Translations under genes and position numbers: made by a program
Notes under the pieces: model-generated
Database searches by the model: none
What the model saw: the letters and a program-made list of their open reading frames with translations, nothing else
What the model was told of the DNA's origin: nothing
Part shown: in pieces, positions 1 to 64,000 of the stretch
How positions within the stretch are numbered: position 1 is the first letter of the stretch
Layout of the letters: the number at the start of each line of letters is the position of its first letter
NCBI RefSeq assembly: GCF_003018115.1
Contig: NZ_CP027457.1
Source of the DNA: Escherichia coli
GTDB taxonomy: Bacteria; Pseudomonadota; Gammaproteobacteria; Enterobacterales; Enterobacteriaceae
DNA length: 64,000 bases
Direction: 5' to 3' (one strand)

Positions 1-201
1 ATGACCGATGCGCTGTGGTTGACCACACCGTGGACTGATATCTCTGGCGAAGTGGGGCAGATGGATAAGACCACAGTCAAATTTTCGATTCCAATGGATA
101 ACGCCATTTCGCTGCGTACGGTAGATGATAACGGCTGGTTTGGCGAAGTCAGCGCTTCAGGAGAAATTCATGTTCAGGCGACGTGGCGTAACATTAACTA
201 A
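1..201 (+). CDS. ecpD: EcpD fimbrial tip adhesin, C-terminal end (partial, runs off window start)
   Basis: ORF reads into window from upstream; position directly before ecpE in ecp operon order; identity from synteny rather than sequence recognition. Confidence 0.6.
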
Positions 202-880
202 GGCCCTGCTGACAGCGGTCTGTATGCTGGCGGCACCTTTGACACAGGCGATTTCGGTCGGCAATCTGACATTTTCGCTGCCGTCCGAGACTGACTTTGT
301 CAGCAAACGTGTAGTGAATAACAACAAAAGCGCACGGATATACCGTATTGCCATCAGTGCTATTGATAGCCCGGGCAGCAGTGAATTGCGCACCCGACCG
401 GTGGATGGTGAACTGCTTTTCGCCCCCCGCCAGCTGGCGTTGCAGGCTGGTGAGAGCGAGTATTTTAAATTTTACTATCATGGTCCACAGGATAACCGCG
501 AGCGCTACTACCGGGTCTCATTTCGCGAGGTCCCCACTCGTAACCAGACAAGACGCAGCCCAACCGGCGGCGAGGTCAGCACGGAGCCGGTGGTGGTGAT
601 GGATACCATTCTGGTAGTACGACCACGTCAGGTTCAGTTTAAATGGTCCTTCGATCAGGTGACCGGAACGGTAAGTAACACCGGCAACACGTGGTTTAAG
701 CTACTGATTAAACCAGGATGTGATTCGACCGAAGAGGAAGGCGATGCCTGGTATCTACGTCCGGGAGACGTGGTTCATCAGCCTGAGTTACGTCAGCCGG
801 GGAATCATTATCTGGTCTATAACGACAAATTCATTAAGATTAGCGATTCCTGTCCGGCTAAGCCCCCTTCGGCGGACTAA
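170..880 (+). CDS. ecpE: EcpE (YagV) fimbrial chaperone
   Basis: Translation [27 protein letters not shown]... with signal peptide; start chosen at internal Met 170 (overlaps ecpD end), 236 aa. Confidence 0.8.
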
Positions 881-1192
881 GACTTATCCATCGGTCGAGG
901 GAAGAATTCCACTTCAGAGCCCCAAAAATCGTTTAAATGATGTGGAAGCGATCGTCAATATCACCTGTAACGATGGGCTTTCTCATATGCACACCATAGT
1001 GTTCAGGAGACACGGAAAGGTATCAGGCAGCCTGCTAACGAGTGGTTTATTCACGAATTAGTACGTAAAATCGGTAACGGCTGGAAATCATTCAATACTC
1101 ACACTATCGAAAGTTCCCCAGCCAACCGCGGTACGTTCTTACATACGATGTACCGCTGTTCTCTTTACGATTTATAGCTGTACTGGTGAATT

Positions 1193-1522
1193 ATGAGCAA
1201 TCTGAATCCATGCATGACGTGTGGTGCCTGTTGTGCATTTTTCCGCGTCTCTTTTTACTGGGCCGAAGCCGACGATGCTGGTGGTACCATTCCCGCCAGG
1301 CTCACTGAACAAATATCCCCTTTTCACCGATGCATGAGCGGAACTAATCAGAAAAACCCCCGATGTATTGCCCTTGCAGGAACCCCGGGCAAAAATGCCT
1401 GCTGCACGATATATAAAAATCGATCGTCCACATGCAGAGAATTCGCCATGTCTGGTGAGAACGGAGTCGTCAATGAGGCTTGCAATCGTGCAAGGGCTAA
1501 ATACGGGCTGACACCGTTATAA
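1193..1522 (+). CDS. ykgJ: YkgJ family cysteine-cluster protein
   Basis: 109 aa, Cys-rich N-terminus [17 protein letters not shown]; synteny between ecpE and yagU. Confidence 0.8.
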
Positions 1523-1545
1523 ACATACAATAATTAATTGCACTG

Positions 1546-1578
1546 CCCCGCCTACTGTAATAGCGGGGCTTCGTTTTC
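1546..1578 (+). terminator. rho-independent terminator after ykgJ
   Basis: GC stem ccccgc...gcgggg followed by cttcgttttc. Confidence 0.5.
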
Positions 1579-1726
1579 AGGGACAACAAAACCCGAAACT
1601 TATTGTATTTGCCTGCAACAATGCCTCTCTTCTGTAGCGTTCTTCGGATCTACATCATCCTGAAGTAGCACGATATACTCACTGACTATCTGAATCAGAA
1701 TATAAAAAGCAATGTTTTTAACCTAT

Positions 1727-1755
1727 AAAAATGGCGCTGTATTTGCGCCATTTTT
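1727..1755. terminator. bidirectional hairpin between ykgJ and yagU (convergent)
   Basis: Perfect inverted repeat aaaaatggcgc-tgtattt-gcgccattttt flanked by A/T runs on both sides. Confidence 0.55.
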
Positions 1756-1768
1756 ATCATTCAATGCA

Positions 1769-2383
1769 TTATCTGTTTGAGCCTAAAGGGATCTCAGGGT
1801 CTGGCTCATGAGTAATTCTGTTTCGTAAATCTCTGCGAATAATTTCAATGGACCAGAACCAGACTAAATGTCCAAAAATTTCAGAAACATTCTCATACCA
1901 CGGGAGATCAAACAGAGGTGGTGTCAGTCCCATGAGAGGGAATGAAATCATATGAACAAAAAGTTGGGCTAAAGCACCTGCCAGTAAGCCCTGCCAGAGT
2001 TTAATTTTTGGAAATACTTCAGCGACCACACAATAACCGACAGCAAACACTATCGAAAAGATAATGTGCGTAACACCAACCCAGTTAAAGACATGCCCGG
2101 CAAAGGTATAAACAGCCGCATTGGGATCTGTCAGCCCCAGCCAGTCTCGAAGAAAAATATACGGAGGATTGAGAAAATTACGCGAGCAATCAATTTGCCC
2201 AGCAGCCCTGATTAATGATTCCGGGCCACACGCTGCATTAAACATATCCACCGGGCTACGTGGCGGCAATGGAACTTCAGCCCCCCACTTCACAAATGCG
2301 GAAACAACGCCAGCAATCAGCCCAATGAATGCAGCAAGACCATAACGTCTGCGGTTCGGTGGAGTTTGTTCAAATATATTCAT
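1769..2383 (-). CDS. yagU: YagU inner membrane protein (DUF1440)
   Basis: 204 aa hydrophobic protein; synteny next to paoA. Confidence 0.85.
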
Positions 2384-2800
2384 ATCTACCCTGCTTGTAC
2401 CATTATGTTATACACCTCTTCAGGAGTATTCATAAAACAAGGAAAATGTAAAGAACTGTATTGTTTTGTATAACAAGATGGTTGTCTAATCACCAAAGAA
2501 TATAAGCACCATCATTTCTCCCTATTTTTATATTAGAAGTGACATAGATTTGCAGGGTGATGCAGAGCTGACAATCACAGGTTTCCTTATCGGTTTTTGC
2601 ATCGTACAACTAAAGCAATAAAACAGCTCCCATCATCATCAACATCCCGGCGAACATGAATTTATTAGCCGGGCTCATAGCTGCATTCGCGTTTTAAGAA
2701 TAATCCTCCTGCTGTCGCCGACTATGCTTAACGTTTAAAAAAGCATCAGCACTCTCGCAACGCACTCTTATTTTCCCCTTTAGAATACCGGAGGCCTGGT

Positions 2801-3490
2801 ATGAGCAACCAAGGCGAATACCCCGAAGATAATCGGGTTGGGAAGCACGAGCCGCACGATTTTAGTTTGACCCGTCGCGATCTGATTAAAGTGAGCGCCG
2901 CAACGGCGGCGACCGCCGTGGTTTATCCTCATTCTACGCTTGCGGCAAGCGTTCCGGCAGCTACACCCGCGCCTGAGATAATGCCCCTGACACTTAAGGT
3001 GAACGGCAAAACCGAGCAGCTTGAAGTGGATACCCGAACCACGCTACTGGACGCTTTGCGTGAAAATCTGCATTTGATCGGTACCAAGAAAGGTTGCGAT
3101 CACGGACAGTGCGGAGCCTGTACCGTGCTGGTCAATGGTCGCAGGCTTAATGCCTGCCTGACGCTTGCAGTCATGCATCAGGGGGCCGAGATCACCACCA
3201 TTGAAGGCCTGGGTTCACCAGATAATCTTCACCCCATGCAGGCGGCCTTTATCAAGCATGATGGCTTCCAGTGCGGCTACTGTACCTCCGGGCAAATTTG
3301 CTCATCAGTAGCGGTGCTAAAAGAGATTCAGGACGGCATTCCCAGTCACGTCACGGTCGATTTGGTTTCCCCTCCAGAAACAACTGCCGATGAGATCCGT
3401 GAACGTATGAGCGGCAACATCTGTCGCTGTGGTGCATACGCTAACATCCTTGCCGCCATTGAAGACGCTGCGGGGGAGATAAAATCATGA
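2801..3490 (+). CDS. paoA: Aldehyde oxidoreductase 2Fe-2S subunit PaoA, Tat-exported
   Basis: 229 aa; twin-arginine motif TRRDLIK; Cys motifs CDHGQCGAC and CGYC typical of 2Fe-2S ferredoxin subunit. Confidence 0.9.
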
Positions 3491-4443
3491 AGGCGTTTAC
3501 CTATGAACGAGTGAACACCCCGGCCGAGGCGGCACTTAGCGCTCAGCGCGTACCCGGCGCAAAATTTATCGCGGGCGGGACCAATCTGCTGGACCTGATG
3601 AAGCTGGAAATTGAAACGCCCACCCACCTTATCGATGTGAACGGGCTCGGGCTCGATAAGATTGAAGTGACCGACGCGGGTGGGCTGCGCATCGGCGCAC
3701 TGGTACGGAACACCGACCTGGCGGCTCACGAGCGCGTGCGTCGTGATTACGCGGTACTCTCCCGCGCCCTGCTCGCTGGCGCGTCTGGTCAGTTACGCAA
3801 TCAGGCAACCACCGCAGGTAATCTGCTCCAGCGCACGCGCTGCCCCTATTTTTACGACACCAATCAGCCCTGCAATAAGCGCCTGCCCGGGAGCGGCTGC
3901 GCGGCGCTTGAAGGCTTTAGCCGTCAGCACGCGGTGGTAGGCGTAAGCGAAGCCTGCATTGCCACCCATCCGAGCGATATGGCGGTCGCAATGCGGTTGC
4001 TGGATGCGGTGGTGGAAACCATCACGCCGGAGGGAAAGACTCGCAGTATCACACTGGCTGATTTTTATCACCCACCGGGGAAAACGCCGCACATTGAAAC
4101 CGCCCTGCTTCCCGGTGAGCTTATCGTTGCGGTGACGTTACCTCCGCCGCTCGGCGGAAAACATATTTACCGTAAGGTGCGCGATCGCGCCTCCTACGCC
4201 TTTGCCCTGGTATCGGTCGCGGCGATTATTCAGCCTGACGGCAGCGGGCGCGTCGCGCTGGGCGGAGTAGCACATAAGCCCTGGCGCATTGAGGCTGCGG
4301 ATGCTCAGCTATCCCAGGGGGCACAGGCCGTATATGACACGCTGTTCGCCAGCGCCCATCCCACCGCTGAAAACACCTTTAAACTCCTGTTGGCGAAGCG
4401 AACGCTTGCCTCCGTACTGGCTGAAGCGAGGGCACAGGCATGA
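3487..4443 (+). CDS. paoB: Aldehyde oxidoreductase FAD-binding subunit PaoB
   Basis: 318 aa; start overlaps paoA stop (ATGA); FAD-binding molybdopterin dehydrogenase-like. Confidence 0.9.
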
Positions 4444-6638
4444 AATTTGATAAACCCGCAGGGGAAAACCCGATCGATCAGCTGAAGGTTGTCGGTCGTC
4501 CCCATGACCGCATCGACGGACCGCTGAAAACTACCGGCACGGCACGCTACGCCTACGAATGGCATGAAGAGGCCCCCAACGCCGCCTATGGCTATATCGT
4601 CGGTTCCGCCATTGCCAAAGGACGCCTCACCGCCCTTGATACGGACGCCGCGCAAAAAGCGCCGGGCGTACTGGCTGTCATTACCGCCAGTAACGCCGGG
4701 GCACTCGGCAAAGGCGACAAAAACACCGCCAGGCTGTTAGGCGGCCCCACTATTGAGCACTATCATCAGGCCATTGCGCTGGTAGTGGCCGAGACCTTCG
4801 AACAGGCGCGAGCGGCGGCCTCGCTGGTGCAGGCACACTATCGCCGTAATAAAGGAGCTTACTCCCTGGCGGACGAAAAACAGGCCGTCAATCAGCCGCC
4901 GGAAGACACGCCCGACAAAAACGTCGGTGACTTTGACGGGGCTTTCACCTCCGCTGCGGTGAAGATTGATGCTACCTACACGACCCCGGACCAGAGCCAT
5001 ATGGCGATGGAGCCGCATGCCTCGATGGCCGTCTGGGATGGAAATAAGCTTACTCTCTGGACCTCAAATCAGATGATTGACTGGTGCCGCACCGATCTGG
5101 CAAAAACGCTAAAAGTGCCCGTGGAGAATGTGCGTATTATCTCCCCGTATATCGGCGGAGGGTTTGGCGGCAAGCTGTTCCTGAGAAGCGATGCGCTGCT
5201 GGCAGCCCTCGCCGCCCGAGCGGTGAAACGTCCGGTTAAAGTGATGCTCCCCCGCCCCACTATTCCCAATAACACCACGCACCGCCCCGCCACCCTTCAG
5301 CACTTGCGTATCGGTGCCGACCAGAGCGGGAAAATCACCGCTATCTCACATGAAAGCTGGTCCGGAAACCTGCCCGGCGGCACGCCGGAAACGGCGGTAC
5401 AGCAAAGCGAATTACTCTACGCCGGGGCAAACCGTCATACCGGCCTGCGGCTCGCCACGCTTGATTTGCCGGAAGGGAACGCCATGCGTGCGCCCGGCGA
5501 AGCCCCCGGTCTGATGGCGCTCGAAATCGCGATCGACGAACTGGCGGAAAAAGCGGGCATCGATCCCGTCGAGTTTCGCATCCTGAATGACACTCAGGTT
5601 GACCCCGCCGACCCGACGCGCCGCTTCTCTCGCCGTCAGCTTATTGAGTGCTTGCGCACCGGAGCGGATAAATTTGGCTGGAAGCAGCGCAACGCCACAC
5701 CCGGACAGGTACGCGACGGAGAGTGGCTAGTCGGCCACGGCGTCGCGGCGGGCTTTCGCAATAATCTGCTGGAAAAATCGGGGGCTCGGGTTCACCTCGA
5801 ACCAAACGGCACCGTTACCGTGGAAACGGACATGACCGACATTGGCACCGGCAGCTACACCATTCTGGCCCAGACGGCAGCGGAAATGCTTGGCGTACCG
5901 CTGGAGCAGGTTGCGGTTCACCTCGGCGATTCCAGTTTCCCGGTTTCTGCGGGTTCTGGTGGACAATGGGGCGCGAATACCTCCACCTCCGGCGTTTACG
6001 CCGCCTGTGTGAAGCTTCGCGAAATGATTGCCTCGGCAGTCGGGTTTGATCCTGAGCAGTCGCAGTTTGCCGACGGCAAGATTACCAACGGTACCCGAAG
6101 CGCCATGCTACATGAGGCCACCGCAGGCGGCAGACTGACAGCGGAAGAGAGCATTGAATTCGGAACACTGAGCAAGGAGTACCAGCAGTCGACCTTTGCC
6201 GGGCATTTTGTGGAGGTCGGCGTGCATAGCGCGACGGGAGAAGTTCGGGTCCGGCGTATGCTCGCTGTGTGTGCTGCAGGACGCATCCTGAATCCGAAAA
6301 CTGCACGCAGCCAGGTCATTGGCGCAATGACTATGGGCATGGGCGCGGCACTGATGGAGGAGCTGGCGGTGGATGACCGTTTGGGCTACTTCGTTAATCA
6401 CGATATGGTGGGGTATGAGGTGCCGGTCCATGCGGATATCCCAAAACAGGAGGTGATTTTCCTGGATGATACCGACCCCATATCCTCCCCGATGAAGGCC
6501 AAAGGTGTCGGTGAGCTGGGCCTGTGCGGCGTGAGCGCTGCTATCGCCAACGCGGTGTATAACGCCACCGGTATTCGGGTACGCGATTATCCCATCACTC
6601 TGGATAAGCTGCTCGATAAGCTGCCGGATGTGGTTTAA
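4440..6638 (+). CDS. paoC: Aldehyde oxidoreductase molybdopterin-binding large subunit PaoC
   Basis: 732 aa; overlaps paoB stop; xanthine dehydrogenase family large subunit. Confidence 0.9.
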
Positions 6639-6647
6639 GGAGGAACA

Positions 6648-7604
6648 ATGTCATACCCGCTTTTTGATAAAGACGAACACTGGCATAAGCCAGAGCAGGC
6701 GTTTCTCACCGATGACCACCGTACCATTCTGCGCTTCGCCGTAGAGGCGCTAATGTCCGGTAAAGGAGCGGTGCTGGTGACGCTGGTGGAGATACGCGGC
6801 GGTGCGGCGCGCCCGCTCGGGGCGCAGATGGTGGTGCGCGAAGATGGTCGTTACTGCGGTTTTGTCTCTGGCGGCTGCGTGGAGGCCGCTGCCGCTTTTG
6901 AAGCGCTGGAGATGATGGGCTCAGGCCGCGATCGCGAAATTCGCTATGGCGAAGGTTCGCCGTGGTTTGACATCGTTCTGCCCTGCGGCGGTGGGATCAC
7001 GCTGACGCTCCATAAACTACGCTCGGCACAGCCTCTGCTCGCCGTGCTGAACCGCCTGGAACAGAGAAAACCGGCGGGGCTGCGCTACGATCCGCAAGCA
7101 CAATCGTTGGTGTGCCTGCCCACGCAAACCCGAACGGGCTGGAATCTCAATGGCTTTGAGGTGGGGTTCAGGCCATGCGTCAGGCTGATGATTTACGGAC
7201 GTTCTCTTGAGGCGCAGGCAACCGCGAGTCTTGCAGCAGCCACAGGCTATGACAGCCATATCTTCGATCTTTTTCCGGCCTCAGCCAGCGCTCAGATCGA
7301 TACCGACACGGCGGTCATTTTGCTGTGCCATGATCTCAACCGGGAGCTGCCAGTGTTGCAGGCCGCGCGAGAAGCAAAACCCTTTTATCTCGGCGCATTG
7401 GGCAGCTATCGAACCCACACGTTACGTCTGCAAAAGCTCCACGAGCGGGGATGGTCCAGGGAGGAGACAGCGCAAATCCGGGCACCCGTCGGGATATTCC
7501 CCAAAGCCCGGGATGCGCATACTCTGGCACTCTCCGTGCTGGCAGAAGTCGCCTCTGTACGTCTCCATCAGGAGGAGGATTCATGCCTGCCCCCGTCGTG
7601 CTGA
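6648..7604 (+). CDS. paoD: Molybdenum cofactor insertion chaperone PaoD (XdhC family)
   Basis: 318 aa; follows paoC by 9 nt with AGGAGG RBS. Confidence 0.85.
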   Translation: MSYPLFDKDEHWHKPEQAFLTDDHRTILRFAVEALMSGKGAVLVTLVEIRGGAARPLGAQMVVREDGRYCGFVSGGCVEAAAAFEALEMMGSGRDREIRYGEGSPWFDIVLPCGGGITLTLHKLRSAQPLLAVLNRLEQRKPAGLRYDPQAQSLVCLPTQTRTGWNLNGFEVGFRPCVRLMIYGRSLEAQATASLAAATGYDSHIFDLFPASASAQIDTDTAVILLCHDLNRELPVLQAAREAKPFYLGALGSYRTHTLRLQKLHERGWSREETAQIRAPVGIFPKARDAHTLALSVLAEVASVRLHQEEDSCLPPSC

Positions 7605-7663
7605 TCCTTGCGGCCGGGCGTGGAAAGCGCTTTCTCACCTCCGGGGGAAATACCATAAATTAA
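7583..7663 (+). pseudogene. 26-codon N-terminal stub of a MobA/MocA-like nucleotidyltransferase
   Basis: GAGGAGGATTC-ATG then MPAPVVLILAAGRGKRF (LAAGxGxRF motif), stop after 26 codons; overlaps paoD end. Confidence 0.4.
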
Positions 7664-7782
7664 GAGAAAAATCTGCAGTAGCCGTTTTAGAAAATCACCT
7701 AAATCATTTAAAAGAGCGACCTACCCATAGTGGGTGCTCATCGCCTTGTGTAACTTATTCAGCAACGCGCGCCCTCGCCGGA

Positions 7783-8976
7783 CTAAAGCGCACCGGCCTT
7801 CTGGCGTGCGGTAACAAAGGTCAGTACGCCCGCGCAAAGGAGCAGCACACTACTCATGGCAAACGTACTCTGCCAGCCAAGGCGGTCAAACACGATGCCT
7901 CCTGCCGTTGATCCAAGGGCGATTGAGAGCTGAATCACCGCGACCATGAGCCCGCCTCCGGCTTCGGCGTTGTCAGGCAACGTACGCGCAATCCATGTCC
8001 ACCATCCGGTTGGCGCGGCGGTGGCCAGCATGCCCCAGAGTCCTAACAGCAGCGAGACCGTCCAGACGTGATGCCCGGTAAGCATCAGACCGATGGCAAT
8101 GACGGCCATCAGTCCGGGTATGGCCATCAGCGTGGGGTAGAATTTTCTGTTGAGAAATGTCGAAACAACCAGCGTGCCAATAAAACCGGCCACGCCGATA
8201 ATCAGCAAAATCAACGACAAGCCTAAGGAATTAACCCGTGTCACCGACTCCAGAAACGGGCGCACATAGGTGAATAGCGCAAACTGCCCCATGAAAAACA
8301 GGCCACAAGCTATCATGCCGACCACAACCATGCGGCGGCTAAATAAGCGGAATACCGCGCCACATGACGTGTGGCTTTTATTCGCATCCATGCTGGGCAG
8401 ACTAATGCACTGCCAGATAAAGGCGACAACCGCCATGGGCACCAGGCACAAGAAAGCGCCTCGCCATCCGACCGTAGCCCCCAGATAGCTTCCCAGCGGC
8501 GCGGCCACGACCGTCGCCAGCGCATTACCGGCGTTGAAAATCGCCAGCGCACGCGTGACCTGATGCTGCGGCACCAGACGAATCGCCGTTGCCGCTGACA
8601 TCGACCAGAATCCGCCAATGGCCACACCAATCATCGCACGACCGACCATATACATCAGATAACTGGTAGCCAGCGCAATAATAAGCCCCGATACGGCCAT
8701 CAGAACCGTCATCCCCAGCAGCAGGAACTTACGATTCATCTTTCCAGCTAGCGTTGAAAGCGTCAGGCTGGTCAGAACAGCCAGCGCGCCGGAGATAGCA
8801 ATCCCCTGCCCTGCAAGCCCCTCCGTCACGCCTAAATCGCGGGTAATCGGCGTGAGCAGGCTGACGGGCATAAATTCAGAAGCAATCAGCACAAACACGC
8901 ACAGGGTCATAGCAAAAATACCGCCCCAGTATGCGTGCTGATGATGAGGTGATGGTGTTTGGCTTAGTGTCGACAT
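7783..8976 (-). CDS. MFS family transporter (12 TM)
   Basis: 397 aa highly hydrophobic, MFS-like helices and loop motifs. Confidence 0.75.
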   Translation of the reverse strand: MSTLSQTPSPHHQHAYWGGIFAMTLCVFVLIASEFMPVSLLTPITRDLGVTEGLAGQGIAISGALAVLTSLTLSTLAGKMNRKFLLLGMTVLMAVSGLIIALATSYLMYMVGRAMIGVAIGGFWSMSAATAIRLVPQHQVTRALAIFNAGNALATVVAAPLGSYLGATVGWRGAFLCLVPMAVVAFIWQCISLPSMDANKSHTSCGAVFRLFSRRMVVVGMIACGLFFMGQFALFTYVRPFLESVTRVNSLGLSLILLIIGVAGFIGTLVVSTFLNRKFYPTLMAIPGLMAVIAIGLMLTGHHVWTVSLLLGLWGMLATAAPTGWWTWIARTLPDNAEAGGGLMVAVIQLSIALGSTAGGIVFDRLGWQSTFAMSSVLLLCAGVLTFVTARQKAGAL

Positions 8977-9051
8977 AGTGAAATTTCACAAAGATCAGGA
9001 TAAAAGCCACCTGCCATAGACCGGTGGCTTTGCATCAATTCAGGAGAGGTT

Positions 9052-10188
9052 TTATTTCAGTTTGGTCTGGAAAAATTGTTCGAACTTCGCGAAAGGTATT
9101 TTTCCGGCCACGTTATCGTACAGGTCCACGTGATTTGCCCCTGGTACCACCACCAACTCTTTGTCTTTACTGCCAACCGCCTTGTAAGCATCTTCAGCAA
9201 AATAGCGTGAATGCGCTTTCTCACCGGTCACAATCAGCGTCGGGATGGTGATTTCACTGGCGTATCTCAACAGCGGCATATTCATAAATGACAGCGGCAT
9301 CGTTGCCGTCCACGCCCCGGTAGAGTTAACGGAACGTTCGTGGAAGCCGCGCGGCATGCGATAGTAGTCAAAGAACTCTTTCAGTACCGGATGAGGATTT
9401 GCCGGCAGCGTTTCTGGCAGAATACGCTCGCCCGCACTGACCTTGCCGTTGCTATCGACATTAATATCATGACCACCGTGAGCGAACGTTCCGCTATGCG
9501 CATCCTTCCAGCGCTGTTCATTCAGATATTGCAGAACAGCACGACGGTCGGCGGTAGAATAACGGTCTTTGCCATCCCCCACACCATGACCCATCGCCCG
9601 GCTCATGTCATACATCACGCTGGTAGCTACCGCTTTAACGCGGGTATCCATCGCCACGTCGTTCAGCGCCATGCCGCCCCAGCCACAAATACCGAGCAGC
9701 CCGATACGGTTGCGGTCTACCTCTTTTTGCAGCCCTAAGAAATCCACCGCCGCGCTGAAATCTTCAGTGTTGATATCCGGTGAGGCGACGTTTCGCGGAT
9801 AGCCGCCGCTTTCCCCGGTGTAAGAAGGATCGAACGCCAGGGTAACAAACCCTCGTTCCGCCAGCGTCTGCGCATACAGGCCGCTGGATTGCTCTTTCAC
9901 CGCGCCAAATGGCCCACTGACCGCAATCGCCGCCAGCTTGCGATCGCCACGGTCTTTAGGCAGGTAAAGATCGCCCACTAAGGTGATGCCATATCGGTTC
10001 GGGAACGAGACTTTACGGTGATCGACTTTCTGGCTCTCGGCGAACGTTTTATCCCATTTATCTGTCATGGACACAGGGGCATTAGGATTGGTTGAATCAG
10101 CATAACTCATTGTCGTGACTCCACTTAATGATGCGAAAAGCAGCATGGTCGGCATCGCGGTTTTTAGCGTTCGGGTGAAGGCTTTCAT
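9052..10188 (-). CDS. Secreted alpha/beta hydrolase, Cys-nucleophile (dienelactone-hydrolase-like)
   Basis: Signal peptide MKAFTRTLKTAMPTMLLFASLSG; nucleophile elbow GICGWGG; start set at internal Met. Confidence 0.6.
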   Translation of the reverse strand: MKAFTRTLKTAMPTMLLFASLSGVTTMSYADSTNPNAPVSMTDKWDKTFAESQKVDHRKVSFPNRYGITLVGDLYLPKDRGDRKLAAIAVSGPFGAVKEQSSGLYAQTLAERGFVTLAFDPSYTGESGGYPRNVASPDINTEDFSAAVDFLGLQKEVDRNRIGLLGICGWGGMALNDVAMDTRVKAVATSVMYDMSRAMGHGVGDGKDRYSTADRRAVLQYLNEQRWKDAHSGTFAHGGHDINVDSNGKVSAGERILPETLPANPHPVLKEFFDYYRMPRGFHERSVNSTGAWTATMPLSFMNMPLLRYASEITIPTLIVTGEKAHSRYFAEDAYKAVGSKDKELVVVPGANHVDLYDNVAGKIPFAKFEQFFQTKLK

Positions 10189-10374
10189 AAAAATCCCCAT
10201 AAAAAACAACAGAGAGATACAGGTTTCCGACGGACAACGCTGCGGTGCTTTACTTTGATGGGGTCATTATAGTGAGCAGAATTAGTGCTGATTAGGGGGC
10301 GATTAATGCTAAGATTAATACCATATTGTTATAAATTAATGCGGAGATTGCCGGCATGAAGGGGGGATGTTTCA

Positions 10375-11259
10375 ATGGCGAAAAGGGAGAACTACAACGA
10401 GCTGTACCTGTTTATGCAGGTGGTGCGGGAAGGCAGCTTTACCGCAGCGGCTCAGCGGCTGGGTCTTGCTCAGTCAGGAGTCAGCCGTTCTGTTCGCGAG
10501 CTTGAAGAAAGGCTGGGTGTCCAGCTGCTAGTGCGCACCACGCGTAAACTGTCGCTGACACAAGCAGGCGAGCAGCTCTACCAGAAGACGGCATCTGGAT
10601 TTGAAATGTTAGATCTTGGGCTTGCCACACTGGCGCACTATCGAGAGACGCCCTCCGGCACGGTGCGTATCAATGCCAGCCAGCACGCGATTGATAAATG
10701 CCTGCTGCCAAAGCTGGCGGTATTTAAACAGCGATATCCTGATATCCGGCTTGAACTGATAAATGAGAGCCGGTTCGTCGATATCATCGAGGAAAGATTC
10801 GATGCAGGTGTCCGCCTGGGGCCTGAAGTCGGCCAGGGTATGGTCGCGGTACGCATCACGCCCGATATGGAGATGGCAATTGTGGGGACTCCGGAACATT
10901 TTCGTCGTTATGGTTTTCCGCAAACCCCGGCGGATTTAAAGGCGCATCCCTGTATCGCCTATCAGTTTGCCGACGGCAGCGTATACCAGTGGGAACTCAA
11001 TCAGGATGATAAAAAAATCACTCATCGCCCTGAAGGGCAATGGGCCCTATCCGACAGCTATATGGAAGCAGAAGCCGCCCGGCTGGGCCTCGGATTGGCC
11101 TATGTTCCTGTTGAACTGGTCGCGGATGATTTAGAACACGGTAACCTTATCAGGGTGTTGCAGCGTTACAGCCTGCGAATGGAGGGATTGTTTCTCTATT
11201 ACCCTCATCGCAACGTCTCCCCCGCTCTGCGGATGGTCATTGATACATTGAAAATCTGA
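10375..11259 (+). CDS. LysR-family transcriptional regulator
   Basis: 294 aa; N-terminal HTH FTAAAQRLGLAQSGVSRSVRELEERLG; divergent from hydrolase-MFS genes. Confidence 0.85.
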   Translation: MAKRENYNELYLFMQVVREGSFTAAAQRLGLAQSGVSRSVRELEERLGVQLLVRTTRKLSLTQAGEQLYQKTASGFEMLDLGLATLAHYRETPSGTVRINASQHAIDKCLLPKLAVFKQRYPDIRLELINESRFVDIIEERFDAGVRLGPEVGQGMVAVRITPDMEMAIVGTPEHFRRYGFPQTPADLKAHPCIAYQFADGSVYQWELNQDDKKITHRPEGQWALSDSYMEAEAARLGLGLAYVPVELVADDLEHGNLIRVLQRYSLRMEGLFLYYPHRNVSPALRMVIDTLKI

Positions 11260-11968
11260 ACGTTAACAACGACCGACTCTTCACTGTGCAATATTGTGTC
11301 AGGTAGTCACTCTGCGTTCAATTCCAGGGGCCGCTTTGAGCGAGAAAGAGCGGACTTATCTGTATAAGGGGACTATCCAGCAATGGAGATCACCCAAAAG
11401 AAAAAACTACCTGGCTCCCTCAACAACCTTCATCCGGGAATTTAGCCTCAATCAACATTTTTATATCTGTCAGGTTACTTCATTATGAAAACCGATCAAT
11501 ATCGTTGTTTTTGTAGTAATAATAGAATACGCGTATTTATTCCTCCATTTCTATTAATAACAGCCATAAACTGTTCACTTCACTGATATTTAAAATATGC
11601 ATCCTTTTCCTGCTTTTCAAGTTGTTCAGCGGCGTAAGAAAACGTATTAAATATGAATTCGACGATTTAACCATTTCTGTCTGATTGGTAATCATCTGTG
11701 ATTAATGCTGGTCTATTGATTACGCCAGCATTAACCGCTTAGGGATGTATTCTTCCTGATCATATACAGCCCTCGAAAAAGAGAGAAAATAAAACTGTGT
11801 CCAATATTACTCTACCACTCCAGACCGAAGCATCGGTAGAATTAGCAGAACGACTGGTACAGAAGGTGGGTATAGCGTCATTTGTCGGGCATTCCATTGC
11901 CATCATAATGATAATTTTGAATCAATAGACGTGCTTCTTGATCATGTCTTAAAATTATACCATGAGCC

Positions 11969-12199
11969 TTATGAAGCATCATTTTTACTGACTGGTGTTA
12001 ACTTTGCTATCATATAAACTCTGTTCTTAAAAAACGCGCCCAGAATTTTATATGATTTCCCTTGTTTTTCTGCCTGTAAAGAAATTTCTTTTTCAGTGCT
12101 GTCAATAGTTGAACCGACGGCAGTAATCGTTTTGGCGACGCTACTGAATGATAATAAAGACAGTGCAACCACAACAATTAAAGAACAGATAGTATTCAT
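11969..12199 (-). CDS. Small secreted protein, DUF1471 (BhsA/McbA/YdgH-like) candidate
   Basis: Signal peptide MNTICSLIVVVALSLLSFSSVA then ~55 aa mature domain; start at internal Met of ORF 11969..12247. Confidence 0.45.
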   Translation of the reverse strand: MNTICSLIVVVALSLLSFSSVAKTITAVGSTIDSTEKEISLQAEKQGKSYKILGAFFKNRVYMIAKLTPVSKNDAS

Positions 12200-12412
12200 G
12201 CTAATTCTCCTGACAATTAAGAGGATGAGTTTTATATATAAAGGCATTAAACATGAGTCATATTTACTTCCTGTGAAAATAATCTTTCTGTAATTAAACC
12301 TTCATCTCCTTCGGGGTGAGCAATACATAATGCATCTTGCTATGAAAAACACAGGGATATATAAATCTTCCTTCTGACCTATTTAATAAAACGTGAATGT
12401 AAAAGTTATTCT

Positions 12413-13135
12413 TCAGTTTGCAGATGCAGTGGGTCTGATGGTAATTTCGGTTGTATCAACGCTTTCGGGAGATTCAATAATATGCCTTACCGCACGGGCA
12501 ATATCCGCAGGTTGAAGTGCAACAGAACGGTAGGAGTCCATTGCCTTCATGGTTTCCACATGGGTAATGGTTGAAGCCAGTTCACTTTCGACAACGCCAG
12601 GATTTACGCAGGTCACACGGATTTTCGAGCTTTCCTGCCGTAAGCCATCAGAAATAGCCCGTACTGCAAATTTTGATGCACAATAGACTGCGCCTGTGGG
12701 CACAACAGAAAGGGCACCAATAGAACCAAGATTGATTATCTGACCGGAACCCTGTGCTTCCATCACCGGAAGTACAGCGCCAATTCCCCACAGTACACCT
12801 TTGATATTCACGTCAATAGTGAGCGCCCATTCATCTTGTTTTCCTGCTGCAAGCGGTGAAAGCGGCATAACGCCCGCATTATTGATAAGAACATCAACTC
12901 GCCCCCAGCTATCCAGCGCTGCTTGCACGAAATCGGCCATGGACTGTCGGTCTGTGACATCCAACTCCCGCGCTTTAGCAATTCCTCCTGCGCGGCAGAT
13001 TTCGGTTGCAATGGCTTCGATACGCTCAACTCTGCGTGCTCCCAGTAAAACCTTTGCACCTGTCGTTCCAAGCTCTCTGGCAATACCTTCCCCAATACCA
13101 CTTGATGCGCCGGTAATTAATATGACCTTATCCAT
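12413..13135 (-). CDS. Short-chain dehydrogenase/reductase (SDR)
   Basis: TGASSGIG NAD(P)-binding motif, YCASK catalytic motif; start at MDKVILITG. Confidence 0.85.
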   Translation of the reverse strand: MDKVILITGASSGIGEGIARELGTTGAKVLLGARRVERIEAIATEICRAGGIAKARELDVTDRQSMADFVQAALDSWGRVDVLINNAGVMPLSPLAAGKQDEWALTIDVNIKGVLWGIGAVLPVMEAQGSGQIINLGSIGALSVVPTGAVYCASKFAVRAISDGLRQESSKIRVTCVNPGVVESELASTITHVETMKAMDSYRSVALQPADIARAVRHIIESPESVDTTEITIRPTASAN

Positions 13136-13233
13136 TACGTTCTCCTTCAAATGTGTTCGGAGAGAGAATAGAACTTTATGATTGGTTCCAGTATCCTGCT
13201 TTCAATGTACTCAGTGGTTAGCGGCATTAAACA

Positions 13234-14133
13234 ATGAAAATCGATCTTAATCTTTTACCCATTTTTATCGCGGTAGCAGAAGAGAGTAATTTTAGTAAAG
13301 CCGCCGCACGACTGGGCGTTACCCGTTCAGCGGTCAGTCAGGGAATAAGACGTCTTGAAGATGCATTCGGGACAATGCTTGTAATGCGGACCACGCGCTC
13401 AGTTAATTTGACGGAAGCGGGAGAACGGCTGCATAAATCGTTGTCATTACCTTTATCCGGTATTGAGGCAGCGTTCGAAGAGATGGTCTCTGACCATGTA
13501 CCACGTGGACATCTCAGAATCGCGGTGACGTCGATAGCAGAAGAATTTCTTTCAGGTCCGCTAATCGCTTCGTTTGCAGCTGCCAATCCAGCCGTTACGC
13601 TTGATATTGTTGTCACGGATGAGGAATTCGATATCGTTGCCGCAGGTTACGATGCTGGCGTAAGGCTCGGAGAGGTCATTGAAAAAGACATGATTGCTGT
13701 TCCCCTTACCGGCAGGCAGCGTGAAATGGTCGTTGCCTCTCCCTCCTATCTCGCAGCCAACAGCACACCTGTTCATCCGCGTGAACTTGTGAATCATAAG
13801 TGTATCGGCTGGCGTCAGTCCCCGGAGGTTGCGCCTTATCGCTGGCCATTTGAAGAAAACGGGAGAGCTTTCGACCTTGCGATTGAACCGCAGATTACGA
13901 CTAATGATCTGCGTCTGATGTTGCGGCTGGCTCTTGCCGGTGGAGGAATAACAATTGCCACTCAGGAAACTTTCAGGCCGTATATTGAAAGCGGTAAGCT
14001 TGTATCTCTGCTTGATGACTTTCTTCCACAATTTCCGGGCTTCTATCTGTATTTCCCACAGCGTCGCAATATTGCACCAAAGCTCCGCGCCCTGATTGAC
14101 CACGTCAAGGAATGGCGGCAGCAATTGGCTTAA
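13234..14133 (+). CDS. LysR-family transcriptional regulator (possibly the intact counterpart of K-12 yagP fragment)
   Basis: 299 aa; HTH FSKAAARLGVTRSAVSQGIRRLE; divergent from SDR. Confidence 0.8.
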   Translation: MKIDLNLLPIFIAVAEESNFSKAAARLGVTRSAVSQGIRRLEDAFGTMLVMRTTRSVNLTEAGERLHKSLSLPLSGIEAAFEEMVSDHVPRGHLRIAVTSIAEEFLSGPLIASFAAANPAVTLDIVVTDEEFDIVAAGYDAGVRLGEVIEKDMIAVPLTGRQREMVVASPSYLAANSTPVHPRELVNHKCIGWRQSPEVAPYRWPFEENGRAFDLAIEPQITTNDLRLMLRLALAGGGITIATQETFRPYIESGKLVSLLDDFLPQFPGFYLYFPQRRNIAPKLRALIDHVKEWRQQLA

Positions 14134-14259
14134 ATGTCTGCACCTACATTGCCTGATGTCAGAACAGTATTTTGATTAATTGCCAGGGTTACAATGGCAC
14201 AAATACGGCACAGGAGGAAACGTGGTGTATTTAAATATGGGGTAACTACTTGATTTAAA

Positions 14260-14335
14260 TGGTGCCGATAATAGGAGTCGAACCTACGACCTTCGCATTA
14301 CGAATGCGCTGCTCTACCAACTGAGCTATATCGGC
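14260..14335 (-). tRNA. thrW: tRNA-Thr (anticodon CGU)
   Basis: Reverse complement reads GCCGATATAGCTCAGTTGGTAGAGCAGCGCATTCGTAATGCG...TTCGACTCCTATTATCGGCACCA; cloverleaf with CGT anticodon and CCA end. Confidence 0.9.
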
Positions 14336-14449
14336 CCTGAAAGGACATGTTCACGAACGTGAATCACGGTGGACAAGGTTAAAACTAACCGGGCGATGCG
14401 TCAATGGCCTTGTGAATCAAATGGCTACTTTTGCATCACCCGGTTTTAT

Positions 14450-15703
14450 TTACGCACGAATGGTGTAATCACCAATGCCGATCCACTTGTAAGTGGTCAG
14501 TGCTTCCAGCCCCATTGGGCCACGCGCGTGGAGTTTTTGTGTGCTTACCGCCACTTCCGCGCCCAGTCCAAACTGGCCGCCGTCGGTAAAACGCGTAGAG
14601 GCGTTAACGTAAACAGCGGACGAATCCACTTCGTTAACAAAACGCTGGGCGTTGCGCATATCGCGGGTCAGGATCGCATCGGAGTGTTGCGTGCCGTGTT
14701 CACGAATATGGGCGATGGCATCGTCAAGATCGCTGACGATTTTGACGTTCAAATCTAATGACAGAAACTCATCGTCATACTCTTCGGCTTTAACCGCCAC
14801 CACCTTCGCAGGGCCTGTCTGCAACTGCGCCAGCGCAGCTGCATCTGCGTGTAACGTCACGCCGCTTTCCGCCATTTGTTTGCTTAATGCGGGCAGGAAG
14901 CTATCGGCGATGTTTTTATTCACCAGCAACGTTTCTACCGTATTACATGTGCTCGGACGCTGGGTTTTCGCGTTGACGATCACTTTTAATGCTTCAGCGA
15001 TCTCTGCACTTTCATCAACGTAAATATGGCATACGCCTATACCACCAGTGATCACCGGGATCGTCGACTGCTCGCGGCACAGTTTATGCAAACCAGCCCC
15101 GCCGCGCGGGATCAGCATGTCGATGTATTTATCCATACGCAGCATTTCACTGACCAGCGCACGGTCAGGATTATCAATCGCCTGCACGGCACCCGCCGGT
15201 AAGCCACAGGATTTCAGGGCGTCCTGAATCACCGCCACCGTTGCAGCGTTAGTGCGACACGTTTCTTTGCCGCCGCGCAGGATCACTGCGTTACCTGTTT
15301 TCAGGCACAGCGAAGCGACATCAACCGTCACGTTCGGGCGCGCTTCATAAATCACGCCAATAACCCCCAGCGGTACGCGACGACGCTCAAGACGCAGGCC
15401 GCTGTCCAGTACGCCGCCATCGATTACCTGCCCCACCGGATCGGCGAGGTTGCACACCTGGCGCACATCATCGGCAATGCCTTTCAGCCGTGCGGGCGTC
15501 AGTGCCAGACGGTCAAGCATCGCTTCGCTAAGGCCATTGGCTCGCGCGTCAGCAACATCCTGGGCGTTAGCGTTGAGGATGATTTCGCTTTGTGCTTCCA
15601 GTTCATCGGCGATTTTTTCCAGCACACGATTTTTTTCGCGGCTGGAGAGTTGCGCTAATTTATACGAGGCTTGCTTCGCGGCAATGCCCATTTGTTCCAG
15701 CAT
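14450..15703 (-). CDS. proA: Gamma-glutamyl phosphate reductase
   Basis: 417 aa; [19 protein letters not shown]...; synteny proB-proA-thrW. Confidence 0.95.
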
Positions 15704-15714
15704 CGGCCAGCTCC

Positions 15715-16818
15715 TTAACGGGTAATCATGTCATCACGGTGAACGGCAACCGGGCCGTATTCATATCCCAGTATTGCATCAATTTCTTGCGAGTGGTGCC
15801 CGGCAATACGGCGTAATGCATCGCTGTTGTAACGACTGACGCCGTGGGCGATATCGCGACCTTCGAGGTTGCAAATGCGGATGACTTCACCACGCGAGAA
15901 ATTGCCAGTCACGCTTTTAATGCCTTTCGGCAACAGGGAGCTGCCGCGTTCAAGAATGGCGGCGGTTGCCCCTTCATCTACCGTGATTTCACCCGCAGGC
16001 GGCGCACCGAAAATCCAGCGTTTACGGTTTTCAAGCGGAGTCGCCTGGGCATGGAACAGCGTACCGACGGAAATGCCTTCCATCACATCACCAATGACGC
16101 CCGGCTTGCTGCCCGCGGCAATAATGGTGTCGATACCCGCACGGCAAGCCACGTCCGCGGCCTGCAATTTGGTACTCATGCCGCCAGTTCCGAGGCCTGA
16201 AACGCTGTCACCGGCAATCGCGCGCAGTGCGTCATCAATGCCGTAAACATCTTTAATCAGTTCTGCCTGCGGATTGCTGCGCGGGTCAGCGGTATACAAA
16301 CCTTTTTGATCGGTCAGTAACAACAGTTTATCGGCACCCGCCAGAATCGCCGCCAGCGCAGAAAGGTTGTCGTTATCGCCGACTTTAATCTCTGCCGTAG
16401 CGACAGCATCGTTCTCATTGATTACCGGAACGATATTGTTATCGAGCAACGCACGCAGGGTGTCGCGGGCGTTCAGGAAGCGTTCACGGTCTTCCATATC
16501 AGCACGAGTCAGCAGCATTTGCCCGACGTGAATGCCATAAATCGAAAACAGCTGTTCCCACAGTTGAATCAGTCGACTCTGCCCTACCGCCGCCAGCAGT
16601 TGTTTCGAGGCGATAGTCGCTGGCAGTTCCGGGTAACCCAGGTGCTCACGTCCGGCGGCGATCGCGCCCGACGTCACAATAACAATCCGATGCCCGGCGG
16701 CATGTAACTGCGCGCACTGGCGAACAAGTTCAACGATATGGGCACGGTTCAGGCGGCGCGATCCGCCTGTTAGCACACTGGTGCCGAGTTTTACCACCAG
16801 CGTCTGGCTGTCACTCAT
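15715..16818 (-). CDS. proB: Glutamate 5-kinase
   Basis: Start set at [16 protein letters not shown] (367 aa); ORF extends upstream to 16905 but canonical start is internal. Confidence 0.9.
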
Positions 16819-17006
16819 GATTCTCTGCCATTCAATTTTAGGAAAAATGATATCAAACGAACGTTTTAGCAGGACTGTCGTCGGTTGCCAACCATCTGCG
16901 AGCAAAGCATGGTGTTTTGTTGCGCGGGATCAGCAAGCGTAGCGGCAGTTGTTTACGCTTTCATTACAGATTTAATAAATTACCACATTTTAAGAATATC
17001 ATTAAT

Positions 17007-17028
17007 CTGTAATATATCTTTAACAATC
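17007..17028 (+). promoter_or_regulatory. Pho box (PhoB binding site) in phoE promoter
   Basis: CTGTAATATATCTTTAACAATC matches two direct CTGTCATA-like repeats about 80 bp upstream of phoE ATG. Confidence 0.6.
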
Positions 17029-17105
17029 TCAGGTTAAAAACTTTCCTGTTTTCAACGGGGCTCTCCCGCTGAATATTCGCGCGTTAATTAAAATCAGGAA
17101 TGAAA

Positions 17106-18161
17106 ATGAAAAAGAGCACTCTGGCATTAGTGGTGATGGGCATTGTGGCATCTGCATCCGTACAGGCCGCAGAAATATATAACAAAGACGGTAATAAACT
17201 GGATGTCTATGGCAAAGTTAAAGCCATGCATTATATGAGTGATAACGACAGTAAAGATGGCGACCAGAGTTATATCCGTTTTGGTTTTAAAGGCGAAACA
17301 CAAATTAACGATCAACTGACTGGTTATGGTCGTTGGGAAGCAGAGTTTGCCGGTAATAAAGCAGAGAGTGATACTGCACAGCAAAAAACGCGTCTCGCTT
17401 TTGCCGGGTTGAAATATAAAGATTTGGGTTCTTTCGATTATGGTCGTAACCTGGGCGCGTTGTATGACGTGGAAGCCTGGACCGATATGTTCCCGGAATT
17501 TGGTGGCGACTCCTCGGCGCAGACCGACAACTTTATGACCAAACGCGCCAGCGGTCTGGCGACGTATCGGAACACCGACTTCTTCGGCGTTATCGATGGC
17601 CTGAACTTAACCCTGCAATATCAAGGGAAAAACGAAAACCGCGACGTTAAAAAGCAAAACGGCGATGGCTTCGGCACGTCATTGACATATGACTTTGGCG
17701 GCAGCGATTTCGCCATTAGTGGGGCCTATACCAACTCAGATCGCACCAACGAGCAGAACCTGCAAAGCCGTGGCACAGGCAAGCGTGCAGAAGCATGGGC
17801 AACAGGTCTGAAATACGATGCCAATAATATTTATCTGGCAACTTTTTATTCTGAAACACGCAAAATGACGCCAATATCTGGCGGCTTTGCCAATAAAACT
17901 CAGAACTTTGAAGCGGTCGCTCAATACCAGTTTGACTTTGGTCTGCGTCCATCGCTGGGTTATGTCTTATCGAAAGGGAAAGATATTGAAGGTATCGGTG
18001 ATGAAGATCTGGTCAATTATATCGATGTCGGGGCTACATATTATTTCAACAAAAATATGTCAGCGTTTGTTGATTATAAAATCAACCAACTGGATAGCGA
18101 TAACAAATTGAATATTAATAATGATGATATTGTCGCGGTTGGCATGACCTATCAGTTTTAA
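17106..18161 (+). CDS. phoE: Outer membrane phosphoporin PhoE
   Basis: [21 protein letters not shown] signal peptide, C-terminal ...VAVGMTYQF porin terminus. Confidence 0.95.
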
Positions 18162-18199
18162 TGATTATTGCCGGATGTGATGCATCCGGCACATTTCAC

Positions 18200-18658
<459 letters not shown>

Positions 18659-19903
18659 TTAACACAAGCGTTTTTCGATCCAGCCGGTGATTTCCTGAAG
18701 ACCTTTGTCAAAATTCCGATACACCGGGTTAAATGGGATCTCTAATAATTTACCGTCAGCAGATGATGAGGTGATTAAGCGTGAGTCCTCTTCCGGGCTG
18801 AACGGATCGTTCTTCCAGTAGCCTGATAACATTGGCGTTGGGCAGCGACGTCCCAGCAATCCTTGCACTTTTAATGAATAGCGATTCAGCTCCACGCGCA
18901 ACGCGTCATCGGAAGCATCATGCATCCCCAAACGACTCGCCAGAACGTCAAGATACATTTCCGGCACCTGTTGCTGGCACTTAAAATCACTCAACAGGGT
19001 ATGAACTACCGGACCAAGACAGGCAACCGCTTTCAGACGCGGCGATTCAAGGTATGCCAGACGCACGGCAACGTTAGCGCCGAAACGGAAACCAAAGGCC
19101 GCGACGCGAGTGTGATCCACCCACGGTACGTTAGGCAGCGCCTTTAAGACGTGCTGATGCAACAGGCTGGAGTCCTGGGTGAGCTTCCATTTTGAAGAAA
19201 AGCCCACCGACGGCATATCAATAGTCAGCATCGCAATGCCGCGCGGCGCAAAATAACGTTCATACAGGCTGTAATAGTCCGTCTGCATCGCATCCAGACC
19301 ACCACACATTAATACTGTCGGGAACGGGCCATCGCCTTTCGGCATATGCAAAAAGCCGGTGATGGGCGCACCGCCGGGTACGGTAAACTCCATCTGCCGC
19401 ATCGTGCCCGGCAGACGCTGGGCGGCCTCTTCATAGGCGCGGTTTGATAAAGCCTGCGCTTGCTCGGCCAGGTCATCTCCTTTCAGATGAGGATAGGCGG
19501 CAATGTTGTACAACGTAGCCGCATGCAGCCAGTGTCGACCACTGAGTTGCGGATCTTCTTCCGCACAGGCTTTTTGTTGCCACACCATCGCCTGGGTGGC
19601 CCACTCATAAATCCAGTTGCCACCACGGTAGCCAATCACGGTATCGTATAAATCATCATCGGTACGTTCAGCATCGCTCATCACAATACGTGCCTGGACG
19701 TCGAGGATTTCACGTGGGTCAATGCCGCGCCAGATCCACATCAGACGGTTAATCATGCGATACCAGTGAGGGATGGTTTTACCATCAAGGGCCGACTGCA
19801 CAGGCGGTTGTGCGCCGTGATTAAAGCGGCGGACTAGCGTCGAGGTTTCAGGATGTTTAAAGCGGGGTTTGAACAGGGTTTCGCTCAGGTTTGCCTGTGT
19901 CAT
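18659..19903 (-). CDS. frsA: Esterase FrsA (fermentation/respiration switch protein)
   Basis: 414 aa; synteny crl-frsA-gpt. Confidence 0.9.
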
Positions 19904-19994
19904 GGATGCAGCCTCCAGAATACTTACTGGAAACTATTGTAACCCGCCTGAAGTTAAAAAGAACAACGCCCGGCAGTGCCAGGCGTTGAAAAGA

Positions 19995-20453
19995 TTAGCG
20001 ACCGGAGATTGGCGGGACGAATACGACGCCCATATCCCACGGCTGTTCGATCCAGGTATCTTGCGGGATATCAACAACATAATCATCAACCAGCGGACGA
20101 CCAGCCGGTTTTGCAAAGATGGTGACAAAGTGCGCTTTTGGATACATTTCACGAATCGCAACCGCAGTACCACCGGTATCCACCAGGTCATCAATAACGA
20201 TGAAGCCTTCGCCATCGCCTTCTGCGCGTTTCAGCACTTTAAGCTCGCGCTGGTTGTCGTGATCGTAGCTGGAAATACAAACGGTATCGACATGACGAAT
20301 ACCCAGTTCACGCGCCAGTAACGCACCCGGTACCAGACCGCCACGGCTTACGGCAATAATGCCTTTCCATTGTTCAGAAGGCATCAGTCGGCTTGCGAGT
20401 TTACGTGCATGGATCTGCAACATGTCCCAGGTGACGATGTATTTTTCGCTCAT
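19995..20453 (-). CDS. gpt: Xanthine-guanine phosphoribosyltransferase
   Basis: 152 aa [23 protein letters not shown]...; PRTase motif [11 protein letters not shown]. Confidence 0.95.
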
Positions 20454-20713
20454 GTGAAGTGTCCCAGCCTGTTTATCTACGGCTTAAAAAGTGTTCGAGG
20501 GGAAAATAGGTTGCGCGAGATTATAGAGATCTGGCGCACTAAAAACCAGTATTTCACATGAGTCCGCGTCTTTTTACGCACTGCCTCTCCCTGACGCGGG
20601 ATAAAGTGGTATTCTCAAACATATCTCGCAAGCATGTCTTGTGTTGACAACATTTTCTGCTAACCCTGTGACCTGCAATACTGTTTTGCGGGTGATCGAC
20701 AAGGAGACTTAAC

Positions 20714-22171
20714 GTGTCTGAACTGTCTCAATTATCTCCACAGCCGCTGTGGGATATTTTTGCCAAAATCTGTTCTATTCCTCACCCGTCCTATCATGAA
20801 GAGCAACTCGCTGAATACATTGTTGGTTGGGCAAAAGAGAAAGGTTTCCATGTCGAACGCGATCAGGTAGGTAATATCCTGATTCGTAAACCTGCTACCG
20901 CAGGTATGGAAAATCGTAAACCGGTCGTCTTGCAGGCCCACCTCGATATGGTGCCGCAGAAAAATAACGACACTGTGCATGACTTCACGAAAGATCCTAT
21001 CCAGCCTTATATTGATGGCGAATGGGTTAAAGCGCGCGGCACCACGCTGGGTGCGGATAACGGCATTGGTATGGCCTCTGCGCTGGCGGTTCTGGCTGAC
21101 GAAAACGTGATTCACGGCCCGCTGGAAGTGCTGCTGACCATGACCGAAGAAGCCGGTATGGACGGTGCGTTCGGCTTACAGAGCAACTGGTTGCAGGCTG
21201 ATATTCTGATTAACACCGACTCCGAAGAAGAAGGTGAAATCTACATGGGTTGCGCGGGGGGTATCGACTTCACCTCCAACCTGCATTTAGATCGTGAAGA
21301 GGTTCCAGCTGGTTTTGAAACCTTCAAGTTAACCTTAAAAGGTCTGAAAGGCGGTCACTCCGGCGGTGAAATCCACGTTGGCCTCGGTAATGCCAACAAA
21401 CTGCTGGTGCGCTTCTTGGCGGGTCATGCGGAAGAACTGGATCTGCGCCTTATCGATTTCAACGGCGGTACACTGCGTAACGCCATCCCGCGTGAAGCCT
21501 TTGCGACCATTGCTGTCGCAGCTGATAAAGTCGACGCACTGAAATCTCTGGTGAATACCTATCAGGACATTCTGAAAAACGAGCTGGCAGAAAAAGAGAA
21601 AAATCTGGCCTTGTTGCTGGACTCTGTAGCGAACGATAAAGCTGCCCTGATTGCGAAATCTCGCGATACCTTTATTCGTCTGCTGAACGCCACTCCGAAC
21701 GGTGTGATCCGCAATTCCGACGTGGCAAAAGGTGTGGTTGAAACCTCCCTGAACGTCGGTGTGGTGACCATGACTGACAATAACGTAGAAATTCACTGCC
21801 TGATCCGTTCACTGATCGACAGCGGTAAAGACTACGTGGTGAGCATGCTGGATTCGCTGGGTAAACTAGCTGGCGCGAAAACCGAAGCGAAAGGCGCATA
21901 TCCTGGCTGGCAGCCGGACGCTAATTCTCCGGTGATGCATCTGGTACGTGAAACCTATCAGCGTCTGTTCAACAAAACACCGAACATCCAGATTATCCAC
22001 GCGGGCCTGGAATGTGGTCTGTTCAAAAAACCGTATCCGGAAATGGACATGGTTTCTATCGGGCCAACTATCACCGGTCCACACTCTCCGGATGAGCAAG
22101 TTCACATCGAAAGCGTAGGTCATTACTGGACGCTGCTGACTGAACTGCTGAAAGAAATTCCGGCGAAGTAA
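20714..22171 (+). CDS. pepD: Cytosol nonspecific dipeptidase (aminoacyl-histidine dipeptidase)
   Basis: 485 aa, GTG start; MSELSQLSPQPLWDIFAKICSIPHPSYHEEQ. Confidence 0.95.
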   Translation: MSELSQLSPQPLWDIFAKICSIPHPSYHEEQLAEYIVGWAKEKGFHVERDQVGNILIRKPATAGMENRKPVVLQAHLDMVPQKNNDTVHDFTKDPIQPYIDGEWVKARGTTLGADNGIGMASALAVLADENVIHGPLEVLLTMTEEAGMDGAFGLQSNWLQADILINTDSEEEGEIYMGCAGGIDFTSNLHLDREEVPAGFETFKLTLKGLKGGHSGGEIHVGLGNANKLLVRFLAGHAEELDLRLIDFNGGTLRNAIPREAFATIAVAADKVDALKSLVNTYQDILKNELAEKEKNLALLLDSVANDKAALIAKSRDTFIRLLNATPNGVIRNSDVAKGVVETSLNVGVVTMTDNNVEIHCLIRSLIDSGKDYVVSMLDSLGKLAGAKTEAKGAYPGWQPDANSPVMHLVRETYQRLFNKTPNIQIIHAGLECGLFKKPYPEMDMVSIGPTITGPHSPDEQVHIESVGHYWTLLTELLKEIPAK

Positions 22172-22227
22172 TTATTTGATTTGCTGCCGGATGGCGTTTA
22201 ATCGCCTTCCGGCAGTTTCATCCTTCA

Positions 22228-22785
22228 TTATCCTTCGATAAAAGCCATCCCTGTAAATGTCCGTCTCGGGTTGCCACGTTCAATCTGGTGATGGAACATT
22301 CGCCGCTGCGATTTCAGCACCGCGCTATTTTCCTGTTGCTGCTGCTCCAGCCTCCAGGCAATCAGCAATCGTGCCAGCCGCTTGTTAGCATGCTGACTAC
22401 GCTCTGACTGAACCTTCACGCTAATACCGGATGCCAAATGCGTGGCGCGTACCGCCGAGTCGGTTTTATTGACATGTTGACCGCCCGGCCCCGACGAACG
22501 CAACGTCTCATAACGGATTGCATCCGATTGTTCCTGCTCATCAGCGGTAAAACGCCCAATGCCCAGAAACCAGTTTTTGCGCCCATGATGAGGCCGATAC
22601 GGACTCGGACAAATCCACTGAATAGTGCCACACCAGCTTTCGCTTAATGCCCATGCGTTATCGCCATCCAGAGAAACCAGCGCCGAACGCAGCGTGTCAG
22701 AGTAGCAGCCCGTTTCTGTTTCCAGCACCGTTACCGCGACGTCTTGTCGGGTAAAAACGACCAACAGAGAAGAACGCTGCGCCAA
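22228..22785 (-). CDS. prfH: Peptide chain release factor homolog PrfH (probably 5'-truncated as in K-12)
   Basis: Contains SGPGGQHVN (GGQ motif); 185-aa ORF overlapping ykfJ remnant. Confidence 0.75.
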
Positions 22786-22963
22786 TCGGGTAGCCGCGTC
22801 CGGGGTGTAAATCTGGCATCCCCACTACGCGCTGCATGTTGGGTAAATTTGCCGTGGTGTGTAATTGTTGGATCGCTAAACTCTCGATCCACAGGTCATC
22901 AGATGCGATGGTAAATACCGCATCGGATAAGGGAAGAATATATTTGCCCATGTACCATTCCAT
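22697..22963 (-). pseudogene. ykfJ: RtcB-like RNA ligase N-terminal fragment (ykfJ)
   Basis: [16 protein letters not shown] resembles the RtcB N-terminal motif; only ~70 aa of homology before reading out of frame into prfH. Confidence 0.6.
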
Positions 22964-23268
22964 TTATACTCGTCATACTTCAAGTTGCATTTACTGCGAC
23001 TGCGTTCGTTCACCCCAGTCACTTACTTATGTAAGCTCCTGGCGATTCACTCGCTTGTCGCCTTCCTGCAACTCGAATTATTTAGAGTATATAAATATAA
23101 AAATCAGGAAATGGCAGACGAATCCAGGGCAAGAAAAAAAGAATTAATCCTGGAAAGGTCTGCAAAGAGTCATTGATAAAGGATTTGTCATGATTTACCT
23201 CCTTGCAGTTTGTGGAATAAGAAAACGCGCACATACCAGGCGGGCGTTATTTTCATTGCAAGCTGGAT

Positions 23269-23721
23269 TTAATGTTGCGGTTTATATCGCATATAAAAAT
23301 TAGTAAACCACGCTCCCCGGCATTCAACGCGCTGCTGCTTAACTGTCTGAAAACCATAACGTTCAAAAAAGGGTTTTGCGGTTATGCTGGCATCTACCGT
23401 AAGTTCGGATTCAGACTTAATCAATGGTTTTAACAAGGCGCTGGCAACCCCGCGGCGGGTGTATTCAGGGTCAACAAATAACATATCGATATAACGTTCA
23501 ATGCGGGAAATAAAACCAACCGGTTGTGCATTAATGACGGCAACCCGCACTTGTGATTTCGCGAGTTTCTCCTTCCAGCGAGATTCGTCAATCTGCGCCC
23601 AGGCGGCAATTTGTTGTGGAGAATAGTGCTGACTGGAGGTCATCGTAACCGCTCTAATGAAAATAGCGCATAGTTGCTGAAAATCGCCAGGCTGATAGTT
23701 TCTTATTTGTATGTTATTCAT
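23269..23721 (-). CDS. yafP: GNAT family acetyltransferase YafP
   Basis: 150 aa [25 protein letters not shown]; ATG overlaps dinB stop. Confidence 0.9.
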
Positions 23722-24773
23722 AATCCCAGCACCAGTTGTCTTTCCATTTGCGGATCCAGCAACGTCACATGCAGCCCCACCAGTCGCACACCGCGCCCGC
23801 CGCGGCGTTCATCCCAGGTTTTACGCGCGGTGGCGATTAAGTCAGCTTTATTCAGCCGCGGCCAGACGTGCTCCTGGGTGGTTTGCTGAAAATCGTCGAA
23901 CTTTAATTTCACCCCCTGGCGAGCAATCAGTAAATCAGGTTTTACCTTTGCCAGACGGCGTTCAAGTTCCGGATACAGCCGCTCGATAATCGCTTCACAT
24001 TCAGACCAGTGATGAATATCTTCCGCCATCGTGCGTTCCACGCCGACGGATTTTCGCAACCGTTCGCTGTTAACATCGCGTTCGTCAATCCCCTGACTAC
24101 GCTCCCACAAAATGCGGCCAAATTTGCCAAAGCGTTTAAGCAGCATCACCAGATCACACTTTTGTACATCACCGCAGGTCCGCAGCCCCATCGCTTCCAG
24201 TTTTGCCGCCGAGACTTTGCCGACGCCGGGGATTTTTGCCAGTGGTAAGGTTTGTAAAAATGCCGGAACTTCTGCCGGCGTAATCACAAACTGGCCGTTG
24301 GGTTTATTCATGTCGGAGGCGATTTTGGCGAGAAACTTTACTGGTGCCACGCCCGCAGACGCCGTCAGTTGCAGCTCGTTGAAAATCGTCTGGCGGATTT
24401 CCTGGGCAATGAGGGTCGCAGAACCGTGGCAATGGACGCTGTCGGTGACATCGAGATAAGCCTCATCCAGTGACAACGGCTCAATGCGAGAGGTGTAGCG
24501 CGAGAAGATTTCACGGATATGATTTGAGGCTTCTTTGTAGGCGTCAAAGCGCCCCGGAAGCAAGGTGAGATGTGGGCATAATTTGAGCGCCATCCCTGTC
24601 GGCATAGCGCTGCGTACGCCAAATTTACGCGCGGGATAATTAGCGGTGCTGATCACCCCCCGACGTTCGCGGCTGCCGCCAATAGCAATAGGGATATCGC
24701 GCAGGGCGGGATTGTCGCGCATCTCCACTGCGGCGAAAAAGCAGTCCATATCCACATGAATGATTTTACGCAT
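23718..24773 (-). CDS. dinB: DNA polymerase IV
   Basis: 351 aa [33 protein letters not shown] (Y-family polymerase). Confidence 0.95.
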
Positions 24774-24787
24774 TACTCACCTCTCAA

Positions 24788-24805
24788 CACTGGTAAAGTA
24801 TACAG
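24788..24805 (-). promoter_or_regulatory. LexA (SOS) box upstream of dinB
   Basis: Reverse complement CTGTATACTTTACCAGTG fits CTGT-N8-ACAG. Confidence 0.75.
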
Positions 24806-24843
24806 TGATTTCAGGGTTTGAGAAATGCGTAAAGATTCAGCAT

Positions 24844-25575
24844 TTAGCGCGTTCGCTGCGAAAGCACCTGCTGCTTATCCAGCTTTTGCACCAGCGGCTG
24901 CACCACTTTATCCCCATGCTGACCAAAGTATTGATACAGCGTATCGGACGCACTTTTGGTCAGCACCATAATCTCAATACGCCGATTGCCCGCGCTTTGC
25001 GGATTTTTGGCATCCAGCAGCATCTGGTCAGCCATTGCGCTTACCTGCATCACTTTATCTTCCGGCATTCCGGCCTCTTCCAGCACCCGACGAGCCGAAA
25101 GCGCGCGGTCACCCGAAAGGTTCCAGTTGTTGTAGATATTGTTTTTGTAAGCCATCGCATCGGTATGCCCGGTAATAATAATTTTGTTATCGAGCGAGTC
25201 GAACACTGGCGCGAGCTCCACCAGCAAAGTTTTAAAGAACGGCATAATCTGCGCGCTGCCGCGTTCGAACATATTGCGATTCTGGTCGTCTTTAATCAGC
25301 ACGCGTAATCCCTGCGGGACAATCTCCATCTCCAGATTCGCTTCCATATGCGCATCACGGGCAATGGTGTTGATACTGGTTGCCAGCTCGCCAAGCTCGG
25401 TGGCGGATTTCTTCTTCAGCAGCGCCGTTTTCTCATTCACATCACGCGCTTTTTTCTCCGTCTCTTCCGGCACCGCCACGGTGGCAGGTTTTGGCGGATG
25501 AGACGGGCTGATTTTATTTAACGGCGACAGCCCACCACCGTTAAAAATCGACTGCCCGTGCAGCGCGGCGATAAT
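24844..25575 (-). pseudogene. lafU: lafU (mbhA) MotB-like flagellar motor protein, 5'-truncated; Flag-2 remnant
   Basis: C-terminal OmpA-like domain (NWNLSGDRALSARRVLEEAGM... RRIEIMV) present, N-terminal TM segment absent; upstream part of ORF is antisense of lfhA fragment. Confidence 0.75.
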
Positions 25576-25599
25576 GCTTTCACGCTCGGATTTACTGAC

Positions 25600-27313
25600 G
25601 CTGTTGACAATCAACTTTATCGTCGTCACCAAAGGGGCCGAGCGTATTTCCGAGGTTTCTGCCCGCTTTACCCTGGACGCGATGCCCGGCAAACAGATGG
25701 CGATTGACGCCGACCTTAACGCCGGGTTGATCAACCAGGCGCAGGCGCAAACCCGGCGTAAAGATGTCGCCAGCGAGGCCGATTTCTACGGCGCGATGGA
25801 CGGGGCGTCAAAGTTTGTGCGCGGGGATGCCATCGCCGGGATGATGATTCTGGCAATCAACCTGATCGGCGGCGTCTGTATCGGGATCTTCAAATACAAC
25901 CTGAGCGCCGACGCCGCCTTCCAGCAATATGTGCTGATGACCATCGGCGATGGGCTGGTGGCGCAGATCCCTTCCCTGCTGCTCTCCACCGCGGCGGCGA
26001 TTATCGTCACCCGCGTCAGCGACAACGGCGATATCGCCCATGACGTGCGCCACCAGCTGCTGGCAAGCCCGTCGGTGCTCTACACCGCTACCGGGATCAT
26101 GTTCGTGCTGGCGGTGGTACCGGGGATGCCGCACCTGCCGTTTTTGCTGTTCAGCGCCCTGCTTGGTTTTACCGGCTGGCGGATGAGCAAACGCCCGCAG
26201 GCGGCAGAGGCGGAAGAGAAAAGCCTCGAAACGCTAACCCGCACCATCACCGAAACCAGCGAGCAACAGGTCAGTTGGGAAACCATTCCGCTGATCGAGC
26301 CCATCAGCTTAAGCCTCGGCTACAAACTGGTGGCGCTGGTGGACAAAGCGCAGGGCAACCCGCTCACCCAGCGGATTCGCGGCGTGCGGCAGGTGATTTC
26401 TGACGGCAACGGCGTGCTGCTGCCGGAGATCCGCATTCGGGAAAACTTCCGCCTCAAGCCGAGCCAGTACGCCATTTTCATCAACGGCATTAAGGCCGAT
26501 GAAGCGGATATTCCGGCGGATAAACTGATGGCCCTGCCCTCCAGCGAAACCTACGGCGAGATAGACGGCGTGCTGGGGAACGACCCGGCGTACGGGTTGC
26601 CGGTGACCTGGATCCAGCCTGCGCAGAAAGCGAAGGCGCTGAATATGGGGTATCAGGTGATCGACAGCGCCAGCGTGATTGCCACCCATGTGAATAAGAT
26701 TGTACGCAGCTATATTCCTGATTTGTTTAACTATGACGACATCACACAGTTGCATAACCGTTTGTCGTCGATGGCACCGCGCCTGGCAGAAGACTTAAGC
26801 GCGGCGCTGAATTACAGCCAGTTGCTGAAAGTGTACCGGGCGTTACTGACCGAAGGCGTTTCCCTGCGCGATATCGTCACCATCGCCACCGTGCTGGTCG
26901 CCAGTAGCGCGGTGACCAAAGATCATATTCTGCTGGCAGCCGATGTGCGCCTGGCGCTGCGGCGCAGCATTACCCATTCGTTTGTTCGCAAGCAGGAGCT
27001 GACGGTGTATACGCTGAATAATGAGCTGGAAAATCTGCTGACCAACGTGGTGAATCAGGCGCAACAGGGCGGGAAAGTGATGCTCGACAGCGTGCCGGTC
27101 GCCCCGAATATGCTCAACCAGTTCCAGAACACGATGCCGCAGGTAAAAGAGCAGATGAAAGCGGCGGGGAAAGACCCGGTGCTGCTGGTGCCGCCGCAGC
27201 TTCGCCCTTTGCTGGCGCGCTATGCGAGATTGTTTGCGCCGGGACTGCATGTGCTGTCGTATAATGAAGTGCCGGACGAGCTGGAGTTGAAGATTATGGG
27301 GGCGTTGATGTAA
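25600..27313 (+). pseudogene. lfhA: lfhA (fhiA) FlhA-like flagellar export protein, 5'-truncated; Flag-2 remnant
   Basis: Homology starts mid-protein (NFIVVTKGAERISEVSARFTLDAMPGKQMAIDADLNAG); lacks N-terminal TM domain. Confidence 0.75.
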
Positions 27314-27319
27314 GAATCC

Positions 27320-27500
27320 GGCATCGGTGCACAATTGCCGGATGCGGCGTGAACGCCTTATCCGGCCTACCGTTCAGGCACAGGTTTCCAGGCATGATAA
27401 GACGCGCCAGCGTCGCATCAGGCATCCGCGCACAACTGCCGGATGCGGCACAGATTTGTAGGCCGGATAAGCGTAAGCGCATCCGGCACCAGCGCACAAT
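27320..27500. repeat. REP/BIME cluster (several REP units)
   Basis: Repeated GCCGGATGCGGCGTGAACGCCTTATCCGGCCTAC-type palindromes. Confidence 0.85.
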
Positions 27501-27997
27501 TATAAAATAATACGCTCGCCAGCATTTAAATCCGTTATGTCTCCCGCCCAATCGATGGGATATAACCCTCGCGCAACATCGCGATGGAACGTTGAGAATG
27601 GCCAATCACACACCTGCTTAACCCAGCCATGTTTCACTGGATTTATATAAATATAATCAACATGATGCCGATAATCTTTTGTATTACGGATGGCATGCTC
27701 CCAAAAACGCGGTTGCCAGATATTTTTCAATCCGCAAGCATGGGTGAACTGCTTTTTAATCTCTCTCCAGCGCGAGGAAAAATCATCATCGCCTTCAGGT
27801 AATGTCCATATGCAATGCATATGCTCTGGTAAAACGACCCAAGCGTTGATTTCAAAAGGTCTGTCTCGCTTAACTTTAATAATAGCGTTACGGAGCATCT
27901 GGAACTGAGCGGTCAGAAGGTGGCTTCGACGATTTCGTAGGTTAACCGTGAAAAACCAGGTTCCCCCCTTGATGTAATACCGACGATATTCAGACAT
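27500..27997 (-). CDS. rayT: REP-associated tyrosine transposase RayT (TnpA-REP)
   Basis: 165 aa; IS200/IS605-like HUH transposase fold, flanked on both sides by REP sequences. Confidence 0.85.
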   Translation of the reverse strand: MSEYRRYYIKGGTWFFTVNLRNRRSHLLTAQFQMLRNAIIKVKRDRPFEINAWVVLPEHMHCIWTLPEGDDDFSSRWREIKKQFTHACGLKNIWQPRFWEHAIRNTKDYRHHVDYIYINPVKHGWVKQVCDWPFSTFHRDVARGLYPIDWAGDITDLNAGERIIL

Positions 27998-28059
27998 AGC
28001 GACTCCTTTTTCTCAACGGTAAGAAGAAAAGGAAAGGTCGGCAATGAGGTGATGGAATA

Positions 28060-28170
28060 ACGGGAAAGCGGCTCGCAAAAACGCACAAATTTGTAGGCAT
28101 GATAAGACGCGTCAGCGTCGCATCAGGCATCCGTGCACAACCGCCGGATGCGGCGTAAACGCCTTATCCG
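28060..28170. repeat. REP cluster
   Basis: TGTAGGCATGATAAGACGCGTCAGCGTCGCATCAGGCATC...GCCGGATGCGGCGTAAACGCCTTATCCG. Confidence 0.85.
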
Positions 28171-28172
28171 TC

Positions 28173-28922
28173 CTACAAAATCGTCTCCTCCGTCAAAATC
28201 CGTCGCGCGCCTAAAAAATGATCCTGCCAGAAAGGTTCAGCTAACCGACTTACCCGAATGGTTTCCCCGGTGCGCGGTGACTCAATAAACTGACCGTCTC
28301 CCAGATACACCCCCATATGGTCGGCAATCTCACGACTGTGAATATGGAAAAACAGCAAATCTCCCCGGCGCAGGTCGTTGTTCGCCACAATCGTTGCCCG
28401 ATGGTAGTGATACATCTCATTGGCTGTGCGCGGGAGCTTAGCCTCAAGGATCTTGTTGTAGGCATAAAAAACCAACCCGCTACAGTCGAAGCCTTTATCG
28501 GGCCGCGTGCCGCCCCAGACGTAAGGCTTGCCAAGTTGCTGTTCCAGGCGGTGAATCGCCACTTCGGTGATGTTATGCAGATGGTCACTGCTTAGAAAGT
28601 GGTTGTTTTCCGCCAGCGCCTGCCAGCGTCTGTCACTCGCCTTGAGCGGTGCAGGAAACCATTCTGGATGCTGTTTTATCTGCTCCCGGTTGTGCTGGCG
28701 TAGCGCCCTTCTGCTTTCGGCATTGCCTTCCACAATATAGCTGGCCTGTTTTTTCAGATGGGTTTGGTACTGTTTTAATAAACGCGCACGGTTTTGCATC
28801 CGCTGGCGGGCGGCGTAGCTGAAAGAGATATGTGATGTGGTGGCGCTGGCAAATGAAGAAAACGGCAAACAAATCAACAGTAATCCCGACAATACAAAGG
28901 ATGGAATCGACGGCAAGGACAT
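28173..28922 (-). CDS. yafL: NlpC/P60 family lipoprotein peptidase YafL
   Basis: Signal/lipobox region MSLPSIPSFVLSGLLLICLPFSSFA; C-terminal NlpC/P60 Cys-His domain (DCSGLVFYAY...H); start at internal Met. Confidence 0.8.
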   Translation of the reverse strand: MSLPSIPSFVLSGLLLICLPFSSFASATTSHISFSYAARQRMQNRARLLKQYQTHLKKQASYIVEGNAESRRALRQHNREQIKQHPEWFPAPLKASDRRWQALAENNHFLSSDHLHNITEVAIHRLEQQLGKPYVWGGTRPDKGFDCSGLVFYAYNKILEAKLPRTANEMYHYHRATIVANNDLRRGDLLFFHIHSREIADHMGVYLGDGQFIESPRTGETIRVSRLAEPFWQDHFLGARRILTEETIL

Positions 28923-29099
28923 ACTCAATAATGGCTGGTCATGCTTTAATGTTGCAGTGTATCCCGGATCGTTTCTGAACAAACTTAATAAACCATTATT
29001 ATAAAATTAACATATATATTTCAGTGAATTATGTAAATACATCAGTTTATTGAATTGCTCATGAATTGCCGCTGTTGCTCAATTGAGCTACAATTCAAG

Positions 29100-29115
29100 C
29101 TGAATATATATACAG
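29100..29115 (+). promoter_or_regulatory. LexA box in dinJ promoter
   Basis: CTGAATATATATACAG palindrome 17 bp upstream of dinJ ATG. Confidence 0.6.
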
Positions 29116-29131
29116 CACAGGAGATACCCCA

Positions 29132-29392
29132 ATGGCTGCTAACGCGTTTGTTCGCGCCCGAATCGATGAAGATCTGAAGAATCAGGCGGCGGACGTACTG
29201 GCCGGGATGGGGCTGACCATCTCTGACCTGGTTCGCATAACCCTCACAAAGGTCGCGCGTGAAAAGGCATTGCCGTTTGATTTACGCGAGCCTAATCAAT
29301 TAACCATTCAATCAATCAAAAACAGCGAAGCTGGCGTTGATGTTCATAAGGCCAAAGACGCCGATGATTTATTTGATAAATTAGGAATTTAA
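29132..29392 (+). CDS. dinJ: Antitoxin DinJ
   Basis: 86 aa MAANAFVRARIDEDLKNQAADVLAGMGLTISDLVRI. Confidence 0.95.
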   Translation: MAANAFVRARIDEDLKNQAADVLAGMGLTISDLVRITLTKVAREKALPFDLREPNQLTIQSIKNSEAGVDVHKAKDADDLFDKLGI

Positions 29393-29394
29393 AT

Positions 29395-29673
29395 ATGATT
29401 CAAAGGGATATTGAATACTCGGGACAATTTTCAAAGGATGTAAAACTTGCACAAAAGCGTCATAAGGATATGAATAAATTGAAATATCTTATGACGCTTC
29501 TTATCAATAATACTTTACCGCTTCCAGCTGTTTATAAAGACCACCCGCTGCAAGGTTCATGGAAAGGTTATCGCGATGCTCATGTCAAACCGGACTGGAT
29601 CCTGATTTACAAACTTACCGATAAACTCTTACGATTTGAGAGAACTGGAACTCACGCGGCGCTCTTTGGGTAA
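29395..29673 (+). CDS. yafQ: mRNA interferase toxin YafQ (RelE family)
   Basis: 92 aa MIQRDIEYSGQFSKDVKLAQKRHKDM...; 2 nt after dinJ stop. Confidence 0.95.
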   Translation: MIQRDIEYSGQFSKDVKLAQKRHKDMNKLKYLMTLLINNTLPLPAVYKDHPLQGSWKGYRDAHVKPDWILIYKLTDKLLRFERTGTHAALFG

Positions 29674-29828
29674 AGCCCGCTTCCGATGAAATTTGTAAAC
29701 CCTGCGCCGACAGGCTTGCGTAAAACTCTTTTGGTGATAATGTGAGCCTTCCAAATCCAGACTATTCCGATTTGGGATCCATTTTGCCGTCCTGGCGTGT
29801 GTAACCGTTTTATCAAGGAATAAGCAGT

Positions 29829-30569
29829 ATGCGTAAAATCGCATTAATTCTTGCGATGTTGTTGATCCCGTGCGTTTCGTTTGCCGGTTTGCTGGGCAGC
29901 AGTAGCTCGACCACGCCAGTGAGCAAAGAGTATAAGCAGCAGTTGATGGGATCCCCTGTCTACATCCAGATCTTCAAGGAAGAACGTACGCTCGATCTCT
30001 ACGTCAAAATGGGCGAGCAATATCAACTGCTCGACAGCTATAAAATCTGTAAATATTCCGGCGGCTTAGGGCCAAAACAGCGTCAGGGCGATTTCAAAAG
30101 CCCGGAAGGGTTTTATAGTGTCCAGCGTAATCAGTTAAAACCAGACAGCCGTTACTACAAAGCGATTAATATTGGTTTCCCCAATGCCTATGACCGTGCG
30201 CATGGTTATGAAGGGAAATACCTGATGATCCACGGCGATTGTGTTTCCATCGGCTGCTACGCAATGACCAATCAGGGTATTGATGAGATCTTCCAGTTCG
30301 TTACTGGTGCGCTGGTGTTTGGTCAGCCGAGCGTGCAAGTGAGTATTTACCCGTTCCGCATGACCGACGCCAATATGAAGCGCCATAAATATTCCAACTT
30401 TAAGGACTTCTGGGAGCAACTGAAGCCGGGTTACGACTACTTTGAGCAAACCCGTAAGCCACCGACCGTTTCTGTGGTCAATGGCCGTTACGTGGTCAGC
30501 AAGCCGTTAAGCCACGAAGTGGTGCAGCCACAACTGGCATCAAACTACACGCTCCCCGAGGCAAAATAA
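29829..30569 (+). CDS. yafK: Periplasmic L,D-transpeptidase-fold protein YafK
   Basis: 246 aa with signal peptide; YkuD-like catalytic core [12 protein letters not shown]. Confidence 0.9.
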
Positions 30570-31307
30570 GCGCCATTCGCCTGGCATAATTTTTTGCCAG
30601 GTTTCATTGCCCGTCAGCGGCTGTGTCGCAATCACCGTGACCACATCATTCGGTGTGGTCTGCGAGCTGAAGTCGATTTCCACATCCTGATCCAGCAACG
30701 TTGCCACGCCAAACGGCGCGCGGCGGGTGATCCAGTGTAAATTAGTCGAGCAATACGCCATCACATAGCGCCCGTCAGAAAGCAGCATGTTGAAAACGCC
30801 CTTCTGCCGCAGTTCATCCGCCAGTGAGGCGATATATTTAAATACCGCCGCCATGTTGCCCGGTGTGCGCGGGTAACGCTGCGTTAATTTATGCAGCAGC
30901 CAGCAGAAGGCTTTTTCGCTGTCGGTTTCGCCTACCGGGCGGAAGTTGCCGGTTTCCAGTGATTTGTAGCCCGTCAGTTGTCCGTTATGGGCATAAGTCC
31001 AGTTACGCCCCCATAACTCGCGGGTAAACGGGTGAGTATTTTCCAGCGCCACCTCGCCCCGATTAGCCTGCCGAATATGAGCCACCACCGAACAGGATTT
31101 TATCGGGTAGTCCTGGACAAGTTTGGCGATGGGGGAATTAAAGCTGGGTTGTGGATCTTTAAATGTGCGACAGCCTTTACCTTCGTAAAAGGTAATGCCC
31201 CAGCCATCTTTATGTGGCCCGGTTCCACCACCACGCTGTACAAGCCCGGTGAAACTAAAGCAGATATCGGTAGGGACGTTGGCGCTCATCCCGAGCAATT
31301 CGCACAT
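30540..31307 (-). CDS. yafJ: Class II glutamine amidotransferase YafJ
   Basis: N-terminal MCELLGMS (Ntn Cys2); start set at internal Met (255 aa). Confidence 0.9.
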
Positions 31308-31369
31308 GGGTAACCTCCACAACAGCGGGAGCGCATGGCCCCCGGCGAAGATTGATTTAAGAATTTTGA

Positions 31370-31505
31370 GGTCGGATGCGGCGTGAACGCATTATTCGGC
31401 CTACGGTTCGCGTACAGATTTGTAGGCATGATAAGACGCGTCAGCGTCGCATCAGGCATCAGCGCACAAATGCCGGATGCGGCGTAAACGTCTTATCCGG
31501 CCTAC
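31370..31505. repeat. REP/BIME cluster
   Basis: GGATGCGGCGTGAACGC...TGTAGGCATGATAAGACGCGTCAGCGTCGCATCAGGCATC...GCCGGATGCGGCGTAAACG. Confidence 0.85.
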
Positions 31506-31512
31506 GCCAGAC

Positions 31513-32091
31513 TTACTTAACCATCTCTTTTTCAATTAACTGGATCAGGATATGGATCACTTTAATATGGATCTCCTGAATGCGGTCGGCATAACCAAAG
31601 TGCGGAACGCGAATTTCGATATCCGCCGTGCCAGCCATTTTGCCGCCGTCTTTACCGGTCAGGGTGATCACTTTCATCCCCTTCTCACGCGCCGCTGCGA
31701 TCGCTTTGATCACGTTTGCAGAGTTACCGGAGGTGGAGATCCCCAGCAGTACATCGCCTTCGCGACCTACCGCTTCAACGTAGCGGGAGAAAATATCATT
31801 GAAACCGAAATCATTACCGACGCAGGAAATATGACTAACGTCAGAAATGGCAATCGCCGGGTAGCCCGGACGGTTTTCACGGTAGCGACCGGTCAACTCT
31901 TCGGCAAAGTGCATGGCGTCGCAATGGGAACCGCCGTTGCCGCAGGAAAGCACTTTGCCACCGGCTTTAAAGCTATCTGCTAACAGGACCGCCGCGCGCT
32001 GAATGGCGTGAATATTGGCGTCATCTTTTAAAAAGTTAGCCAGCGTTTCCGCCGCTTCGTTCAGTTCGTTACGAATAAGATCCTGGTACAT
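31513..32091 (-). CDS. gmhA: Phosphoheptose isomerase (sedoheptulose-7-P isomerase)
   Basis: 192 aa from [17 protein letters not shown]; SIS domain; ORF extends upstream to 32253 but canonical start is internal. Confidence 0.95.
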
Positions 32092-32330
32092 GAGGATATC
32101 CTTCAGCATAAATGTAATAGACAAAATGCAGTGTACCGGATACCGCCAAAAGCGAGAAGTACGGGCAGGTGCTATGACCAGGACTTTTTGACCTGAAGTG
32201 CGGATAAAAACAGCAACAATGTGAGCTTTGCTGTAATTATATTGTAAACACATTGCTAAATGTTTTTACATCCACTACAACCATATCATCACAAGTGGTC
32301 AGACCTCCTACAAGTAAGGGGCTTTTCGTT

Positions 32331-34775
32331 ATGATGATTTTGAGTATTCTCGCTACGGTTGTCCTGCTCGGCGCGTTGTTCTATCACCGCGTGAGCTTAT
32401 TTATCAGCAGTCTGATTTTGCTCGCCTGGACAGCCGCCCTCGGCGTTGCTGGTCTGTGGTCGGCGTGGGTACTGGTGCCTCTGGCCATTATCCTCGTGCC
32501 ATTTAACTTTGCGCCTATGCGTAAGTCGATGATTTCCGCGCCGGTATTTCGCGGTTTCCGTAAGGTGATGCCGCCGATGTCGCGCACTGAGAAAGAAGCG
32601 ATTGATGCGGGCACCACCTGGTGGGAGGGCGACTTGTTCCAGGGCAAGCCGGACTGGAAAAAGCTGCATAACTATCCGCAGCCGCGCCTGACGGCTGAAG
32701 AGCAAGCGTTTCTCGACGGCCCGGTAGAAGAAGCCTGCCGGATGGCGAATGATTTCCAGATCACCCATGAACTGGCGGATCTGCCGCCAGAGTTGTGGGC
32801 GTACCTTAAAGAGCATCGCTTCTTCGCGATGATCATCAAAAAAGAGTACGGCGGGCTGGAGTTCTCGGCTTATGCCCAGTCTCGTGTGCTGCAAAAACTC
32901 TCCGGCGTGAGCGGGATCCTGGCGATTACCGTCGGCGTGCCGAACTCATTAGGCCCGGGCGAGCTGCTGCAACATTACGGCACTGACGAGCAGAAAGATC
33001 ACTATCTGCCGCGTCTGGCGCGTGGTCAGGAAATCCCTTGTTTTGCGCTAACCAGCCCGGAAGCGGGTTCCGATGCGGGCGCGATTCCGGACACCGGGAT
33101 TGTCTGCATGGGTGAATGGCAGGGCCAGCAGGTGCTGGGCATGCGACTGACCTGGAACAAACGCTACATTACGCTGGCACCGATTGCGACCGTGCTGGGT
33201 CTGGCGTTTAAACTCTCCGACCCGGAAAAATTACTCGGCGGTGCAGAAGATTTAGGCATTACCTGTGCGCTGATCCCGACCACCACGCCGGGCGTGGAAA
33301 TTGGTCGTCGCCACTTCCCGCTGAACGTACCGTTCCAGAACGGACCGACGCGCGGTAAAGATGTCTTCGTGCCGATCGATTACATCATCGGCGGGCCGAA
33401 AATGGCCGGGCAAGGCTGGCGGATGCTGGTGGAGTGCCTCTCGGTAGGCCGCGGCATCACACTGCCTTCCAACTCAACCGGCGGCGTGAAATCGGTAGCG
33501 CTGGCAACCGGCGCGTATGCTCACATTCGCCGTCAGTTCAAAATCTCTATCGGTAAGATGGAAGGGATTGAAGAGCCGCTGGCGCGTATTGCCGGGAACG
33601 CTTATGTAATGGATGCTGCGGCATCGCTGATTACCTACGGCATTATGCTCGGCGAAAAACCTGCCGTGCTGTCGGCTATCGTTAAGTATCACTGTACCCA
33701 CCGCGGGCAGCAGTCGATTATTGATGCGATGGATATTACTGGTGGCAAAGGCATTATGCTCGGGCAAAGCAACTTCCTGGCGCGTGCTTACCAGGGCGCA
33801 CCGATTGCCATCACCGTTGAAGGGGCTAACATTCTGACCCGCAGCATGATGATCTTCGGACAAGGAGCGATTCGTTGCCATCCGTACGTGCTGGAAGAGA
33901 TGGAAGCGGCGAAGAACAATGACGTCAACGCGTTCGATAAACTGTTGTTCAAACATATCGGTCACGTCGGTAGCAACAAAGTTCGCAGCTTCTGGCTGGG
34001 CCTGACGCGCGGTTTAACCAGCAGCACGCCAACCGGCGATGCCACTAAACGCTACTATCAGCACCTGAACCGCCTGAGCGCCAACCTCGCCCTGCTTTCT
34101 GATGTCTCGATGGCAGTGCTGGGCGGCAGCCTGAAACGTCGTGAGCGTATCTCGGCACGTCTGGGGGATATTTTAAGCCAGCTTTACCTCGCCTCTGCCG
34201 TTCTGAAGCGTTATGACGACGAAGGCCGTAATGAAGCCGATCTGCCGCTGGTGCACTGGGGCGTACAGGATGCGCTGTATCAGGCAGAACAGGCGATGGA
34301 CGATTTACTGCAAAACTTCCCGAACCGCGTGGTTGCCGGGCTGCTGAATGTGGTGATCTTCCCGACCGGACGTCATTATCTGGCACCGTCTGACAAGCTG
34401 GATCATAAAGTGGCGAAGATTTTACAAGTGCCGAACGCCACCCGTTCCCGCATTGGTCGCGGTCAGTACCTGACGCCGAGCGAGCATAACCCGGTTGGTT
34501 TACTGGAAGAGGCGCTGGTGGATGTGATTGCCGCCGACCCGATTCATCAGCGGATCTGTAAAGAGCTGGGTAAAAACCTGCCATTTACCCGTCTGGATGA
34601 ACTGGCGCACAACGCGCTGGCGAAGGGGCTGATTGATAAAGATGAAGCCGCTATTCTGGTGAAAGCTGAAGAAAGCCGTCTGCGCAGTATTAACGTTGAT
34701 GACTTTGATCCGGAAGAGATGGCGACGAAGCCGGTAAAGTTGCCGGAGAAAGTGCGGAAAGTTGAAGCCGCGTAA
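32331..34775 (+). CDS. fadE: Acyl-CoA dehydrogenase FadE
   Basis: 814 aa from [21 protein letters not shown]. Confidence 0.95.
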
Positions 34776-34817
34776 TTGAATAACGGAGCCGAAAGGCTCC
34801 GTTTCTTTATCCGCTAA

Positions 34818-35291
34818 TTATTTAAAATTAAAGCCATCCGGATGGTTTTCCAGGCTGCCGGTCAACGCCGCGAACAGCACCGTTTTACCATCAATCGAAA
34901 GCGCATCGTTCACATTCAACCAGGTGAGTTTCTCTTGCGACGTTTTCTCATCAATAGTCGAGAACAGCCCCGTCATCTGATTAGATTTCTCGGACCACAT
35001 CACAGCGATACGTTGCGAGCCACAGTCATGCGGTTTGCACGCGCTCATCACCTGATACGTCTCATCTCCCAACGTTACGGTTTGTGCAGGGGTATAAGTA
35101 CCGCCTTTCATCACCCAGGCAGGCAGCTTATGCCCTTGCACCATCTGATTAAATGCAGCTTTGGTGGTTTCGCCCTTTGCAAGGCTGCTAATGGTTAAAT
35201 CATCCTGCGCCATTGCACTGGTGGCGATGACCAGTGCGGCGACTGTCGTTATTGCCTTAAACATCATTCCTCCCGAGCTTATCCTGCCCAT
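34818..35291 (-). CDS. ivy: Inhibitor of vertebrate lysozyme Ivy
   Basis: 157 aa; signal peptide; CKPHDC motif. Confidence 0.95.
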   Translation of the reverse strand: MGRISSGGMMFKAITTVAALVIATSAMAQDDLTISSLAKGETTKAAFNQMVQGHKLPAWVMKGGTYTPAQTVTLGDETYQVMSACKPHDCGSQRIAVMWSEKSNQMTGLFSTIDEKTSQEKLTWLNVNDALSIDGKTVLFAALTGSLENHPDGFNFK

Positions 35292-35444
35292 GTTATTAAC
35301 CTTCTAAAGCCTGGCGATAACACGATAATTTGCAAATCAGATATTTCCAATATCAGCATTTGTTATCAATTTATTCTGCGCTAAGGCAACTGCCTGATAA
35401 GGTGTTAAAGTTATAAAACCCTTCGCATAAAGGAGTTGTACACC

Positions 35445-36212
35445 GTGCCTGGTTTGAAGATTACGCTTTTGCAGCAACCACTGGTGTGGATGGATGGCCC
35501 TGCCAACCTGCGTCATTTTGATCGTCAACTGGAAGGTATTACCGGGCGCGATGTGATCGTTCTACCGGAGATGTTTACCAGCGGCTTTGCCATGGAAGCG
35601 GCAGCTTCGTCGCTAGCACAAGATGACGTAGTGAACTGGATGACAGCTAAGGCGCAGCAGTGCAATGCGCTGATTGCAGGCAGTGTTGCATTACAAACGG
35701 AGTCTGGTTCGGTTAACCGCTTTTTGCTGGTTGAGCCGGGCGGCACGGTACATTTTTATGATAAGCGTCATCTGTTCCGCATGGCAGATGAGCATCTACA
35801 TTATAAAGCGGGCAATGCGCGAGTGATTGTGGAATGGCGCGGCTGGCGTATTTTGCCGCTGGTGTGCTACGACTTACGTTTTCCTGTGTGGTCGCGCAAT
35901 CTCAACGATTATGACCTCGCCCTGTACGTCGCCAACTGGCCTGCTCCGCGCTCTCTGCACTGGCAGGCATTGCTGACGGCCCGCGCGATTGAGAATCAGG
36001 CGTATGTGGCGGGATGCAATCGCGTCGGCAGCGATGGCAACGGCTGCCATTATCGCGGTGACAGCCGGGTGATTAATCCACAGGGCGAGATTATCGCTAC
36101 TGCCGACGCGCATCAGGCAACGCGCATTGATGCGGAGCTGTCGATGGCGGTGTTAAGGGAATATCGCGATAAGTTTCCGGCATGGCGGGATGCGGATGAG
36201 TTTAGGTTGTAG
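35445..36212 (+). CDS. yafV: Omega-amidase / nitrilase-family hydrolase YafV
   Basis: GTG start giving [22 protein letters not shown]; carbon-nitrogen hydrolase E-K-C triad region. Confidence 0.9.
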
Positions 36213-36239
36213 TGAGTGGGTGTTGTGTTTAGGGCTGGG

Positions 36240-36680
36240 GAGAGTCGGGGAAGACTACGAAAGCCCGCTCTCCTGCGACCACTTTTATCATAGGAGTGTG
36301 GAAGTGCTTTTCCATCAATCGCGATGACGTCTTTGTCATTTGATGAATGGCAGTCACGCATCCAGTTAATAAAGCACTCGTGAAATTTTGCAGGACTGAT
36401 ACAGGATACAACTCTGGCAATGGTATCGTGAACAGGAATACCATTTTCAAAATCACCATATTGCTTCAAAAAATCGAGATGTGTTTCCCCAAAATCCTCT
36501 ATATCTTCCCAACCTTCTGCACCAGAAATAACGGCACAAATAGTCAACAGTAGAATATCCGATAATTTATGTTCCACGTTCCAGGCTTGTCTGTAATCGG
36601 GGATAACAGAAATATGTTCCATCAATTTTTTAAGTTCCATTTTGTTCTCCTTAATTATGTAAGGAGTATTTGATCCAGGG
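36240..36680 (-). mobile_element. Internally deleted ISAs1-family (H-repeat) element; encodes only first ~120 aa of transposase
   Basis: Near-identical to 37420..37860 (same antisense ORF on both copies); protein diverges after ...DKS; shared end motif ACGAAAGCCCGCTC at both elements. Confidence 0.75.
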
Positions 36681-36685
36681 CAAGA

Positions 36686-37822
36686 TTACGAAAGCCCGCT
36701 CCCCGCAAGGACTGACGCCAGATAGTTTCTGTCCATGGCTGCTTTTCGCATCTTACGTCTTAACCCTGCCTTGAATACCTTATCATTCGTCAAAATATTA
36801 ATAGCAATGTGCCGTATCCCTGAAAATAATTCCGCTGCATTTCCTCTTCTTATTCTGCAGTCGTCTTCATTCATTACCACGTCCAGGCGCCAGTGCAGCT
36901 TATTTTCCACGTGCCAGTGATTTCGGTTCGCTGTGGCGAACTTCTCTGCAGTTAAATCAGCAGAGCTGATATAATATCTGACCGTCATTTCGGGTTCTTT
37001 CTTTTGTTCTGCTATTATTGACCGAAAGGAGACTGCCACGCATAATTTCTTCAGCCCTTTCCATTCAAACGTGAAATCAATAAGTTCATCAGGGACATCG
37101 CAAACAATATGAAGACGGATTTCTTCTCTGCCGTGACTCTTTTCACTGATTGCGTAACTGTCATGCTCTGGATTATTTAATTCTTTCAGCGGAAATTTTT
37201 CCTCAAAGGCTTTATTTAGCCGCCCCTGGTTTCCTTTTACCGCGAATAAATAATCACCTCCCTGTTTTTGTATCTTCTCTGCAATATCTTTCTGGCAACC
37301 CATCGCATCAGTTGTGATGATTTTTCCTTTAATATCCAGCATGTTAAGAAGTTCTGGGATAGCTGTAATCTCATTAGATTTCTCATCCGTCCTGATCTGT
37401 CCGATGACCAGACTGTGCATTGTTGAGAACGCACTAATGACATGAATCGCTCCCCTGCGGCGACTCTTGTCATAAGAGTGCCGGAGCGTTTTTCCATCAA
37501 TTGCAATGACGTCTTTATCATCTGAAGAATGGCAGTCACGCATCCAGTTAATAAAGCACTCGTGAAATTTTGCAGGACTGATACAGGATACAACTCTGGC
37601 AATGGTATCGTGAACAGGAATACCATTTTCAAAATCACCATATTGCTTCAAAAAATCGAGATGTGTTTCCCCAAAATCCTCTATATCTTCCCAACCCTCT
37701 GCACCAGAAATGACGGCACAAATAGTCAACAGTAGAATATCTGACAATTTATGTTCTACTTTCCAGGCTTGTCTGTAATCGGGGATAATAGAAATATGTT
37801 CCATCAGTTTTTTAAGTTCCAT
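36686..37822 (-). mobile_element. ISAs1-family transposase (H-repeat-associated protein), complete
   Basis: 378 aa [60 protein letters not shown]... DDE transposase typical of Rhs-associated H-rpt. Confidence 0.9.
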
Positions 37823-38290
37823 TTTGTTCTCCTTATTTATGCAAGGAGTATTTGATCATATATAAGCTATGAAAAATAGTTTTAGGTAATAAGGAATATC
37901 TCAATTATTGAACATTTAGCGCGAATTATTTAGTACAAAAAGTGTACTTCTGATGACCTTTCCCTGCTCCAAAGTCTTCTAAAATCAACAATGTAGACTC
38001 TTAATTATATTTATCAACACAATAATCTATCCTATTACTATCTTGACAAGAGAGAACCGTTTTTTATTTAAATATATGATACACATCATTAAATATATAA
38101 CCATACTTTTTCATAAGGCAATCTAACTTAGCTCTTAAATCACCAAAACCCATCACACCATAACATCTAATAGCCATTGCCACACGTCACCATGGATTTA
38201 TTTCCACCTGCAATTACTTCGTCCTAACTTTAATTTAATCTCAAGAAGCATTAAGATCTCAATAGCGAGCTTAATACTTCTTGAATAATA

Positions 38291-38668
38291 TCACTCCTGA
38301 CCAAAATTTTTCCACACTAATGCATGAGACTTTGATTTGTCACCCAGAAATTTACTTACATCTTGCCAAAGTAAAGAATTGCTATCGGTCGCAGTGACTA
38401 TTGCCTCTATAAGCCCTGTAGCTACAACTGTGGCCAATTCATCATCAAGCGAGACCATACCATCTTCGACATGTTTAAATATTTTTTCTCTTTCAATATC
38501 CCCCATTTCATAAAAATTTTTTACAATCGTTTTTCCAACCTGAGAGAACAACATAACCACCGGTGGCGTTTCTGGATGCCAGTATTCATTAGCTAATGAG
38601 ACTGTCTCAGACAAAACAGTGGAAAATGATGCCATTTTTTCTATATAACTAGCAATATATTGGTTCAT
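38291..38668 (-). CDS. Putative Rhs immunity protein (RhsI), family unassigned
   Basis: 125 aa acidic ORF whose ATG shares one base with the Rhs stop (TAATG); AT-rich like the Rhs CT. Confidence 0.7.
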   Translation of the reverse strand: MNQYIASYIEKMASFSTVLSETVSLANEYWHPETPPVVMLFSQVGKTIVKNFYEMGDIEREKIFKHVEDGMVSLDDELATVVATGLIEAIVTATDSNSLLWQDVSKFLGDKSKSHALVWKNFGQE

Positions 38669-41600
38669 TACTTGCCTCCCAAAGCATTCTGTAAATCCTG
38701 AAGAACGTTTTCTGCTGCTGCTCGATCCCCTGGAGATGCTGTTGGATTCTTATCCAACCAATCCTGTAAAGCCCTTGTATAATCCTGTGCTTTCAATACA
38801 TGTCCTCTACCACCAACTTTTTCACCTGTGGCCAATTCATAACGAACAGCATCTGCTGTGCTTCCACTTCCTACTTTTGCATTTGGCCGATAAAGATCGT
38901 CTATAATATTTTTCAAATTTGAATCTGTAACGTCGGGTTTTCCCATTTTCTGTCGCAATTCATCTTTATACCGTTCATGCTGCATACGATCCCTTGCGCT
39001 ATTCTCATCTTCTGGTCCCCATCCTCCCGGGCTTCCCGTACTGCCGCCGGCCAGGCAGTTCTTCTCTTCATCCGTCAAATCCTTCCCAACATTCGGCTGA
39101 CTCCCTGACGAATTATCATTCTCATGTGGGCTATCTAAAGGACAACTACTGGTCCAGTAACACATTTCAGCCTGAGAATTTATTAACTGCCCATCGCTCA
39201 GAGCCTTCCCGGCACGCCCATCATTAGCGAGAAGGTCATATCCCATTGGCCCAGCGACCACAGCCATTGCTCCAAGAGCAGGGGCAGCAGACGCCATAGC
39301 CGCCGTGACTGCATCAAAAGTCGCCGCCCCACCCGAAAGTAACGCCCCCCCAAATTCTGTTCCTGTTACTGTTGTGGCAGAACCAAGAACCAGTGTCTCA
39401 CCAGACAACCCAAGAGGATCCCCCCGCTGCACCGGGTTCAGCGGATACGCATACAGGTTCCATCCCCCCTTCAGCCCAATGGGATCCTGGGTGATATAGC
39501 GTCCCTGCAACGGATCGTAGTACCGGTTCCGGTTATAGTACAGCCCCGACTCCTCATCATACTGCTGCCCCGGCAGACGGAGTGACTGTTGAAGGTGCTG
39601 CGCGCTGGTTTCGCCCAGCAGGTTTCCCCACTCGTCATACTCCCCCTGCCACGCCGTTTCCCCTTCCGGGCTGATGAGCGCCAGCGGCAGTCCCCGGTGG
39701 TCGCAGTGGTAAAGATGAAGTTTCCTCTCCGGGATGTATTCCGCCTCCAGCTGTGCGGCCATCTGCTCCGCCGTCAGCCCGCACTGCGCAAGCCATGCCT
39801 CACTCTCCGCACTCACCGCTCCCGCGCGCAGTTCCCGCTCCAGCCTCCCCAGCATCACCGACAGCTCCGCCGGTAGCGTCACACCCGTGTCCTCCTGCAA
39901 CACCTCCGCCAGGCTCCGGTGCCGCGCCTTCGCCTGTTCGCCATTCTCTGTTTCGATTCTCAGGAGCGGCGTGAAGCTCCCCGGCTGGTATACCGTCTGG
40001 ATACGCGTGGTGCCGGTCTGTATCGTCGTCAGCCTGTCACCGTCCCACCCGTACCATGTCACCTCCGGTTTACGCGACAGCGACATCCACCCCGTCAGGT
40101 CACGCTCCCGCCGCCATACCCGTTTTCCCGTCCGGCGGCCCAGCGGGTCATAGAGGTACCGGCTCTCCACCTGTGGTTCGCCGTGCTGTATCCGCGTGTA
40201 GAACACCAGGCGGTGCTGGCTGTCGTAGTGATAGTGGTGGGTGCGCTCGTCGTGCATCCGGATAACCCCTTCCGGGATACGGTCCGTCTTCTCCGCCAGC
40301 CTGCCGTATTCATCGTGGCGGTAGACATAGTGCGCATCCTCCGCGATGCGGTTATCCGGCCACGCCGTGAGCGTGCTGTCCGGGTGCAGTTCCGGGTCCG
40401 GCAGCCGGTTTCCTGCCGGGTCCGTCGCATACGGGATATCAATGTCCAGGTTCGCTGCCGTGGTGTGGACGCCCGTCAGCCTTCCCGTGCCGCTGTAACG
40501 GTACTCCCGGCTCTCCTGCGGGCCGCTGATGCGGATTAGCTGTCCGTTGTCGTTCCACGTATACTCACGGTCAAGCTGCGGAAGGTTCAGGTGCCTGCTC
40601 CGGAGCTGGCCGCTGGTATTCCAGGCGGTGGCAAGTTCATATGCCTCCCCGCCGAAGCTGCGGGCCGTCTCACGGTGCAGCCGGTCCCGCGTGTACTCGA
40701 CCAGCGGCGTTCCGCCCAGCTTCATCCCCGCAAGATAACCGCTGCCATACGTCAGCCACTCCACCGGCGGCAGACCGTCCGGCTCCTGACGGGTCGCCAG
40801 CCCCTGTTCGCTGTACGCATGCCCCGTCTCATGCTCCCACAGCATCTCCCCCGTCTCCGGGTTCTCCACCGTCTGCCGTTCGCCCGTCAGGCGGCCTTTA
40901 TCGTCATAGCCGTAGTGGACCGACACGCGGTGGCCTTCACTGGTATGGCTGAGGGTGGTTAACCACCCGTGCTCATCATACTGCCACTGCTCTGCCGGGT
41001 CGCCGTTCACCGTCCGGTGCGTGATGCGGTCCGACGCATCGTAGTGCCAGAGGGTGATAAGCCCCTCGTCTTCACTCTGCGTGAGTTTTCCGGTCAGGTC
41101 ATAGTGGTAACGTTGCGTCCGGCCGTCAAAACCGCGCTGTTCAGTCAGCCTGTCCACCGGGTCATACCGGAACGTGGACTGGCTGCCGTTCTCGTTGGTC
41201 AGCACGGTGATGCGCCCGGCAGCGTCATACCCCATGCTGCGCGTAAGACCGCCTTCCGTCACACTCACCGGACGCCCGTGTTTATCATATTCGATGGTGC
41301 TGCGTTTACCGTCCGGTGATATCGTTGCTGTCAGGTCGCCTGCGGCGCTGTACTCATAACGGATTTCACGCCCCTGCGCATCCTTCTGACTGACCAGTTG
41401 CCCACGCGGGTTATAACTGCTGTAAGTGCTGATGCCTTCCTCCCGGTGAACGGCGATTTGTTGACCGTACCAGTCATACTCATACCGCGTCGTGTACCCC
41501 GAGCAGTCCGTGAAGGCCCGAAGCTGACCGTACCGGTTTCGCGTTATTCTCCGCGTCACCCCGGTTCCGTCTTCCACCGCGCCGGGCAGGCTACTGCGGG

Positions 41601-43173
41601 GGGAGTCATAAAACCAGCGCGTAATGTTACCGTTGCGCGAGGTCTCTTCTGCCAGTCGGCCCTGACGGTCATATTTCCGGTTGCTGCGTAAACCATCCGG
41701 ATATGTCACTGAAGTCAGTTGCAACTGGCTGTTGTAACCATACCGTACCGTCCTGCCGTCCGGCAGTATCACTGAAGTCAGCTTTCCAGACGCCATATGC
41801 AGCCGGTACTCCGTCCGCCGCCCCGCCGCATCCGTCTGCGCCTTCAGCCTCCCCGCCTCATCATACTCGCTGCGGGTGATGCTCCCGTCCGCATGTTCCT
41901 TCTTCACCACACGCTTCAGGCCACCTTCGCCCTCCGTGTACAGCACCTCCCGCCGGTTCAGGCTGTCCGTGATGGTCACACGGTCCTGCCCGTACTCAAA
42001 GCGGTAGTCCAGCCCCTCCGGGTTGACCTGTTCTGTCACCCGACCGGTATCATCATACCGGTAGCGGCTCTCCGGCCTCCCTGCATAATGGTGCGCCACC
42101 ATCCGCCCGGCGTGCTGCACATCATAAGTAAACCCGCGCACCTGCGTCCCGCTGCGGTCATACACCGCCCGCAGTTCTCCGCTGGCCGTGTACGTGTAGC
42201 GCGCCAGCGGCGCAGTCGGCTGTTCATCCGGGTATGCCGGGTCGTGTGTCAGCCACACCGCCTCCAGCCGGATACCGTTATCGGCACCGTACTCTGTACC
42301 GGCGGGCAGCGTGTCGGGGAAAGCTGAAGAAAAGGAAGAAGAGGAAACAGAACGGGGACTGGCCGGGGAAGATAAGGAAGACTCGCGCTGTTTACGGAAG
42401 GCTTCCGCCCGCTGCGCCTGTGTGGTCAGCGCCAGGTGAAAACGGCGGCCCGCGCCGTCCGTCACCCCCGTCACCGCGCCCGCCACGTCACCCTCCGCCG
42501 CCCTGTGAAAGGCCAGCGTCCGACCAAAGCCATCCACCACGCCCGTCAGCACCCGGTATGCGGGCGGCTCCGGCGGCAGCACCTCGTCCGCCTCCGGCAC
42601 CCGCTCCGGCCAGCTGAGCACCAGCCACTGCCCGGTTGTGCTGACAGCCATCATATAGGTGTGTGGACTCAGACGGACCGCTTCCGGCAGCGCCCGCCAG
42701 AGCCGGGCCAGCGGGTGGCCTTTGTGTTGTTTCAGCACCCCACCCCTTGCCAGCCAGAGTGACTCGCTGCGGCTGTAGCTTATCTCGCCGGGAAACAGCG
42801 GCTCAAAGTGAATGCTCCTGCCGCCGTTGTCGTTGAGTATCAGTTCCCGCTCATGAATCTGTAAGCGGATATCAAAGGGGGCTTTCCAGCCGGGGCCAAA
42901 CACCCCCACCGGCGCGGGCGTCCTGGTCCGGTAACTGCTGTAGGCACGGGAAAGAATGAACGGCAGCGGGCCGGGCAGCGCAAGGTCCGTCTCGCCCGGC
43001 AGCACCTTCGCACCCAGTAGCGGGTTCACCGGGTTAGCATAGGTAATCCCTCCCGGACACACCGAGCAGGCCACTCCCGTCGGCGCACCTATCAGCACCC
43101 CCGCTGAACCCTGCACAATATCCAGTCCCTTGCGGGTCATATCACCCTGCCGCGCCGCCGGTTTTCCGCCCAT
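38668..43173 (-). CDS. rhs: Rhs-family polymorphic toxin: N-terminal PAAR-like region, YD-repeat core, variable C-terminal toxin domain
   Basis: 1501 aa; N-term [12 protein letters not shown]...[10 protein letters not shown]; many YD repeats; core ends [27 protein letters not shown]; ~245 aa CT encoded at 38671..39405. Confidence 0.9.
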
Positions 43174-43248
43174 GAATCAATTCCTTCTGCTTTTAATATG
43201 GTTTATCTGGTCACTGCACCAGTTCCGTTTTGATTTTTTGCGCCTGAC

Positions 43249-45390
43249 TCAAAATTGCCGCATATCCGGCATTCCGGGGGGTAAATCTTTCGGCACAGGC
43301 GCATCCGGTACAGGTTGTGTGGCACCACAGTTCCAGTTAATCACCGGCGCATCACCGTTCACATCCGACTCCCCTTCCAGATGAATGTGCGTACCATTAA
43401 GAAATATGCTTCCGTCCTTCGTCAGCACCAGCCTTGCCTTACCACAGCAGAGTTCAAGATGCTCACCGGCAGAATAAACTGCTGTTTGTCCGGTGTTTTC
43501 CTTCATCGTCTTGCCCACCGAGAAGGTGACGTTATTCCCTACATTGACGCTGTAGCCCATTCCCACCATCAGTGATTTATGCAGCCCTACCTGTGAGGAC
43601 TGCAACAACGCCACCGAGGTATTCATAATGCCGCCTACCGTCGTCTGATACGCCACACCCACCGTCAGCGCACGAATGATCCCCACCTTTTCAACCTGGT
43701 TTGATCCCACTTTGATAATCTGGTTACTGCCCACCGTTTCCACCTGGTTGACACCAACCGTCTGTATCTGATTAACGCCAATGTTCTGGATCTGGTTATT
43801 GGTAACGGTGATCGCCTGGTTGTTACCTATTTTTTCGGCATGGTTGTTTATCACATCAGTGGTGCGGTTATTCAGCACCTCGGTGTTCATGTTCTTCTGC
43901 GCGTGGATGTAGACCTGTTCTTTCCCTGTCGCATCGTCAAACTTCAGTTCATTAAACCCGCTGCCCTTATAGGTTTTCGAACGAATGGTCATCTGCGTCT
44001 TTGTTCCCGGCAGGCTGCCGGGTGTGCGGTTTTCCTGGTGGTAGGTGCGCCCCATAATGATCGGCTGGTCCGGATCGCCGTTGAGGAAGTCCACAATCAC
44101 CTCCTGACCCACACGCGGTATCGCCAGGTTACCAAACCCGGTGCCTGCCCACGCCTGTGCCACACGGATCCAGCATGAACTGTCCTGGTTTGACGGGTTA
44201 TAGCGGTCCCAGTTAAATTTCACCCGCACGCGACCATGTTCGTCGCAGAAGATTTCCTCGCCTGCCGGTCCCGTCACGACGGCGCTCTGCGGGCCATCCA
44301 CCAGCGGTTTCAGCAACGGCTGTGGTCGCCATGTTCTGTCTGCCGGTATTACCGCAAAATGGTTATCCAGCGTGGTGCCTGAACCCCTGCGTCCCGGTAC
44401 CGCCTGCGGCTGTTCGCCGTGAAGATCGCTCGCCACCACCTGCCATTCCCGGTTCAGGTTCGCCTGCGGATGCCCCGTCAGCACAATTCGCCGTCCCGGC
44501 CATATCTCCGGCGAACGGCTTGTTCCGCGCGCCACTTCTGCGTTGTTTCGCCAGCCATCCATCTGCCAGCGGGCAAAGTTCTGCCCGTGGGCACCCTTGA
44601 AACGTCCGGGGTAGTCATACACTTCATACTGTGTGCGCTGGTAATCCTGGTACTGGCCTTCCTGATCAAAACGCCCTGCCCAGCCGGGTCGTTTAAAGGT
44701 GTAGTCTTTGGTCACCACGGAAGAAGGGCGGATTTGTGCGCTGTAGCGAAACTGGCTGATGCAGAGGGTGCTTACCTCGGTACGGGTGTTCGGATTCCAG
44801 GGGATCTCAAAGGACTCCGGCAGATAACGCACGGTATCGCACAGGACCAGGCTCTGGTCGGTACTTTTTTGCGCGTGCTCCTCATAAAAGAAGATGCCTT
44901 CCTCCGCCGCCATCCGGCACAGGAAATCGTAATCAGTCTCACCGTACTGGACACAAAACTCACGGGAAGGATGCGGTTCACTGAACAGCGGACTCCACTC
45001 GGTCACCCCGTTTTCCTGCAATATCGTGCCGAGGATGCTTTTGATGTCCTCGTTCTGGAAGATACGGAAGTTCTGGCGCAGCCCTGTGCGCCACAGCGGC
45101 GGGCATACCTTCATGCTGTACAGCTTCTGGTTTTTGTCGTTCTCCCCCAGTTCAAACCAGGTCACCACACCTTTCACCCGGCGCTGTACGTCATCGCCCT
45201 GCCATATCGTCAGGTAGGCCATTTTGTCGAGGATCTGCTGGAATTCAAGGGAGAGAAACTGCTGGCTGACCAGAGAGAGAGCGAGGGAAAAAAGCGAAGA
45301 GAGTGACTGGTTCAGATGAAAGGAGACCACCGCAAAAGCATCCGGTGGCAGGCCGTCCACTTCCAGCGTGAAACGTAATCCGGTTGACAT
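43249..45390 (-). CDS. vgrG: Type VI secretion spike protein VgrG
   Basis: 713 aa; gp27/gp5-like VgrG; 75 bp upstream of rhs. Confidence 0.9.
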   Translation of the reverse strand: MSTGLRFTLEVDGLPPDAFAVVSFHLNQSLSSLFSLALSLVSQQFLSLEFQQILDKMAYLTIWQGDDVQRRVKGVVTWFELGENDKNQKLYSMKVCPPLWRTGLRQNFRIFQNEDIKSILGTILQENGVTEWSPLFSEPHPSREFCVQYGETDYDFLCRMAAEEGIFFYEEHAQKSTDQSLVLCDTVRYLPESFEIPWNPNTRTEVSTLCISQFRYSAQIRPSSVVTKDYTFKRPGWAGRFDQEGQYQDYQRTQYEVYDYPGRFKGAHGQNFARWQMDGWRNNAEVARGTSRSPEIWPGRRIVLTGHPQANLNREWQVVASDLHGEQPQAVPGRRGSGTTLDNHFAVIPADRTWRPQPLLKPLVDGPQSAVVTGPAGEEIFCDEHGRVRVKFNWDRYNPSNQDSSCWIRVAQAWAGTGFGNLAIPRVGQEVIVDFLNGDPDQPIIMGRTYHQENRTPGSLPGTKTQMTIRSKTYKGSGFNELKFDDATGKEQVYIHAQKNMNTEVLNNRTTDVINNHAEKIGNNQAITVTNNQIQNIGVNQIQTVGVNQVETVGSNQIIKVGSNQVEKVGIIRALTVGVAYQTTVGGIMNTSVALLQSSQVGLHKSLMVGMGYSVNVGNNVTFSVGKTMKENTGQTAVYSAGEHLELCCGKARLVLTKDGSIFLNGTHIHLEGESDVNGDAPVINWNCGATQPVPDAPVPKDLPPGMPDMRQF

Positions 45391-45549
45391 AGCAACCTCC
45401 GGGGTTAAGGAAAAACAGACAGTTCGCTGTTAAAGCGGCTGTGACAGTACAGTGTTACGCTTGCGTTCAGGCACGCTACCGCCGAAGTTTCCGGCAGCCG
45501 CCATCTCCCGTGAACGTAACCCCTTACTGACAACCTTTCTTTCTACGGC

Positions 45550-45592
45550 GTAATACAAAAACAGCATCCGGCCTGATAGCCGGATGCTGTTG
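45550..45592 (-). terminator. rho-independent terminator/attenuator after hcp
   Basis: Perfect 11-bp stem CAGCATCCGGC/GCCGGATGCTG with 6-nt loop, followed on the minus strand by TTTTTGTATT. Confidence 0.7.
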
Positions 45593-45599
45593 GCTTAAC

Positions 45600-46118
45600 T
45601 TATGCTTCCAGCGGTGCGCGCCAGTCGTCGGCACCGGAGGTGCCAGATTTGACGTGTTCCCATTCAATTTTGCGGTAGGCCAGTGAAACTTCGAGCAACT
45701 GGGTGAACTCGCGTTTCGCCGGGTCCTGGCAATGCGGCATATGCAGTTTCATATCGACAATCGTCGAATCAGTCAGGCGGGTAGTGAAATAATGCTCCTG
45801 TTTGCCTTCCACAGAGGTACGCCACCAGTGAAGTTCAGTGGTTGGCAGCATTTCGCCGGAGGCCAGTGCGTTGTACATCAGCGGAACCGCTTTGTTCAGC
45901 GCCACGGTAAAAATGAAAGGCTTGTGAGCACGCTGACCCGCAGGCTGACCGGACTGAGGATCGGTCGGGACAGTAACGTTATGCAGGAATTCCTGCACCA
46001 GCATCTCGTCTTCGTGCCCCTGCACATAGATGTTGCCGACAGAATCAGCGGTAAATGCACCTGCAGTAATATTTCCCTGGGTCTGACCAGTGATGGAGAT
46101 ATAACACGGTGTTGGCAT
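45600..46118 (-). CDS. hcp: Type VI secretion tube protein Hcp (TssD)
   Basis: 172 aa MPTPCYISITGQTQGNITAGAFTADSVGNIYVQGHEDEMLVQ. Confidence 0.9.
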   Translation of the reverse strand: MPTPCYISITGQTQGNITAGAFTADSVGNIYVQGHEDEMLVQEFLHNVTVPTDPQSGQPAGQRAHKPFIFTVALNKAVPLMYNALASGEMLPTTELHWWRTSVEGKQEHYFTTRLTDSTIVDMKLHMPHCQDPAKREFTQLLEVSLAYRKIEWEHVKSGTSGADDWRAPLEA

Positions 46119-46412
46119 TTGTAAACTCCTTGTTAACGTGGTTAATTACTACTTACAATGACCTGCCGTTAATCCCAGACAGGCAGATGCAGCTCACTTC
46201 ACGGAACCGCATCATTTTTCAGTATTTTTTACATACAAACCGAGCTAGAATTTACGGTTGTCGTAAAAACTATTTTTAAAATCATTAAATCTCTTATTCA
46301 GCAATAACTTAATAATATATATCTGGATAACCATACCCAACTGTTCAAAGTCCGTATTGCCTCCATAAAATGGCCAAAGCTGAATCATGAATAAATATTG
46401 TATTTATCCTTT

Positions 46413-46432
46413 CTGAATTATCATTTTGATAA
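46413..46432. promoter_or_regulatory. Fur-box-like AT hexamer repeat in hcp/tssB divergent control region
   Basis: GAATTATCATTTTGATAATT resembles GATAATGATAATCATTATC. Confidence 0.3.
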
Positions 46433-46815
46433 TTTTTGAGATATTCCTTAAAAATACCCACTTAATCAATCACAAAACAAATATATAAACAAGCAATCAT
46501 TAGATTAGCTTATGTTTAATAAAATTATTATACAATTCAATAAGATGAATAAAAAACCCTATATTTAAATTATTGCCATAATACACCTGACGCGAATTAC
46601 ACAGGTTCACACAATCTATTTAACGCTTGCAGAATACCCCTCTTTACGATCGATAAAAAGTCCTTTTCTTATTTATTTTGAAGCGTAAAATGCGGGGTGA
46701 TGAAGGAGTGGTGATTTTATTTTCACCGCCATTAGGGCGGCATTGCCGATATTTTTTTGCGGTACAAATATGCCGTGTTCATGGCCTGTACGAGATAACA
46801 TGACGGATCACTTTT

Positions 46816-47316
46816 ATGAGCAAAAAATTTGAAGGCAGCGTCGCGCCTCGCGAGCGTATTAATATATCGTATGTCCCAAAAACAGATGGCCAGACGGCTG
46901 AAGTGGAACTTCCGCTTAACATGCTCGTTGTCGGCGATACCGGAAATACGCAGGAAACATCCCCACTGGATGAACGTCAGGCAGTTTCCGTTAACAAGCA
47001 CAATTTCGGTGCAGTGATGGCTGAAGCAGCCATTGGCCTCAATTTTACCGTCCCTGCCACACTGAAGGGAAGCACAACGGACGATGAGCTGAATGTGGCG
47101 CTGAATATCAAGTCACTGGATGATTTTTCACCAGATAGCGTGGCCCGGCAGGTTCCGGAAGTGAATAAATTGCTGGAACTGCGTGAAGCACTGACTGCAC
47201 TGAAGGGGCCGATGGGTAACCTTCCGGCATTCCGTACCCAGCTCCAGGCATTGCTGGAAAATGAAGAGTCCCGCGAGCAGTTGCTCAAAGAAATCGGCCA
47301 GGTGAGCAATAAATAA
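46816..47316 (+). CDS. tssB: T6SS sheath small subunit TssB (VipA)
   Basis: 166 aa MSKKFEGSVAPRERINISYVPKTDGQTAEVELPLNMLVVGD. Confidence 0.9.
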   Translation: MSKKFEGSVAPRERINISYVPKTDGQTAEVELPLNMLVVGDTGNTQETSPLDERQAVSVNKHNFGAVMAEAAIGLNFTVPATLKGSTTDDELNVALNIKSLDDFSPDSVARQVPEVNKLLELREALTALKGPMGNLPAFRTQLQALLENEESREQLLKEIGQVSNK

Positions 47317-47350
47317 CCACCACTATTTCATTAAACAGGGTTATCCAGGC

Positions 47351-47575
47351 ATGACGGCACACAAAAATATCTCCGGGACATACCACCTCTCTGTTGCAGA
47401 CATTCTGCAGGTGGTTTACCAGGTATGTTTCAGCCCGTCCGTTGAAATCAACCAGGATGGTGTGGCTGCGCTGATTACAACACTGGATCGCCGTATCAGT
47501 GATCTATTGGATGAGATTATCCATTTTTGTGAGTTTCAGCAGAGCGCGTCGCACTGGCAGCGCGTACTTCACTGA
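47351..47575 (+). other. 74-aa ORF paralogous to the N-terminal region of TssC (fragment or divergent duplicate)
   Basis: ...ALITTLDRRISDLLDEIIHFCEFQQSASHWQRV aligns to TssC ...SMIADIDERISRQMDVIIHAPAFQQVESFWRSL (~40-45% identity over ~60 aa). Confidence 0.45.
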
Positions 47576-47625
47576 CGGCGAAAAGCCGGTTTCAGAAACA
47601 CAGCTAAAACAGAAGGATTTTCAGT

Positions 47626-49101
47626 ATGTCTTTACAGGAAGAGGAACTCGTTTCCAGTCATGCCGGGCAGCCTGAGCAGGCATCGTCGCTGCTTGATCAA
47701 ATCATGGCACAGACCCGTATTCAGCCCGGTTCGGAAGGTTATGACGTTGCCCGCCAGGGTGTGACAGCCTTTATTGCCAGCATCCTGCAATCCACTGCAT
47801 CTGCCGAACCGGTCAATAAACTGGCCGTGGACAGCATGATTGCAGATATTGATGAACGCATCAGCCGCCAGATGGATGTCATCATCCATGCGCCTGCCTT
47901 TCAGCAGGTCGAGTCGTTCTGGCGCTCACTGAAAACCATGGTGGATCGCGTTGATTTCCGTGAAAACATCAAGGTCAACGTGCTTCATGTCACCAAGCAG
48001 GAACTTCTGGAAGACTTTGAGTTTGCGCCAGAAATTATTCAGTCCGGATTTTATAAGCACGTTTATTCGTCCGGTTTCGGACAGTTTGGCGGTGAACCCA
48101 TCGCTGCCGTGCTGGGCGCTTATGAGTTCAAAAATACCGCGCCTGACATGAAACTGCTGCAATACGTCAGTGCCGTGGGCGCAATGGCGCACGCACCGTT
48201 CCTGTCCTCCGTTTCCCCGGAGTTTATGGGGCTGAACTCGTGGACCGAACTGCCTAATATCAAAGATCTTTATGCCATCTTTGAAGGTCCGGCCTACACC
48301 AAATGGCGCGCCCTGCGTGACTCGGAAGATTCGCGCTATTTAGGGCTTACGGCACCCCGCTTCCTGCTTCGCCAGCCCTATTCACCAACAGATAACCCTG
48401 TTAAGAACTTTAACTATTACGAAGATGTCAGCCAGAACCACGAAGATTATCTGTGGGGTAATACGGCCTGGATGCTGGCATGCAATATCGCAGACAGTTT
48501 TGCCAAATACCGCTGGTGTCCAAACATTATCGGTCCGCAAAGCGGCGGCGCAGTGAAAGATCTGCCGGTGCATCTGTTCGAAACGATGGGGCAGATTCAG
48601 GCCAAAATCCCAACCGAGGTGCTGGTCACCGATCGCCGCGAATTTGAACTGGCTGAAGAGGGTTTTATCACCCTTACCATGCGTAAAGACTCTGATAATG
48701 CAGCCTTTTTCTCTGCAAACTCGGTACAAAAACCGAAGCACTTTCCGGGAAAAGATGCAGAAACCAACTATAAGCTGGGTACGCAGCTTCCTTATCTCTT
48801 CATCATCAATCGGTTAGCGCACTACATCAAGGTGTTGCAGCGTGAACAACTGGGGTCATGGAAAGAAAGGAGCGACTTAGAAAGAGAGCTTAATACCTGG
48901 ATCCGTCAGTATGTTGCCGACCAGGAAAACCCGCCTGCAGACGTGCGCAGCCGCAAACCTCTGCGCGCTGCCAAAGTTGAGGTTATGGATGTAGAAGGCG
49001 AACCCGGCTGGTACCAGGTTGCGCTAAGCGTGAGACCTCATTTTAAATTTATGGGGGCAAATTTTGAGCTTTCCCTGGTTGGCCGGTTAGACAGGGAGTA
49101 A
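47626..49101 (+). CDS. tssC: T6SS sheath large subunit TssC (VipB)
   Basis: 491 aa; HAPAFQQVESFWRSL conserved TssC motif. Confidence 0.9.
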   Translation: MSLQEEELVSSHAGQPEQASSLLDQIMAQTRIQPGSEGYDVARQGVTAFIASILQSTASAEPVNKLAVDSMIADIDERISRQMDVIIHAPAFQQVESFWRSLKTMVDRVDFRENIKVNVLHVTKQELLEDFEFAPEIIQSGFYKHVYSSGFGQFGGEPIAAVLGAYEFKNTAPDMKLLQYVSAVGAMAHAPFLSSVSPEFMGLNSWTELPNIKDLYAIFEGPAYTKWRALRDSEDSRYLGLTAPRFLLRQPYSPTDNPVKNFNYYEDVSQNHEDYLWGNTAWMLACNIADSFAKYRWCPNIIGPQSGGAVKDLPVHLFETMGQIQAKIPTEVLVTDRREFELAEEGFITLTMRKDSDNAAFFSANSVQKPKHFPGKDAETNYKLGTQLPYLFIINRLAHYIKVLQREQLGSWKERSDLERELNTWIRQYVADQENPPADVRSRKPLRAAKVEVMDVEGEPGWYQVALSVRPHFKFMGANFELSLVGRLDRE

Positions 49102-49107
49102 CACACC

Positions 49108-49521
49108 ATGATACCGGATCGGGAAAGAACCACAGGTTCTCTTTTTGAGCGTATGGAAGCCTCTTCGGCCAGAAACCGGCAGGGAGGCAGTATTCATTCG
49201 CTCAGGCAATCCATTCGCCAGAACCTACGAAACATTCTTAATACCCGGTCCGGTAGTTGCCGGGGTGCGCCTGAGCTGGGCATTGATGAACCGGAAGGGG
49301 CTGAAAACTTCCGCGAATCCATGAGTCGGGCCATCGAGCAATGTATAGAACGCTATGAACCCCGGATCTCACACGCTGAAGTGCAGGCAGTGGTTTCATC
49401 CGCCTCCAGCCCGCTGGATATGACGTTTCATATTACAGCCTGGGTGACATTTAACGAAACGCATGAGGTGCTTGAATTTGATATGGCACCGAATGGCAGC
49501 CAGCATTACCGGGTGGACTGA
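49108..49521 (+). CDS. tssE: T6SS baseplate protein TssE (gp25-like)
   Basis: 137 aa; position after tssC. Confidence 0.8.
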   Translation: MIPDRERTTGSLFERMEASSARNRQGGSIHSLRQSIRQNLRNILNTRSGSCRGAPELGIDEPEGAENFRESMSRAIEQCIERYEPRISHAEVQAVVSSASSPLDMTFHITAWVTFNETHEVLEFDMAPNGSQHYRVD

Positions 49522-49524
49522 CAA

Positions 49525-51375
49525 ATGGAATTTGAAGAACGCTATTTTCGGGAAGAACTCGATTACCTGCGCCAGCTTAGCAAGCTGCTGGCAACGGAAA
49601 AACCCCATCTGGCCCGCTTCCTGGCCGAAAAAGATGCGGATCCGGATATTGAACGCCTGCTGGAAGGGGTGGCTTTTCTTACCGGCAATCTCCGCCAGAA
49701 AATTGAGGATGAATTCCCAGAACTGACGCACGGGCTTATTAAGATGCTATGGCCTAATTACCTGCGTCCGGTTCCGGCAATGACCCTTATTGAATATACG
49801 CCGGATATGGATAAGTCTTCTGTACCGGTGTTAATCCCCCGTAATGAGCAGTTTACAACCAACGCCGGGGAAATCAGAGTTGATGAAGTGCTGCCCTCTG
49901 ATGCTAAAAAGGAGGAGCCGCCTCCCTGTACCTTCACCCTCTGCCGGGATATCTGGCTGCTGCCCGTTCGCCTGGAGCAGATTGAAAACCGCAGTACGAC
50001 CCGTAATGGTGTTATCAACATCACCTTTTCGGTCGCACCGGGAACGGATTTCCGCACGCTGGATCTGAACAAACTTCGCTTCTGGCTCGGCAATGACGAC
50101 AACTATACCCGTGACCAGCTTTATTTATGGTTCTGCGAATACTTGCAGGGTGCCGACCTGACTGTGGGTGAACAGCATATTCGCCTGCCTGAGTTTATGC
50201 TAAAAGCTGTCGGTTTTGAGCCGCAGGATGCCATGCTGCCCTGGCCGAAAAACGTCCACAGCGGCTACCGGATCCTTCAGGAGTATTTCTGTTACCCCGA
50301 TGCGTTTCTCTTTTTTAATCTTTGTGGTTGTCCGGCTTTGCCTGACGGATTGCAGGCGGAATTCTTTACCCTGCAACTGCGTTTTTCGCGCCCTTTGCCC
50401 GTGGACATCCGGCTGCGCCGCGATTCCCTGCGCCTGTATTGCGCACCTGCCATTAATTTATTTATCCACCATGCAGAAGCCATCACGCTGGACAACCGGC
50501 GGGCAGACTATCCGCTGGTTCCCAGCCGCCATTACCCACAACATTACGATGTATTTTCCGTTAACAGTGTGGTGAGCCAGGTCCAGGATATGTTCAGGAA
50601 AAAAGATCTGGGGCGTCCTGTTTCGACGCAGGCCGCGCGCCAGTGGCCAGCCTTTGAAAGTTTCAGCCATCAGATGGAATACAGCCGGAAGCGGGAAGTG
50701 GTGTACTGGCATCACCGGACCAAAACATCCCTGTTCCATCGCGGCTTTGATCATACCCTTGCCTTTATACATGCTGATGGCAGTTATCCGTCAGACGAAT
50801 CTCTGCTCAGTAATGAAGTGGTTTCGGTATCGCTGACCTGTACCAACCGTGAGCTTCCGTCACAAATTCGTTCCGGCGATATCACCGGCACAACCGGTAA
50901 AAATGCGGCTGTTGCTTCATTTCGCAACATTACCCGCCCGACGCAACCACTCTGGCCGGTCATTGATGGCAGCCTGCACTGGTCCCTACTCTCCGCCATG
51001 AACCTGAATTATCTGTCATTACTGGATACGGACGCGCTGAAGCAGGTCATCGCCAACTTTGATCGCCACGCAATCCATCATCCGCAGACGGCACGGCTGT
51101 CACAACAAAAGCTGGATGCCATTGAGCGTCTGGAGACCCGCCCCGTTGATCGCCTGTTTACGGGTATTCCCGTCCGGGGGCTGGCCTCCACGCTGTATCT
51201 GCACCCGGAGCCGTTTGTCTGTGAAGGGGAAATGTATCTGCTCGGTACGGTGCTTTCGCATTTTCTGTCGCTGTACGCCAGCGTTAACTCATTCCACATG
51301 CTGACCGTTGTGAACACAGAAAGCCAGGAGACATGGAAATGGACGGAAAGAATCGGGCAGCATCCTCTTATCTGA
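49525..51375 (+). CDS. tssF: T6SS baseplate protein TssF
   Basis: 616 aa; position and size. Confidence 0.85.
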   Translation: MEFEERYFREELDYLRQLSKLLATEKPHLARFLAEKDADPDIERLLEGVAFLTGNLRQKIEDEFPELTHGLIKMLWPNYLRPVPAMTLIEYTPDMDKSSVPVLIPRNEQFTTNAGEIRVDEVLPSDAKKEEPPPCTFTLCRDIWLLPVRLEQIENRSTTRNGVINITFSVAPGTDFRTLDLNKLRFWLGNDDNYTRDQLYLWFCEYLQGADLTVGEQHIRLPEFMLKAVGFEPQDAMLPWPKNVHSGYRILQEYFCYPDAFLFFNLCGCPALPDGLQAEFFTLQLRFSRPLPVDIRLRRDSLRLYCAPAINLFIHHAEAITLDNRRADYPLVPSRHYPQHYDVFSVNSVVSQVQDMFRKKDLGRPVSTQAARQWPAFESFSHQMEYSRKREVVYWHHRTKTSLFHRGFDHTLAFIHADGSYPSDESLLSNEVVSVSLTCTNRELPSQIRSGDITGTTGKNAAVASFRNITRPTQPLWPVIDGSLHWSLLSAMNLNYLSLLDTDALKQVIANFDRHAIHHPQTARLSQQKLDAIERLETRPVDRLFTGIPVRGLASTLYLHPEPFVCEGEMYLLGTVLSHFLSLYASVNSFHMLTVVNTESQETWKWTERIGQHPLI

Positions 51376-52421
51376 GTCCGGGAAATCCCCCGGCAGATAA
51401 AGAGCAGAATGATCCGCTGGCACAGGTTTTCCATAATGCCTGCTCTTACAATTTTTTTGCGATGGCGGAGCTGTTGCACCGCCTGGCAAAGGGTGAAAAG
51501 GGGACGCCAGAATTATCCCTGCGCGACGATCCGGCACAGGAAACCCTGCGTTTCAGCGCCGATGCCAGCCTTGCCTTCCCGTGCAGTGATATCAGTGCGC
51601 TGAAACGGGATACGTCAGGGGCATTCAGGATGACCACCACCTTTATGGGGTTACAGGGGAGCCAGTCGCCTCTCCCCGGTTATTACCTCGATCACCTGGC
51701 CTGGAAAGCGGTACATGAACAAAGTCCGGTAGGTGATTTTCTGGATATGTTCAGCCACCGCCTGACCCAGTTTGTCTGGCATATCTGGCGTAAGTACCGC
51801 TATCACATCAGTTTTCGTAACGGCGGTGTGGATGCGTTCTCGCAGCGCATGTACTCCCTTGTCGGGCTGGGCCACCGCCAGCTTCGCGATAAGCTGGCGA
51901 TTAATCACAGCAAAATGCTGGCGTATTCCGGGATCCTGGCAAATCCGGGACGATCCCCGGAAATTATCTGTGGCCTGGTGTCCCACTGCTTTGATTTGTC
52001 AGAAGTGACGCTGCAAAACTGGCAACGTCGCAAGGTGGATATTGAACCGGATCAGCAAAATAGTCTGGGGAGCTATTCTCTTAAAAATGGCGAAAAACTG
52101 GCGGGAAGATCGGTACTGGGCAACTTTGTTCTGGGTACACAAGTGCCCGATCTCAGCGGAAAATTCCAGCTCAGTATTACCAGCCTGACCCGAAAACAGT
52201 TCCTCTCTTTTCTGCCGTCCGGCGAAAACTTCCTGCCACTGACGATGTTCGTGTCCTTCATCCTGCGCGATCAGCTTGCCTGGGACTTACATCTGGGGCT
52301 GGCGCCGGAGCAGGTGGGCGCAATGCGCCTGGGCGATAACAAAAGTGCGCTGCTGGGCTGGACCAGCTTCCTCGGCACACCGGAAGAACGCCCCTCAGTC
52401 ACCATCAGGGTACGGTCGTAA
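51333..52421 (+). CDS. tssG: T6SS baseplate protein TssG
   Basis: 362 aa; overlaps tssF end; exact start uncertain. Confidence 0.8.
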   Translation: MEMDGKNRAASSYLSPGNPPADKEQNDPLAQVFHNACSYNFFAMAELLHRLAKGEKGTPELSLRDDPAQETLRFSADASLAFPCSDISALKRDTSGAFRMTTTFMGLQGSQSPLPGYYLDHLAWKAVHEQSPVGDFLDMFSHRLTQFVWHIWRKYRYHISFRNGGVDAFSQRMYSLVGLGHRQLRDKLAINHSKMLAYSGILANPGRSPEIICGLVSHCFDLSEVTLQNWQRRKVDIEPDQQNSLGSYSLKNGEKLAGRSVLGNFVLGTQVPDLSGKFQLSITSLTRKQFLSFLPSGENFLPLTMFVSFILRDQLAWDLHLGLAPEQVGAMRLGDNKSALLGWTSFLGTPEERPSVTIRVRS

Positions 52422-52424
52422 ATT

Positions 52425-53726
52425 ATGATAATCACGGAGCAGAATATGCCGGAAGAGAAACTACAGACGCTTTCATTGCAGGTCATTAACGGCAGTGAGC
52501 TGGAAAGCGGGCGGGCGGCGCGCTGTCTGTTCACACAGCAGGGAAATGTCGGCCATGGCCCCGAATGCCACTGGTCGGTACAGGATCGTCAGCAGAGCAT
52601 TCCGGCCCAGGCTTTTACCGTTATCCTGCACGATGGCACATTTTGTCTACGCCCGCAGACGGCACAACTGTGGCTGAATCAGGCAAAAGTCACAGCAACA
52701 TCAGACCTGATACAGTTGCGCCAGGGCGATGAGATCCAGATCGGACGGCTGATGGTGAGGGTTCATCTGAACCGGGGAGATATTCCCCATTACGATGAGG
52801 AAATGGCCACTCCCGAAACCATCGTTACCAATCGCGATATGCTCACGGATACCCTGCTATCAACGGAGGGTGCGCCACACTATCCGGGAATGACTCACCG
52901 GCACCAGCTTGCAGACACCGTGGTAAACGGTTTTTCTGCCGATCCACTCCAGGCACTTCAGTCCGAAAGCCTGATTACCACGGGCGATCCGCTTTCAGGC
53001 ATTGCGGCTGTCCGGCCATCGGCACCGCTGTCCGATCCGGCAAGTAATGGGGGGATCAATACTCCGTTTATGGATCTGCCGCCCATTTATGCCAGCCCCG
53101 GCGATCGTAATGACGACGTCTCTGCGGCAGAAATGGCGCAACGCCACCTTGCGGTCACCCCCTTACTGCGCGGTCTTGGCGGCTCGCTTACCATGAGCAA
53201 TTCCGACGATGCGGATGATTTTCTGGAGGAGGCCGGACGAACGTTACAGGCCGCAATAAAAGGTCTGCTCGATTTGCAGCAGCAGCGTAACAGCCTCTCA
53301 GACAAACATTTGCGCCCGCTGGAAGATAACCCGCTGCGCCTGAACATGGATTACGCCACCGCGCTCGACGTGATGTTTGCCGAAGGTAAAAGCCCGGTAC
53401 ATCTGGCGGCTCCCGCCGCCGTCAGTGAAAGCCTGCGCAATGTCCGCCACCACGAAGAAGCTAACCGGGCAGCAATTGTGGAGTCGCTTCGTGTCCTGCT
53501 GGATGCTTTCTCACCACAAAATCTGCTGCGCCGCTTTGTGCAGTACCGCCGCAGCCATGAACTGCGCCAGCCGCTGGATGATGCCGGAGCATGGCAAATG
53601 TACAGCCATTATTACGAAGAACTGGCCTCCGATCGCCAGCAGGGGTTTGAGATGCTGTTTAACGAGGTCTACGCCCAGGTCTATGACCGGGTGCTTCGTG
53701 AAAAACAGCGGGAGCCGGAAGCATGA
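52425..53726 (+). CDS. tagH: T6SS FHA-domain protein TagH (Fha)
   Basis: 433 aa; N-terminal FHA-like region (LSLQVINGSELESGRAARCLF...LHDGTFCLRP...NQAKV). Confidence 0.7.
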   Translation: MIITEQNMPEEKLQTLSLQVINGSELESGRAARCLFTQQGNVGHGPECHWSVQDRQQSIPAQAFTVILHDGTFCLRPQTAQLWLNQAKVTATSDLIQLRQGDEIQIGRLMVRVHLNRGDIPHYDEEMATPETIVTNRDMLTDTLLSTEGAPHYPGMTHRHQLADTVVNGFSADPLQALQSESLITTGDPLSGIAAVRPSAPLSDPASNGGINTPFMDLPPIYASPGDRNDDVSAAEMAQRHLAVTPLLRGLGGSLTMSNSDDADDFLEEAGRTLQAAIKGLLDLQQQRNSLSDKHLRPLEDNPLRLNMDYATALDVMFAEGKSPVHLAAPAAVSESLRNVRHHEEANRAAIVESLRVLLDAFSPQNLLRRFVQYRRSHELRQPLDDAGAWQMYSHYYEELASDRQQGFEMLFNEVYAQVYDRVLREKQREPEA

Positions 53727-54247
53727 ACAGGAAGGCGTTTCTGGCCTGCGTGCTGATGTGCGTCATATTAACCGGCTGCGAAACGGCGAAAAAAATCAGC
53801 GAGGTGATCAAAAACCCGGATATCCAGGTCGGGAGCCTGAAGGAGCAACCTTCGGAAATAACCGTCACCCTGCTGACTGAACCGGACACCAATACCAATG
53901 CGGAGGGTGAATCAGCCGCCGTGGATGTGCAACTGGTGTACCTGACTGACGACTCAAAATTGCAGGCAGCCGACTATGACCAGATAGCCAGTACGCCGCT
54001 ACCGGATGTGCTGGGTAAAAACTATATCGACCACCAGGATTTCAACCTGTTGCCGGACACCATCAAAACCCTGCCGCCGATAAAGCTGGATGAGAAAACG
54101 CAGTTTATTGGTGTCGTGGCCTATTTCTCCGATGACCAGGCCACTGAATGGAAACAAATCGAGACGGTGGAAGGAACCGGCCACCATTACCGCCTGCTGG
54201 TGCATGTACGTCAAAGCAGCATCGAAATGAAAAAAGAGGATGAATAA
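53723..54247 (+). CDS. tssJ: T6SS outer-membrane lipoprotein TssJ
   Basis: 174 aa; lipobox LTGC after signal peptide. Confidence 0.85.
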   Translation: MNRKAFLACVLMCVILTGCETAKKISEVIKNPDIQVGSLKEQPSEITVTLLTEPDTNTNAEGESAAVDVQLVYLTDDSKLQAADYDQIASTPLPDVLGKNYIDHQDFNLLPDTIKTLPPIKLDEKTQFIGVVAYFSDDQATEWKQIETVEGTGHHYRLLVHVRQSSIEMKKEDE

Positions 54248-54249
54248 TT

Positions 54250-55581
54250 ATGGCAACCACCCGCAATAAGGTGATGTGGCAGGAAGGGATGCTGATGCGC
54301 CCACACCATTTCCAGCAACAGCAGCGTTACAACGACTACCTGGATAACCAGCGTTTCCGGGCCATGAATGATTTATCCTGGGGATTTACCGAACTCACCC
54401 TCAACAATGAACTGCTGGCGCAGGGTAAGATCATGATTGACAGCGCGTCAGGCACACTGCCTGACGGCACCGTCTTTTCTATCCCCGACCAGGACGCACT
54501 GCCCGATCCGCTGCACCCGCAAAATTTTCCGGACGAAAGAAGCCGCAATATTTACCTCGCTCTGCCGGTCGCCAGTGATGTGAGAAATGAAATCAGCGAC
54601 GGGCGGCGAATCGGGCGTTACCGGCTGAATTATGCCGATGTCCGGGATCTGCATTCAGAAGAAGGCGACGCGCGAACACTGACGCTGGGACAACTGACGC
54701 CGCGCATTATGAGCGGTGCAGAAGATATGAGTGCCTATATTACGCTCCCGCTTTGCCGTATCAGCGATCGCCATGCCGACGGCTCCCTGACGCTGGATGA
54801 CGATTTTATCCCCTCCTGCCAGAATATTCAGGTCAGTAAGAAACTGCGTGTTTATCTCAAAGAGGTACAGGGGGCCATTGGCGGACGGGCAAGCGATCTG
54901 GCAAACCGTATTGGCTCTCCGGCGCAGAGCGGCATCGCGGATGTGGCGGAATTTATGATGTTGCAGTTGCTTAACCGTAACCAGACCCGGTTTACCCATC
55001 GCGCCCGCCGATCCCAGCTCCACCCGGAAGATTTCTACCTTGATCTTGCCGGGTTGCTGGGTGAACTGATGACCTTTACAGAGCCGTCACGCCTGCCCTG
55101 CCCGCTTGATGTGTATGATCATCATGACCTGACCAAAACATTTAAAACACTGTTACCGGAAGTCAAACGGGCGCTGCATACCGTACTGTCGCCAAGAGCG
55201 GTCAATCTGCCGCTGCATCTGCGTGACGGCATCTGGCAGGCCGATGTTCATGACTCGGAACTGCTACAGTCTGCCACCTTTGTACTGGCCGTGGCAGCAA
55301 ATATGCCTGTCGATCAGATCCAGCGTCAGTTTATCCAGCAGTCGAAAATTTCCTCGCCGGAAAAAATCCGCAATATGGTCAGTGTGCAGATCCCGGGTAT
55401 TCCTCTGCGCGCACTGATGGTGGCCCCCCGCCAGCTTCCCTACCATTCCGGGTTCAGCTATTTCGAACTCGACAAGAGCGGCCAGACCTGGACAGAAATG
55501 GCTGCCGCCGGGGCCGTTGCACTGCATGTATCCGGCAGTTTCCCGGATCTGAACATGCAACTGTGGGCGATAAGAGGGTAA
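54250..55581 (+). CDS. tssK: T6SS baseplate protein TssK
   Basis: 443 aa; position and size. Confidence 0.85.
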   Translation: MATTRNKVMWQEGMLMRPHHFQQQQRYNDYLDNQRFRAMNDLSWGFTELTLNNELLAQGKIMIDSASGTLPDGTVFSIPDQDALPDPLHPQNFPDERSRNIYLALPVASDVRNEISDGRRIGRYRLNYADVRDLHSEEGDARTLTLGQLTPRIMSGAEDMSAYITLPLCRISDRHADGSLTLDDDFIPSCQNIQVSKKLRVYLKEVQGAIGGRASDLANRIGSPAQSGIADVAEFMMLQLLNRNQTRFTHRARRSQLHPEDFYLDLAGLLGELMTFTEPSRLPCPLDVYDHHDLTKTFKTLLPEVKRALHTVLSPRAVNLPLHLRDGIWQADVHDSELLQSATFVLAVAANMPVDQIQRQFIQQSKISSPEKIRNMVSVQIPGIPLRALMVAPRQLPYHSGFSYFELDKSGQTWTEMAAAGAVALHVSGSFPDLNMQLWAIRG

Positions 55582-55585
55582 GACG

Positions 55586-56347
55586 ATGGATGAGGGGTCA
55601 CTGTCTCTGCCACCATTTACCGGATACGACGAAAAAAGCCTGCGCGACTACCATCTCGCGCTTCGTGGCAACAGCCTGAATCCGATGATCGACGCGGCGA
55701 CGCCGCTACTCGGTATGGTAATGCGCCTTTCCACCATGAACAGCCAGACGATGCCGGAGCATCTTTTTGCTCAGGTGGTGACAGATGTTCAGGCCGTGGA
55801 GCAACTGCTTCAGGAACAGGGCTACGAACCGGGCGTGATTATCTCGTTTCGCTACATCCTCTGCACGTTTATTGATGAAGCGGCGCTCGGTAACGGCTGG
55901 TCGAACAAGAACGAGTGGATCAAGCAGTCATTGCTGGTCCATTTCCACAACGAAGCCTGGGGTGGCGAGAAAGTTTTCATCCTGCTGGAGCGCCTGATCC
56001 GTGAACCCAAACGTTACCAGGATCTGCTGGAATTTCTCTGGCTCTGTTTTTCTCTGGGATTTCGCGGGCGCTACAAAGTGGCAGTACAGGATCAGGGGGA
56101 ATTTGAGCAGATCTACCGCCGTCTGTACCACGTTCTGCATAAACTGCGCGGCGATGCCCCTTTCCCGCTGTTACACCAGGACAAAAAAACCCAGGGCGGG
56201 CGTTATCAGCTCATCAGTCGCCTGACTGTTAAACATATTTTTTGTGGTGGCGTTGTCGTGCTGGCGTTGTTTTACCTGTTCTATCTGTTGCGGCTGGACA
56301 GCCAGACGCAGGACATCCTGCACCAGCTAAACAAATTACTTCGATAA
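55586..56347 (+). CDS. tssL: T6SS membrane complex protein TssL (DotU)
   Basis: 253 aa with single C-terminal TM helix (GGVVVLALFYLFYLL). Confidence 0.85.
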   Translation: MDEGSLSLPPFTGYDEKSLRDYHLALRGNSLNPMIDAATPLLGMVMRLSTMNSQTMPEHLFAQVVTDVQAVEQLLQEQGYEPGVIISFRYILCTFIDEAALGNGWSNKNEWIKQSLLVHFHNEAWGGEKVFILLERLIREPKRYQDLLEFLWLCFSLGFRGRYKVAVQDQGEFEQIYRRLYHVLHKLRGDAPFPLLHQDKKTQGGRYQLISRLTVKHIFCGGVVVLALFYLFYLLRLDSQTQDILHQLNKLLR

Positions 56348-56355
56348 GGACGTTT

Positions 56356-59127
56356 ATGATCCAGATTGATCTTCCCACGCTGGTAAAACGGCTGAACCTG
56401 TTCTCCCGCCAGGCGCTGGAGATGGCCGCCTCTGAATGTATGAGTCAGCAGGCTGCGGAAATTACCGTCAGCCATGTGCTTATTCAGATGCTCGCCATGC
56501 CACGCAGTGACCTGCGGGTTATTACCCGCCAGGGCGATATTGGCATGGAAGAGTTGCGCCAGGCGTTGACGGTAGAGAACTACACAACCGCCCGTTCTGC
56601 GGACAGCTACCCGGCGTTTTCCCCGATGCTGGTTGAGTGGCTTAAAGAGGGCTGGCTGCTGGCGTCGGCTGAGATGCAGCACAGCGAACTGCGCGGCGGC
56701 GTGTTGCTGCTGGCCTTGCTGCATTCGCCGCTGCGTTATATACCGCCTGCTGCCGCCCGGCTGTTGACCGGCATTAACCGTGACCGTCTGCAACAGGACT
56801 TTGTGCAGTGGACACAGGAGTCGGCGGAATCAGTCGTGCCGGATGCAGACGGTAAAGGCGCAGGCACACTGACGGACGGCTCTGACACCCTGCTTGCCCG
56901 CTACGCCAAAAACATGACCGCAGACGCCCGTAACGGCAGGCTAGACCCGGTACTGTGCCGCGACCACGAAATCGACCTGATGATCGACATTCTCTGCCGC
57001 CGCCGTAAAAACAACCCGGTGGTGGTGGGCGAAGCAGGCGTGGGTAAAAGCGCGCTGATTGAAGGGCTGGCGCTGCGCATCGTGGCAGGCCAGGTGCCGG
57101 ACAAACTGAAAAACACCGATATCATGACCCTTGACCTGGGCGCATTGCAGGCCGGGGCATCGGTGAAGGGTGAGTTTGAAAAACGCTTCAAGGGGCTGAT
57201 GGCGGAGGTCATTTCCTCTCCGGTGCCGGTCATTCTGTTTATCGACGAAGCGCATACCCTGATTGGCGCGGGCAACCAGCAGGGCGGGCTGGATATCTCC
57301 AACCTGCTGAAACCGGCGCTGGCGCGTGGCGAACTGAAAACCATCGCCGCCACCACCTGGAGCGAGTACAAAAAATACTTCGAGAAAGACGCCGCCCTGT
57401 CGCGCCGCTTCCAGTTAGTGAAGGTCAGCGAACCCAACGCTGCCGAAGCCACCATTATTCTGCGTGGTCTGTCGGCGGTCTATGAACGGTCTCACGGCGT
57501 GCTGATTGACGATGATGCCTTGCAGGCCGCAGCAACGCTGAGCGAACGTTATCTCTCCGGGCGTCAGTTACCGGACAAAGCGATTGATGTGCTGGATACC
57601 GCCTGCGCCCGTGTGGCCATCAACCTGTCGTCGCCGCCGAAGCAAATCTCGGCGCTGACCACTCTGAGCCACCAGCAGGAGGCGGAAATTCGCCAGCTTG
57701 AGCGCGAGCTTCGCATCGGACTGCGTACCGACACATCACGGATGACCGAGGTGCTGGTGCAGTATGATGAAACGCTGACGGCGCTGGATGAACTGGAAGC
57801 GGCCTGGCACCAGCAGCAGACGCTGGTCCGGGAGATTATCGCGCTGCGCCAGCAGTTACTGGGCGTGGCAGAGGACGATGCGGCGCCGTTGCCGGACGCA
57901 GATACCGTGGAGGATACGCAGCCAGAGTCAGAGTCAGAGTCAGAACAGGATAATACCGGTGCCGTACCGGCTGATGAGGCCGACAGAGAACAGCCGGAAG
58001 AGACCGCTGAAACAGTTTCCCCGGTACAGCGGCTGGCCCAGCTCACTGCCGAACTGGACGCCCTGCATAACGACCGGTTGCTGGTCTCCCCGCACGTCGA
58101 TAAAAAACAGATTGCGGCGGTGATTGCCGAATGGACCGGCGTGCCGCTCAACCGCCTGTCGCAGAATGAAATGTCGGTCATCACCGACCTGCCGAAATGG
58201 CTGGGCGACACCATCAAAGGCCAGGACCTGGCGATTGCCAGCCTGCATAAGTATCTACTGACCGCACGCGCCGACCTGCGTCGTCCGGGACGCCCGCTCG
58301 GTGCGTTCCTGCTGGCTGGCCCCAGCGGTGTGGGTAAAACCGAAACCGTCCTGCAACTGGCAGAGCTGCTCTACGGCGGTCGCCAGTACCTGACCACCAT
58401 CAATATGTCCGAATTCCAGGAGAAACACACCGTCTCGCGGCTGATTGGTTCGCCTCCGGGCTACGTTGGCTACGGTGAAGGCGGCGTACTGACCGAAGCG
58501 ATTCGCCAGAAACCCTACTCGGTAGTACTGCTCGATGAAGTGGAAAAAGCGCACCCGGATGTGCTCAACCTGTTCTACCAGGCGTTCGATAAGGGCGAAA
58601 TGGCAGACGGTGAAGGCCGCCTGATTGACTGCAAAAATATCGTCTTCTTCCTGACGTCCAACCTCGGCTACCAGGTAATAGTCGAGCATGCCGATGACCC
58701 GGAAACCATGCAGGAAGTACTGTATCCGGTGCTGGCCGACTTCTTCAAACCTGCCCTGCTGGCGCGTATGGAAGTGGTGCCGTATCTGCCGCTGTCGAAA
58801 GAGACGCTCGCCACCATTATCGCCGGGAAACTGGCCCGTCTGGATAACGTGCTGCGCAGTCGCTTTGGTGCAGAAGTGGCCATTGAACCGGAAGTGACGG
58901 ACGAAATCATGAGCCGCGTCACCCGCGCGGAAAACGGCGCGAGGATGCTGGAATCGGTCATCGATGGCGACATGCTACCGCCGCTCTCGCTGCAGCTGTT
59001 GCAGAAAATGGCGGCTAACACGGCGATTGCCCGGATTCGGTTGTCGGCAGTGGACGGCGCATTTACGGCAGACGTGGAAGATGCTCAGAACGACGAGTCC
59101 GTCACAAAGGATGAAACGGTTTTATGA
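56356..59127 (+). CDS. clpV: T6SS AAA+ ATPase ClpV (TssH)
   Basis: Two AAA modules: Walker A GEAGVGKSA and GPSGVGKTE; start set at MIQIDLPTLVKRLN (in-frame internal ATG of ORF 56242). Confidence 0.9.
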   Translation: MIQIDLPTLVKRLNLFSRQALEMAASECMSQQAAEITVSHVLIQMLAMPRSDLRVITRQGDIGMEELRQALTVENYTTARSADSYPAFSPMLVEWLKEGWLLASAEMQHSELRGGVLLLALLHSPLRYIPPAAARLLTGINRDRLQQDFVQWTQESAESVVPDADGKGAGTLTDGSDTLLARYAKNMTADARNGRLDPVLCRDHEIDLMIDILCRRRKNNPVVVGEAGVGKSALIEGLALRIVAGQVPDKLKNTDIMTLDLGALQAGASVKGEFEKRFKGLMAEVISSPVPVILFIDEAHTLIGAGNQQGGLDISNLLKPALARGELKTIAATTWSEYKKYFEKDAALSRRFQLVKVSEPNAAEATIILRGLSAVYERSHGVLIDDDALQAAATLSERYLSGRQLPDKAIDVLDTACARVAINLSSPPKQISALTTLSHQQEAEIRQLERELRIGLRTDTSRMTEVLVQYDETLTALDELEAAWHQQQTLVREIIALRQQLLGVAEDDAAPLPDADTVEDTQPESESESEQDNTGAVPADEADREQPEETAETVSPVQRLAQLTAELDALHNDRLLVSPHVDKKQIAAVIAEWTGVPLNRLSQNEMSVITDLPKWLGDTIKGQDLAIASLHKYLLTARADLRRPGRPLGAFLLAGPSGVGKTETVLQLAELLYGGRQYLTTINMSEFQEKHTVSRLIGSPPGYVGYGEGGVLTEAIRQKPYSVVLLDEVEKAHPDVLNLFYQAFDKGEMADGEGRLIDCKNIVFFLTSNLGYQVIVEHADDPETMQEVLYPVLADFFKPALLARMEVVPYLPLSKETLATIIAGKLARLDNVLRSRFGAEVAIEPEVTDEIMSRVTRAENGARMLESVIDGDMLPPLSLQLLQKMAANTAIARIRLSAVDGAFTADVEDAQNDESVTKDETVL

Positions 59128-59867
59128 GCAGGTTGCGCGTTTTCCGGCAGACAGGATGGTTTATCGCGGGCCTGATGACGGGCTTACCCGCCACTGCCGC
59201 GCCCGCAGAAGCATCGTCAATGGCCAGTGTGGCGGTCGCCGTCGCCACCACGACCCCGCCGGATGCGACAGCCACGTTACAGGCCATGCAGTCCTGTCGG
59301 CGGGAGTCCGCGGCGCTGGAGCGGCTTGACTGCTATGACCGCCTGCTGGCACCGCTGTCCCCGTCAGGGTTTGACGGGGCGCTGGTCAAAGCCGGTTTTG
59401 TGGGCGAGGCCTGGACCCGCGCCACAGAGCAGGAAAAACGCCGCGAGGGCAACACCACAGAACTGCTGGTGACGCAGGTGCCGGGGGAGCGCCCGACGGT
59501 GGTGATAACCACCCCGGCTATCGGCCATGTTCCGCCGCGCCCGGTGCTGATGTTCAGTTGCGTGGACAATATCACCCGGATGCAGGTGGCGCTGATGCAC
59601 CCTCTGGATGTCCATGATATCGCCGTCACTCTGAATGCCGACAGCCGGGCATTGCGCAGCCACTGGTTTGTGCGCGAGAACGGCACCCTGCTGGAGTCCA
59701 GCCGGGGGCTGTCCGGGATTGATGAAATTAAGCAACTGTTCGGCGCAAAAACGCTGACAGTGGATACCGGCGCAGATAACGCCGCAGGAAAGCTGACCTT
59801 TAACATTGACGGGCTGGCAAGGGCGATTGCCCCCCTGCGCGATGCCTGCCACTGGGCGGGAGAATAA
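59124..59867 (+). CDS. T6SS-associated periplasmic protein (VasI/TagO-like), function unknown
   Basis: 247 aa with signal peptide; overlaps clpV stop and precedes tssA. Confidence 0.5.
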   Translation: MSRLRVFRQTGWFIAGLMTGLPATAAPAEASSMASVAVAVATTTPPDATATLQAMQSCRRESAALERLDCYDRLLAPLSPSGFDGALVKAGFVGEAWTRATEQEKRREGNTTELLVTQVPGERPTVVITTPAIGHVPPRPVLMFSCVDNITRMQVALMHPLDVHDIAVTLNADSRALRSHWFVRENGTLLESSRGLSGIDEIKQLFGAKTLTVDTGADNAAGKLTFNIDGLARAIAPLRDACHWAGE

Positions 59868-59871
59868 AAAT

Positions 59872-61284
59872 ATGGCAATGGACTTACGCGATCCGAATGT
59901 CTGGATATCGCACCTGCTGGAAAACCTGCCAGAAGAAAAACTGGCATCGGCGCTGAAAGATGACAACCCGAACTGGGAGTATATCGACGGCGAAATCGTC
60001 AAACTGGGATCTCTGGCCCACAGTCAACTGGATATCCCGGAACTCCAGCGCCGGGGGCTGGTCATTCTGGCTTCGGAGAGTAAGGACTTTCGTCTGCTGG
60101 CGCATCTGCTGAGAACCCTGCAACACGCCGGTGATCCTCATCTCGCATTGCGCCTGCTGGCGCTGTATGTGGAGCATTACTGGTCGGTGGCTGCGCCGCA
60201 GAATATGGCACATAAAAAACGCTTTGCCAGCCAGGTCATTAAACGCTTTGAAACAGGTATTGAAGGCTTTTCACAGAACGCCGCCACAGCGCAGCGCGAC
60301 GCGCTGTCAGGGGAACTGGCGAAACTGGCGCAGTGCTGGCAGTCACATAACGCCCCGGAACTGGCACTGGCTACCGATGATCTTTTTGCCCTGTACCAGC
60401 GTGCGTTTAATCGTGCGGCACCGGCTCCTGCCCCCACTCCGGCGGCCTCCGATAGTTCACCACAGACCACCGCCACGTCTGAAAGCGGCGTGACGCAACC
60501 CAGTGCTCCGACTCCCCAAATCGCCATCGACAGTCACGACGACAAAGCCTGGCGCGACACGCTGTTAAAAGTGGCGGCTATTTTATGTGAACGCCAGCCG
60601 GACTCGCCGCAGGGCTATCGCCTGCGCCGCCATGCCCTGTGGCAATCCATCACCAGTACACCCCAGGCGGAAAGCGATGGACGTACCCCATTGGCTGCGG
60701 TCTCTGCCGATATGGTGGCGGATTACCAGTCCCGGCTTGCCAGCGCGGATATGGCGCTGTGGCAGCAGGTTGAGAAAAGCGTATTGCTGGCTCCTTACTG
60801 GCTGGACGGTCACTGTCTTTCTGCACAGACGGCACTGCGTCTGGGTTACAAACAGGTGGCAGACACCATCCGCGATGAGGTCATCCGCTTCCTTGAGCGT
60901 CTGCCCCAGCTTACCGGGCTGCTGTTTAATGACCGCACACCGTTTCTCAGTGAGCAGACGAAACAATGGCTGGCTGCTTCGCCCGACGGCAAAGTTGCAC
61001 CGGTTGCGCAAATCGGTGAGGAATCGCAGGCAGCCAGAGCCTGTTTTGCTGGGCAGGGTCTGGAGGCGGCGCTGCGATATCTGGACATGCTACCCGAAGG
61101 CGATCCCCGCGATCAGTTTCACCGCCAGTACCTTGCCGCACAGTTGACGGAGGAGGCGGGGCTGATACAGCTTGCGCAGCAACAGTACCGGATGTTGTTG
61201 ATGATAGGGAGTCAGATGATGGTGTCTGACTGGGAGCCATCATTACTTACGCAGCTTGAACAAAAATTCACGGCAGAACAATAA
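59872..61284 (+). CDS. tssA: T6SS protein TssA (ImpA N-terminal domain)
   Basis: Start MAMDLRDPNVWISHLLENLPEEKLASAL with GGGAG RBS; ~470 aa. Confidence 0.8.
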   Translation: MAMDLRDPNVWISHLLENLPEEKLASALKDDNPNWEYIDGEIVKLGSLAHSQLDIPELQRRGLVILASESKDFRLLAHLLRTLQHAGDPHLALRLLALYVEHYWSVAAPQNMAHKKRFASQVIKRFETGIEGFSQNAATAQRDALSGELAKLAQCWQSHNAPELALATDDLFALYQRAFNRAAPAPAPTPAASDSSPQTTATSESGVTQPSAPTPQIAIDSHDDKAWRDTLLKVAAILCERQPDSPQGYRLRRHALWQSITSTPQAESDGRTPLAAVSADMVADYQSRLASADMALWQQVEKSVLLAPYWLDGHCLSAQTALRLGYKQVADTIRDEVIRFLERLPQLTGLLFNDRTPFLSEQTKQWLAASPDGKVAPVAQIGEESQAARACFAGQGLEAALRYLDMLPEGDPRDQFHRQYLAAQLTEEAGLIQLAQQQYRMLLMIGSQMMVSDWEPSLLTQLEQKFTAEQ

Positions 61285-61302
61285 AAGAGAACAGGAGTTT
61301 TT

Positions 61303-64000
61303 GTGTTCAGATTACCAACACCCCGACTACTCAGCGGACTCAAATCAGCCCTACGCCCGGCGATGCCCCGGTTTAAAGTCTCCGCTTTCTGGCTGCTGAT
61401 ACTGGCGTGGATTTTTCTGCTGGTATGGATCTGGTGGAAAGGCTCGACGTGGACGCTGTATGAAGAACAGTGGCTCAAACCACTGGCGAACCGCTGGCTG
61501 GCAACGGCGGCATGGGGGATTATCGCCCTGGTGTGGCTTACCGTCCGGGTGATGAAGCGCCTGCAACAACTTGAAAAAATGCAAAAGCAGCAGCGCGAGG
61601 AGGCCATTGATCCGCTCAGTGTGGAGCTGAACGCCCAGCAGCGTTACCTTGACCGCTGGCTGCTGCGCCTGCAACGCCATCTCGACAACCGCCGTTTCCT
61701 GTGGCAGTTGCCGTGGTATATGGTCATCGGCCCGGCGGGCAGTGGCAAAACGACACTGCTGGGCGAGGGGTTTCCGTCAGACATTATTTATGCCCCGGAA
61801 GGCGCGCGCGGCACAGAACAACGCCTGTACCTTACGCCCCATGTCGGTAAACAGGCGGTGATCTTTGATATCGACGGCACACTCTGCGCTCCCGCTGATG
61901 CGGATATCCTGCATCGCCGTCTGTGGGAACATGCCCTCGGCTGGCTGAAAGAAAAGCGCGCGCGCCAGCCGCTGAACGGGATTATTCTGACACTCGATTT
62001 ACCCGATCTGCTTACCGCAGACAAACGCCGCCGCGAGCATCTGTTACAGACGCTGCGCAGCCGCTTGCAGGATATACGCCAGCATCTTCACTGCCAGTTA
62101 CCGGTTTACGTGGTACTCACCCGGCTTGATTTATTGCAGGGTTTTGCCGCCCTGTTCCAGTCACTGAACAGACAGGATCGCGATGCGATTCTGGGCGTCA
62201 CGTTCACCCGCCGCGCCCATGAAAATGATGACTGGCGAACAGAGTTGAATGCTTTCTGGCAGACATGGGTGGATCGAATGAACCTAGCGTTGCCGGATCT
62301 GATGGTCGCTCAGACTCACACCCGCGCGTCTTTATTTAGTTTTTCCCGCCAGATGCAGGGAAGCCGTGAACCGCTGGTGTCACTGCTTGAGGGTCTACTT
62401 GATGGCGAAAATATGAACGTGATGCTGCGTGGTGTCTATCTCACCTCTTCGCTTCAGCGTGGACAGATGGATGATATATTCACCCAGTCTGCCGCCCGCC
62501 AGTACCGGCTGGGCAATAACCCACTGGCGTCCTGGCCTCTGGTGGACACCGCGCCTTATTTCACCCGCAGCTTGTTCCCGCAGGCATTACTCGCAGAGCC
62601 TAATCTGGCAACGGAGAGCCGCGCCTGGCTGATGCGTTCCCGTCGCCGCCTGACGGTTTTCTCTACCACAGGAGGCGTGGCGGCACTGCTGCTCATCACC
62701 GGCTGGCATCACTATTACAACGGTAACTATCAGTCCGGCATCACCGTGCTTAAGCAGGCCAAAGCCTTTATGGATGTGCCGCCTCCACAGGGGGAAGATG
62801 ACTACGGCAACCTGCAACTGCCGCTGCTGAACCCGGTACGCGATGCCACACTGGCCTATGGCGACTGGGGCGACCGCAGCCGTCTGGCCGATATGGGACT
62901 GTACCAGGGACGACGTATCGGGCCTTATGTGGAACAGACCTATCTGCAACTGCTGGAGCAACGTTACCTGCCCTCGCTGTTTAACGGGCTGGTTAAAGCG
63001 ATGAATGCCGCGCCGCCGGAGAGTGAAGAAAAACTCGCGGTGCTGCGCGTGATGCGAATGCTGGAGGACAAAAGCGGACGTAACAATGAGGTGGTGAAGC
63101 AGTATATGGCAAAACGCTGGAGCGAAAAGTTCCACGGCCAGCGCGATATCCAGGCACAACTGATGTCCCATCTTGACTACGCGCTGGCTCATACTGACTG
63201 GCACGCAGAGCGTCAGGCGGGCGACGGTGACGCCATCAGCCGCTGGACGCCATATGACAAGCCCGTGGTATCAGCACAGAAAGAACTGAGCAAACTGCCT
63301 GTCTACCAGCGGGTTTACCAGAGCCTGAAAACGCGGGCGCTGGGCGTTCTTCCTGCCGACCTCAATCTGCGTGACCAGGTAGGGCCAACCTTTGACCAGG
63401 TGTTTACATCTGCCGATGACAACAAACTGGTTGTTCCACAGTTTCTTACCCGTTACGGCCTGCAAAGCTATTTTGTAAAACAGCGCGATGAACTGGTTGA
63501 ACTGACGGCGATGGATTCCTGGGTACTTAACCTTACCCGCAGCGTGAAATACAGTGACGCCGACCGCGCGGAAATCCAGCGCCAGCTCACCGAGCAGTAT
63601 ATCAGCGACTACACCGCCACCTGGCGGGCCGGGATGGACAATCTGAATATCCGCAATTTTGAGTCCATCGGACAACTGACCGGGGCGCTGGAGCAGGTTA
63701 TCAGCGGCGACCAGCCTTTGCAGCGGGCGCTGACCGTGCTGCGTGACAACACACAGCCAGGCGTCTTTTCTGAAAAACTCTCTGCCAAAGAACGGGATGA
63801 GGCCCTGGCAGAGCCGGACTACCAGTTACTCACCCGTCTCGGGCATGAGTTCGCCCCGGAAAACAGTACCCTGGCAGTACAGAAAGACAAAGAAAGCACG
63901 ATGCAGGCAGTATATCAGCAACTCACCGAGTTGCACCGCTACCTGCTGGCAATCCAGAACGCGCCTGTACCAGGGAAATCGGCGCTGAAAGCCGTGCAGT
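61303..64000 (+). CDS. tssM: T6SS membrane complex protein TssM (IcmF), N-terminal ~900 aa; partial, runs off window end
   Basis: GTG start VFRLPTPRLL; TM helices then Walker A GPAGSGKTT; open frame to 64000, not in ORF track because no stop in window. Confidence 0.85.
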   Translation, partial: MFRLPTPRLLSGLKSALRPAMPRFKVSAFWLLILAWIFLLVWIWWKGSTWTLYEEQWLKPLANRWLATAAWGIIALVWLTVRVMKRLQQLEKMQKQQREEAIDPLSVELNAQQRYLDRWLLRLQRHLDNRRFLWQLPWYMVIGPAGSGKTTLLGEGFPSDIIYAPEGARGTEQRLYLTPHVGKQAVIFDIDGTLCAPADADILHRRLWEHALGWLKEKRARQPLNGIILTLDLPDLLTADKRRREHLLQTLRSRLQDIRQHLHCQLPVYVVLTRLDLLQGFAALFQSLNRQDRDAILGVTFTRRAHENDDWRTELNAFWQTWVDRMNLALPDLMVAQTHTRASLFSFSRQMQGSREPLVSLLEGLLDGENMNVMLRGVYLTSSLQRGQMDDIFTQSAARQYRLGNNPLASWPLVDTAPYFTRSLFPQALLAEPNLATESRAWLMRSRRRLTVFSTTGGVAALLLITGWHHYYNGNYQSGITVLKQAKAFMDVPPPQGEDDYGNLQLPLLNPVRDATLAYGDWGDRSRLADMGLYQGRRIGPYVEQTYLQLLEQRYLPSLFNGLVKAMNAAPPESEEKLAVLRVMRMLEDKSGRNNEVVKQYMAKRWSEKFHGQRDIQAQLMSHLDYALAHTDWHAERQAGDGDAISRWTPYDKPVVSAQKELSKLPVYQRVYQSLKTRALGVLPADLNLRDQVGPTFDQVFTSADDNKLVVPQFLTRYGLQSYFVKQRDELVELTAMDSWVLNLTRSVKYSDADRAEIQRQLTEQYISDYTATWRAGMDNLNIRNFESIGQLTGALEQVISGDQPLQRALTVLRDNTQPGVFSEKLSAKERDEALAEPDYQLLTRLGHEFAPENSTLAVQKDKESTMQAVYQQLTELHRYLLAIQNAPVPGKSALKAVQ

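Follow-up and report, generated by a model that had tools for sequence, protein, structure and literature searches.

We report, with high confidence, that the locus at the centre of this study is the canonical Escherichia coli REPtron, that is, a single-copy, domesticated rayT gene with BIME-2 elements on both sides, lying between yafL and the lfhA remnant. It was found in a stretch of E. coli DNA 64,000 nucleotides long, which is referred to below as the window. The REPtron is a known feature and serves as the model system for REP-associated tyrosine transposases. The locus, its variation among strains, the loss of the gene or its replacement by hicAB, and cleavage and strand transfer in vitro have all been published (Ton-Hoang 2012, PMC3333891; Messing 2012, PMC3479197; Corneloup 2021, PMC8266576), and both the name REPtron and the idea that such a locus spreads REPs and BIMEs derive from the literature on this very site (PMC3333891). 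With architecture, strain variation, structure and in vitro chemistry in print, the value of the locus as a discovery is small. The analysis does provide an exact annotation, unit by unit, of a rare rayT allele and of its 3' BIME array, in which decay has taken three forms: one unit is without its GTAG, one was cut down by a microhomology deletion and one has a shorter stem. Such units might be used as a naturally occurring set of substrates for probing the recognition rules of RayT. The case also shows that a REPtron can be recognised from raw sequence, as it was in the initial annotation of this DNA.

The interval 27250-28250 holds a single intact open reading frame of 165 codons on the minus strand, with an AAGGAG Shine-Dalgarno sequence preceding its ATG. 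The initial annotation called this gene rayT, and the call stands: a PDB sequence search returned a full-length match of the product to 4ER8_A, 'TnpArep' (E=2.5e-113), and the product scores 178.7 bits on the NCBIfam model NF047646, 'REP-associated tyrosine transposase' (cutoff 80). On the IS200 equivalog NF033573 it stays below the cutoff (13.1 against 55). Pfam at its default threshold returned no family for RayT, and a search at E<=10 gave only Y1_Tnp (PF01797), at 14.7 against a gathering score of 23; the identity of the protein was settled instead by the NCBIfam and PDB searches. E. coli F9792 is 100% identical to the window over 27250-28250, and RefSeq likewise annotates that identical sequence as rayT, with yafL on one side and, on the other, a truncated pseudogene of the flagellar flhA type (lfhA/fhiA). 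The opening 200 nt of the F9792 locus have no verbatim match in the window, which we therefore do not equate with that strain.

At the nucleotide level the gene is 91.2% identical to rayT of K-12, and its product has about 95% (94.5%) amino acid identity to the crystallised K-12 protein (PDB 4ER8). The differences, nine in 165 residues, lie at positions 26, 30, 32, 37, 130, 154, 157, 158 and 165, and none of them affects the active site, which in TnpAREP is made up of Y115, H59-M60-H61, N119, H123 and E161 (Messing et al. 2012, PMC3479197). RayT of the window keeps every one of these residues (HUH motif, catalytic tyrosine and metal ligands) and, with the 4ER8 and NF047646 matches, is a member of the Y1 HUH RayT/TnpAREP clade. 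The dN/dS of rayT, about 0.05-0.10, indicates that the protein is maintained by purifying selection. In the grouping of Bertels 2017 and Corneloup 2021 (PMC8266576), the protein belongs to RAYT group 2, being 95% identical to the group 2 model protein and accompanied by predicted bulged hairpins; a group 2 RayT is thus paired with bulged, imperfect REPs of group 2, and the classes of enzyme and repeat agree.

Short, GC-rich palindromes, copies of one another in both direct and inverted orientation, stand on either side of rayT, and the initial annotation had read them as two REP clusters with the gene in between. Following Ton-Hoang et al. (PMC3333891) in their 5' GTAG convention, we delimited the units as shown in Table 1.

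Table 1. Genes and REP units at the rayT locus and in the third REP cluster (window coordinates; folding energies in kcal/mol, z-scores against shuffles).
Feature	Position	Strand	Description	Hairpin energy	z
lfhA (fhiA)	25595..27313	+	pseudogene, Flag-2 remnant; conserved neighbour, 3' side of REPtron		
A1	27336-27370	-	REP class y, 35 nt, intact	-12.2	-4.40
A2	27388-27424	+	REP class z2, 37 nt; 5' GTAG changed to CCAG; hairpin intact	-9.7	-3.52
A3	27437-27449	-	y remnant, 3' 13 nt only		
A4	27458-27488	+	short unit, 31 nt, GTAGGCCGGATAAGCGTAAGCGCATCCGGCA	-10.7	-4.71
rayT (yafM, tnpAREP)	27500..27997	-	intact ORF, 165 aa; Y1 HUH REP-associated tyrosine transposase		
B1	28093-28129	+	REP class z2, 37 nt, GTAG intact	-9.7	-4.69
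B2	28142-28176	-	REP class y, 35 nt, intact, GTAGGACGGATAAGGCGTTTACGCCGCATCCGGCG	-9.0	-2.65
yafL	28173..28922	-	C40 peptidase; conserved neighbour upstream of rayT, co-directional		
C1	31370-31404	-	REP class y, degenerate; no stable hairpin predicted		
C2	31422-31458	+	REP class z2, intact		
C3	31471-31505	-	REP class y, weaker upper stem		

Folded as single-stranded DNA, units A1, A2, B1, B2 and C2 share one hairpin, in which the four 5' bases (GTAG) are left unpaired and a 2x2 internal loop, with AA opposite GC, separates a lower from an upper stem; its energies run from -9.0 to -12.2 kcal/mol and its z-scores from -2.7 to -4.7 against shuffles. GTAG joined to an imperfect AA/GC palindrome is present in A1, B1 and B2 of the REPtron and in C2 of the third cluster, and is lacking in A2 (CCAG), A3 (truncated), A4 (one-sided bulge) and C1 (degenerate). 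A1 shows no differences from what we take to be the y consensus. It also includes the 21-mer GATGCGGCGTGAACGCCTTAT, which Park et al. 2021 used as the seed for counting REPINs in E. coli. The unit lengths of 35 and 37 nt agree with those published for the E. coli classes y and z2, respectively (Corneloup 2021, PMC8266576), and the first 32 nt of B2 are identical to the oligonucleotide that was co-crystallised with TnpAREP (Messing et al., 4ER8). By length, 5' GTAG, AA/GC loop and identity to the co-crystal oligonucleotide, then, the flanking palindromes are of REP class, as had been supposed.

Searches of other kinds lead to the same place. When the entire 64 kb was scanned with a profile HMM made from the units, eight of them were found, at E values from 1.6e-5 to 4.8e-11, all in three intergenic spots, two of them the flanks of rayT; in the same scan the A3 remnant has E = 0.31, and the window gave no further REP, all other matches having E>=0.3. 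Two simple pattern searches for REPs outscore all shuffles. On the Rfam family naRNA4 (RF02564; gathering score 59.5), which is named for a transcript of the REP325 array (Qian et al. 2015, mBio, PMC4550694), the B1-B2 pair scores 72.7 bits over 28096-28173 on the minus strand and the third cluster 74.1 bits, and the left array reaches only 48-49 bits, under the gathering score. The repeats are also dispersed at high copy number: in the median E. coli genome, a 1-kb query matches 35 places or more, and the rayT coding sequence alone matches one. The REP count published for K-12 is 584 (PMC3333891).

Read along the rayT sense strand (the minus strand of the window), the order is the yafL stop codon, B2, B1, a 95-nt spacer with AAGGAG, rayT, an 11-nt spacer, A4, A3, A2, A1 and the convergent lfhA stop codon, so that REP units come within 95 nt of the start codon and 11 nt of the stop codon and stand on both sides of the gene. 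B2 is the leading REP of the 5' BIME, and the TAG within its GTAG is the stop codon of yafL; B1 is inverted with respect to it, tail to tail, and the two form the sole BIME-2 on the 5' side (28093-28176). The linkers measure 12 nt between units lying tail to tail and 17 nt between units lying head to head. The alternation of orientations that is typical of BIME-2 is seen in each cluster: z2(+)/y(-) upstream of the gene, y(-)/z2(+)/y remnant(-)/short(+) downstream of it, and y(-)/z2(+)/y(-) in the third cluster. As to the extents first given for these clusters, the left one (27320..27500) is an adequate envelope, and the right cluster exists as claimed, but its interval (28060..28170) should begin 33 nt later and run 6 nt further, so as to take in the CTAC/GTAG. 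The third cluster had been placed between yafJ and gmhA with exact coordinates (31370..31505). It has the form y-z2-y, lies between lpcA (= gmhA) and yafJ with units identical to those of K-12, and is an ordinary BIME-2 outside the REPtron proper.

The 3' array (27336-27488) is partly decayed, with loss of GTAG in A2, truncation in A3 and shortening in A4, and with A1 intact. Alignment with K-12 traces the loss of GTAG in A2 to a GT-to-CC change, and the truncation of A3 to the deletion of 31 nt between CGGCA direct repeats. The counterparts of both units are intact in strain L73, and that of A3 is intact in K-12 as well; because both are intact in L73, the decay of A2 and A3 is recent and lineage-specific. 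A4, for which K-12 carries a z2 unit, is of another kind. Its foot is of the y type, its upper stem is shortened, and the AA bulge is on one side only; it folds well. Its features are mixed (the foot y-like, the length z1-like), its core is too short for megablast, and a search that includes its flanks finds it in 67 genomes only, with one or two copies in each.

How far do these arrangements hold in other strains? Loci were fetched and scanned with the same REP HMM, and their layouts are given here in the orientation of the window. K-12 and ST131 both read y z2 y z2, rayT, z2 y; L73, from the nearest allele group, reads y z2 y short, rayT, z2 y; and O157:H7 Wll001 reads y z2, a rayT pseudogene (W99*), z2 y. 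In SSGw2 rayT is absent and three contiguous BIMEs remain, and in KGu016 hicA-hicB replaces rayT and REPs are absent. The same neighbours, in the order yafL-rayT-lfhA (fhiA), are common to five strains (F9792, K-12, L73, O157 and ST131), as befits a single-copy gene at a fixed locus. Ton-Hoang et al. 2012 (PMC3333891) described a unique locus between yafL and fhiA, with one BIME upstream of the gene and a 3' side that varies, and reported precise excision of rayT in strains of the B2 clade and replacement by hicAB in the B1 clade. The variation seen here agrees with that account, including the rayT-less strain that retains its BIMEs, but the GTDB representative of E. coli, with z2-y-z2 upstream of rayT, is an exception to the 'invariably single' 5' BIME (PMC3333891).

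Among 5426 complete E. coli genomes, rayT was found in 3574, typically at one place (the median per genome) and never at more than two; it is thus missing from about one third. The allele of the window, which is of the O169:H41 type, is rare, with 5 records at >=99% identity and 47 at 95-99%, of 3581. Sixteen plasmid records carry rayT. Most of them are K-12 laboratory replicons of 214-242 kb, which we interpret as F-primes, or records of chromosome size, and with such replicons and chromosome-sized records filed as plasmids we reject these as evidence that the gene is mobile.

One scan of species-representative genomes yielded 80 loci with a rayT homologue, 73 of which were analysed. Closer than 350 nt to the gene, the density of hairpins with GTAG is 1.97 per kb, against 0.10 per kb beyond 700 nt, an enrichment of about 20-fold. 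Their sequences vary with the lineage (for example GTAGGCCGGATAAG..., GTAGCCCGGATG... and GTAGGGTGG...), and in most of them the internal mismatch is kept. Hairpins stand on both sides at 19 or more of the 73 loci, as counted by a crude detector, tuned to E. coli-like units, that comes out blank at many Klebsiella and Enterobacter loci, blanks that should not be read as absence of REPs. The arrangement with units on both sides is conserved in five lineages of E. coli, in E. albertii and in other Escherichia species. The survey reproduces the known association between rayT homologues and REPs, the first reports of which are credited in PMC3333891 and by Park et al. 2021 to Nunvar et al. and to Bertels and Rainey.

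How would such a locus work? RayT of K-12 binds single-stranded REPs in vitro, and not double-stranded ones, and needs both the GTAG and the stem mismatch to do so; its cleavage, which leaves a 5'-phosphotyrosine, falls at CT within linkers and the inverted REP, and its strand transfer can build tandem BIMEs (PMC3333891). The K-12 TnpAREP is monomeric and auto-inhibited and, in the structural study, was active only with manganese (PMC3479197). In this work, monomeric RayT grips a single-stranded REP hairpin through its 5' GTAG and the AA/GC bulge in the stem, cuts CT dinucleotides in a neighbouring inverted REP or linker with formation of a 5'-phosphotyrosine link at Y115, and can then join the cut end to another 3'-OH by strand transfer. 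Acting in trans on single-stranded DNA, such as the lagging-strand template, it would allow BIMEs to be excised, reinserted and tandemly amplified throughout the genome, and the rayT gene itself would stay in place while they spread.

Considering that the active-site residues and the 5' substrate are identical to those of K-12, we infer that RayT of the window has the same activity as the K-12 protein. Judged by the published rules, the sense strand of rayT carries two units that look like competent REPs, B2 and A1, and the opposite strand one, B1; three of the four units on the 3' side deviate from what is required of a REP that RayT can bind. Given the requirement for GTAG (PMC3333891), A2 is expected to have lost binding as a REP, and its other strand should still be usable as an inverted REP; A3 would by the same rules be dead as a REP, and A4 uncertain. 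As for the strand, the window plus strand has a net negative GC skew, and rayT of K-12 is on the forward strand at 249 kb. That position presumably belongs to the right replichore, going by the positions of oriC and ter. From the skew and from the strand and replichore of the K-12 gene, the rayT sense strand is probably the lagging-strand template, a weak indication that fits the single-strand model discussed in PMC3333891.

That RayT drives the proliferation of REPs is a hypothesis, supported in vitro and by comparative counts, and the comparative evidence does not all point the same way. In its favour, RAYT-carrying genomes of E. coli hold more REPINs according to Park et al. 2021, and the dN/dS of rayT is low. 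On the other side, Ton-Hoang 2012 (PMC3333891) found only minor differences in REP number when strains that have the gene were compared with strains that lack it, and neither REP nor rayT DNA turned up in circular form in a mobilome study. The auto-inhibition of TnpAREP, the absence of rayT from about one third of E. coli genomes, the rayT pseudogene of the O157:H7 strain and the decay of the 3' units in the window also count against an active role.

Among known systems, the REPtron of K-12 MG1655 has the same yafL-rayT-lfhA locus, gene orientation, catalytic residues and REP classes (y and z2), and the same single 5' BIME, composed of a y REP, which is the crystallised oligonucleotide, and a z2 iREP. 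The two differ in the 3' array, which is y, z2 with CCAG, truncated y and the short 31-nt unit in the window and y, z2, y, z2 in K-12. With insertion sequences of the IS200/IS605 family (IS608, ISDra2) the locus shares the Y1 HUH fold and chemistry, single-stranded substrates, subterminal imperfect palindromes and a 5' guide tetranucleotide; unlike them, rayT is immobile, single-copy, at a fixed locus and below threshold on the IS200 models. The REPIN-RAYT systems of Pseudomonas and Stenotrophomonas (group 3) likewise have a domesticated single-copy RAYT flanked by cognate GTAG palindromes that are dispersed genome-wide, but there the palindromes are perfect and the REPtrons often several, whereas the window has one REPtron, of group 2, with bulged, imperfect palindromes. 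Finally, the naRNA4/REP325 array (RF02564; PMC4550694) is built from a y-z2 pair of the same sequence and structure, and the 5' BIME and the third cluster score above the gathering threshold of the family; REP325, however, has six units, lies in the yjdMN operon and has no rayT beside it. The role proposed for REP325 in the nucleoid is disputed (2026 preprint).

The alternative that deserves the most attention holds that the flanking BIMEs are now mainly local elements acting at the level of RNA, and that their proximity to rayT is a historical relic rather than a pairing of enzyme and substrate. We regard this as possible but on balance improbable, and assign the same standing to the RNA-level roles that it would involve, namely 3'-UTR hairpins that stabilise the yafL and rayT transcripts, attenuation of read-through, or naRNA-like transcripts. 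The reading is plausible from the placement of the units at two stop codons and from the work on REP325, and it is compatible with the REPtron explanation. The 5' BIME lies exactly at the stop codon of yafL, upstream of rayT and on the same strand, and the 3' array starts directly after the short spacer that follows the rayT stop codon; a scan of 27250-28300 found no consensus site for a sigma-70-like promoter or an intrinsic terminator; and the naRNA4 matches fall on the transcribed (minus) strand. REP325, moreover, acts as a partly Rho-dependent terminator and as an mRNA stabiliser (2026 preprint), TnpAREP is auto-inhibited (PMC3479197), and BIMEs are kept in strains that lost rayT, both in the literature (PMC3333891) and in the layouts above. 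A relic, however, is hard to square with purifying selection on the RayT protein or with the roughly 20-fold enrichment of GTAG hairpins, of lineage-specific sequence, beside rayT homologues in many genera. The identity of the 5' y REP to the co-crystal substrate argues against a purely RNA-level role, as does the greater number of REPINs in RAYT-carrying E. coli genomes (Park et al. 2021).

Two further readings can be given next to no credence. If the locus were an autonomous insertion sequence of the IS200/IS605 type, transposing as a whole and carrying REP-like subterminal hairpins by accident, one would expect its IS-like layout, with a Y1 HUH gene between imperfect palindromes that bear a 5' tetranucleotide (PMC3333891), and the weak similarity of RayT to the IS200 models. 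But those similarities stay below both cutoffs (see above), the flanking repeats are found without rayT at dozens of sites, and the literature also rejects this reading (PMC3333891); copy number (a median of one, with at most two places) and the same yafL-lfhA position in every strain examined refute it. Chance juxtaposition of two common REP clusters around a small gene might be entertained in view of the abundance of REPs in K-12 and of the third, unrelated BIME only 3.2 kb away. There are, however, just three REP loci in 64 kb, and two of them abut rayT, and the recurrence of the arrangement in distant genera with different REP sequences is decisive, since the cross-species enrichment refutes chance.

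The segment that contains the REPtron is also unusually divergent. Over the 22 kb that can be aligned with K-12, identity is 97-99.6% except in a trough of 89-94% at 26.5-28.5 kb, the deepest in the alignable region, which is centred on rayT, the 5' BIME and the 3' half of yafL. In synonymous divergence (dS) from K-12, rayT reaches 0.46 and the rayT-proximal half of yafL 0.55, as against 0.04-0.06 for dinB, dpaA, yafJ and lpcA. Five E. coli alleles of rayT differ from one another by a dS of 0.24-0.64, comparable to the 0.22-0.46 between E. coli and E. albertii. Against L73, rayT and the 5' BIME are 97-99.5% identical and lfhA and yafL 91-95%, with the switches at the two REP clusters.

From these alignments, we read the lfhA-rayT-yafL segment as a mosaic, made by recombination among old haplotypes, in a region rich in presence/absence variation (Flag-2, dinJ-yafQ, hicAB/rayT). 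Hypermutation centred on rayT is an unlikely cause of the trough, considering that rayT is 99% identical to that of L73 and both flanks are 91-95% identical. It is also conceivable, though we hold it to be quite improbable, that the REP clusters are preferred junctions for the allelic exchange of a rayT 'cassette' between old haplotypes, for which a single comparison (that with L73) speaks, or that RayT/REP activity raises local mutation or recombination. Were either idea true, the REPtron would be a driver of the hypervariable segment and not a mere passenger in it. The nearest relative of the window's rayT allele is that of Escherichia sp. E1V33, at a dS of 0.105.

Over the 22 kb that can be aligned with K-12, the window's lowest identity falls within positions 26000-28600, around the REP-associated tyrosine transposase gene rayT, where it is 89-94% against 97-99.6% elsewhere. 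The divergence among rayT alleles of E. coli is considerable, with dS values of 0.24-0.64 that equal in size those obtained against E. albertii, and the nearest relative of the window's allele is that of Escherichia sp. E1V33. When strain L73 is compared with the window, identity is 99% in rayT and 91-95% in the flanks. The identity to L73 around rayT forms a mosaic, and the points at which it switches coincide with both REP clusters.

The content of the locus also varies among E. coli strains. The annotation of O157:H7 Wll001 gives rayT as a pseudogene interrupted by an internal stop, which our translation places at W99*, and the BIMEs on the rayT flanks are still present. SSGw2 is without rayT and yet keeps three contiguous BIMEs. 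KGu016 carries hicA-hicB where other strains have rayT, and a search of that locus for REPs found none. Both the replacement of rayT by hicAB and the loss of rayT with retention of BIMEs have been described (Ton-Hoang 2012, PMC3333891). At 91-94% amino-acid identity, rayT is also present in two records under the names of other genera, one titled Pseudocitrobacter faecalis DSM 27453 (L011) and the other a metagenome-assembled genome titled Collinsella sp. (L010). Because the flanks in both are 88-93% identical to the window at the nucleotide level and resemble Escherichia sequence, the comparison suggests that these assemblies are mislabelled or contaminated, rather than that rayT genuinely occurs there.

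Two ordinary BIME-2 pairs in the window exceed the gathering score of Rfam naRNA4 (RF02564), a family of nucleoid-associated non-coding RNA from REP325. In practice the model picks up generic y-z2 BIMEs, and a match to it should not be read as a sign of a specific sRNA gene. At the yafL end of the 5' BIME-2, the conserved GTAG of the class y unit REP B2 lies at 28173-28176 (-), and its final three bases are the yafL stop codon TAG, such that there is no spacer between the repeat and the coding sequence; the junction is arranged identically in K-12.

Elsewhere, K-12 has the toxin-antitoxin genes yafN-yafO between dinB and yafP, and these are missing from the dinB-yafP region of the window (about 23250-24800; 1020-2524 in comparison locus L001); the F9792 annotation has dinB and yafP directly overlapping. 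No match to the compared K-12 region was found for positions 1-14240; on the far side of tRNA-Thr, K-12 has ykfI and yafW, genes of CP4-6 type. Collinearity with the compared K-12 region is likewise absent across 36300-64000, and the most negative GC skew of the whole window lies at 36-48 kb.

Features in the window and at the rayT locus of two other E. coli strains
Feature	Record	Position	Strand
Rfam 'IS009' match	window	1565-1763	-
paoC	window	4440-6638	
MFS transporter	window	7783-8976	-
LysR-type regulator	window	13234-14133	
tRNA	window	14263-14335	-
naRNA4 match (Rfam, above gathering score)	window	28096-28173	-
naRNA4 match (Rfam, above gathering score)	window	31425-31502	-
ISAs1-family transposase	window	36686-37822	-
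Rhs core protein	window	38668-43173	-
VgrG	window	43249-45390	-
TssC, type VI secretion	window	47626-49101	
TssF, type VI secretion	window	49525-51375	
ClpV/TssH, type VI secretion	window	56242-59127	
rayT pseudogene	Wll001 (L004)	1209-1706	
hicA-hicB	KGu016 (L007)	1169-1796

Follow-up and report, generated by a model that had tools for sequence, protein, structure and literature searches.

The chromosomal dinJ-yafQ toxin–antitoxin operon of an Escherichia coli strain with a dinB operon lacking yafNO

The closest known counterpart of the locus reported here is the dinJ-yafQ pair of Escherichia coli K-12, for whose proteins growth arrest by the toxin and neutralisation by the antitoxin are established. 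Mutagenesis of K-12 YafQ has identified H50, H63, D67, H87 and F91 as required for toxicity, with Y47 and K48 (ribosome-binding) and three lysine/arginine patches also mattering (PMC4652777). Structures are available for the DinJ–YafQ complex (4ML0 and 4Q2U) and for free YafQ (4ML2, 4MMG and 4MMJ). The archetype for comparison is relBE of E. coli, and its toxin RelE, like YafQ, cuts mRNA on the ribosome. YafQ differs in having its own histidine-based active site and a narrow AAA-A/G specificity, and dinJ-yafQ is reported to work without conditional cooperativity, with DinJ repressing the operon equally well in the presence or absence of YafQ (PMC4996492), and to have LexA as an extra, external repressor. 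The other LexA-tied toxin–antitoxin pair of this chromosomal neighbourhood is yafN-yafO, which belongs to the dinB operon and is absent from the stretch of DNA described below.

Gene layout, family membership and protein sequences

Gene integrity, family membership, synteny and the required residues could be read directly from the window, by which we mean the whole 64-kb stretch of DNA analysed. Positions 29100-29673 hold an intact dinJ-yafQ module, as a first-pass annotation had proposed. The antitoxin gene dinJ (RelB/DinJ family) is an ATG open reading frame of 86 aa at 29132-29392 on the plus strand, ending in TAA at 29390-29392, and yafQ, which encodes a toxin of the RelE/YafQ family of ribosome-dependent endoribonucleases, is an ATG open reading frame of 92 aa at 29395-29673 on the same strand. 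Between them lies a 2-nt spacer, 'AT' at 29393-29394. Both genes are full length and of exactly the K-12 lengths, and neither the open reading frame calls nor the alignment to K-12 revealed a frameshift or premature stop in dinJ or yafQ. That alignment, which the annotation had suggested as a check, gave 98.2% nucleotide identity over the 661-nt locus with the reading frames intact. Two ribosome-binding sites were read from the sequence, each 8 nt 5' of its ATG and on the plus strand: a Shine-Dalgarno AGGAG for dinJ at 29119-29123, and an AGGA for yafQ at 29383-29386, within the 3' end of dinJ. The arrangement is that of a type II toxin–antitoxin system, with two small co-directional genes, the antitoxin first, and one promoter-like site upstream.

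Profile searches placed both proteins well above curated cut-offs. DinJ scored 117 bits against Pfam RelB PF04221 (cut-off 22.4, E = 3.4e-34) and 83.7 bits against NCBIfam TIGR02384 (RelB_DinJ; cut-off 45.65), while matching the solved RelB weakly. YafQ scored 110.9 bits against Pfam YafQ_toxin PF15738 (cut-off 30, E = 3.8e-32) and 121.1 bits against NCBIfam TIGR00053 (YafQ family; cut-off 87.25), and it belongs to the RelE/StbE subfamily (TIGR02385, 93 bits). The flanking genes and their order (dinB, lafU, an lfhA remnant, rayT, yafL, dinJ, yafQ, dpaA (yafK), yafJ, lpcA and fadE) are shared with K-12 and strain F9792, and the RefSeq names agree as well. The pair had been called a known module, and names, synteny and family scores all agree with that description. 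We consider it almost certain that the locus is the chromosomal type II toxin–antitoxin operon dinJ-yafQ of E. coli at its usual site between yafL and yafK (dpaA), and the pair is here an ordinary feature that has already been described.

Little else was found around the two genes. Two minus-strand open reading frames over the 3' end of yafQ (29629-29844 and 29652-29816) were set aside as mechanical, being unannotated in all matched genomes. An Rfam scan of the whole window returned no match in or beside dinJ-yafQ, a terminator search found no intrinsic terminator 3' of yafQ, and RNA folding of the yafQ-yafK spacer gave nothing significant (z = -0.94).

The proteins are nearly identical to their K-12 counterparts. 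DinJ shares 85 of 86 residues (99%) with K-12, the sole difference being I69V; it is 100% identical to PDB chain 4ML0_A, and its exact sequence occurs on at least 1000 public contigs. YafQ shares 90 of 92 residues (98%) with K-12, differing by Y12F and E65K, is 98-99% identical to the crystallised chains and aligns end to end with all of them. Chain B of 4ML0 shares F12 with the window's YafQ but carries S54 where the window has G54, and all solved YafQ chains have E65, in contrast to K65 in the window. Every residue implicated by mutagenesis in K-12 (the five required positions, Y47, K48 and the lysine/arginine patches) is unchanged. In organization, the window agrees with K-12 in locus, in the order and lengths of the genes, in the 2-nt spacer, and in the layout of the promoter and the position of the palindrome. 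The window's strain is a close relative of E. coli F9792, to which the sequence is 99.97% identical over 18.6 kb, and the single gap between the two may be the pepD frameshift: pepD (20714-22171) is an intact 485-aa open reading frame in the window and is annotated as frameshifted in F9792.

If the module works like the K-12 system, dinJ and yafQ would be co-transcribed from a single promoter, and DinJ would dimerize by means of the ribbon-helix-helix at its N terminus while its C-terminal part would wrap around YafQ and mask the active site. Free YafQ would bind the ribosome and cut mRNA at in-frame AAA-A/G lysine codons, with H50 or H63 serving as base and H87 as acid, D67 tuning H87 and F91 stacking on the mRNA. 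The operon would be repressed by DinJ, with or without YafQ, and would also be repressible by LexA through a palindrome over the expected transcription start. For the present allele, toxicity, neutralisation, codon specificity and the binding of DinJ and LexA are thus expected by analogy with the K-12 allele.

The dinJ promoter and its palindromes

A consensus scan predicted a sigma-70 promoter for dinJ-yafQ at 29066-29094 on the plus strand (9 of 12 matches), composed of a -35 element TTGCCG (29066-29071), a 17-nt spacer and a -10 element TACAAT (29089-29094). The presence and position of a palindrome of LexA-box type can be read directly: CTGAATATATATACAG lies 16 nt upstream of the start codon of dinJ, at 29100-29115, where the first-pass annotation had placed it. 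It begins 5 nt after the predicted -10 box and should therefore cover the transcription start. As a 16-bp CTG-N10-CAG palindrome with an AT-rich centre, it resembles the boxes of the LexA regulon and matches CTGTATATATATACAG at 15 of 16 positions, making it the only site within three mismatches in the 64-kb window (chance expectation 0.05, with any such match in 5 of 100 shuffles). The bare CTG-N10-CAG frame, which matched 28 times in the window against 15 expected, is uninformative alone.

The window's box differs from that of K-12, CTGAATAAATATACAG, by a single base, an A to T change at 29107 that raises the consensus match from 14 to 15 of 16, and eight other substitutions separate the two promoter regions at 29026-29082. 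The listed heterology index of the dinJ box in K-12 is about 7.1, and a change from a non-consensus to a consensus base can only lower this index. The change is rare: exact matches to the 61 nt around the box were found in only 19 records, including ETEC O169:H41 strains and F9792. An inverted-repeat search also revealed a near-perfect 20-bp palindrome, TGTTGCTCAA/TTGAGCTACA, at 29073-29092, between the -35 and -10 elements and overlapping the -10 box. Its arms are gapless and 90% complementary, and with A at 29082 in place of the T of K-12 it forms 9 of 10 pairs versus 8 of 10. We infer that this second palindrome is a candidate operator for the ribbon-helix-helix dimer of DinJ.

Across 27500-29190, divergence from K-12 falls abruptly on entering the dinJ promoter. 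It amounts to 8.8% in rayT, 13% in the rayT-yafL spacer, 5.6% in yafL and 4.4% in the yafL-dinJ spacer (where all nine differences fall at 29026-29107), compared with 0.8% in dinJ, 1.1% in yafQ and about 1-2% in the downstream genes yafK through yafV. This distribution suggests a recombination boundary inside the dinJ promoter, at about 29107-29188, and the box variant and the T to A change at 29082 look like passengers on a divergent left-hand rayT-yafL haplotype. Two Rfam naRNA4 (REP-type) elements on the minus strand, at 28096-28173 and 31425-31502, are 91.6% identical to each other and bracket yafL-dinJ-yafQ-yafK-yafJ; the first of these adjoins the REP-associated transposase gene rayT.

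The dinB operon and the rest of the window

The annotation had set dinJ-yafQ against a neighbouring dinB operon that lacks its own toxin–antitoxin pair, and this side observation is borne out. On the minus strand, dinB (23718-24773) is followed directly by yafP (23269-23721) with a 4-nt overlap, such that the stop codon of dinB and the start codon of yafP share ATGA at a fusion point of 23718-23724, and DinB and YafP each score above equivalog thresholds. Aligned with K-12, the window shows a clean gap in place of a 759-bp segment containing yafN and yafO. Directly upstream of the dinB start, a LexA box of the CTG-N10-CAG type (CTGTATACTTTACCAG on the gene strand) lies at 24790-24805 on the minus strand and is identical in K-12; it corresponds to the established dinB operator.

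In K-12, yafNO lies between two direct copies of a 7-bp sequence (TCATAAT when read on the plus strand, ATTATGA on the gene strand), around 2883-2889 and 3642-3648 of the compared K-12 locus; in the window this sequence stands at the fusion point, 23718-23724. The repeat exceeds in length the ATGA described in the 2011 paper discussed next and fits a deletion through microhomology.

Gutierrez et al. described the two-gene dinB operon in 2011; 40-50% of strains had it, in every case with the ATGA overlap, and they attributed it to deletion on repeated occasions, given the four-gene operon of E. fergusonii (PMC3105422). Of the two histories that the annotation had left side by side, that the pair was lost or that it was never there, the published analysis thus favours loss (PMC3105422). 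Our counts point to a similarly common arrangement: yafNO is present in 2,847 of 5,426 complete genomes, and the dinB/yafP fusion junction occurs in about 2,563 records, or about 47% of the 5,426. Co-occurrence was estimated using a chimeric query that joined the 53-nt dinB/yafP junction to the 661-nt dinJ-yafQ locus (4,589 records, 5,912 places); taken together with the search for the dinJ-yafQ locus alone, this puts the fusion together with dinJ-yafQ in about 1,320 of 3,346 records, about 39% of the dinJ-yafQ carriers. An evenly spaced sample of the listed dinJ-yafQ carriers gave 9 of 22 with both. With about 1,320 records holding both, the idea that the presence of dinJ-yafQ without yafNO is unusual was rejected; the contrast between dinJ-yafQ and the yafNO-less dinB operon is real, common and already published.

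Several other features of the window deserve brief mention. At 24844-27313, lafU abuts a 5'-truncated flhA-like gene (lfhA), the scar that loss of the Flag-2 lateral flagellar cluster usually leaves and that K-12 and F9792 carry too. A tRNA-Thr (CGT) gene at 14260-14335 on the minus strand adjoins proA, a common site of island insertion, and an Rfam IS009 RNA match lies near the window's left end (1565-1763, minus strand). The region downstream of yafV, from 36113-46118 onward to about 61000, is absent from K-12 and is the window's most variable part among E. coli genomes. It contains an ISAs1/ISEc1 transposase, a gene for an RHS core protein of 1501 aa (38668-43173) and a VgrG gene (43249-45390), as well as an apparent cluster of type VI secretion genes.

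SOS control, toxin function and distribution

The first-pass annotation had called the module SOS-linked, and for K-12 the literature points in more than one direction. LexA has been reported to bind the K-12 dinJ promoter, yet induction of dinJ by DNA damage in K-12 'experimentally has not been seen' (PMC4996492), and deleting lexA raises expression of a dinJ-lacZ fusion only 2-3-fold (PMC6015884). In Salmonella, a gene called dinJ rises 7.8-fold with nalidixic acid but represents a different locus from dinJ-yafQ. The label is the accepted one and rests on the box and on the reported LexA binding, but since damage induction of dinJ is undemonstrated even in K-12, the tie to the SOS response may be a weak or conditional one. 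A doubtful though possible reading is that the palindrome at 29100-29115 is mainly a site of autorepression by DinJ or DinJ-YafQ, that its likeness to a LexA box is of little physiological consequence and that the module stands outside the SOS response. The absence of observed damage induction would fit such a role, as would the ability of DinJ alone to repress as well as the DinJ-YafQ complex. A review table assigns to DinJ, with reference to Prysak 2009, the K-12 16-mer at dinJ-yafQ, and in cspE it assigns to DinJ a perfect LexA-like palindrome (PMC11610964); the operator assignment to DinJ rests on this table, and LexA occupancy on secondary accounts. Against a purely autoregulatory role stand the reported LexA binding and the rise of the fusion without lexA, together with two properties of the box: it lies over the expected transcription start, as working LexA boxes usually do, and the window's allele is nearer to the LexA consensus than that of K-12. 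The two roles are also mutually compatible, and because the K-12 version of the same 16-mer is listed as a DinJ site while LexA binding is reported, the palindrome may serve both repressors. It is conceivable, although improbable, that LexA, and perhaps DinJ, could bind the window's rare promoter allele more tightly than that of K-12, in which case DNA damage would truly induce dinJ-yafQ in this lineage.

The remaining alternatives concern the toxin and the reason for the module's persistence. E65K lies between catalytic H63 and D67, flips a charge two residues from both of them and is the only YafQ change unseen in any crystallised YafQ, and the allele is a minority one, with only 12 of 3,346 records reaching 99% identity or more across the 661 nt; the toxin might on these grounds be attenuated in the window's lineage and the pair be decaying functionally. 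We regard this as very unlikely. A family alignment of 105 full-length YafQ representatives, each from a separate 50%-identity cluster, revealed near-invariant catalytic positions (H50 in 104, H63 in 102, D67 in 99 and H87 in 100) but a variable position 65 (E in 53, Q in 12, K in 9, A in 8, S in 6, G in 4 and R in 3), so that lysine or arginine is found there in 12 of the diverse relatives and A, S, G or Q in 30 more. At position 12, F is found in 97 of the 105, which makes the Y12 of K-12 the exception and F12 the family norm. Judged from the alignment, E65K and Y12F both fall inside family variation, and with position 65 variable in this way E65K appears to be an ordinary instance of it; a toxin disabled by E65K was rejected as unlikely on the same basis. 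Position 65 is likewise absent from the residues found necessary by mutagenesis (PMC4652777), the exact YafQ protein recurs on 462 public contigs and an intact antitoxin is kept beside it. A separate question is whether this apparently sound module has a role in its host. The 661-nt locus is present in 3,339 of 5,426 complete E. coli genomes, annotated as dinJ and yafQ throughout, and is missing from about 38%. In CFT073, homology to the window stops in the 5' end of yafL (28858) and restarts at 29689, 16 nt past the yafQ stop; in place of the 830-nt stretch CFT073 has 235 unrelated nt, and it lacks rayT as well. Strain PSS-11 has lost the lfhA remnant, rayT, yafL, dinJ and most of yafQ through an IS1-associated deletion. 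As chromosomal toxin–antitoxin pairs usually do, dinJ-yafQ behaves in its distribution like a discrete and dispensable cassette, and the patchy presence and the two losses lend some weight to the more tentative idea that it persists as a selfish addiction cassette through its own toxicity, without host function, the window showing the 'present' state of a polymorphism. However, the module is chromosomal and occupies a fixed site, with about 1% divergence and intact frames over thousands of genomes, and K-12 phenotypes have been published for biofilm tolerance, RpoS/CspE control and low-temperature growth (PMC4996492). The selfish-cassette reading bears on biological role only, and not on the identity or mechanism of the dinJ-yafQ operon.

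The PSS-11 deletion spans 1691-3071 of the compared locus of that strain, where IS1 is in place and the last ~44 nt of yafQ are left, and represents an independent IS-mediated loss.

The strain thus keeps a working-looking copy of dinJ-yafQ without yafNO, a combination found in about a quarter of complete E. coli genomes, and beyond correct annotation the significance of the locus is small. Its natural one-base box variant, being nearer to consensus, could serve as a ready-made allele for testing whether dinJ-yafQ is really under SOS control.

Follow-up and report, generated by a model that had tools for sequence, protein, structure and literature searches.

The yafV end of the aspV-yafV island

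Within the 64-kb stretch of Escherichia coli DNA analysed here (the window), the backbone gene yafV is followed by a short spacer, two head-to-tail copies of the H-repeat element ISEc1 (H-rpt), the first of them a relic, an AT-rich spacer, a small gene placed where an Rhs immunity gene would lie and the gene for a large Rhs protein (Table 1). Rhs gene, small open reading frame and ISEc1 all lie on the minus strand, the gene order of an Rhs composite. No further H-rpt copies besides these two are present in the window, and an Rfam scan of positions 35300-38800 returned no matches. In a scan for promoters and terminators the promoter predictions did not exceed shuffled controls.

Table 1. Features of the region between yafV and the Rhs gene, in window coordinates
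Feature	Position	Strand	Basis or remark
yafV (2-oxoglutaramate amidase), backbone gene flanking the island	35436..36212	+	ORF; Pfam CN_hydrolase 3.7e-33
Spacer, yafV stop to relic, 32 bp	36213..36244	.	sequence comparison
Relic H-rpt/ISEc1, 431 bp	36245..36675	-	element positions 1-29 joined to 781-1182
Degenerate right terminus of relic, TCGGGGAAGACTACGAAAGCCCGCTCTCC	36245..36273	-	CAGGGCAAGATTACG... in the intact copy
Deletion junction, CGCTCTCC	36266..36273	.	the one copy left of the 8-bp direct repeat CGCTCCCC; overlap of the two alignments
N-terminal 125 transposase codons of relic, DDE_Tnp_1_assoc only	36266..36640	-	ORF list; Pfam 3e-34
Intact ISEc1 (H-rpt), 1291 bp	36676..37966	-	collinear with K-12 H-rptB (L010 7235-8525)
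Right inverted repeat of intact copy, CAGGGCAAGATTACGAAAG	36676..36694	-	against the left repeat 8/9, then 12/19 positions
Transposase gene, 378 aa, uninterrupted	36686..37822	-	Pfam; identity to YhhI
Left inverted repeat of intact copy (reverse complement CAGGGAAAGGTCATCAGAA)	37948..37966	-	outermost part of the non-coding 109-bp segment on the left, absent from the relic
AT-rich spacer (30% G+C), ISEc1 left end to immunity-like gene	37967..38290	.	moves with the toxin-immunity cassette
125-aa gene in Rhs immunity-gene position, directly downstream of the Rhs gene	38291..38668	-	ORF; weak Pfam DUF7674 match
Rhs protein gene, 1501 aa	38668..43173	-	Pfam RHS_repeat, DUF6531, RHS

The yafV annotation is present in all matching genomes, and the gene ends here in TAG (36210-36212), one codon ahead of the K-12 stop. 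The relic starts 32 bp past this stop codon, an exact value for a distance that the earlier note on this DNA had given as within about 30 bp, and the intervening spacer is kept in island-bearing E. coli regardless of which ISAs1 element comes next. The position at which homology of the window to other genomes stops varies with the reference: 36216 against the outgroup empty site of Pseudocitrobacter vendiensis (yafV, 66 bp, then tRNA-Asp), 36202, within the last yafV codons, against island-free E. coli such as U12A, and 36241 against O157:H7 and TW10590, both of which carry a different ISAs1 element there. These comparisons place the junction of backbone and island at the left edge of the spacer, at 36216 in the outgroup frame and 36202 in the island-free E. 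coli frame. The range of about 36213..36280 proposed in the earlier note was roughly right, the comparison with island-lacking genomes that it recommended has supplied the refinement, and the yafV-side boundary is now mapped exactly in three reference frames.

The empty site, in which yafV is followed by 98 bp and then aspV, occurs in U12A and 757 E. coli genomes, as for a tRNA-linked island. The window itself stops short of aspV; a search of the whole 64-kb window with the 3' 20-mer of aspV, allowing up to three mismatches, gave no match and hence no direct repeat of the aspV 3' end at the yafV border. Among 5426 complete E. coli genomes the yafV site carries an H-rpt end in 86%, the relic's deletion in 20%, the tandem in 2% and the empty site in 14%; a full-length pseudogene copy and the 278-bp yafF remnant of K-12 are other states of the same insertion site. 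A scan of genome contigs with a degenerate YafV C-terminal pattern returned mainly unrelated MAGs; five loci were usable, and the E. coli representative was absent from the output.

An intact ISEc1 copy abutting a deleted one

Elements of the ISAs1 family have imperfect terminal inverted repeats starting CAGGG (ISfinder). Both CAGGG ends are present in the intact copy, whose termini read CAGGGCAAG... at 36676 and ...CTTTCCCTG at 37966, and which is collinear end to end with K-12 H-rptB at 96.9% nucleotide identity over all 1291 bp. Its transposase matches DDE_Tnp_1_assoc (PF13808, 7e-34) and DDE_Tnp_1 (PF01609, 1e-30), both in excess of the curated Pfam cut-offs, and is identical to K-12 YhhI at 373 of 378 residues; with a dN/dS of 0.08 against yhhI, the gene is under purifying selection. 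PGAP names this copy 'ISAs1-like element ISEc1 family transposase'. No target-site duplication was found around it, the flanks being GTATTTGATC and CTCCAAAGTC, and the join between its right terminus and the cut-back relic is precise. The missing duplication fits a rearrangement during or after insertion and leaves the identity of the element unaffected. Transposition of an H-rpt has never been observed experimentally (PMC3032704), and a mobilome-sequencing preprint contains no evidence of ISAs1 activity; mentions of ISEc1 in PMC10711316 proved to refer to ISEc12.

The relic is homologous to its neighbor. Positions 36266-36675 align without gaps to 37448-37857 of the intact copy (384/410, 93.7%, E = 8e-180), with a stretch of 170 bp (36345-36514) that is perfectly identical; the shared end aligns at 24 of 27 positions (36247-36273 against 36678-36704), and in the window the motif ACGAAAGCCCGCTC has just two occurrences, at 36257 and 36688. 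Such a repeat is far beyond chance. The relic lacks 751 bp of the interior, including the entire DDE catalytic domain. In the intact copy the 8-bp sequence CGCTCCCC lies at element positions 22 and 773 (window 36697 and 37448), and it was by deletion between these two repeats that the relic lost its interior. The 109-bp left end is missing too, and the relic is left with a single, degenerate terminus that reads TCGGGG instead of CAGGG. The open reading frame called mechanically at 36113..36640 runs through the deletion junction into antisense yafV, and PGAP labels the relic in strain F9792 'ISAs1 family transposase, incomplete'. The relic is an immobile, dead copy.

Much of what the earlier note had read from the letters is borne out by these alignments: a complete 378-aa transposase gene at 36686..37822, a second, internally deleted copy, near-identical 5' regions and a common end motif. 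Its measurements required correction, as the short copy comprises 431 bp and 125 codons in place of about 440 bp and about 120 codons, and the intact element reaches 37966 where it had been taken to end at about 37860. The description of the short copy as missing its interior alone does not hold, the left end being absent as well.

Age of the relic and competing explanations

Of the 5426 complete E. coli genomes, 1100 have the deletion junction, each at a single place or at most two (median 1), and it adjoins yafV in every E. coli case inspected. The identical junction lies beside yafV in Escherichia sp. E1V33, E. whittamii and Escherichia sp. MOD1-EC7003. A single fixed site, and the same junction at yafV in other Escherichia species, show that the relic is old and vertically inherited at one chromosomal position, rather than mobile. 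In E1V33 it is preserved in a complete 540-bp form with a CCCTG left end, around which no target-site duplication was found, and its open reading frame there starts with GTG and is broken by a stop codon. Further strains have a relic cut by IS1, IS256/IS3 or ICE DNA, and in some E. coli strains, as well as in other species of Escherichia, the relic is present without the intact copy. The deleted copy can be regarded as a genus-level molecular fossil, usable for typing the locus.

The N-terminal reading frame of the relic is open in the window and has accumulated few non-synonymous changes (dN/dS 0.09-0.19), with 0 non-synonymous and 5 synonymous differences from NCTC122 and a dN/dS of 0.19 against E1V33. 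Such a pattern could mean that some constraint remains and that the frame is not simply decaying; conversion by functional copies of the gene would explain it equally well and is in keeping with the 170 bp of perfect identity.

The junction between relic and intact copy was traced with a 44-bp query that is matched by the true junction alone; an 80-bp query was discarded, as it fuses pieces of ordinary tandem H-rpts, such as those of K-12 RhsC, into one place. The junction is present in 115 complete genomes, once in each, and these genomes carry differing Rhs toxin-immunity cassettes: the cassette of the window, a SEL1-like cassette, or an IS1 deletion reaching aspV. The tandem predates the cassettes.

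Several other explanations of the pair have to be weighed. The earlier note had raised the possibility that the short copy acts as a non-autonomous element, which would make it a miniature, MITE-like ISEc1 derivative mobilised in trans by the intact transposase. The relic is indeed an internal-deletion derivative with an intact transposase gene adjacent, and the E1V33 form has both ends; yet the window copy has lost the left end with its inverted repeat and terminates in TCGGGG, the complete form has no flanking target-site duplication, and the junction occurs at no more than two places per genome in the 1100 genomes, lies beside yafV in every case inspected, and is shared by three other Escherichia species. 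Miniature elements keep both inverted repeats and are present in multiple dispersed copies, and the relic shows neither feature. We do not uphold the claim and regard this reading as highly improbable. That the tandem arose as a partial duplication of one H-rpt, by slippage or unequal crossing-over, so that the copies are recent paralogues, is very unlikely, even though they are direct, head-to-tail and abutting and share the identical 170 bp. They differ at 26 of 410 positions (dS 0.26), the relic is nearer to other copies (95.1-95.4%) than to its neighbor, it is found where the intact copy is absent, and an internal position of one copy meets the exact terminus of the other, a join that homologous misalignment does not yield.

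It is somewhat less far-fetched, but still unlikely, that the relic has been retained for an expressed 125-codon fragment that, by analogy with truncated transposase inhibitors of other insertion sequences, might act in trans as a regulator or inhibitor of ISEc1 transposition. The reading frame is open, has a Shine-Dalgarno sequence, begins 46 bp downstream of the stop codon of the intact gene and encodes a complete Pfam domain; orthologous relics show few non-synonymous changes, and a similar K-12 fragment is annotated as YbfQ. The E1V33 orthologue, however, has no ATG and contains a stop; E. whittamii, B2 strains, PCN061 and CUVET21-1780 carry relics whose N-terminal portion is missing or disrupted; the Shine-Dalgarno sequence sits in a hairpin; and the low dN/dS is accounted for by gene conversion. 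Finally, repeated insertion sequences often cause misassembly, but the exact 44-bp junction recurs in 115 independently assembled complete genomes and F9792 matches the 2.4-kb region at 100% identity, so that an assembly artefact is scarcely credible. The explanation that we prefer, and to which as a whole we assign a probability of about 0.85, is that this DNA forms the yafV-side end of the E. coli aspV-yafV T6SS/Rhs island, with two head-to-tail ISEc1 copies.

Cassette exchange and known Rhs loci

The variable 3' tip of the Rhs gene extends, in the identity profile, to about 39550, and the product of the 125-aa gene downstream of it is WP_001077738.1 in F9792 and PKF8. From about 37850-37990 to about 39550 the window shows 0-2 differences per 100 bp from PKF8, where the block lies at the yafV locus with a different H-rpt state, and from cS108a, where it lies at the RhsE locus; this shared block is bordered by 2-8% divergence in the H-rpt and by up to 43% in the Rhs core. 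Against NCTC122, differences climb from about 37300 onward, within the intact copy. In these three pairwise comparisons, then, the breakpoints of cassette identity lie within the intact H-rpt or at its border. The suggestion of the earlier note that the short copy is a recombination substrate for swapping of Rhs C-terminal regions is partly supported by these breakpoints, which implicate the H-rpt in general rather than the relic itself. That PKF8 derives by deletion from a tandem of the window type was considered and rejected, since the right end in PKF8 has substitutions of the K-12 yafF type.

These data have led us to propose a history in which the intact copy would have transposed into the relic at a point 109 bp short of its left end, after which that end and the old cassette would have been lost, either by homologous recombination in the Rhs core (of the cointegrate-resolution type) or by later cassette replacement. 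We only infer the transposition, since the intact copy has no target-site duplication. The pair would have been passive since, with H-rpt and Rhs core as two homology arms between which C-terminal toxin/immunity cassettes may be swapped from strain to strain and from one Rhs locus to another; the relic would have no function of its own. The sequence in which these steps (insertion, removal of the left end of the relic, swapping of cassettes) took place is a tentative one. More generally, and tentatively, ISEc1/H-rpt may be a conserved distal homology arm, and at times a transposition vehicle, that moves Rhs cassettes between strains and loci, the yafV relic having been kept since before the Escherichia species diverged owing to its anchor position. 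Cassette movement is suggested by the occurrence of the same cassette at the yafV and RhsE loci, and the H-rpt as a source of distal homology in Rhs cassette exchange is a suggestion that can be tested. The homology arms are deduced from the three pairwise comparisons, not from population-wide breakpoints.

Passages of Jackson et al. (2009, PMC2935791) on Rhs C-terminal displacement and orphan toxin-immunity modules describe variable tips and immunity cassettes downstream of a conserved core, exchanged by recombination; a term search within that paper returned no text that ties Rhs exchange to an insertion sequence. The cassette arrangement of the window is the same as that of these modules, with the distal breakpoints here in or at the H-rpt. 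In the O-antigen cluster of Salmonella group D2 an H-repeat remnant lies at a recombination junction, for which transposition with homologous recombination on the other side has been proposed (PMC3715488); there too the end of an H-repeat marks the join of DNA of two origins, and the model also fits a precise insertion-sequence end that has no target-site duplication. The two cases differ in that O-antigen genes, not Rhs, are involved and the remnant alone remains in Salmonella.

Descriptions of H-repeats, of the defective and tandem forms among them and of their link to Rhs loci go back to the 1990s, and the NCBI pipeline already annotates both copies in more than 100 genomes; the two-copy arrangement is an ordinary feature of an Rhs toxin locus and carries little weight as a discovery. 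ISEc1 is the H-repeat (H-rptB, gene yhhI) of K-12 RhsB, of the ISAs1 family, which the window copy resembles in its 1291-bp collinearity and in its position downstream of an Rhs gene and a small downstream open reading frame, an order also seen in K-12 RhsC. Unlike the RhsB element, the window copy lies at the aspV-yafV T6SS island, has no target-site duplication and abuts another H-rpt. Tandem H-rpts at K-12 RhsC (ybfQ, ybfL, ybfD) are likewise head-to-tail and abutting, with truncated or internally deleted copies that meet the exact terminus of a neighbor; they number three, have other truncation points, and none has the 751-bp deletion between CGCTCCCC repeats. The K-12 yafF pseudogene occupies the same insertion site as the relic, its right end about 30 bp beyond the yafV stop, and keeps 278 bp of the right (C-terminal) part, the rest and most of the island being lost, whereas the window relic keeps the right terminus and the N-terminal 410 bp with its internal deletion. 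The yafF remnant is the 'H-rpt min.5' of the Hill laboratory's work.

Tandem H-repeats beside yafV

The window is E. coli DNA: 35900-38300 matches strain F9792 with 100% identity, and fadE, ivy and yafV follow the order of the K-12 5-minute region reversed. Beyond the 3' end of yafV lie a short H-rpt, a full H-rpt, a 125-aa ORF and an Rhs gene, all on the minus strand: an ordinary, already annotated ISEc1 pair on the known border of an Rhs/T6SS island. The window contains a single tRNA gene, tRNA-Thr (CGT; 14260-14335, minus strand); aspV, the opposite island border, lies past the window end.

Features at the yafV border of the Rhs/T6SS island
Feature	Position	Strand	Remarks
yafV	35436-36212	+	island-flanking gene
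Relic H-rpt	36245-36675	-	431 bp; ORF starting in relic carries DDE_Tnp_1_assoc only
Intact ISEc1/H-rpt	36676-37966	-	1291 bp aligned to K-12 H-rptB (yhhI element), 96.9% identity
Transposase ORF, 378 aa	36686..37822	-	DDE_Tnp_1_assoc and DDE_Tnp_1 domains
125-aa ORF, immunity-like	38291-38668	-	adjoins Rhs gene
Rhs gene, 1501 aa	38668-43173	-	RHS repeats and DUF6531 domain

An ungapped alignment pairs 36266-36675 with 37448-37857 (384/410 identical, E = 8e-180), 36247-36273 matches 36678-36704 at 24 of 27 positions, and ACGAAAGCCCGCTC occurs in the window at two sites only, 36257 and 36688. Together with the domain content, these matches confirm the earlier note's observation of two H-repeat copies, one internally deleted, sharing an end motif; its extents needed adjustment, as alignment to K-12 H-rptB carries the intact copy to 37966, ~106 bp past the ~37860 proposed. 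No additional H-rpt copies were found within the 64-kb window.

The two relic-to-intact alignments overlap at 36266-36273 (CGCTCTCC), and CGCTCCCC is present exactly twice in the intact copy, at element positions 22 and 773, indicating that a deletion between these 8-bp direct repeats cost the relic 751 bp of its interior and, with it, the entire catalytic domain. The relic ends at 36675 (…TTTGATC), lacking the final 109 bp of the left end, and its right terminus reads TCGGGG versus CAGGG. Since the intact-copy right inverted repeat begins at 36676, the two elements abut with zero bases between them. K-12 RhsC likewise carries head-to-tail H-rpts, with a truncated copy fused to its neighbour's exact terminus. 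In both copies a hairpin, CTCCTTA...TAAGGAG (36647-36666 and 37829-37848), lets the transposase Shine-Dalgarno pair with a complementary stretch upstream; such hairpins curb translation of read-through transcripts in other insertion sequences. A promoter-like site is predicted across the junction (36654-36683, minus strand; 9/12 matches, 18-bp spacing), with -35 TTGCCC in the intact-copy right end and -10 CATAAT in the relic leader; such sites are no commoner in the region than in shuffled sequence.

The intact copy has termini CAGGGCAAG... and ...CTTTCCCTG, which agree at 8 of the outermost 9 positions and at 12 of the outermost 19, and comparison of its flanks, GTATTTGATC and CTCCAAAGTC, revealed no target-site duplication. 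Its transposase is identical to YhhI at 373 of 378 residues with a dN/dS of 0.08, so the gene has evolved under purifying selection, and the intact copy may be autonomous as an insertion sequence; no H-rpt transposition has been reported (PMC3032704). The last ~100 bp of the ISEc1 left end (37876-37966) diverge by 14-30% between copies, versus 0-8% for the coding region.

Island boundary and the yafV 3' end

The boundary, placed by the earlier note at 36213-36280, proved approximately right, as three reference frames agree on it to within 40 bp. Homology to the island-free outgroup Pseudocitrobacter vendiensis (yafV, 66 bp, tRNA-Asp) stops at 36216, just beyond the stop codons; the flank that the window has in common with O157:H7 and TW10590, strains carrying ISEc26 at this site, extends to 36241; and island-free E. 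coli of the U12A type (757 genomes; yafV, 98 bp, aspV) diverge at 36202, because the last three yafV codons differ (EFTFR* versus EFRL*). The aspV-proximal hairpin of the U12A-class spacer is similar to the Pseudocitrobacter spacer, so that, from this likeness, the class seems to represent an empty site of ancestral type. A search for an aspV-derived repeat at the yafV border of the island found none.

The window yafV stop is TAG (36210-36212), one codon ahead of the K-12 TGG-TGA (region 36203-36215). U12A-class genomes, ending in EFTFR*, share just 84-89% identity across the last ~100 bp of yafV, and the outgroup YafV ends in EFRLG*. By these comparisons the yafV 3' end is dimorphic in step with island presence or absence. 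A degenerate DNA pattern for a 10-residue YafV C-terminal peptide has matches in numerous Bacteroidales, Muribaculaceae and Gammaproteobacteria MAGs (L018-L050), suggesting that the motif is widely conserved within the amidase family; these genome-contig matches did not include the E. coli species representative.

Age and immobility of the relic

The relic deletion junction (71-bp probe) is present in 1100 of 5426 complete E. coli genomes, at a median of one and a maximum of two places per genome, adjoining yafV in all cases inspected, and the identical junction lies beside yafV in three other Escherichia species. By this distribution the relic is an old inherited fossil, confined to a single site and immobile. 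The same distribution excludes a miniature mobile element for the window copy, and with the left 109 bp missing and a TCGGGG right terminus, the earlier suggestion of a non-autonomous element was rejected. Escherichia sp. E1V33 has a complete 540-bp relic that keeps its CCCTG left end, with no target-site duplication found at its flanks; the relic ORF there starts with GTG and is broken by an internal stop. The relic breaks off at the position equivalent to 36461 in E. whittamii and some B2 strains, cut immediately past the deletion junction in Escherichia sp. MOD1-EC7003, and interrupted by IS1, IS256/IS3 or ICE-like DNA in other E. coli. That the N-terminal fragment serves as a regulator is very improbable: the relic ORF is intact in the window with few non-synonymous changes, but other lineages have it as a pseudogene or have lost it, and the hairpin encloses its ribosome-binding site.

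An H-rpt right end occupies the yafV position in 4646 of 5426 genomes. At the same insertion site EC21Z-014 and 19KM1831 carry a full-length H-rpt that is a pseudogene, PKF8 carries an intact one, and K-12 retains a 278-bp right-end remnant, annotated yafF. In S1-CAM-04-C (L006 6089-9247), a group II intron (ltrA) lies inside one H-rpt of a three-copy array beside yafV.

When the relic/intact junction was probed with 44 bp centred on it, 115 genomes matched once each, and such recurrence in independent genomes contradicts an assembly artefact. A recent partial duplication is likewise contradicted: 26 of 410 positions separate the two copies (dS 0.26), other H-rpt copies are closer to the relic than its intact neighbour is, and relics occur without a neighbouring copy. 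Judged by this divergence, the window copies are not recent duplicates. Of the 26 mismatches, 16 fall within 36271-36344 (74 bp), followed by 170 identical bases (36345-36514), a mosaic that suggests gene conversion, either between the tandem copies or with others.

Proposed cassette exchange at the H-repeats

The tandem is accompanied by the window's cassette in F9792 and an O169:H41 strain, by a SEL1-like immunity gene and a different Rhs tip in NCTC122 and an ST361 strain (the distal H-rpt being a pseudogene in both), and by an IS1-mediated deletion extending to aspV in ECCWS199. Because the 115 genomes vary beyond the intact copy, the tandem predates the present cassettes. F9792 and the O169:H41 strain are the closest genomes over the H-rpt region; a deletion there fuses the Rhs 3' part to tssM/icmF, whereas the window keeps the whole 1501-aa Rhs gene and the intervening T6SS genes (window 39535-63516 compared with F9792 and 2014EL-1345-2).

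A block from ~37850-37990 to ~39550, comprising the H-rpt left end, spacer, immunity-like gene and Rhs tip, shows 0-2 differences per 100 bp from PKF8, where it neighbours a single K-12 yafF-type H-rpt at the yafV locus, and equally from cS108a, where it lies at a different locus, RhsE, beside pptA. Outside the block, the H-rpt diverges by 2-8% and the Rhs core by up to 43% per 100 bp. Relative to NCTC122, near-identity runs from yafV to ~37300, with divergence beyond, within the intact copy. At the sequence level, these comparisons show the H-rpt serving as shared homology, and the breakpoints fit cassette exchange via homologous recombination between the Rhs core and the H-rpt. The earlier proposal of a recombination substrate for Rhs tip exchange is thus plausible for the H-rpt in general, from breakpoints in or at it, and the interpretation in the earlier note is partly supported as a whole.

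For the tandem itself, we infer a route in which an H-rpt on incoming DNA would transpose into the relic, the product then being resolved through recombination in the Rhs core. Such events would be expected to join an exact right terminus to a truncated relic, to remove the relic's left end and to yield no target-site duplication. A model of transposition with resolution by recombination has been proposed for the H-repeat remnant of the Salmonella D2 O-antigen cluster (PMC3715488).

In the cS108a comparison, 37876-37966 behaves like the rest of the exchanged cassette block. Strain 746 is entirely without 37942-38215, and within the AT-rich spacer a 109-bp indel (38043-38151) separates the window from the cS108a cassette at RhsE, which is near-identical in other respects.

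Follow-up and report, generated by a model that had tools for sequence, protein, structure and literature searches.

Downstream of a full-length Rhs toxin gene in Escherichia coli, a short open reading frame (ORF) raises the question of whether it is what remains of an immunity gene or a product of chance in AT-rich DNA. The ORF lies on the minus strand of the window, by which we mean the whole 64,000-nucleotide stretch of DNA that was analysed. It occupies positions 38064–38177, opens with an ATG at 38177, encodes the 37-residue peptide MAIRCYGVMGFGDLRAKLDCLMKKYGYIFNDVYHIFK and closes with a TAA at 38066–38064. Re-reading of the sequence returned the same coordinates and peptide as the original prediction, and the setting described there also proved right: the ORF sits in an AT-rich spacer between the Rhs immunity gene and an H-repeat element. 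This spacer (37967–38290) comprises 324 nt with a G+C content of 30% (53% in the window overall). A GTG at 38183 could serve as an alternative start and would lengthen the ORF by two codons, to 39. An ATG ORF of at least 37 codons was obtained in 22% of mononucleotide shuffles of the spacer. The length alone is therefore uninformative, and the case for the ORF being more than a chance product comes from homology instead. RefSeq PGAP left the ORF uncalled in every genome inspected, and in some GenBank submissions the peptide, of 37 or 39 aa, is listed as a hypothetical protein (EGW98411.1, EMZ87469.1). A stretch of 901 nt surrounding the ORF was 100% identical to several complete E. coli genomes. 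An Rfam scan of 37700–38500 gave no match, and promoter-like sites were not above the shuffle expectation (7 vs. 5.5).

The Rhs toxin gene (38668–43173, minus strand) encodes 1501 aa and is annotated by PGAP as 'RHS element core protein' in matching genomes. It is directly followed, with a stop/start overlap, by a gene of 125 aa (38291–38668, minus strand), which is a PGAP 'hypothetical protein' (WP_001077738/7) with a weak, sub-threshold match to DUF7674 (E = 9e-4). The 125-aa gene travels with the same Rhs tip in contigs L005, L006, L017, and L021, and it is presumed to be the cognate immunity gene of this tip. The toxin domain (38671–39003, approximately the last 110 aa) showed no Pfam, NCBIfam or PDB sequence match. 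Residues 78–179 of the last 249 aa of the Rhs protein (approximately 38881–39186) weakly resembled 5J5V_B (E = 2.5e-7), and the region resembled lies N-terminal of the toxin domain in CdiA tRNA-nuclease tips. This similarity suggests that Rhs and CdiA tips may share a pre-toxin or entry module. Upstream of the Rhs gene, on the same strand, there are ORFs of 713 aa (43249–45390) and 172 aa (45600–46118), which, from size and position only, are likely to be VgrG and Hcp, respectively. T6SS genes are annotated beside the same block in matching genomes.

On its other side, the spacer is bounded by an ISEc1/H-repeat element of 1291 bp (36676–37966, minus strand), and we take 1291 bp to be the reference length of H-rpt. 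Its 378-aa transposase (36686–37822) belongs to the ISAs1 family and is annotated by PGAP as 'ISAs1-like element ISEc1 family transposase'. The ends of the element were set by alignment to other copies and by reading CAGGG from the sequence at both ends, in inverted orientation; a repeat search of the window did not report these short terminal repeats. A 1292-nt alignment to the ISEc1 copy of contig L003 ended at 37966, and the widespread H-rpt matches stopped at approximately 37966–37971. In length (about 1.29 kb), terminal CAGGG and 378-aa ISAs1-family transposase, the element agrees with ISEc1/H-rpt. A partial second ISEc1 copy (36113–36675, minus strand; partial ISAs1 transposase according to PGAP) abuts the full copy in tandem, shares a 300-nt direct repeat with it at 93% identity, and adjoins yafV; the 5′ leader of the partial copy is interrupted where the full copy ends.

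When the spacer was compared by blastn with 5,426 complete E. coli genomes, two classes of matches emerged. The first consisted of 132 near-identical copies. The second comprised 32 genomes that matched window positions 37990–38182 at 84%, and the matched DNA lay under an annotated gene of 119 aa (WP_000020701.1), labelled 'CDI system immunity component' in one record. The alignment to this gene was ungapped and in frame, and it passed the stop codon of the ORF for approximately 33 more codons, to 37969; in L003, positions 5980–6193 showed this ungapped in-frame homology at 83.6%. With the 119-aa gene as query, a protein search gave 55 homologues, approximately 117–120 aa long, from Escherichia, Yersinia, Serratia, Pantoea, Pectobacterium, Klebsiella, and Snodgrassella, nearly all of which carry PF28203 or are fragments. 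The family name was taken from the precomputed annotations of these homologues. Pfam-A and NCBIfam scans of the intact 119-aa homologue gave no match, PF28203 being newer than the Pfam copy scanned. The closest allele was P0006, an intact protein of 117 aa that starts with MAIRCYGVMGFGDLRAKLDCLMKKYGYIFNDVYHIF and carries a precomputed match to PF28203 ('CDI_Immunity_Comp'); residues 1–36 of the 37 in the ORF are identical to it.

A profile was built from 38 full-length PF28203 members, with P0006 left out. It matched the ORF with E = 1.8e-6 and the 72-codon conceptual translation with E = 3e-18, and the segment after the stop matched by itself (E = 3.4e-4). The conserved N-terminal residues of the family (I3, C5, Y6, L14, L18, F29, and Y33) are all kept in the ORF, and GTG 38183 of the window aligns with the ATG start of the family members. 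The profile had no second match in any of the six reading frames of the whole window, which shows that the last third of the gene is missing there. The ORF, which corresponds to codons 1–37 of a PF28203 cdiI-type immunity gene, is the 5′ (N-terminal) third of a gene and not a 3′ scrap. The real feature extends beyond the 37-codon ORF, as a pseudogene of 217 nt (37967–38183, minus strand) that retains approximately 72 of 117–119 codons and whose 3′ end is cut by the ISEc1 terminus. The remnant is similar in sequence to PF28203, but it lacks the complete domain, a single-domain ORF of approximately 117–120 aa, owing to two stops and the ISEc1 cut at about codon 72. On the strength of these alignments, it is best described as a pseudogene derived from PF28203, not as a member protein.

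The role of the intact family can be approached through Pantoea. In five genomes of this genus (L008–L012), the PF28203 gene starts 10 nt after a CdiA of 3,800–3,960 aa with the architecture TPS, Fil_haemagg_2, PT-VENN, and a PF18451 'CdiA_C' tip; in one genome, it follows an orphan PF18451 tip instead of a full CdiA. The Pantoea tip is homologous to the CdiA-CT of B. pseudomallei 1026b (PDB 4G6V_A, E = 4.6e-37), and 4G6V is a complex of a PD-(D/E)XK tRNase with its immunity protein (PMC9086364). The AlphaFold model of P0006 had a mean pLDDT of 93. Its top fold match in the PDB was CdiI-1026b (4G6V_B), with TM values of 0.75/0.85, an rmsd of 2.0 Å and a probability of 1.00, and all other fold matches had E > 0.08. 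The two proteins share only about 18% sequence identity; a PDB sequence search with the intact homologue found nothing at E ≤ 1, and CdiI-1026b surfaced only in the fold search. The alpha/beta fold of CdiI-1026b is thus seen in the predicted structure of the intact allele P0006 only. Because toxin and immunity protein point independently to one solved pair, the family can be assigned as CdiI-type immunity, predicted to neutralise a 1026b-type PD-(D/E)XK tRNase tip (PF18451) in CDI loci.

The position directly after a cognate PF18451 tip, occupied by the gene in the five Pantoea genomes, is not what we found in the window. The Pantoea PF18451 tip, used as a tblastn query, had no match in the window, L003, L005 or the other E. 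coli loci, and the Rhs tip of the window had no PF18451 match. In L003, the 164-aa gene that precedes the intact allele was considered as a PF18451 toxin and was ruled out by a negative profile scan and tblastn. As no PF18451-like toxin was detected in the window or in the loci with intact alleles, the PF28203 gene is an orphan in E. coli and E. fergusonii. In four contigs of the latter species (L013–L016), the intact gene (6001–6360) stands isolated: it follows an NGO_1070-like gene, lies between gss and a YafT-family gene, and is remote from rhs and cdi genes. Alleles of PF28203 that are truncated or frameshifted (P0019, P0020, and P0049) are also common, and the family seems to be gained and lost often. 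The 90%-identity cluster that contains the 37- and 39-aa peptides (P0056 and P0057) also holds P0059, a protein of 484 aa. This was rejected as a relative: it is an unrelated DDE transposase on unrelated contigs, placed there by a database clustering artefact.

These results separate two ideas that had been joined in the original prediction of a fragment of a displaced immunity gene. That the ORF belongs to an immunity gene was borne out by the profile matches to the ORF and to its 72-codon extension, and by the 36 residues identical to the intact P0006. The absence of homologs, named beforehand as the outcome that would speak against the idea, was not what the searches returned: they gave both profile matches and an intact allele. 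Displacement as the partner of an earlier Rhs tip did not hold, as the family pairs with a CDI tRNase tip (PF18451).

The history of the remnant can be traced by comparison with L005, a contig of 1,361 bp that carries, in the order of the window, the end of the Rhs tip, the 125-aa gene, a 107-nt gap, and the intact gene of P0006. In this arrangement, the ATG start of the intact gene lies 113 nt downstream of the Rhs tip and the 125-aa immunity gene. Window and L005 differ by 4 mismatches per 1000 nt over 39069–38070 (99.6% identity) and by 23 mismatches per 101 nt over 38069–37969 (77% identity). The DNA at 38070–38183 is identical at 113 of 114 positions, and the non-coding gap between the 125-aa gene and the remnant (38184–38290, minus strand) at 107 of 107. 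Since the non-coding gap is equally conserved, the near-identity upstream of 38070 reflects recent shared ancestry and not selection on the ORF. The gap holds the native upstream region of the PF28203 gene, in which a weak GGTGA located 9 nt before the ATG is the sole Shine–Dalgarno-like element.

The step in identity (38069/38070) falls where the ORF ends, and the first differences change GAA-CCA to AAA-TAA. Such a jump to 23% divergence can be read as the signature of a recombination joint. Beyond it, the decayed segment (37967–38069, minus strand; codons 37 to about 71) contains a first stop at 38066–38064 (CCA to TAA) and a second one, in frame, at 38003–38001 (TCA to TAA). Two conserved residues, the invariant E68 and the nearly invariant D52, have been replaced. 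Relative to the intact alleles, this block has a pN of 0.19 and a pS of 0.26–0.32. For the same codons, the intact alleles compared among themselves gave a pS of 0.046 and a pN of 0.025, at approximately 97% identity. Taken together, positions 37967–38183 are best interpreted as what is left of an orphan cdiI-type immunity gene: a pseudogene, mosaic in structure and truncated.

The block formed by the Rhs tip, the 125-aa gene, the stub, and the H-repeat (36676–39350) was at least 99% identical at two chromosomal sites, when L006 and L017 were compared with L001, L018, and the window. One site, which is that of the window, adjoins yafV-ivy-fadE and the T6SS cluster, and the other adjoins pptA-yddH-nhoA, the classical rhsE position. 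The presence of the same block at both sites indicates that the mosaic joint predates its spread between Rhs loci. The N-terminal sub-domain of the Rhs tip (39004–39350) was 99.7% identical to an orphan tip fragment that abuts ISEc1 in further E. coli genomes, and the toxin tails then differ.

We consider it highly probable that the ORF represents a 5′ stub, intact in appearance, of a dead orphan cdiI gene of the PF28203 family, born of cassette exchange, from which no immunity is to be expected. The ancestral arrangement would have been an intact orphan cdiI gene after the Rhs tip and the 125-aa gene, as on L005. In the window, codons 1–37 alone would derive from a recent L005-type allele. 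From codon 37–38 on, the sequence would belong to an old copy of this gene that has decayed neutrally, carries two stops, and is cut at approximately codon 72 by ISEc1/H-rpt. The likeliest course is homologous recombination, in which an incoming block made up of the Rhs tip, the 125-aa immunity gene, and the orphan cdiI took the place of the resident one. Its downstream crossover would have fallen inside the 5′ part of the resident cdiI remnant, by then both decayed and truncated by the insertion sequence. Lying between the selected immunity gene and the H-repeat, the stub would persist by hitch-hiking. An exchange between shared flanks can be seen elsewhere: in L003, an orphan Rhs-tip fragment (7307–7653), 99.7% identical to window 39004–39350, is followed by an unrelated toxin tail, a 164-aa gene, and then an intact PF28203 gene.

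The alternatives concern the ancestry of the ORF, the direction of the exchange and the fate of the stub. A chance ORF in an AT-rich non-coding spacer, with no genic ancestry, would agree with the frequency at which shuffles reach such a length and with the lack of Pfam or NCBIfam matches for the family in the libraries scanned. It leaves unexplained the 55 homologues that are PF28203 members or fragments, the identity of 36 of 36 residues to P0006, the profile matches with E values from 1.8e-6 to 3e-18, and the preserved synteny with L005, by which it is refuted; we give it practically no credence. The suggestion that the ORF may be non-coding accordingly falls in the sense of lacking genic ancestry, and it remains a fair description of function, as the remnant is very probably non-functional as it stands. 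As for direction, a mosaic or fully decayed gene could be ancestral, the 3′ part of the pseudogene having been replaced in the L005 allele from an E. fergusonii-like allele. The C-terminal 46 residues of P0006 are indeed those of P0013 from E. fergusonii, and the family itself is mosaic: L005 and L003 differ by a pS of 0.21 over codons 1–36 and of only 0.046 over codons 37–70. Moreover, the L005 type is found on one short contig only, and the mosaic in at least 121 genomes. However, a decaying whole gene would be left with damage in its 5′ third as well, on the scale seen in the 101 nt that follow (23% divergence, two stops). This third instead fits the family profile, has its conserved N-terminal residues intact, and is identical to L005 at 113 of 114 positions. 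We therefore regard the opposite direction as unlikely, though still worth keeping in mind. A decayed 3′ segment joined to an equally decayed 5′ part was found at no locus among the 132 E. coli copies and 11 metagenome contigs; the latter were the matches of an exact 25-mer scan for a parent of the decayed segment, and all carried the same mosaic. The direction of recombination is something we infer, because every copy of the decayed segment is already mosaic. The identity of the ORF as the stub of a dead immunity gene is the same under either direction.

A functional gene for a small protein of 37–39 aa, with partial toxin binding or a regulatory or membrane role, is the remaining alternative. 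The peptide could be made, as the native start region is kept (107 of 107 positions upstream) and no terminator-like site is predicted on the minus strand between the immunity gene and the ORF; the GenBank hypothetical-protein entries also speak for it. Three polymorphisms occur in the ORF among 14 copies, one at 38118 and two alleles at 38148, and all are synonymous third-position changes. Taken at face value, they hint at constraint (p of about 0.01–0.02), in tiny numbers. The G state at 38148 goes with an L005-like haplotype at 38359 and 38453 and may thus have come down from intact alleles. Substitutions are no less dense in the ORF than in its flanks, and since all copies are at least 98.8% identical, their conservation carries almost no information. 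Structurally, the stub spans the modelled elements E2–7, H11–24, H26–29, and E33–35 of the P0006 fold. As it covers only strand 1, helices 1–2, and strand 2 of a compact, single-domain alpha/beta fold of nine elements, no immunity is expected from it. The end of the ORF falls exactly at the start of a block of unrelated age, so the length of the ORF was set by the recombination joint and not by selection. The weak GGTGA and the missing PGAP call likewise count against function.

Other genomes have also dispensed with the ORF. In 11 complete E. coli genomes, a 109-bp deletion (38043–38151) flanked by a 3-nt ATC microhomology (L006 5001–5003) removes codons 10–37; the one deletion locus inspected (L006) was at the pptA/rhsE site. 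Independent IS1 insertions were found at 38070|38069, 38109|38110, and approximately 38250 (L021, L007, and L019), two of which (38070 and 38110) fall inside the ORF. One IS1 in this set stands exactly at the mosaic breakpoint 38070|38069, and the contig there terminates with the IS1 terminal repeat GGTGATGCTGCCAACTTACTGATTTAGTG. The clustering of IS1 is probably due to a preference for AT-rich targets. In related loci, the H-repeat lies 79 nt after the immunity gene and the remnant is missing altogether. This was observed in L020 (3999–4075 vs. window 38216–38290), downstream of a related 125-aa gene, and in many E. coli genomes that form a match class at 86.7% identity. Because the terminus of this type abuts 79 nt after the immunity gene, the H-repeat junctions differ between Rhs-tip lineages. 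A small-protein gene is very improbable. We rate equally low the specific versions in which the stub would be a translated 37–39-aa peptide under purifying selection, probably co-transcribed with the Rhs immunity gene, or a homology 'landing pad' for cassettes. Were the landing pad real, recombination of the Rhs core with the stub or H-repeat would serve to capture new Rhs-tip/immunity cassettes.

The stub of a dead immunity gene, our preferred reading, has precedents. Behind cdi and rhs genes, orphan toxin/immunity modules and fragments are typically found, often disrupted by insertion sequences (Poole et al. 2011, PMC3150448; Jackson et al. 2009, PMC2935791; PMC3032704). The remnant resembles them in lying in AT-rich DNA, distal to a full-length toxin gene and its immunity gene. 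It differs in that no orphan toxin-tip fragment precedes it, only the 107-nt gap, as is also the case for the intact gene in L005, and in being of the CDI type by family, yet located in an Rhs/T6SS locus. The orphan cdiI genes of Poole et al. (2011; PMC3150448) were expressed and protective, whereas the remnant is a pseudogene. In comparison with CdiI-1026b and PF28203, the parent gene of the stub falls within the family by sequence and the model of the intact allele fits 4G6V_B; however, the remnant keeps only 37 intact or 72 degenerate codons of approximately 117, and the cognate PF18451 toxin is missing from the window and from the E. coli loci examined. An H-repeat stands at the distal end of classical Rhs elements (PMC3032704). 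The 1291-bp element with its 378-aa transposase occupies the same position here, although in the window it forms the 3′ boundary of a pseudogene, and in the related loci it follows the immunity gene after 79 nt.

The feature thus adds one more decayed orphan immunity gene to the debris that is commonplace behind E. coli Rhs toxin genes. Features of this kind have been described since 2009–2011, and it matters little by itself. A candidate small ORF can be struck off, and the GenBank 'hypothetical protein' entries for the peptide are pseudogene stubs. The base-pair-sharp joint would offer a concrete example of where the crossover of a cassette exchange falls in Rhs elements. For the family, the locus indicates that PF28203, a CDI-type immunity family, lives as a toxin-less orphan inside the Rhs/T6SS loci of E. 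coli, which agrees with the view that bacteria gather immunity genes from different delivery systems.

Follow-up and report, generated by a model that had tools for sequence, protein, structure and literature searches.

What does the C-terminal tail of the Rhs protein encoded at this locus do, and what is the small gene that follows it? We examined these questions in a window of 64,000 nucleotides from Escherichia coli. The rhs open reading frame (38668..43173, minus strand) is intact and encodes 1501 residues. Residues 1-1256 (39406..43173, minus strand) make up the Rhs core, an N-terminal region and YD-repeat cage that is recognized by the NCBIfam model RHS_core (NF041261, 2513 bits against a cutoff of 2000) and also by YD_repeat (TIGR01643) and Rhs_assc_core (TIGR03696). 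By direct reading, the core/tail border is formed by a DPLGL self-cleavage motif at residues 1252-1256. A preliminary description of this DNA had rightly let the motif end the core, but its interval of 39406..39423 takes in the preceding Gly codon, and the motif itself spans 39406..39420 (minus strand). Relative to other E. coli Rhs proteins, the window Rhs diverges solely downstream of DPLGL.

The surroundings are those of a type VI secretion system (T6SS). The gene for a VgrG spike lies directly upstream of rhs (43249..45390, minus strand; TIGR03361, 627 bits), an Hcp tube gene is found at 45600..46118 (minus strand; TIGR03344, 207 bits), and the core genes TssB, TssC, TssF, TssG, TagH, TssJ, TssK, TssL, ClpV and TssA extend over 46816..61284 on the plus strand, each matching an NCBIfam equivalog above its cutoff. 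An ISAs1 (H-repeat) transposase gene (36686..37822, minus strand; NF033564, 414 bits) sits downstream of the small gene, an order that recurs in other E. coli strains, and the rhs locus itself is also present in annotated E. coli genomes. In sequence terms, the protein combines a YD-repeat core, a DPxGL motif and linkage to a vgrG/hcp/T6SS cluster, and its final 245 residues (1257-1501) are the polymorphic tail of an Rhs effector that belongs to the T6SS-1 island of E. coli, in the aspV-yafV region. The whole locus is probably best explained as an Rhs-delivered tail of three modules, ending in a cytoplasmic, His-dependent toxin of the PT5 family that is countered by an immunity protein of the DUF7674 family.

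The toxin domain occupies residues 1390-1501 (38671..39006, minus strand) and is predicted by AF2 to form a bundle of five helices (pLDDT 90.7, pTM 0.82). By sequence, this domain of about 110 residues belongs to PT5, a family already published by Nachmias et al. (bioRxiv 10.1101/2021.10.19.465003). The PT5 representative, recognized by its strain, its 119-residue length and its primer-encoded peptides, is WP_084153669.1 of Rheinheimera baltica DSM 14885, which we recovered among our loci (L058); BLASTP aligns it to the window toxin with 54% identity over 91 residues (E 5e-34). Expressed in the cytoplasm of E. coli, PT5 is toxic, and the substitution H77A abolishes this toxicity (10.1101/2021.10.19.465003, Table S11), while R63A and D102A do not reduce it (10.1101/2021.10.19.465003). 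H77 corresponds to His1458 of the window toxin (codon 38800..38802, minus strand), and R63 and D102 correspond to the invariant R1444 and D1483. His1458 is near-invariant in 65 sequences and invariant in sets of 24 and 39 sequences, and we consider it the probable catalytic residue of what is probably a His-dependent enzyme. The other conserved feature is a GSGST loop (residues 1435-1439; 38857..38871, minus strand) that is invariant and caps the N-terminus of helix 3; in domain numbering, G46, S47, G48, T50, A51, A53 and R55 do not vary among the 65 sequences. Divergent members of the family retain this loop, and a Lys (K1461) is conserved along with the His and the loop, giving a family motif of xHxxK.

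The preliminary description had called the toxin family unassigned. This stands as far as reference collections are concerned: the tail has no match in Pfam at E<=10 or in NCBIfam at E<=1 and no relative in PADLOC or PHROGs, and sequence searches of the PDB, with the single toxin and with the family profile, matched only a junction segment that CdiA-CT of E. coli 536 also has. A Foldseek search of the toxin model against the PDB returned a best E-value of 1.3. Literature searches by protein accessions, by 'DUF7674' and by motif strings found no papers, and the motif strings used matched no entry in the catalogue of Zhang et al. 2012. The label does not stand against the literature, where the family is PT5. 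A profile assignment to known toxin and immunity families, which that description had taken as refuting its proposal, is half in hand: the toxin family has a name, whereas its activity is conjectural and its immunity partner putative. Direct reading of the sequence also found neither the Rx4-6H motif of HEPN toxins nor the HxFx[DE]GNGRxxR motif of Fic/Doc toxins, and both ideas were dropped.

The gene after rhs (38291..38668, minus strand) encodes the putative immunity protein. As the preliminary description stated, it specifies an acidic protein of 125 residues (pI 4.77, with 18 D+E against 10 K+R), and the last base of the Rhs stop codon is also the first of its ATG (TAATG). The protein has a GRAVY of -0.07 and neither a signal peptide nor a membrane segment. 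A downstream ORF of about 96-218 residues, mostly 120-150, is present at 67 of 68 loci with a complete toxin, and a jackhmmer search seeded with the 125-residue protein gathers 60 of these ORFs into one family. The DUF7674 model (PF24722) matches 51 of 57 aligned syntenic homologues at E<=1e-3. The window protein taken alone reaches E 1.1e-3 (19.4 bits), and it is by sequence homology to family members in the same position that it belongs to DUF7674. Divergence of the toxin correlates with that of its partner (r=0.57, a value reached in 0 of 2000 permutations), mean identity being 51% for the C-terminal toxin domain and 24% for the immunity protein. An AF2 model of toxin, linker and immunity protein fused in one chain predicts seven soluble helices for the latter and attains a pTM of 0.83 despite a disordered 30-residue linker, although it reports no interface. 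With support from gene order, correlated divergence and a confident model of the fusion, the 125-residue protein is almost certainly the cognate immunity protein. The original proposal of an Rhs C-terminal toxin with a coupled partner gene is borne out.

That proposal had also treated the tail as one toxin with a linker. Its 245 residues do contain the hydrophobic, Cys-containing and C-terminal stretches that were quoted, but module swaps among E. coli genomes divide the tail, on comparison of their sequences, into three separately exchangeable parts: hydrophobic, junction and toxin. The Gly/Ala-rich hydrophobic module, here called A, covers residues 1257-1312 (39238..39405, minus strand) and has small-xxx-small repeats, a probable membrane-spanning segment at 1288-1308 and a Kyte-Doolittle 19-residue maximum of 1.73, just over the usual threshold. 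A polar segment (residues 1313-1359; 39097..39237, minus strand) follows with a Cys pair, C1338/C1344, in the string CYWTSSC; Cys pairs are usual in the entry domains of CdiA (PMC9424206). Then comes a conserved junction of 32 residues (1360-1391; 39001..39096, minus strand), part of a stretch of the Rhs (about 1346-1431) that matches CdiA-CT of E. coli 536 (PDB 5j5v_B and 5j43_F, E 6e-6).

Two recombination breakpoints in E. coli genomes, near residues 1352-1361 and near 1390, flank the junction. Module A is found in 235 E. coli genomes and accompanies the window's toxin in only about 125 of them. One locus (L002) joins the window's toxin to a different hydrophobic module, B, in place of A; another (L003) joins module A to another toxin; a third (L004) joins module B to a third toxin, and there too the junction precedes the toxin, as it also does in front of Ntox28 toxins. 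Across modules A and B the small-xxx-small repeats recur with hydropathies of 1.73-1.84, and the polar segments bear a weak likeness (LLNAQSQMEFW in B). In these exchanges the immunity gene stays with the C-terminal toxin domain, whichever hydrophobic module precedes it. Because the comparative data on E. coli genomes display the swapping itself, we read the junction, from these sequences, as the recombination joint. Beyond E. coli, a hydrophobic segment occupies the equivalent position in 12 of 28 relatives carried on Rhs proteins of other taxa. In the Yersinia protein P0095 the entry-domain segment MTSDEFQHLIMLEMMGNDEIT is followed by a PT5-type toxin, and this segment closely resembles that upstream of P0238, a near-identical homologue of the E. 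coli 536 protein.

The toxin and its partner are widely dispersed. Among 5426 complete E. coli genomes, 402 (about 7%) hold the cassette, and in 400 of these 402 carriers its DNA is at least 95% identical. The two genes are again neighbors at about 60 loci in more than 12 phyla; with such conservation across E. coli and these phyla, they are no chance pairing of ORFs. The PT5 family as a whole comprises 2256 clusters (at 50% identity), likewise in more than 12 phyla, and uses at least four delivery systems: Rhs/T6SS, CdiA, WXG100-type (type VII) proteins and the umbrella-toxin protein UmbC. For PT5, the pathogen table of the original study names only Vibrio vulnificus and not E. coli (10.1101/2021.10.19.465003).

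Hypothetically, attack through this locus would require several steps. The Rhs would be carried on VgrG, its cage enclosing the tail, which self-cleavage at DPLGL would free. A caged tail released by self-cleavage is established Rhs biology. Once in the target cell, the hydrophobic module and the Cys pair may insert in the inner membrane and take the toxin across, a role like that of the cytoplasm-entry domain of CdiA. The passage of Rhs toxins through the inner membrane of the target is a standing question (bioRxiv 10.1101/2025.10.28.685041). The toxin would then work in the target cytoplasm as a His1458-dependent enzyme; both the cytoplasmic toxicity and the need for the His derive from the R. 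baltica homologue and not from the window protein. In the producer, the DUF7674 protein is predicted, from sequence and modelling, to bind and neutralize the toxin.

For the substrate we tentatively favor RNA, while regarding it as somewhat less than an even bet. The toxin would then be a metal-independent, tRNase-like nuclease in which His1458 serves as acid/base and the GSGST loop binds phosphate together with Lys1461, Arg1429 and Tyr1428. In an hhalign comparison with Ntox28 that is not significant, His1458 falls on the catalytic His178 and helices 4 and 5 align in order. Under our analysis of the published mutants, however, an RNase that binds phosphate through this Arg would not be expected to tolerate R63A, and the PT5 authors, who saw rounded cells and aggregates, suggested peptidoglycan damage and not RNA damage (10.1101/2021.10.19.465003).

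The main rival of an RNase, to which we give perhaps a one-in-several chance, is a cytoplasmic toxin that hits cell-wall synthesis or cell shape, acting on a nucleotide-sugar or lipid-linked precursor or on proteins of the MreB/FtsZ type, with the GSGST loop binding the phosphate of the substrate. A Gly/Ser/Thr loop at the N-terminus of a helix is a common phosphate-binding device, which favors this rival. The poor fit of R63A to an RNase speaks for the same reading, as do the round cells and aggregates on PT5 induction from which its authors proposed peptidoglycan damage, and the greater number of dead, stain-permeable B. subtilis brought about by lysates of PT5-expressing cells (10.1101/2021.10.19.465003). 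Yet its foundation is a description of morphology, translation or RNA toxins can also alter cell shape, and no search had a lipid II phosphatase or other cell-wall enzyme among the top matches listed. Named UmbC toxin families (e.g. Ntox71, a predicted lipid II phosphatase, or Ntox63) offered no support either, as the sole mappable UmbC bears no toxin name in the umbrella-toxin catalogue. This is PYC69226.1 of M. arborensis (1213 residues), with an unnamed toxin and Imm107 as partner (PMC11062931); we infer from species and length that A0A318NHW0 is the same protein.

An RNase activity could also mean that the toxin is a true Ntox28 (PF15605), cutting tRNA in the anticodon loop as CdiA-CT of E. 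coli 536 does. The same junction precedes both kinds of toxin, both are of about 100 residues and all-helical (the window toxin by its AF2 model), and the AlphaFold DB protein A0A0X8D552, which bears the name 'Bacterial toxin 28 domain-containing', aligns to our model at 44% identity. We nevertheless consider membership improbable. The Pfam Ntox28 model matched 0 of 85 family members (60, 24 and 1 scanned) and nothing in the window tail at E<=10, and hhalign gave a probability of <1% with three alignment versions. The Ntox28 motif [DN]HxxE (Zhang 2012) reads GHxxK in the window toxin (H1458, K1461), and the CysK-binding GYGI tail is absent, the Rhs ending in NALGGK. Together with a bridge test through a divergent Proteus mirabilis family member as intermediate, the Pfam, hhalign, motif and CysK-tail tests left Ntox28 membership unsupported. 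On the immunity side, the DUF7674 profile found only a spurious designed repeat protein in the PDB and no chain of CdiA-CT 536, hence did not retrieve CdiI-536. Least probable of all, with only a very small chance, is that the Gly/Ala-rich module is itself the weapon, a membrane-depolarizing glycine zipper of the type of Tse5-CT or the helical CdiA ionophores, to which the C-terminal domain is accessory. The repeats and hydropathy of modules A and B suit such a toxin, the PT5 test construct still began with 13 hydrophobic, Gly-rich residues, and Tse5 and the type 10 CdiA ionophores are precedents (PMC11630599). Against this, the immunity gene follows the C-terminal domain in exchanges, and its product is soluble, acidic and devoid of a membrane segment, in contrast to the immunity proteins of ionophores. 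Moreover, replacing one His by Ala in the C-terminal domain of PT5 abolishes toxicity, and conservation is much higher in that domain than in the immunity protein.

Returning to a cytoplasmic, His-dependent PT5 toxin with DUF7674 immunity, we speculate, as something rather unlikely yet worth stating, that the pair may represent an unrecognized class of enzymatic toxin, either a CysK-independent, deeply diverged sister of the Ntox28 tRNases or a cell-rounding enzyme with a new cytoplasmic target; separately, the hydrophobic module and junction may do for T6SS-borne Rhs what the cytoplasm-entry domain does for CdiA, as an exchangeable cassette for membrane crossing that recombines with toxins of both Rhs and CdiA systems. 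PT5 is among the most widespread polymorphic toxin families that lack a mechanism. The window locus provides it in a genetically tractable organism, on an intact effector adjoining a complete T6SS, and adds a clear candidate immunity protein, which was absent from the original PT5 study. The natural swaps are ready test constructs, as each of two hydrophobic modules occurs with two C-terminal toxins, for three toxins in total.

Among known systems, CdiA-CT of E. coli 536 (PDB 5J43/5J5V) resembles the tail in its junction, PN[IV]GKDLTDxEKxxLGG..GS, in its two-part arrangement of entry and toxin domains and in a small toxin, all-helical like the AF2 model of the window domain, whose fourth helix opens with a His. 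The last 40 or so residues of its entry domain and the linker match the Rhs tail, whereas the hydrophobic module is without counterpart; FtsH is required by that entry domain for its function (PMC11630599 Table 2). It differs in being delivered by CdiB/CdiA and released at VENN, where the window Rhs uses a T6SS and DPLGL, in having a DHxxE motif and a GYGI CysK-binding tail, neither of which is found in the window toxin, and in showing no significant profile similarity to it in the toxin domain. Tde1 of Agrobacterium tumefaciens is likewise delivered by a T6SS, and its Gly-rich hydrophobic motif, a glycine zipper lying apart from the catalytic domain, is needed for entry of the toxin into the target cytoplasm (PMC10240207). 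Tde1, however, is a small non-Rhs effector with the motif at its N-terminus, and module A is likened to it by inferred role. UmbC proteins of Streptomyces, Kitasatospora and Micromonospora, ALF-repeat proteins longer than 1100 residues, end in a PT5-family domain, and an immunity gene for about 125-147 residues comes next, but they act as secreted particles against Gram-positive hyphae and not by contact-dependent injection (PMC11062931). PT5 of R. baltica itself is of the same domain family. Besides the invariant GSGST loop, it has the invariant Arg, Glu, His and Lys in common with the window toxin and the same top structural neighbor, the GGA1 GAT domain. Like that toxin, it is preceded by a cleavage motif of Rhs type and a Gly-rich hydrophobic segment, and a DUF7674-type ORF comes after it. 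PT5 was assayed as a stand-alone fragment of 119 residues from an aquatic bacterium, whereas the window toxin is borne on an intact Rhs beside a complete T6SS in E. coli.

The rhs gene of the window ends in a toxin domain that, judged from its sequence, is a member of PT5, a family already published and found here on an E. coli Rhs protein. The intact Rhs ORF (1501 aa; 38668..43173, minus strand) is covered over residues 1-1256 by the NCBIfam RHS_core equivalog, whose score of 2513 bits exceeds its cutoff of 2000. The tail of about 245 aa that the preliminary description placed after the DPLGL motif is indeed there, as residues 1257-1501 on the minus strand. The motif itself (residues 1252-1256) is present but lies at 39406..39420, minus strand, since the range first quoted, 39406..39423, takes in the preceding Gly codon. 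An acidic partner ORF of 125 aa (38291..38668, minus strand; pI 4.77) starts, as also described, on the last base of the Rhs stop, its ATG overlapping the TAA by one base, and the pair had been correctly read as a real toxin-immunity cassette.

The toxin (residues 1390-1501) had been left without a family, and this has to be corrected. Nachmias et al. validated nine new polymorphic toxin domains, among which PT5 is represented by WP_084153669.1, a 119-aa protein of Rheinheimera baltica DSM 14885 (Table S2, bioRxiv 10.1101/2021.10.19.465003). The contig L058 comes from that strain, and its toxin ORF is exactly 119 aa long from the second Met and agrees with the peptides DAI[R>A]HEALT, GKF[H>A]TTKGEQYA and SPS[D>A]RSAA encoded by the PT5 mutagenesis primers. 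The window toxin shares 54% identity with this representative over 91 residues (BLASTP, E 5e-34). We base the assignment to PT5 on these agreements. E. coli is not listed among the PT5-carrying pathogens in the same work, which also reports no PIM5 immunity protein. The earlier failure to match the toxin to a known fold was borne out, as Pfam, NCBIfam, PADLOC, PHROGs, a PDB sequence search and Foldseek against the PDB returned no homologue.

For the final 112 residues a word-indexed database yields 96 relatives, and a profile search retrieved 2256 cluster representatives (clustering at 50% identity) with E<=1e-3, 1504 of them with E<=1e-10. The domain is C-terminal in every case, on carriers that include CdiA/filamentous haemagglutinin, Rhs, WXG100-type, PAAR and ALF-repeat proteins. 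A genome scan gave 79 loci in Proteobacteria, Chlamydiae, Planctomycetes, Actinobacteria, Cyanobacteria, Firmicutes, Spirochaetes, Myxococcota and other phyla. AlphaFold2 predicts, with confidence, a five-helix bundle (pLDDT 90.7, pTM 0.82); the motif G-S-G-(S)-T-A-x-A-x-R-x-E (residues 1435-1446) is invariant, and H1458, K1461, Y1428, R1429, D1483 and D1493 are also conserved.

Several relatives depart from the usual form. In Proteus mirabilis (L086, 4845-5680) a divergent orphan has PDGGTVA in place of GSGSTA, has lost the invariant Arg and Glu, retains the His and Lys and is followed by a 134-aa DUF7674-like ORF; it may represent a subfamily of altered chemistry. Second or partial extra copies of the domain within one locus (L011, L033, L057) suggest orphan cassette arrays. 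In Streptomyces and Kitasatospora (L034, L045, L054, L059) the domain terminates ORFs of >1100 aa. Relatives in AlphaFold DB, 1206-1213 aa long and from Streptomyces and Micromonospora, together with one Pfam ALF-repeat hit, suggest that these are umbrella-toxin UmbC proteins. In the UmbC catalogue the probable Micromonospora counterpart, M. arborensis PYC69226.1, is listed without a toxin name and with a partner named Imm107 (PMC11062931).

Where the toxin is complete (68 loci), it is followed in 67 by an ORF that measures 96-218 aa and in most cases 120-150 aa, and all but a few of these ORFs start between 40 nt before and 16 nt past the toxin stop. Jackhmmer, seeded with the window partner, gathered 60 of these ORFs. 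Pfam DUF7674 is matched at E<=1e-3 by 51 of 57 aligned partners, the window protein alone being borderline (E 1.1e-3). We propose DUF7674 as the conserved cognate family beside the PT5 toxin, a new assignment, with immunity as its putative function. Over 39 pairs, toxins average 51% pairwise identity and partners 24%; the correlation between the toxin and partner distance matrices is r=0.57, a value reached by none of 2000 permutations. An AlphaFold2 model of toxin and partner fused through a 30-residue Gly-Ser linker, built from a paired alignment, shows the partner as seven helices (pLDDT about 97) and reaches a pTM of 0.83 despite the disordered linker. A pTM this high would hardly be expected unless the position of one domain relative to the other were confident; the tool, however, gives no interface. 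Neither a signal peptide nor a hydrophobic segment was found in the partner sequence, which points to toxin action in the cytoplasm.

PT5 is toxic when produced in E. coli with no signal for export; H77A abolishes toxicity, R63A and D102A have no effect, and induction yields round cells and aggregates, for which the authors proposed peptidoglycan damage (bioRxiv 10.1101/2021.10.19.465003). These positions correspond to H1458, R1444 and D1483 in the window toxin. Tentatively, we favour a metal-independent RNase, because the essential His stands at a helix N-terminus, adjoined by a phosphate-type loop with basic residues, because the putative immunity protein would be cytoplasmic, because the toxin is used behind CdiA entry domains, and because a possible structural neighbour is a toxin with a catalytic His178 (CdiA-CT 536). 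Cell rounding, together with the indifference of PT5 toxicity to R63A, keeps alive a target in the cell envelope or cell shape, which we consider rather unlikely.

The RNase reading does not place the toxin in Ntox28, the family of CdiA-CT 536. Hhalign sets H1458 on His178 with helices 4 and 5 in order, at a probability <1%; the Pfam Ntox28 model matches no toxin family member scanned; and the published motif [DN]HxxE (Zhang et al. 2012) is GHxxK here. On these grounds we do not assign the toxin to Ntox28. AlphaFold DB A0A0X8D552, 44% identical to the PT5-type model (rank 40), is nevertheless named 'Bacterial toxin 28 domain-containing'.

Upstream of rhs lie the Hcp and VgrG genes (43249-46118, minus strand) and ten T6SS core genes (TssB, TssC, TssF, TssG, TagH, TssJ, TssK, TssL, ClpV and TssA; 46816-61284, plus strand). 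A complete T6SS-1 set thus flanks rhs in the window, and the effector is therefore probably deployable in this strain. By comparison with annotated E. coli genomes, the locus is the T6SS-1 island, which has aspV and yafV on its two sides. Directly past the immunity gene is an intact ISAs1 (H-repeat) transposase (36686-37822, minus strand), the arrangement seen in Rhs elements of the classical E. coli type, and a partial ISAs1 copy comes next in the matching loci L001 and L006. L001 (E. coli F9792, 10614-13160) holds a 5'-truncated Rhs tail with an intact immunity gene, beside frameshifted or partial T6SS genes. Such remnants are kept in some strains, and this one looks like an immunity gene retained after the weapon was lost.

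Matches to the tail region in 5426 complete E. coli genomes, sought by megablast, fall into four classes. The whole tail occurs in about 125 genomes. Many match only from about residue 1352-1361 onward (96-97% identity), and in L002 this part is fused to module B, a different Gly-rich hydrophobic segment. Some match up to residue 1390 and continue into another C-terminal domain with another small downstream ORF (L003), and about 440 records match only the 32-aa stretch between the two breakpoints, which in L004 lies within an orphan ORF of 150 aa that also carries module B and a third C-terminus. Separate searches found the toxin-immunity DNA in 402 genomes, always chromosomal, and module A in 235. 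These classes and counts resolve the tail into three modules: a hydrophobic part (module A, residues 1257-1312) that continues to residue 1359 as a polar segment containing a Cys pair, then the conserved junction (1360-1391), and last the toxin (1390-1501). In L003 (5959-7027), the window-type hydrophobic module and junction precede a possibly ParB-like domain ending ...VMDGNSRVYELKKR..., with an 85-aa ORF downstream. The L004 orphan (5785-6697; module B, junction, short third C-terminus), found through its junction-only match (~83% identity), sits between two other rhs genes and is followed by a DUF3969 gene.

Both hydrophobic modules are rich in small-xxx-small spacing and lie at the usual membrane-helix threshold (19-residue Kyte-Doolittle means reaching 1.73 in A and 1.84 in B). 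In 12 of 28 Rhs-borne relatives from other taxa, and in none of eight VENN-type (CdiA) relatives, the stretch from the DPxG motif to the toxin includes a segment of >=1.6. The three-module anatomy, with its natural swaps, is new, as is the link that the common junction provides between Rhs and CdiA tails. This junction matches CdiA-CT from the uropathogenic E. coli strain 536 (5j5v_B, 5j43_F, 8zyc_B; E about 6e-6), whose entry domain needs FtsH (PMC11630599 Table 2), and the same junction stands ahead of Ntox28 toxins in several genera.

Follow-up and report, generated by a model that had tools for sequence, protein, structure and literature searches.

The hcp3-tssB spacer of EHEC has been studied as a bidirectional promoter, termed "t6sP" (PMC13141884). 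Deletion of hns in EHEC raises the z0254, z0264 and z0267 transcripts (PMC5363993) and the mRNA of tssB, hcp3 and vgrG3, with a slight increase in the output of the t6sP reporter (PMC13141884), and earlier work cited in the latter paper is said there to place bound H-NS between hcp3 and tssB. The deletion alone yields little protein (PMC13141884). Changes in salt, pH, medium and temperature do not induce the EHEC T6SS (PMC5363993), and when t6sP luciferase reporters were followed in many media, the Sci-1-inducing medium included, no condition consistently activated either promoter. The signal that activates T6SS-2 has still not been found by anyone (PMC13141884).

Related E. coli systems provide points of reference. 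The hcp2B/vipA2 region of the APEC/ExPEC T6SS2 (Ma et al. 2018, PMC5874247) is H-NS-repressed and has the same architecture as the locus considered here; inactivation of hns in APEC raised clpV2 and hcp2B, and these genes are regulated neither by iron limitation nor by Fur repression. In the sci1 cluster of EAEC (T6SS-1; Brunet et al. 2011, PMC3145626), another E. coli system, the T6SS promoter is likewise located upstream of tssB and is poorly expressed in rich medium. A stretch of 53 nt in this promoter contains three GATC sites, and a Fur box that overlaps the -10 element encloses one of these; the overlap of GATC and Fur box is the mechanism of the sci1 switch. Compared to the Fur consensus, the boxes shown to function in sci1 agree at no more than 13/19 and 11/19 positions (PMC3145626).

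Here we analyze the spacer between hcp and tssB in a 64,000-nt stretch of E. coli chromosomal DNA (called the window below), and compare it with these systems. We will argue that the region very probably serves T6SS-2, located in the island next to yafV, ivy and fadE, as bidirectional sigma-70 promoter and leader region, and that it is silenced by H-NS. The silencing of both transcription units, and the finding that removal of H-NS is insufficient for protein production, come from the published work; we infer in addition where the two core promoters lie, that an activator would be needed at the conserved boxes, and that CsrA may act on the hcp leader as a further layer.

We start with the identity of the locus. 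A sequence-only reading of the window had described an AT-rich divergent region of about 700 bp between hcp-vgrG-rhs and the tssB operon and had taken it for the control region of two diverging T6SS units. The spacer indeed occupies exactly 46119..46815 (697 bp), and the same spacer has been published as t6sP. The leftward unit consists of hcp, vgrG (43249-45390) and the gene of a PAAR-less Rhs protein (38668-43173), and the rightward unit of tssB, a 74-aa ORF, tssC, tssE, tssF and further genes. Among 5426 complete E. coli genomes, O157:H7 included, the spacer is present in 2235 (about 41%, which is the share that carries T6SS-2), with one copy per genome and 95-99% identity. It is 97.7-98.6% identical to the spacers of O157:H7 and other E. 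coli; for O157:H7 strain H2495 the value is 97.7% over 100% of the length, and the cluster of that strain adjoins yafV, ivy and fadE with the same gene order as in the window. The T6SS-2 of O157:H7/EHEC (Wan et al. 2017), which is H-NS-repressed and silent in the laboratory, has the same locus, gene order and spacer length. The bases that differ between the two spacers (ca 2%) are clustered at 46520-46620 and in the tssB leader at 46725-46745, the boxes identified below are invariant, and there is no essential difference, the window representing another E. coli strain. The cluster is E. coli T6SS-2 and the spacer is the known t6sP. The region is hence an ordinary regulatory feature that has already been described, and the only additions made here are the conserved elements in Table 1, which are put forward as hypotheses.

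Table 1. Features of the hcp-tssB spacer and its flanking genes (positions in the window; candidate elements are predictions).
Feature	Position	Strand	Basis
hcp (172 aa), which opens the hcp-vgrG-rhs unit	45600..46118	-	ORF; Pfam T6SS_HCP, E 5e-31; Hcp-family protein annotated in O157:H7
AT-rich divergent intergenic region, 697 bp; published bidirectional T6SS-2 promoter region "t6sP"	46119..46815		GC content; 2235/5426 genomes; PMC13141884
hcp Shine-Dalgarno sequence AAGGAG	46126..46131	-	Read from the sequence; block kept in four of the four closer lineages compared
hcp leader hairpin CCUGUC-loop UGGGAUUAAC-GGCAGG; the loop contains GGA; candidate CsrA site	46162..46186	-	Folding and conservation
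Conserved block AATCATGAATAAATATTGTAT with -10-like TACAAT (46402 to 46397); candidate hcp promoter	46383..46403	-	Conserved in 3/4 lineages
Fur-like box of the earlier reading; exact inverted repeat AATTATCA-N3-TGATAATT	46416..46434		12/19 of the Fur consensus, 10.7 bits
Conserved 14-mer TGAGATATTCCTTA; candidate transcription-factor site	46437..46450		Comparison of spacers
Candidate activator site, conserved box AGAATACCCCT; predicted tssB start about 57-67 nt downstream	46631..46641	+	Conservation
GATC site 1; chance occurrence	46648..46651		Absent at this position from E. albertii and all other relatives
A-tract (ATAAAAAGT, UP-element-like; 46653-46661) followed by weak -35-like TTTTCT (46664-46669)	46653..46669	+	AAAAAGTnCTTnTC conserved in seven closer sequences
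-10-like TAAAAT of the candidate tssB promoter, within conserved GCGTAAAATG; start predicted near 46698	46686..46691	+	Conservation
Conserved element GTTCATGGCCTGTACG in the tssB leader	46777..46792	+	Kept in all four lineages
GATC site 2; shares bases with the tssB Shine-Dalgarno sequence (GGAT)	46806..46809		GATT in Yokenella, C. youngae and E57-type; GAAC in ExPEC type
tssB (166 aa), which opens the structural operon	46816..47316	+	ORF; Pfam T6SS_VipA, E 1e-51; annotated as tssB in O157:H7

The base composition of the spacer is extreme. Its GC content is 0.33, with a low of 0.25, compared to 0.53 for the whole window; values of 0.22-0.31 extend across 46200-46700, and the two 300-bp windows with the lowest GC of all 64 kb are both located inside it. 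TpA steps occur at 10.3 per 100 bp, compared to 4.2 for the window. The spacer has in this respect the AT-richness of an H-NS-silenced, horizontally acquired promoter. The high-affinity H-NS nucleation motif has the consensus tCGATAAATT, and three matches with two mismatches were found (at 46362, 46426 and 46650), such matches being expected in AT-rich DNA. The AT-rich spacer would constitute a nucleation platform for H-NS, which would keep the unit of hcp, vgrG and rhs as well as the tssB operon silent under ordinary culture conditions, as others have shown on near-identical DNA. H-NS silencing had been suggested from the AT-richness, and the published work on the near-identical EHEC spacer supports it; taken from that literature together with the base composition, it is the established regulation of this sequence. 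The Salmonella SPI-6 T6SS belongs to a different T6SS subfamily and has an unrelated promoter sequence. Its promoter is likewise AT-rich and horizontally acquired, and is reportedly silenced by H-NS and inactive in vitro (Brunet et al. 2015, as cited in PMC5363993 and PMC5874247).

To place the spacer in its family, 13 hcp/tssB spacers were compared, namely those of the window, O157:H7, E. albertii, Salmonella enterica, Yokenella, C. youngae, the E57-type E. coli cluster and the ExPEC type, together with five more distant ones from Superficieibacter, C. farmeri, two Enterobacter and Buttiauxella. All 13 are 536-754 bp long and have a GC content of 0.29-0.34, compared to 0.44-0.54 in the flanks. 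Length, AT-richness and a divergent layout thus characterize the spacer throughout the family. The conserved boxes were also sought in the five more distant spacers and none was found there, length and AT-richness being what is common to all. In the closer lineages the shared blocks coincide with the promoter elements. One should bear in mind that the conservation of the boxes could reflect shared ancestry instead of selection.

The ExPEC type (L016) is the proper comparator for the APEC T6SS2. The second cluster of the E57 type (L002) was also considered for this role and set aside, as it is a rare variant found in 29 genomes. As in the window, an hcp-vgrG-effector unit diverges in the ExPEC type from tssB-tssC-tssE-tssF, across a spacer of 701 bp with a GC content of 0.32, and the two loci share the -10-like box, the A-tract with the -35 block, the 14-mer and the hairpin in the hcp leader. 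On the other hand, the ExPEC-type TssB is only about 59-70% identical to that of the window, the spacers cannot be aligned by BLAST, and the ExPEC type has neither the Fur-like palindrome nor a GATC at either of the two positions. The small ORF present between tssB and tssC in the window is also missing there.

We now consider the rightward promoter. The eight loci of the closer group all carry the motif GTA(A/G)AAT at corresponding places in the alignment, with the ATG following 91-131 nt further on, and the five more distant loci lack it. In the window, the -10-like hexamer is separated by 16 nt from a -35-like hexamer that matches the consensus at only 3/6 positions, which is the reason why a simple promoter scan missed the tssB promoter. 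The A-tract upstream of the -35 may be read as an UP element. Judging from this conservation, tssB is probably transcribed from a promoter that combines a good -10 with a weak -35 and the upstream A-tract, which would give a leader of about 118 nt.

Two ideas about this leader were considered. The first, in which the element at 46777-46792 would mask the tssB start codon, came from RNAalifold, which pairs the conserved GCUCAUGGCC with the ribosome-binding site and the AUG. It was rejected, since the duplex energy of the window has a z-score of 0.04 relative to shuffled upstream sequence and the energies give no consistent signal across the loci. The second was a leader structure, for which the fold has a z-score of -2.4, but the hairpins are deleted in the group of Salmonella, Yokenella and C. 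youngae and mutated in O157:H7. A scan of 45500-47500 with the Rfam covariance models returned nothing at E <= 1.

On the leftward side, the promoter scan pairs the -10-like TACAAT on the minus strand with ATGATA at a spacing of 16 nt, and the -10-like hexamer reads TATAAT in Salmonella and in the E57-type cluster. The conservation suggests that hcp is probably transcribed from this position, with a start predicted near 46390 and a leader of about 270 nt. A 5'-RACE study of this promoter has reportedly been made by Kim et al. (2022, J Microbiol 60:928), and the -10 and -35 elements predicted here may disagree with it.

When the leaders of seven loci were folded as single sequences, the hcp leader hairpin formed at this place in the six relatives, with differing stem sequences; the minimum-energy fold of the window is a different one, although the pairing can form. 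Among the E. coli lineages the loop retains its sequence. CsrA is reported to repress hcp3 and tssC (PMC13141884), and we infer a link between the hairpin and this protein. A post-transcriptional layer is plausible, in which CsrA would act on the GGA hairpin of the hcp leader and on the ribosome-binding sites that contain GGA.

It is important to note that the removal of H-NS does not complete the activation of the cluster. Something more seems to be needed, because the hns deletion alone gives little protein and no tested medium activates the reporters (PMC13141884). The weak tssB -35 and the two conserved boxes suggest that an activator or anti-silencer would still be required once H-NS has been displaced. 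The box AGAATACCCCT is found within one mismatch in 3/4 lineages and with two mismatches in the fourth. The 14-mer, with the general form T(A/G)AGATATTCCTTA, is shared by three spacers that have diverged deeply, those of the window, of Salmonella and of the ExPEC-type E. coli cluster (the last two with TAAGATATTCCTTA), and in the window and the ExPEC type it is located at the same distance, 248-249 nt, upstream of the -10-like box. We propose these boxes, together with the weak -35, only tentatively as the sites of a T6SS-2 activator or anti-silencer, a proposal that we consider possible rather than probable. If it is correct, they would be a direct handle on what turns on a widespread T6SS that is silent in the laboratory. 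The promoter elements and boxes in Table 1 are modest but testable pointers for the activation of T6SS-2.

One option for such an activator is an RcsB-like response regulator, or another activator, that binds the 14-mer and/or the box at 46631-46641 upon envelope or competitor stress, and that would add to the H-NS silencing instead of replacing it. The recurrence of the 14-mer, its equal spacing in two of the three spacers and the conservation of the second box some 60 nt upstream of the predicted tssB start are in line with this. The RcsB consensus is TNRGA-N4-TCYNA, which the 14-mer fits at 7/8 specified positions. The T6SS of Serratia is controlled by RcsB (PMC5565961), and a review reports RcsB control of a T6SS, which may be a different cluster, in an extraintestinal E. 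coli (PMC10482370). However, the RcsB pattern occurs in the spacer at the chance level (2 observed, compared to 2.5 in shuffles), the spacing of the half-sites in the 14-mer is one base shorter than in the RcsAB box, and the 14-mer is absent from Yokenella and C. youngae. We consider this option unlikely, and with a chance-level count and a spacing that is off by one base, the 14-mer as an RcsB box is a weak lead only.

Another option is that Fur represses one or both promoters through the sites at 46390-46408 and 46416-46434, and that iron limitation switches the cluster on. The sequence-only reading had placed a Fur-like box at 46413..46432. The string at this position, CTGAATTATCATTTTGATAA, exists, but its score cannot be distinguished from that of shuffled background. 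Compared to the 19-bp Fur consensus, the spacer reaches at best 13/19, at 46390-46408, and 12/19, at 46416-46434; these two sites overlie the candidate hcp -10 and -35, respectively. Among dinucleotide shuffles of the spacer, about 90% reach at least 12/19 and 41% at least 13/19. We also built a rough Fur weight matrix from 11 Fur-regulated promoters of K-12 (fepA-fes, fepD-entS, fepB-entC, fhuA, fur, cirA, fecI, fecA, ryhB, fiu and exbB), which served as positive controls and were scored by leave-one-out. The top score of the spacer is 10.7 bits, at 46416-46434, compared to 10.8 +/- 2.3 for the shuffles, 49% of which score at least as high. The K-12 promoters score 9.0-18.5 bits, nine of the 11 being above the spacer (11.6-18.5 bits), and they reach 12-16/19 of the consensus although they are 2-8 times shorter than the spacer.

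The consensus matches are weak in both the window (12-13/19) and EAEC sci1 (11-13/19), and the sequence alone is compatible with weak Fur binding, since the proven sci1 boxes are no better (PMC3145626). T6SS-1 is furthermore under Fur control in both EAEC and APEC (PMC3145626, PMC5874247). Against this, the left arm of the palindrome is altered in E. albertii, and neither the ExPEC-type cluster nor the group of Salmonella, Yokenella and C. youngae has the palindrome. Neither iron nor Fur has an effect on the APEC T6SS2 (PMC5874247), which is indirect evidence for the window because the ExPEC-type spacer has no palindrome and aligns with that of the window only in blocks. In addition, the EHEC reporters were not consistently activated in the Sci-1-inducing medium or the others (PMC13141884). 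Taken together, these results make regulation by Fur improbable. In the H-NS-silenced sigma-70 region that we favor, the palindrome has a simpler reading, as a pair of -35-like hexamers placed back to back, with ATGATA on the minus and TTGATA on the plus strand; the promoter scan takes both arms as -35 hexamers and pairs them with divergent -10s.

We also considered that the promoter might depend on sigma-54 and an enhancer-binding protein, as do T6SS clusters of Vibrio, Pseudomonas and some Klebsiella. Such control is common in other T6SS families (PMC10482370), but the sequence itself gives no support for it: a search of 46119-46815 for TGGCAC-N5-TTGCW with up to three mismatches returned no match, in agreement with the earlier statement that no convincing -24/-12 element is present, and in the homologous O157:H7 cluster no gene of an enhancer-binding protein is annotated. 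The only sigma-54-like match nearby, at 46102-46117, has three mismatches, spans the hcp start codon and faces tssB from about 700 bp away, and over the whole window such matches are fewer than in its shuffles. This option can be dismissed with near certainty.

A further option is an epigenetic switch of the EAEC sci1 type, in which Fur shields a GATC from methylation and the methylated GATC blocks the rebinding of Fur. Control by Fur and Dam as at this known E. coli T6SS promoter had been proposed for the present locus. The spacer does have two GATC sites, both found in O157:H7 and the second also in E. albertii. The mechanism requires, however, a GATC inside the Fur box, and no GATC within a Fur box overlapping a -10 was found in the 697 bp, the nearest site (46648) being 214 bp from the Fur-like site. 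The layout of the sequence thus already contradicts the switch, and we give it practically no chance.

The number of GATC sites leads to the same result. Two in 697 bp is not an over-representation: 2.1 are expected from the base composition and 1.6 from dinucleotide shuffles, 49% of which contain at least two, and the average of the window is 3.5 per kb. The spacers of Yokenella and C. youngae contain none. The sci1 cluster belongs to another T6SS family with another gene order, and where it has three GATC in 53 nt, both GATC of the spacer are more than 200 bp away from the Fur-like site. Neither is conserved: site 1 is gone in E. albertii, and site 2 reads GATT or GAAC in other lineages. Site 2 also overlaps the ribosome-binding site and not a promoter element. 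A part for Fur and Dam in the regulatory picture is not supported, and the sci1 model is not transferable to this promoter, which saves the pursuit of a wrong lead. As to the coordinates given earlier for the two sites, those of the first (46648..46651) are right, and the second, placed at 46805..46808, is actually at 46806..46809.

Finally, small ORFs inside the spacer, at 46245-46388 on the minus strand and at 46678-46803 on the plus strand, were considered and rejected, their frames being broken by indels in E. albertii and other relatives.

The Hcp protein is well conserved. Comparison of the window's hcp (45600..46118) with the compared hcp/tssB loci L002, L004, L005 and L006 gives 97-99% protein identity among E. 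coli variants, E. albertii, Yokenella and C. youngae, while the adjoining TssB is merely 59-93% identical in the same comparison. This difference between neighbouring genes suggests that Hcp is under very strong constraint or, alternatively, that the hcp module has been swapped between clusters.

We now consider the hcp leader, i.e. the minus-strand RNA upstream of hcp. Folding calculations place a hairpin at the point equivalent to 46162..46186 in six relatives; the stem sequences differ among them, and a GGA is found within or beside the loop. In the window the minimum-energy fold of the leader is different, yet an equivalent pairing is possible. Together with the AAGGAG ribosome-binding site, the hairpin looks like a candidate two-site CsrA target. 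Repression by CsrA has been reported for hcp3 (PMC13141884).

The divergent hcp/tssB spacer also contains repeats. Three copies of the hexamer ATACCC are present on the plus strand of the window (46333, 46454 and 46634), compared to an estimated expectation of ca 0.2, and two of them lie in a 21-nt imperfect direct repeat at 46328 and 46449. Conservation in other species is limited to the third copy, which is located within the conserved box AGAATACCCCT upstream of the predicted tssB transcription start.

In strain 300709 (H11, NZ_CP025903.1), the spacer match falls into two parts, and the annotation beneath it shows an IS1A-family transposase: a natural IS1 disruption of the T6SS-2 promoter region. 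In the O157:H7 strain H2495 (L001, 33753-38735), the annotation marks tssA and tssM as pseudogenes with frameshifts, which agrees with the reported degeneration of the EHEC T6SS (PMC12981562). Another locus, L003 (DXKH01000078.1), is labelled as a Citrobacter sp. metagenome-assembled genome. Its Hcp and TssB are 100% identical to the window proteins. The contig probably belongs to E. coli and was mis-binned into a Citrobacter genome.

Two further open reading frames are listed in the table. The one between tssB and tssC gave no match in a Pfam search. It resembles residues 50-102 of TssC (34% identity, pairwise E 2e-8), and may be a TssC N-terminal-like mini-protein. Salmonella has a 70-aa ORF in the equivalent position, with 40% identity to that of the window. 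The ExPEC-type, E57-type, Enterobacter, C. farmeri and Buttiauxella clusters are without it, and their tssB-tssC gap is only ~20 nt.

Open reading frames considered in the window
Feature	Length	Position	Strand
ORF between tssB and tssC	74 aa	47351..47575	+
Putative immunity ORF	125 aa	38291-38668	

After the hcp/tssB spacer, the segment at 37750..38300 (GC 0.27-0.31) has the highest AT content in the window. It is located directly downstream of rhs, and spans the end of the putative immunity ORF and the DNA beyond it. This segment is probably a further H-NS target or recently acquired DNA.
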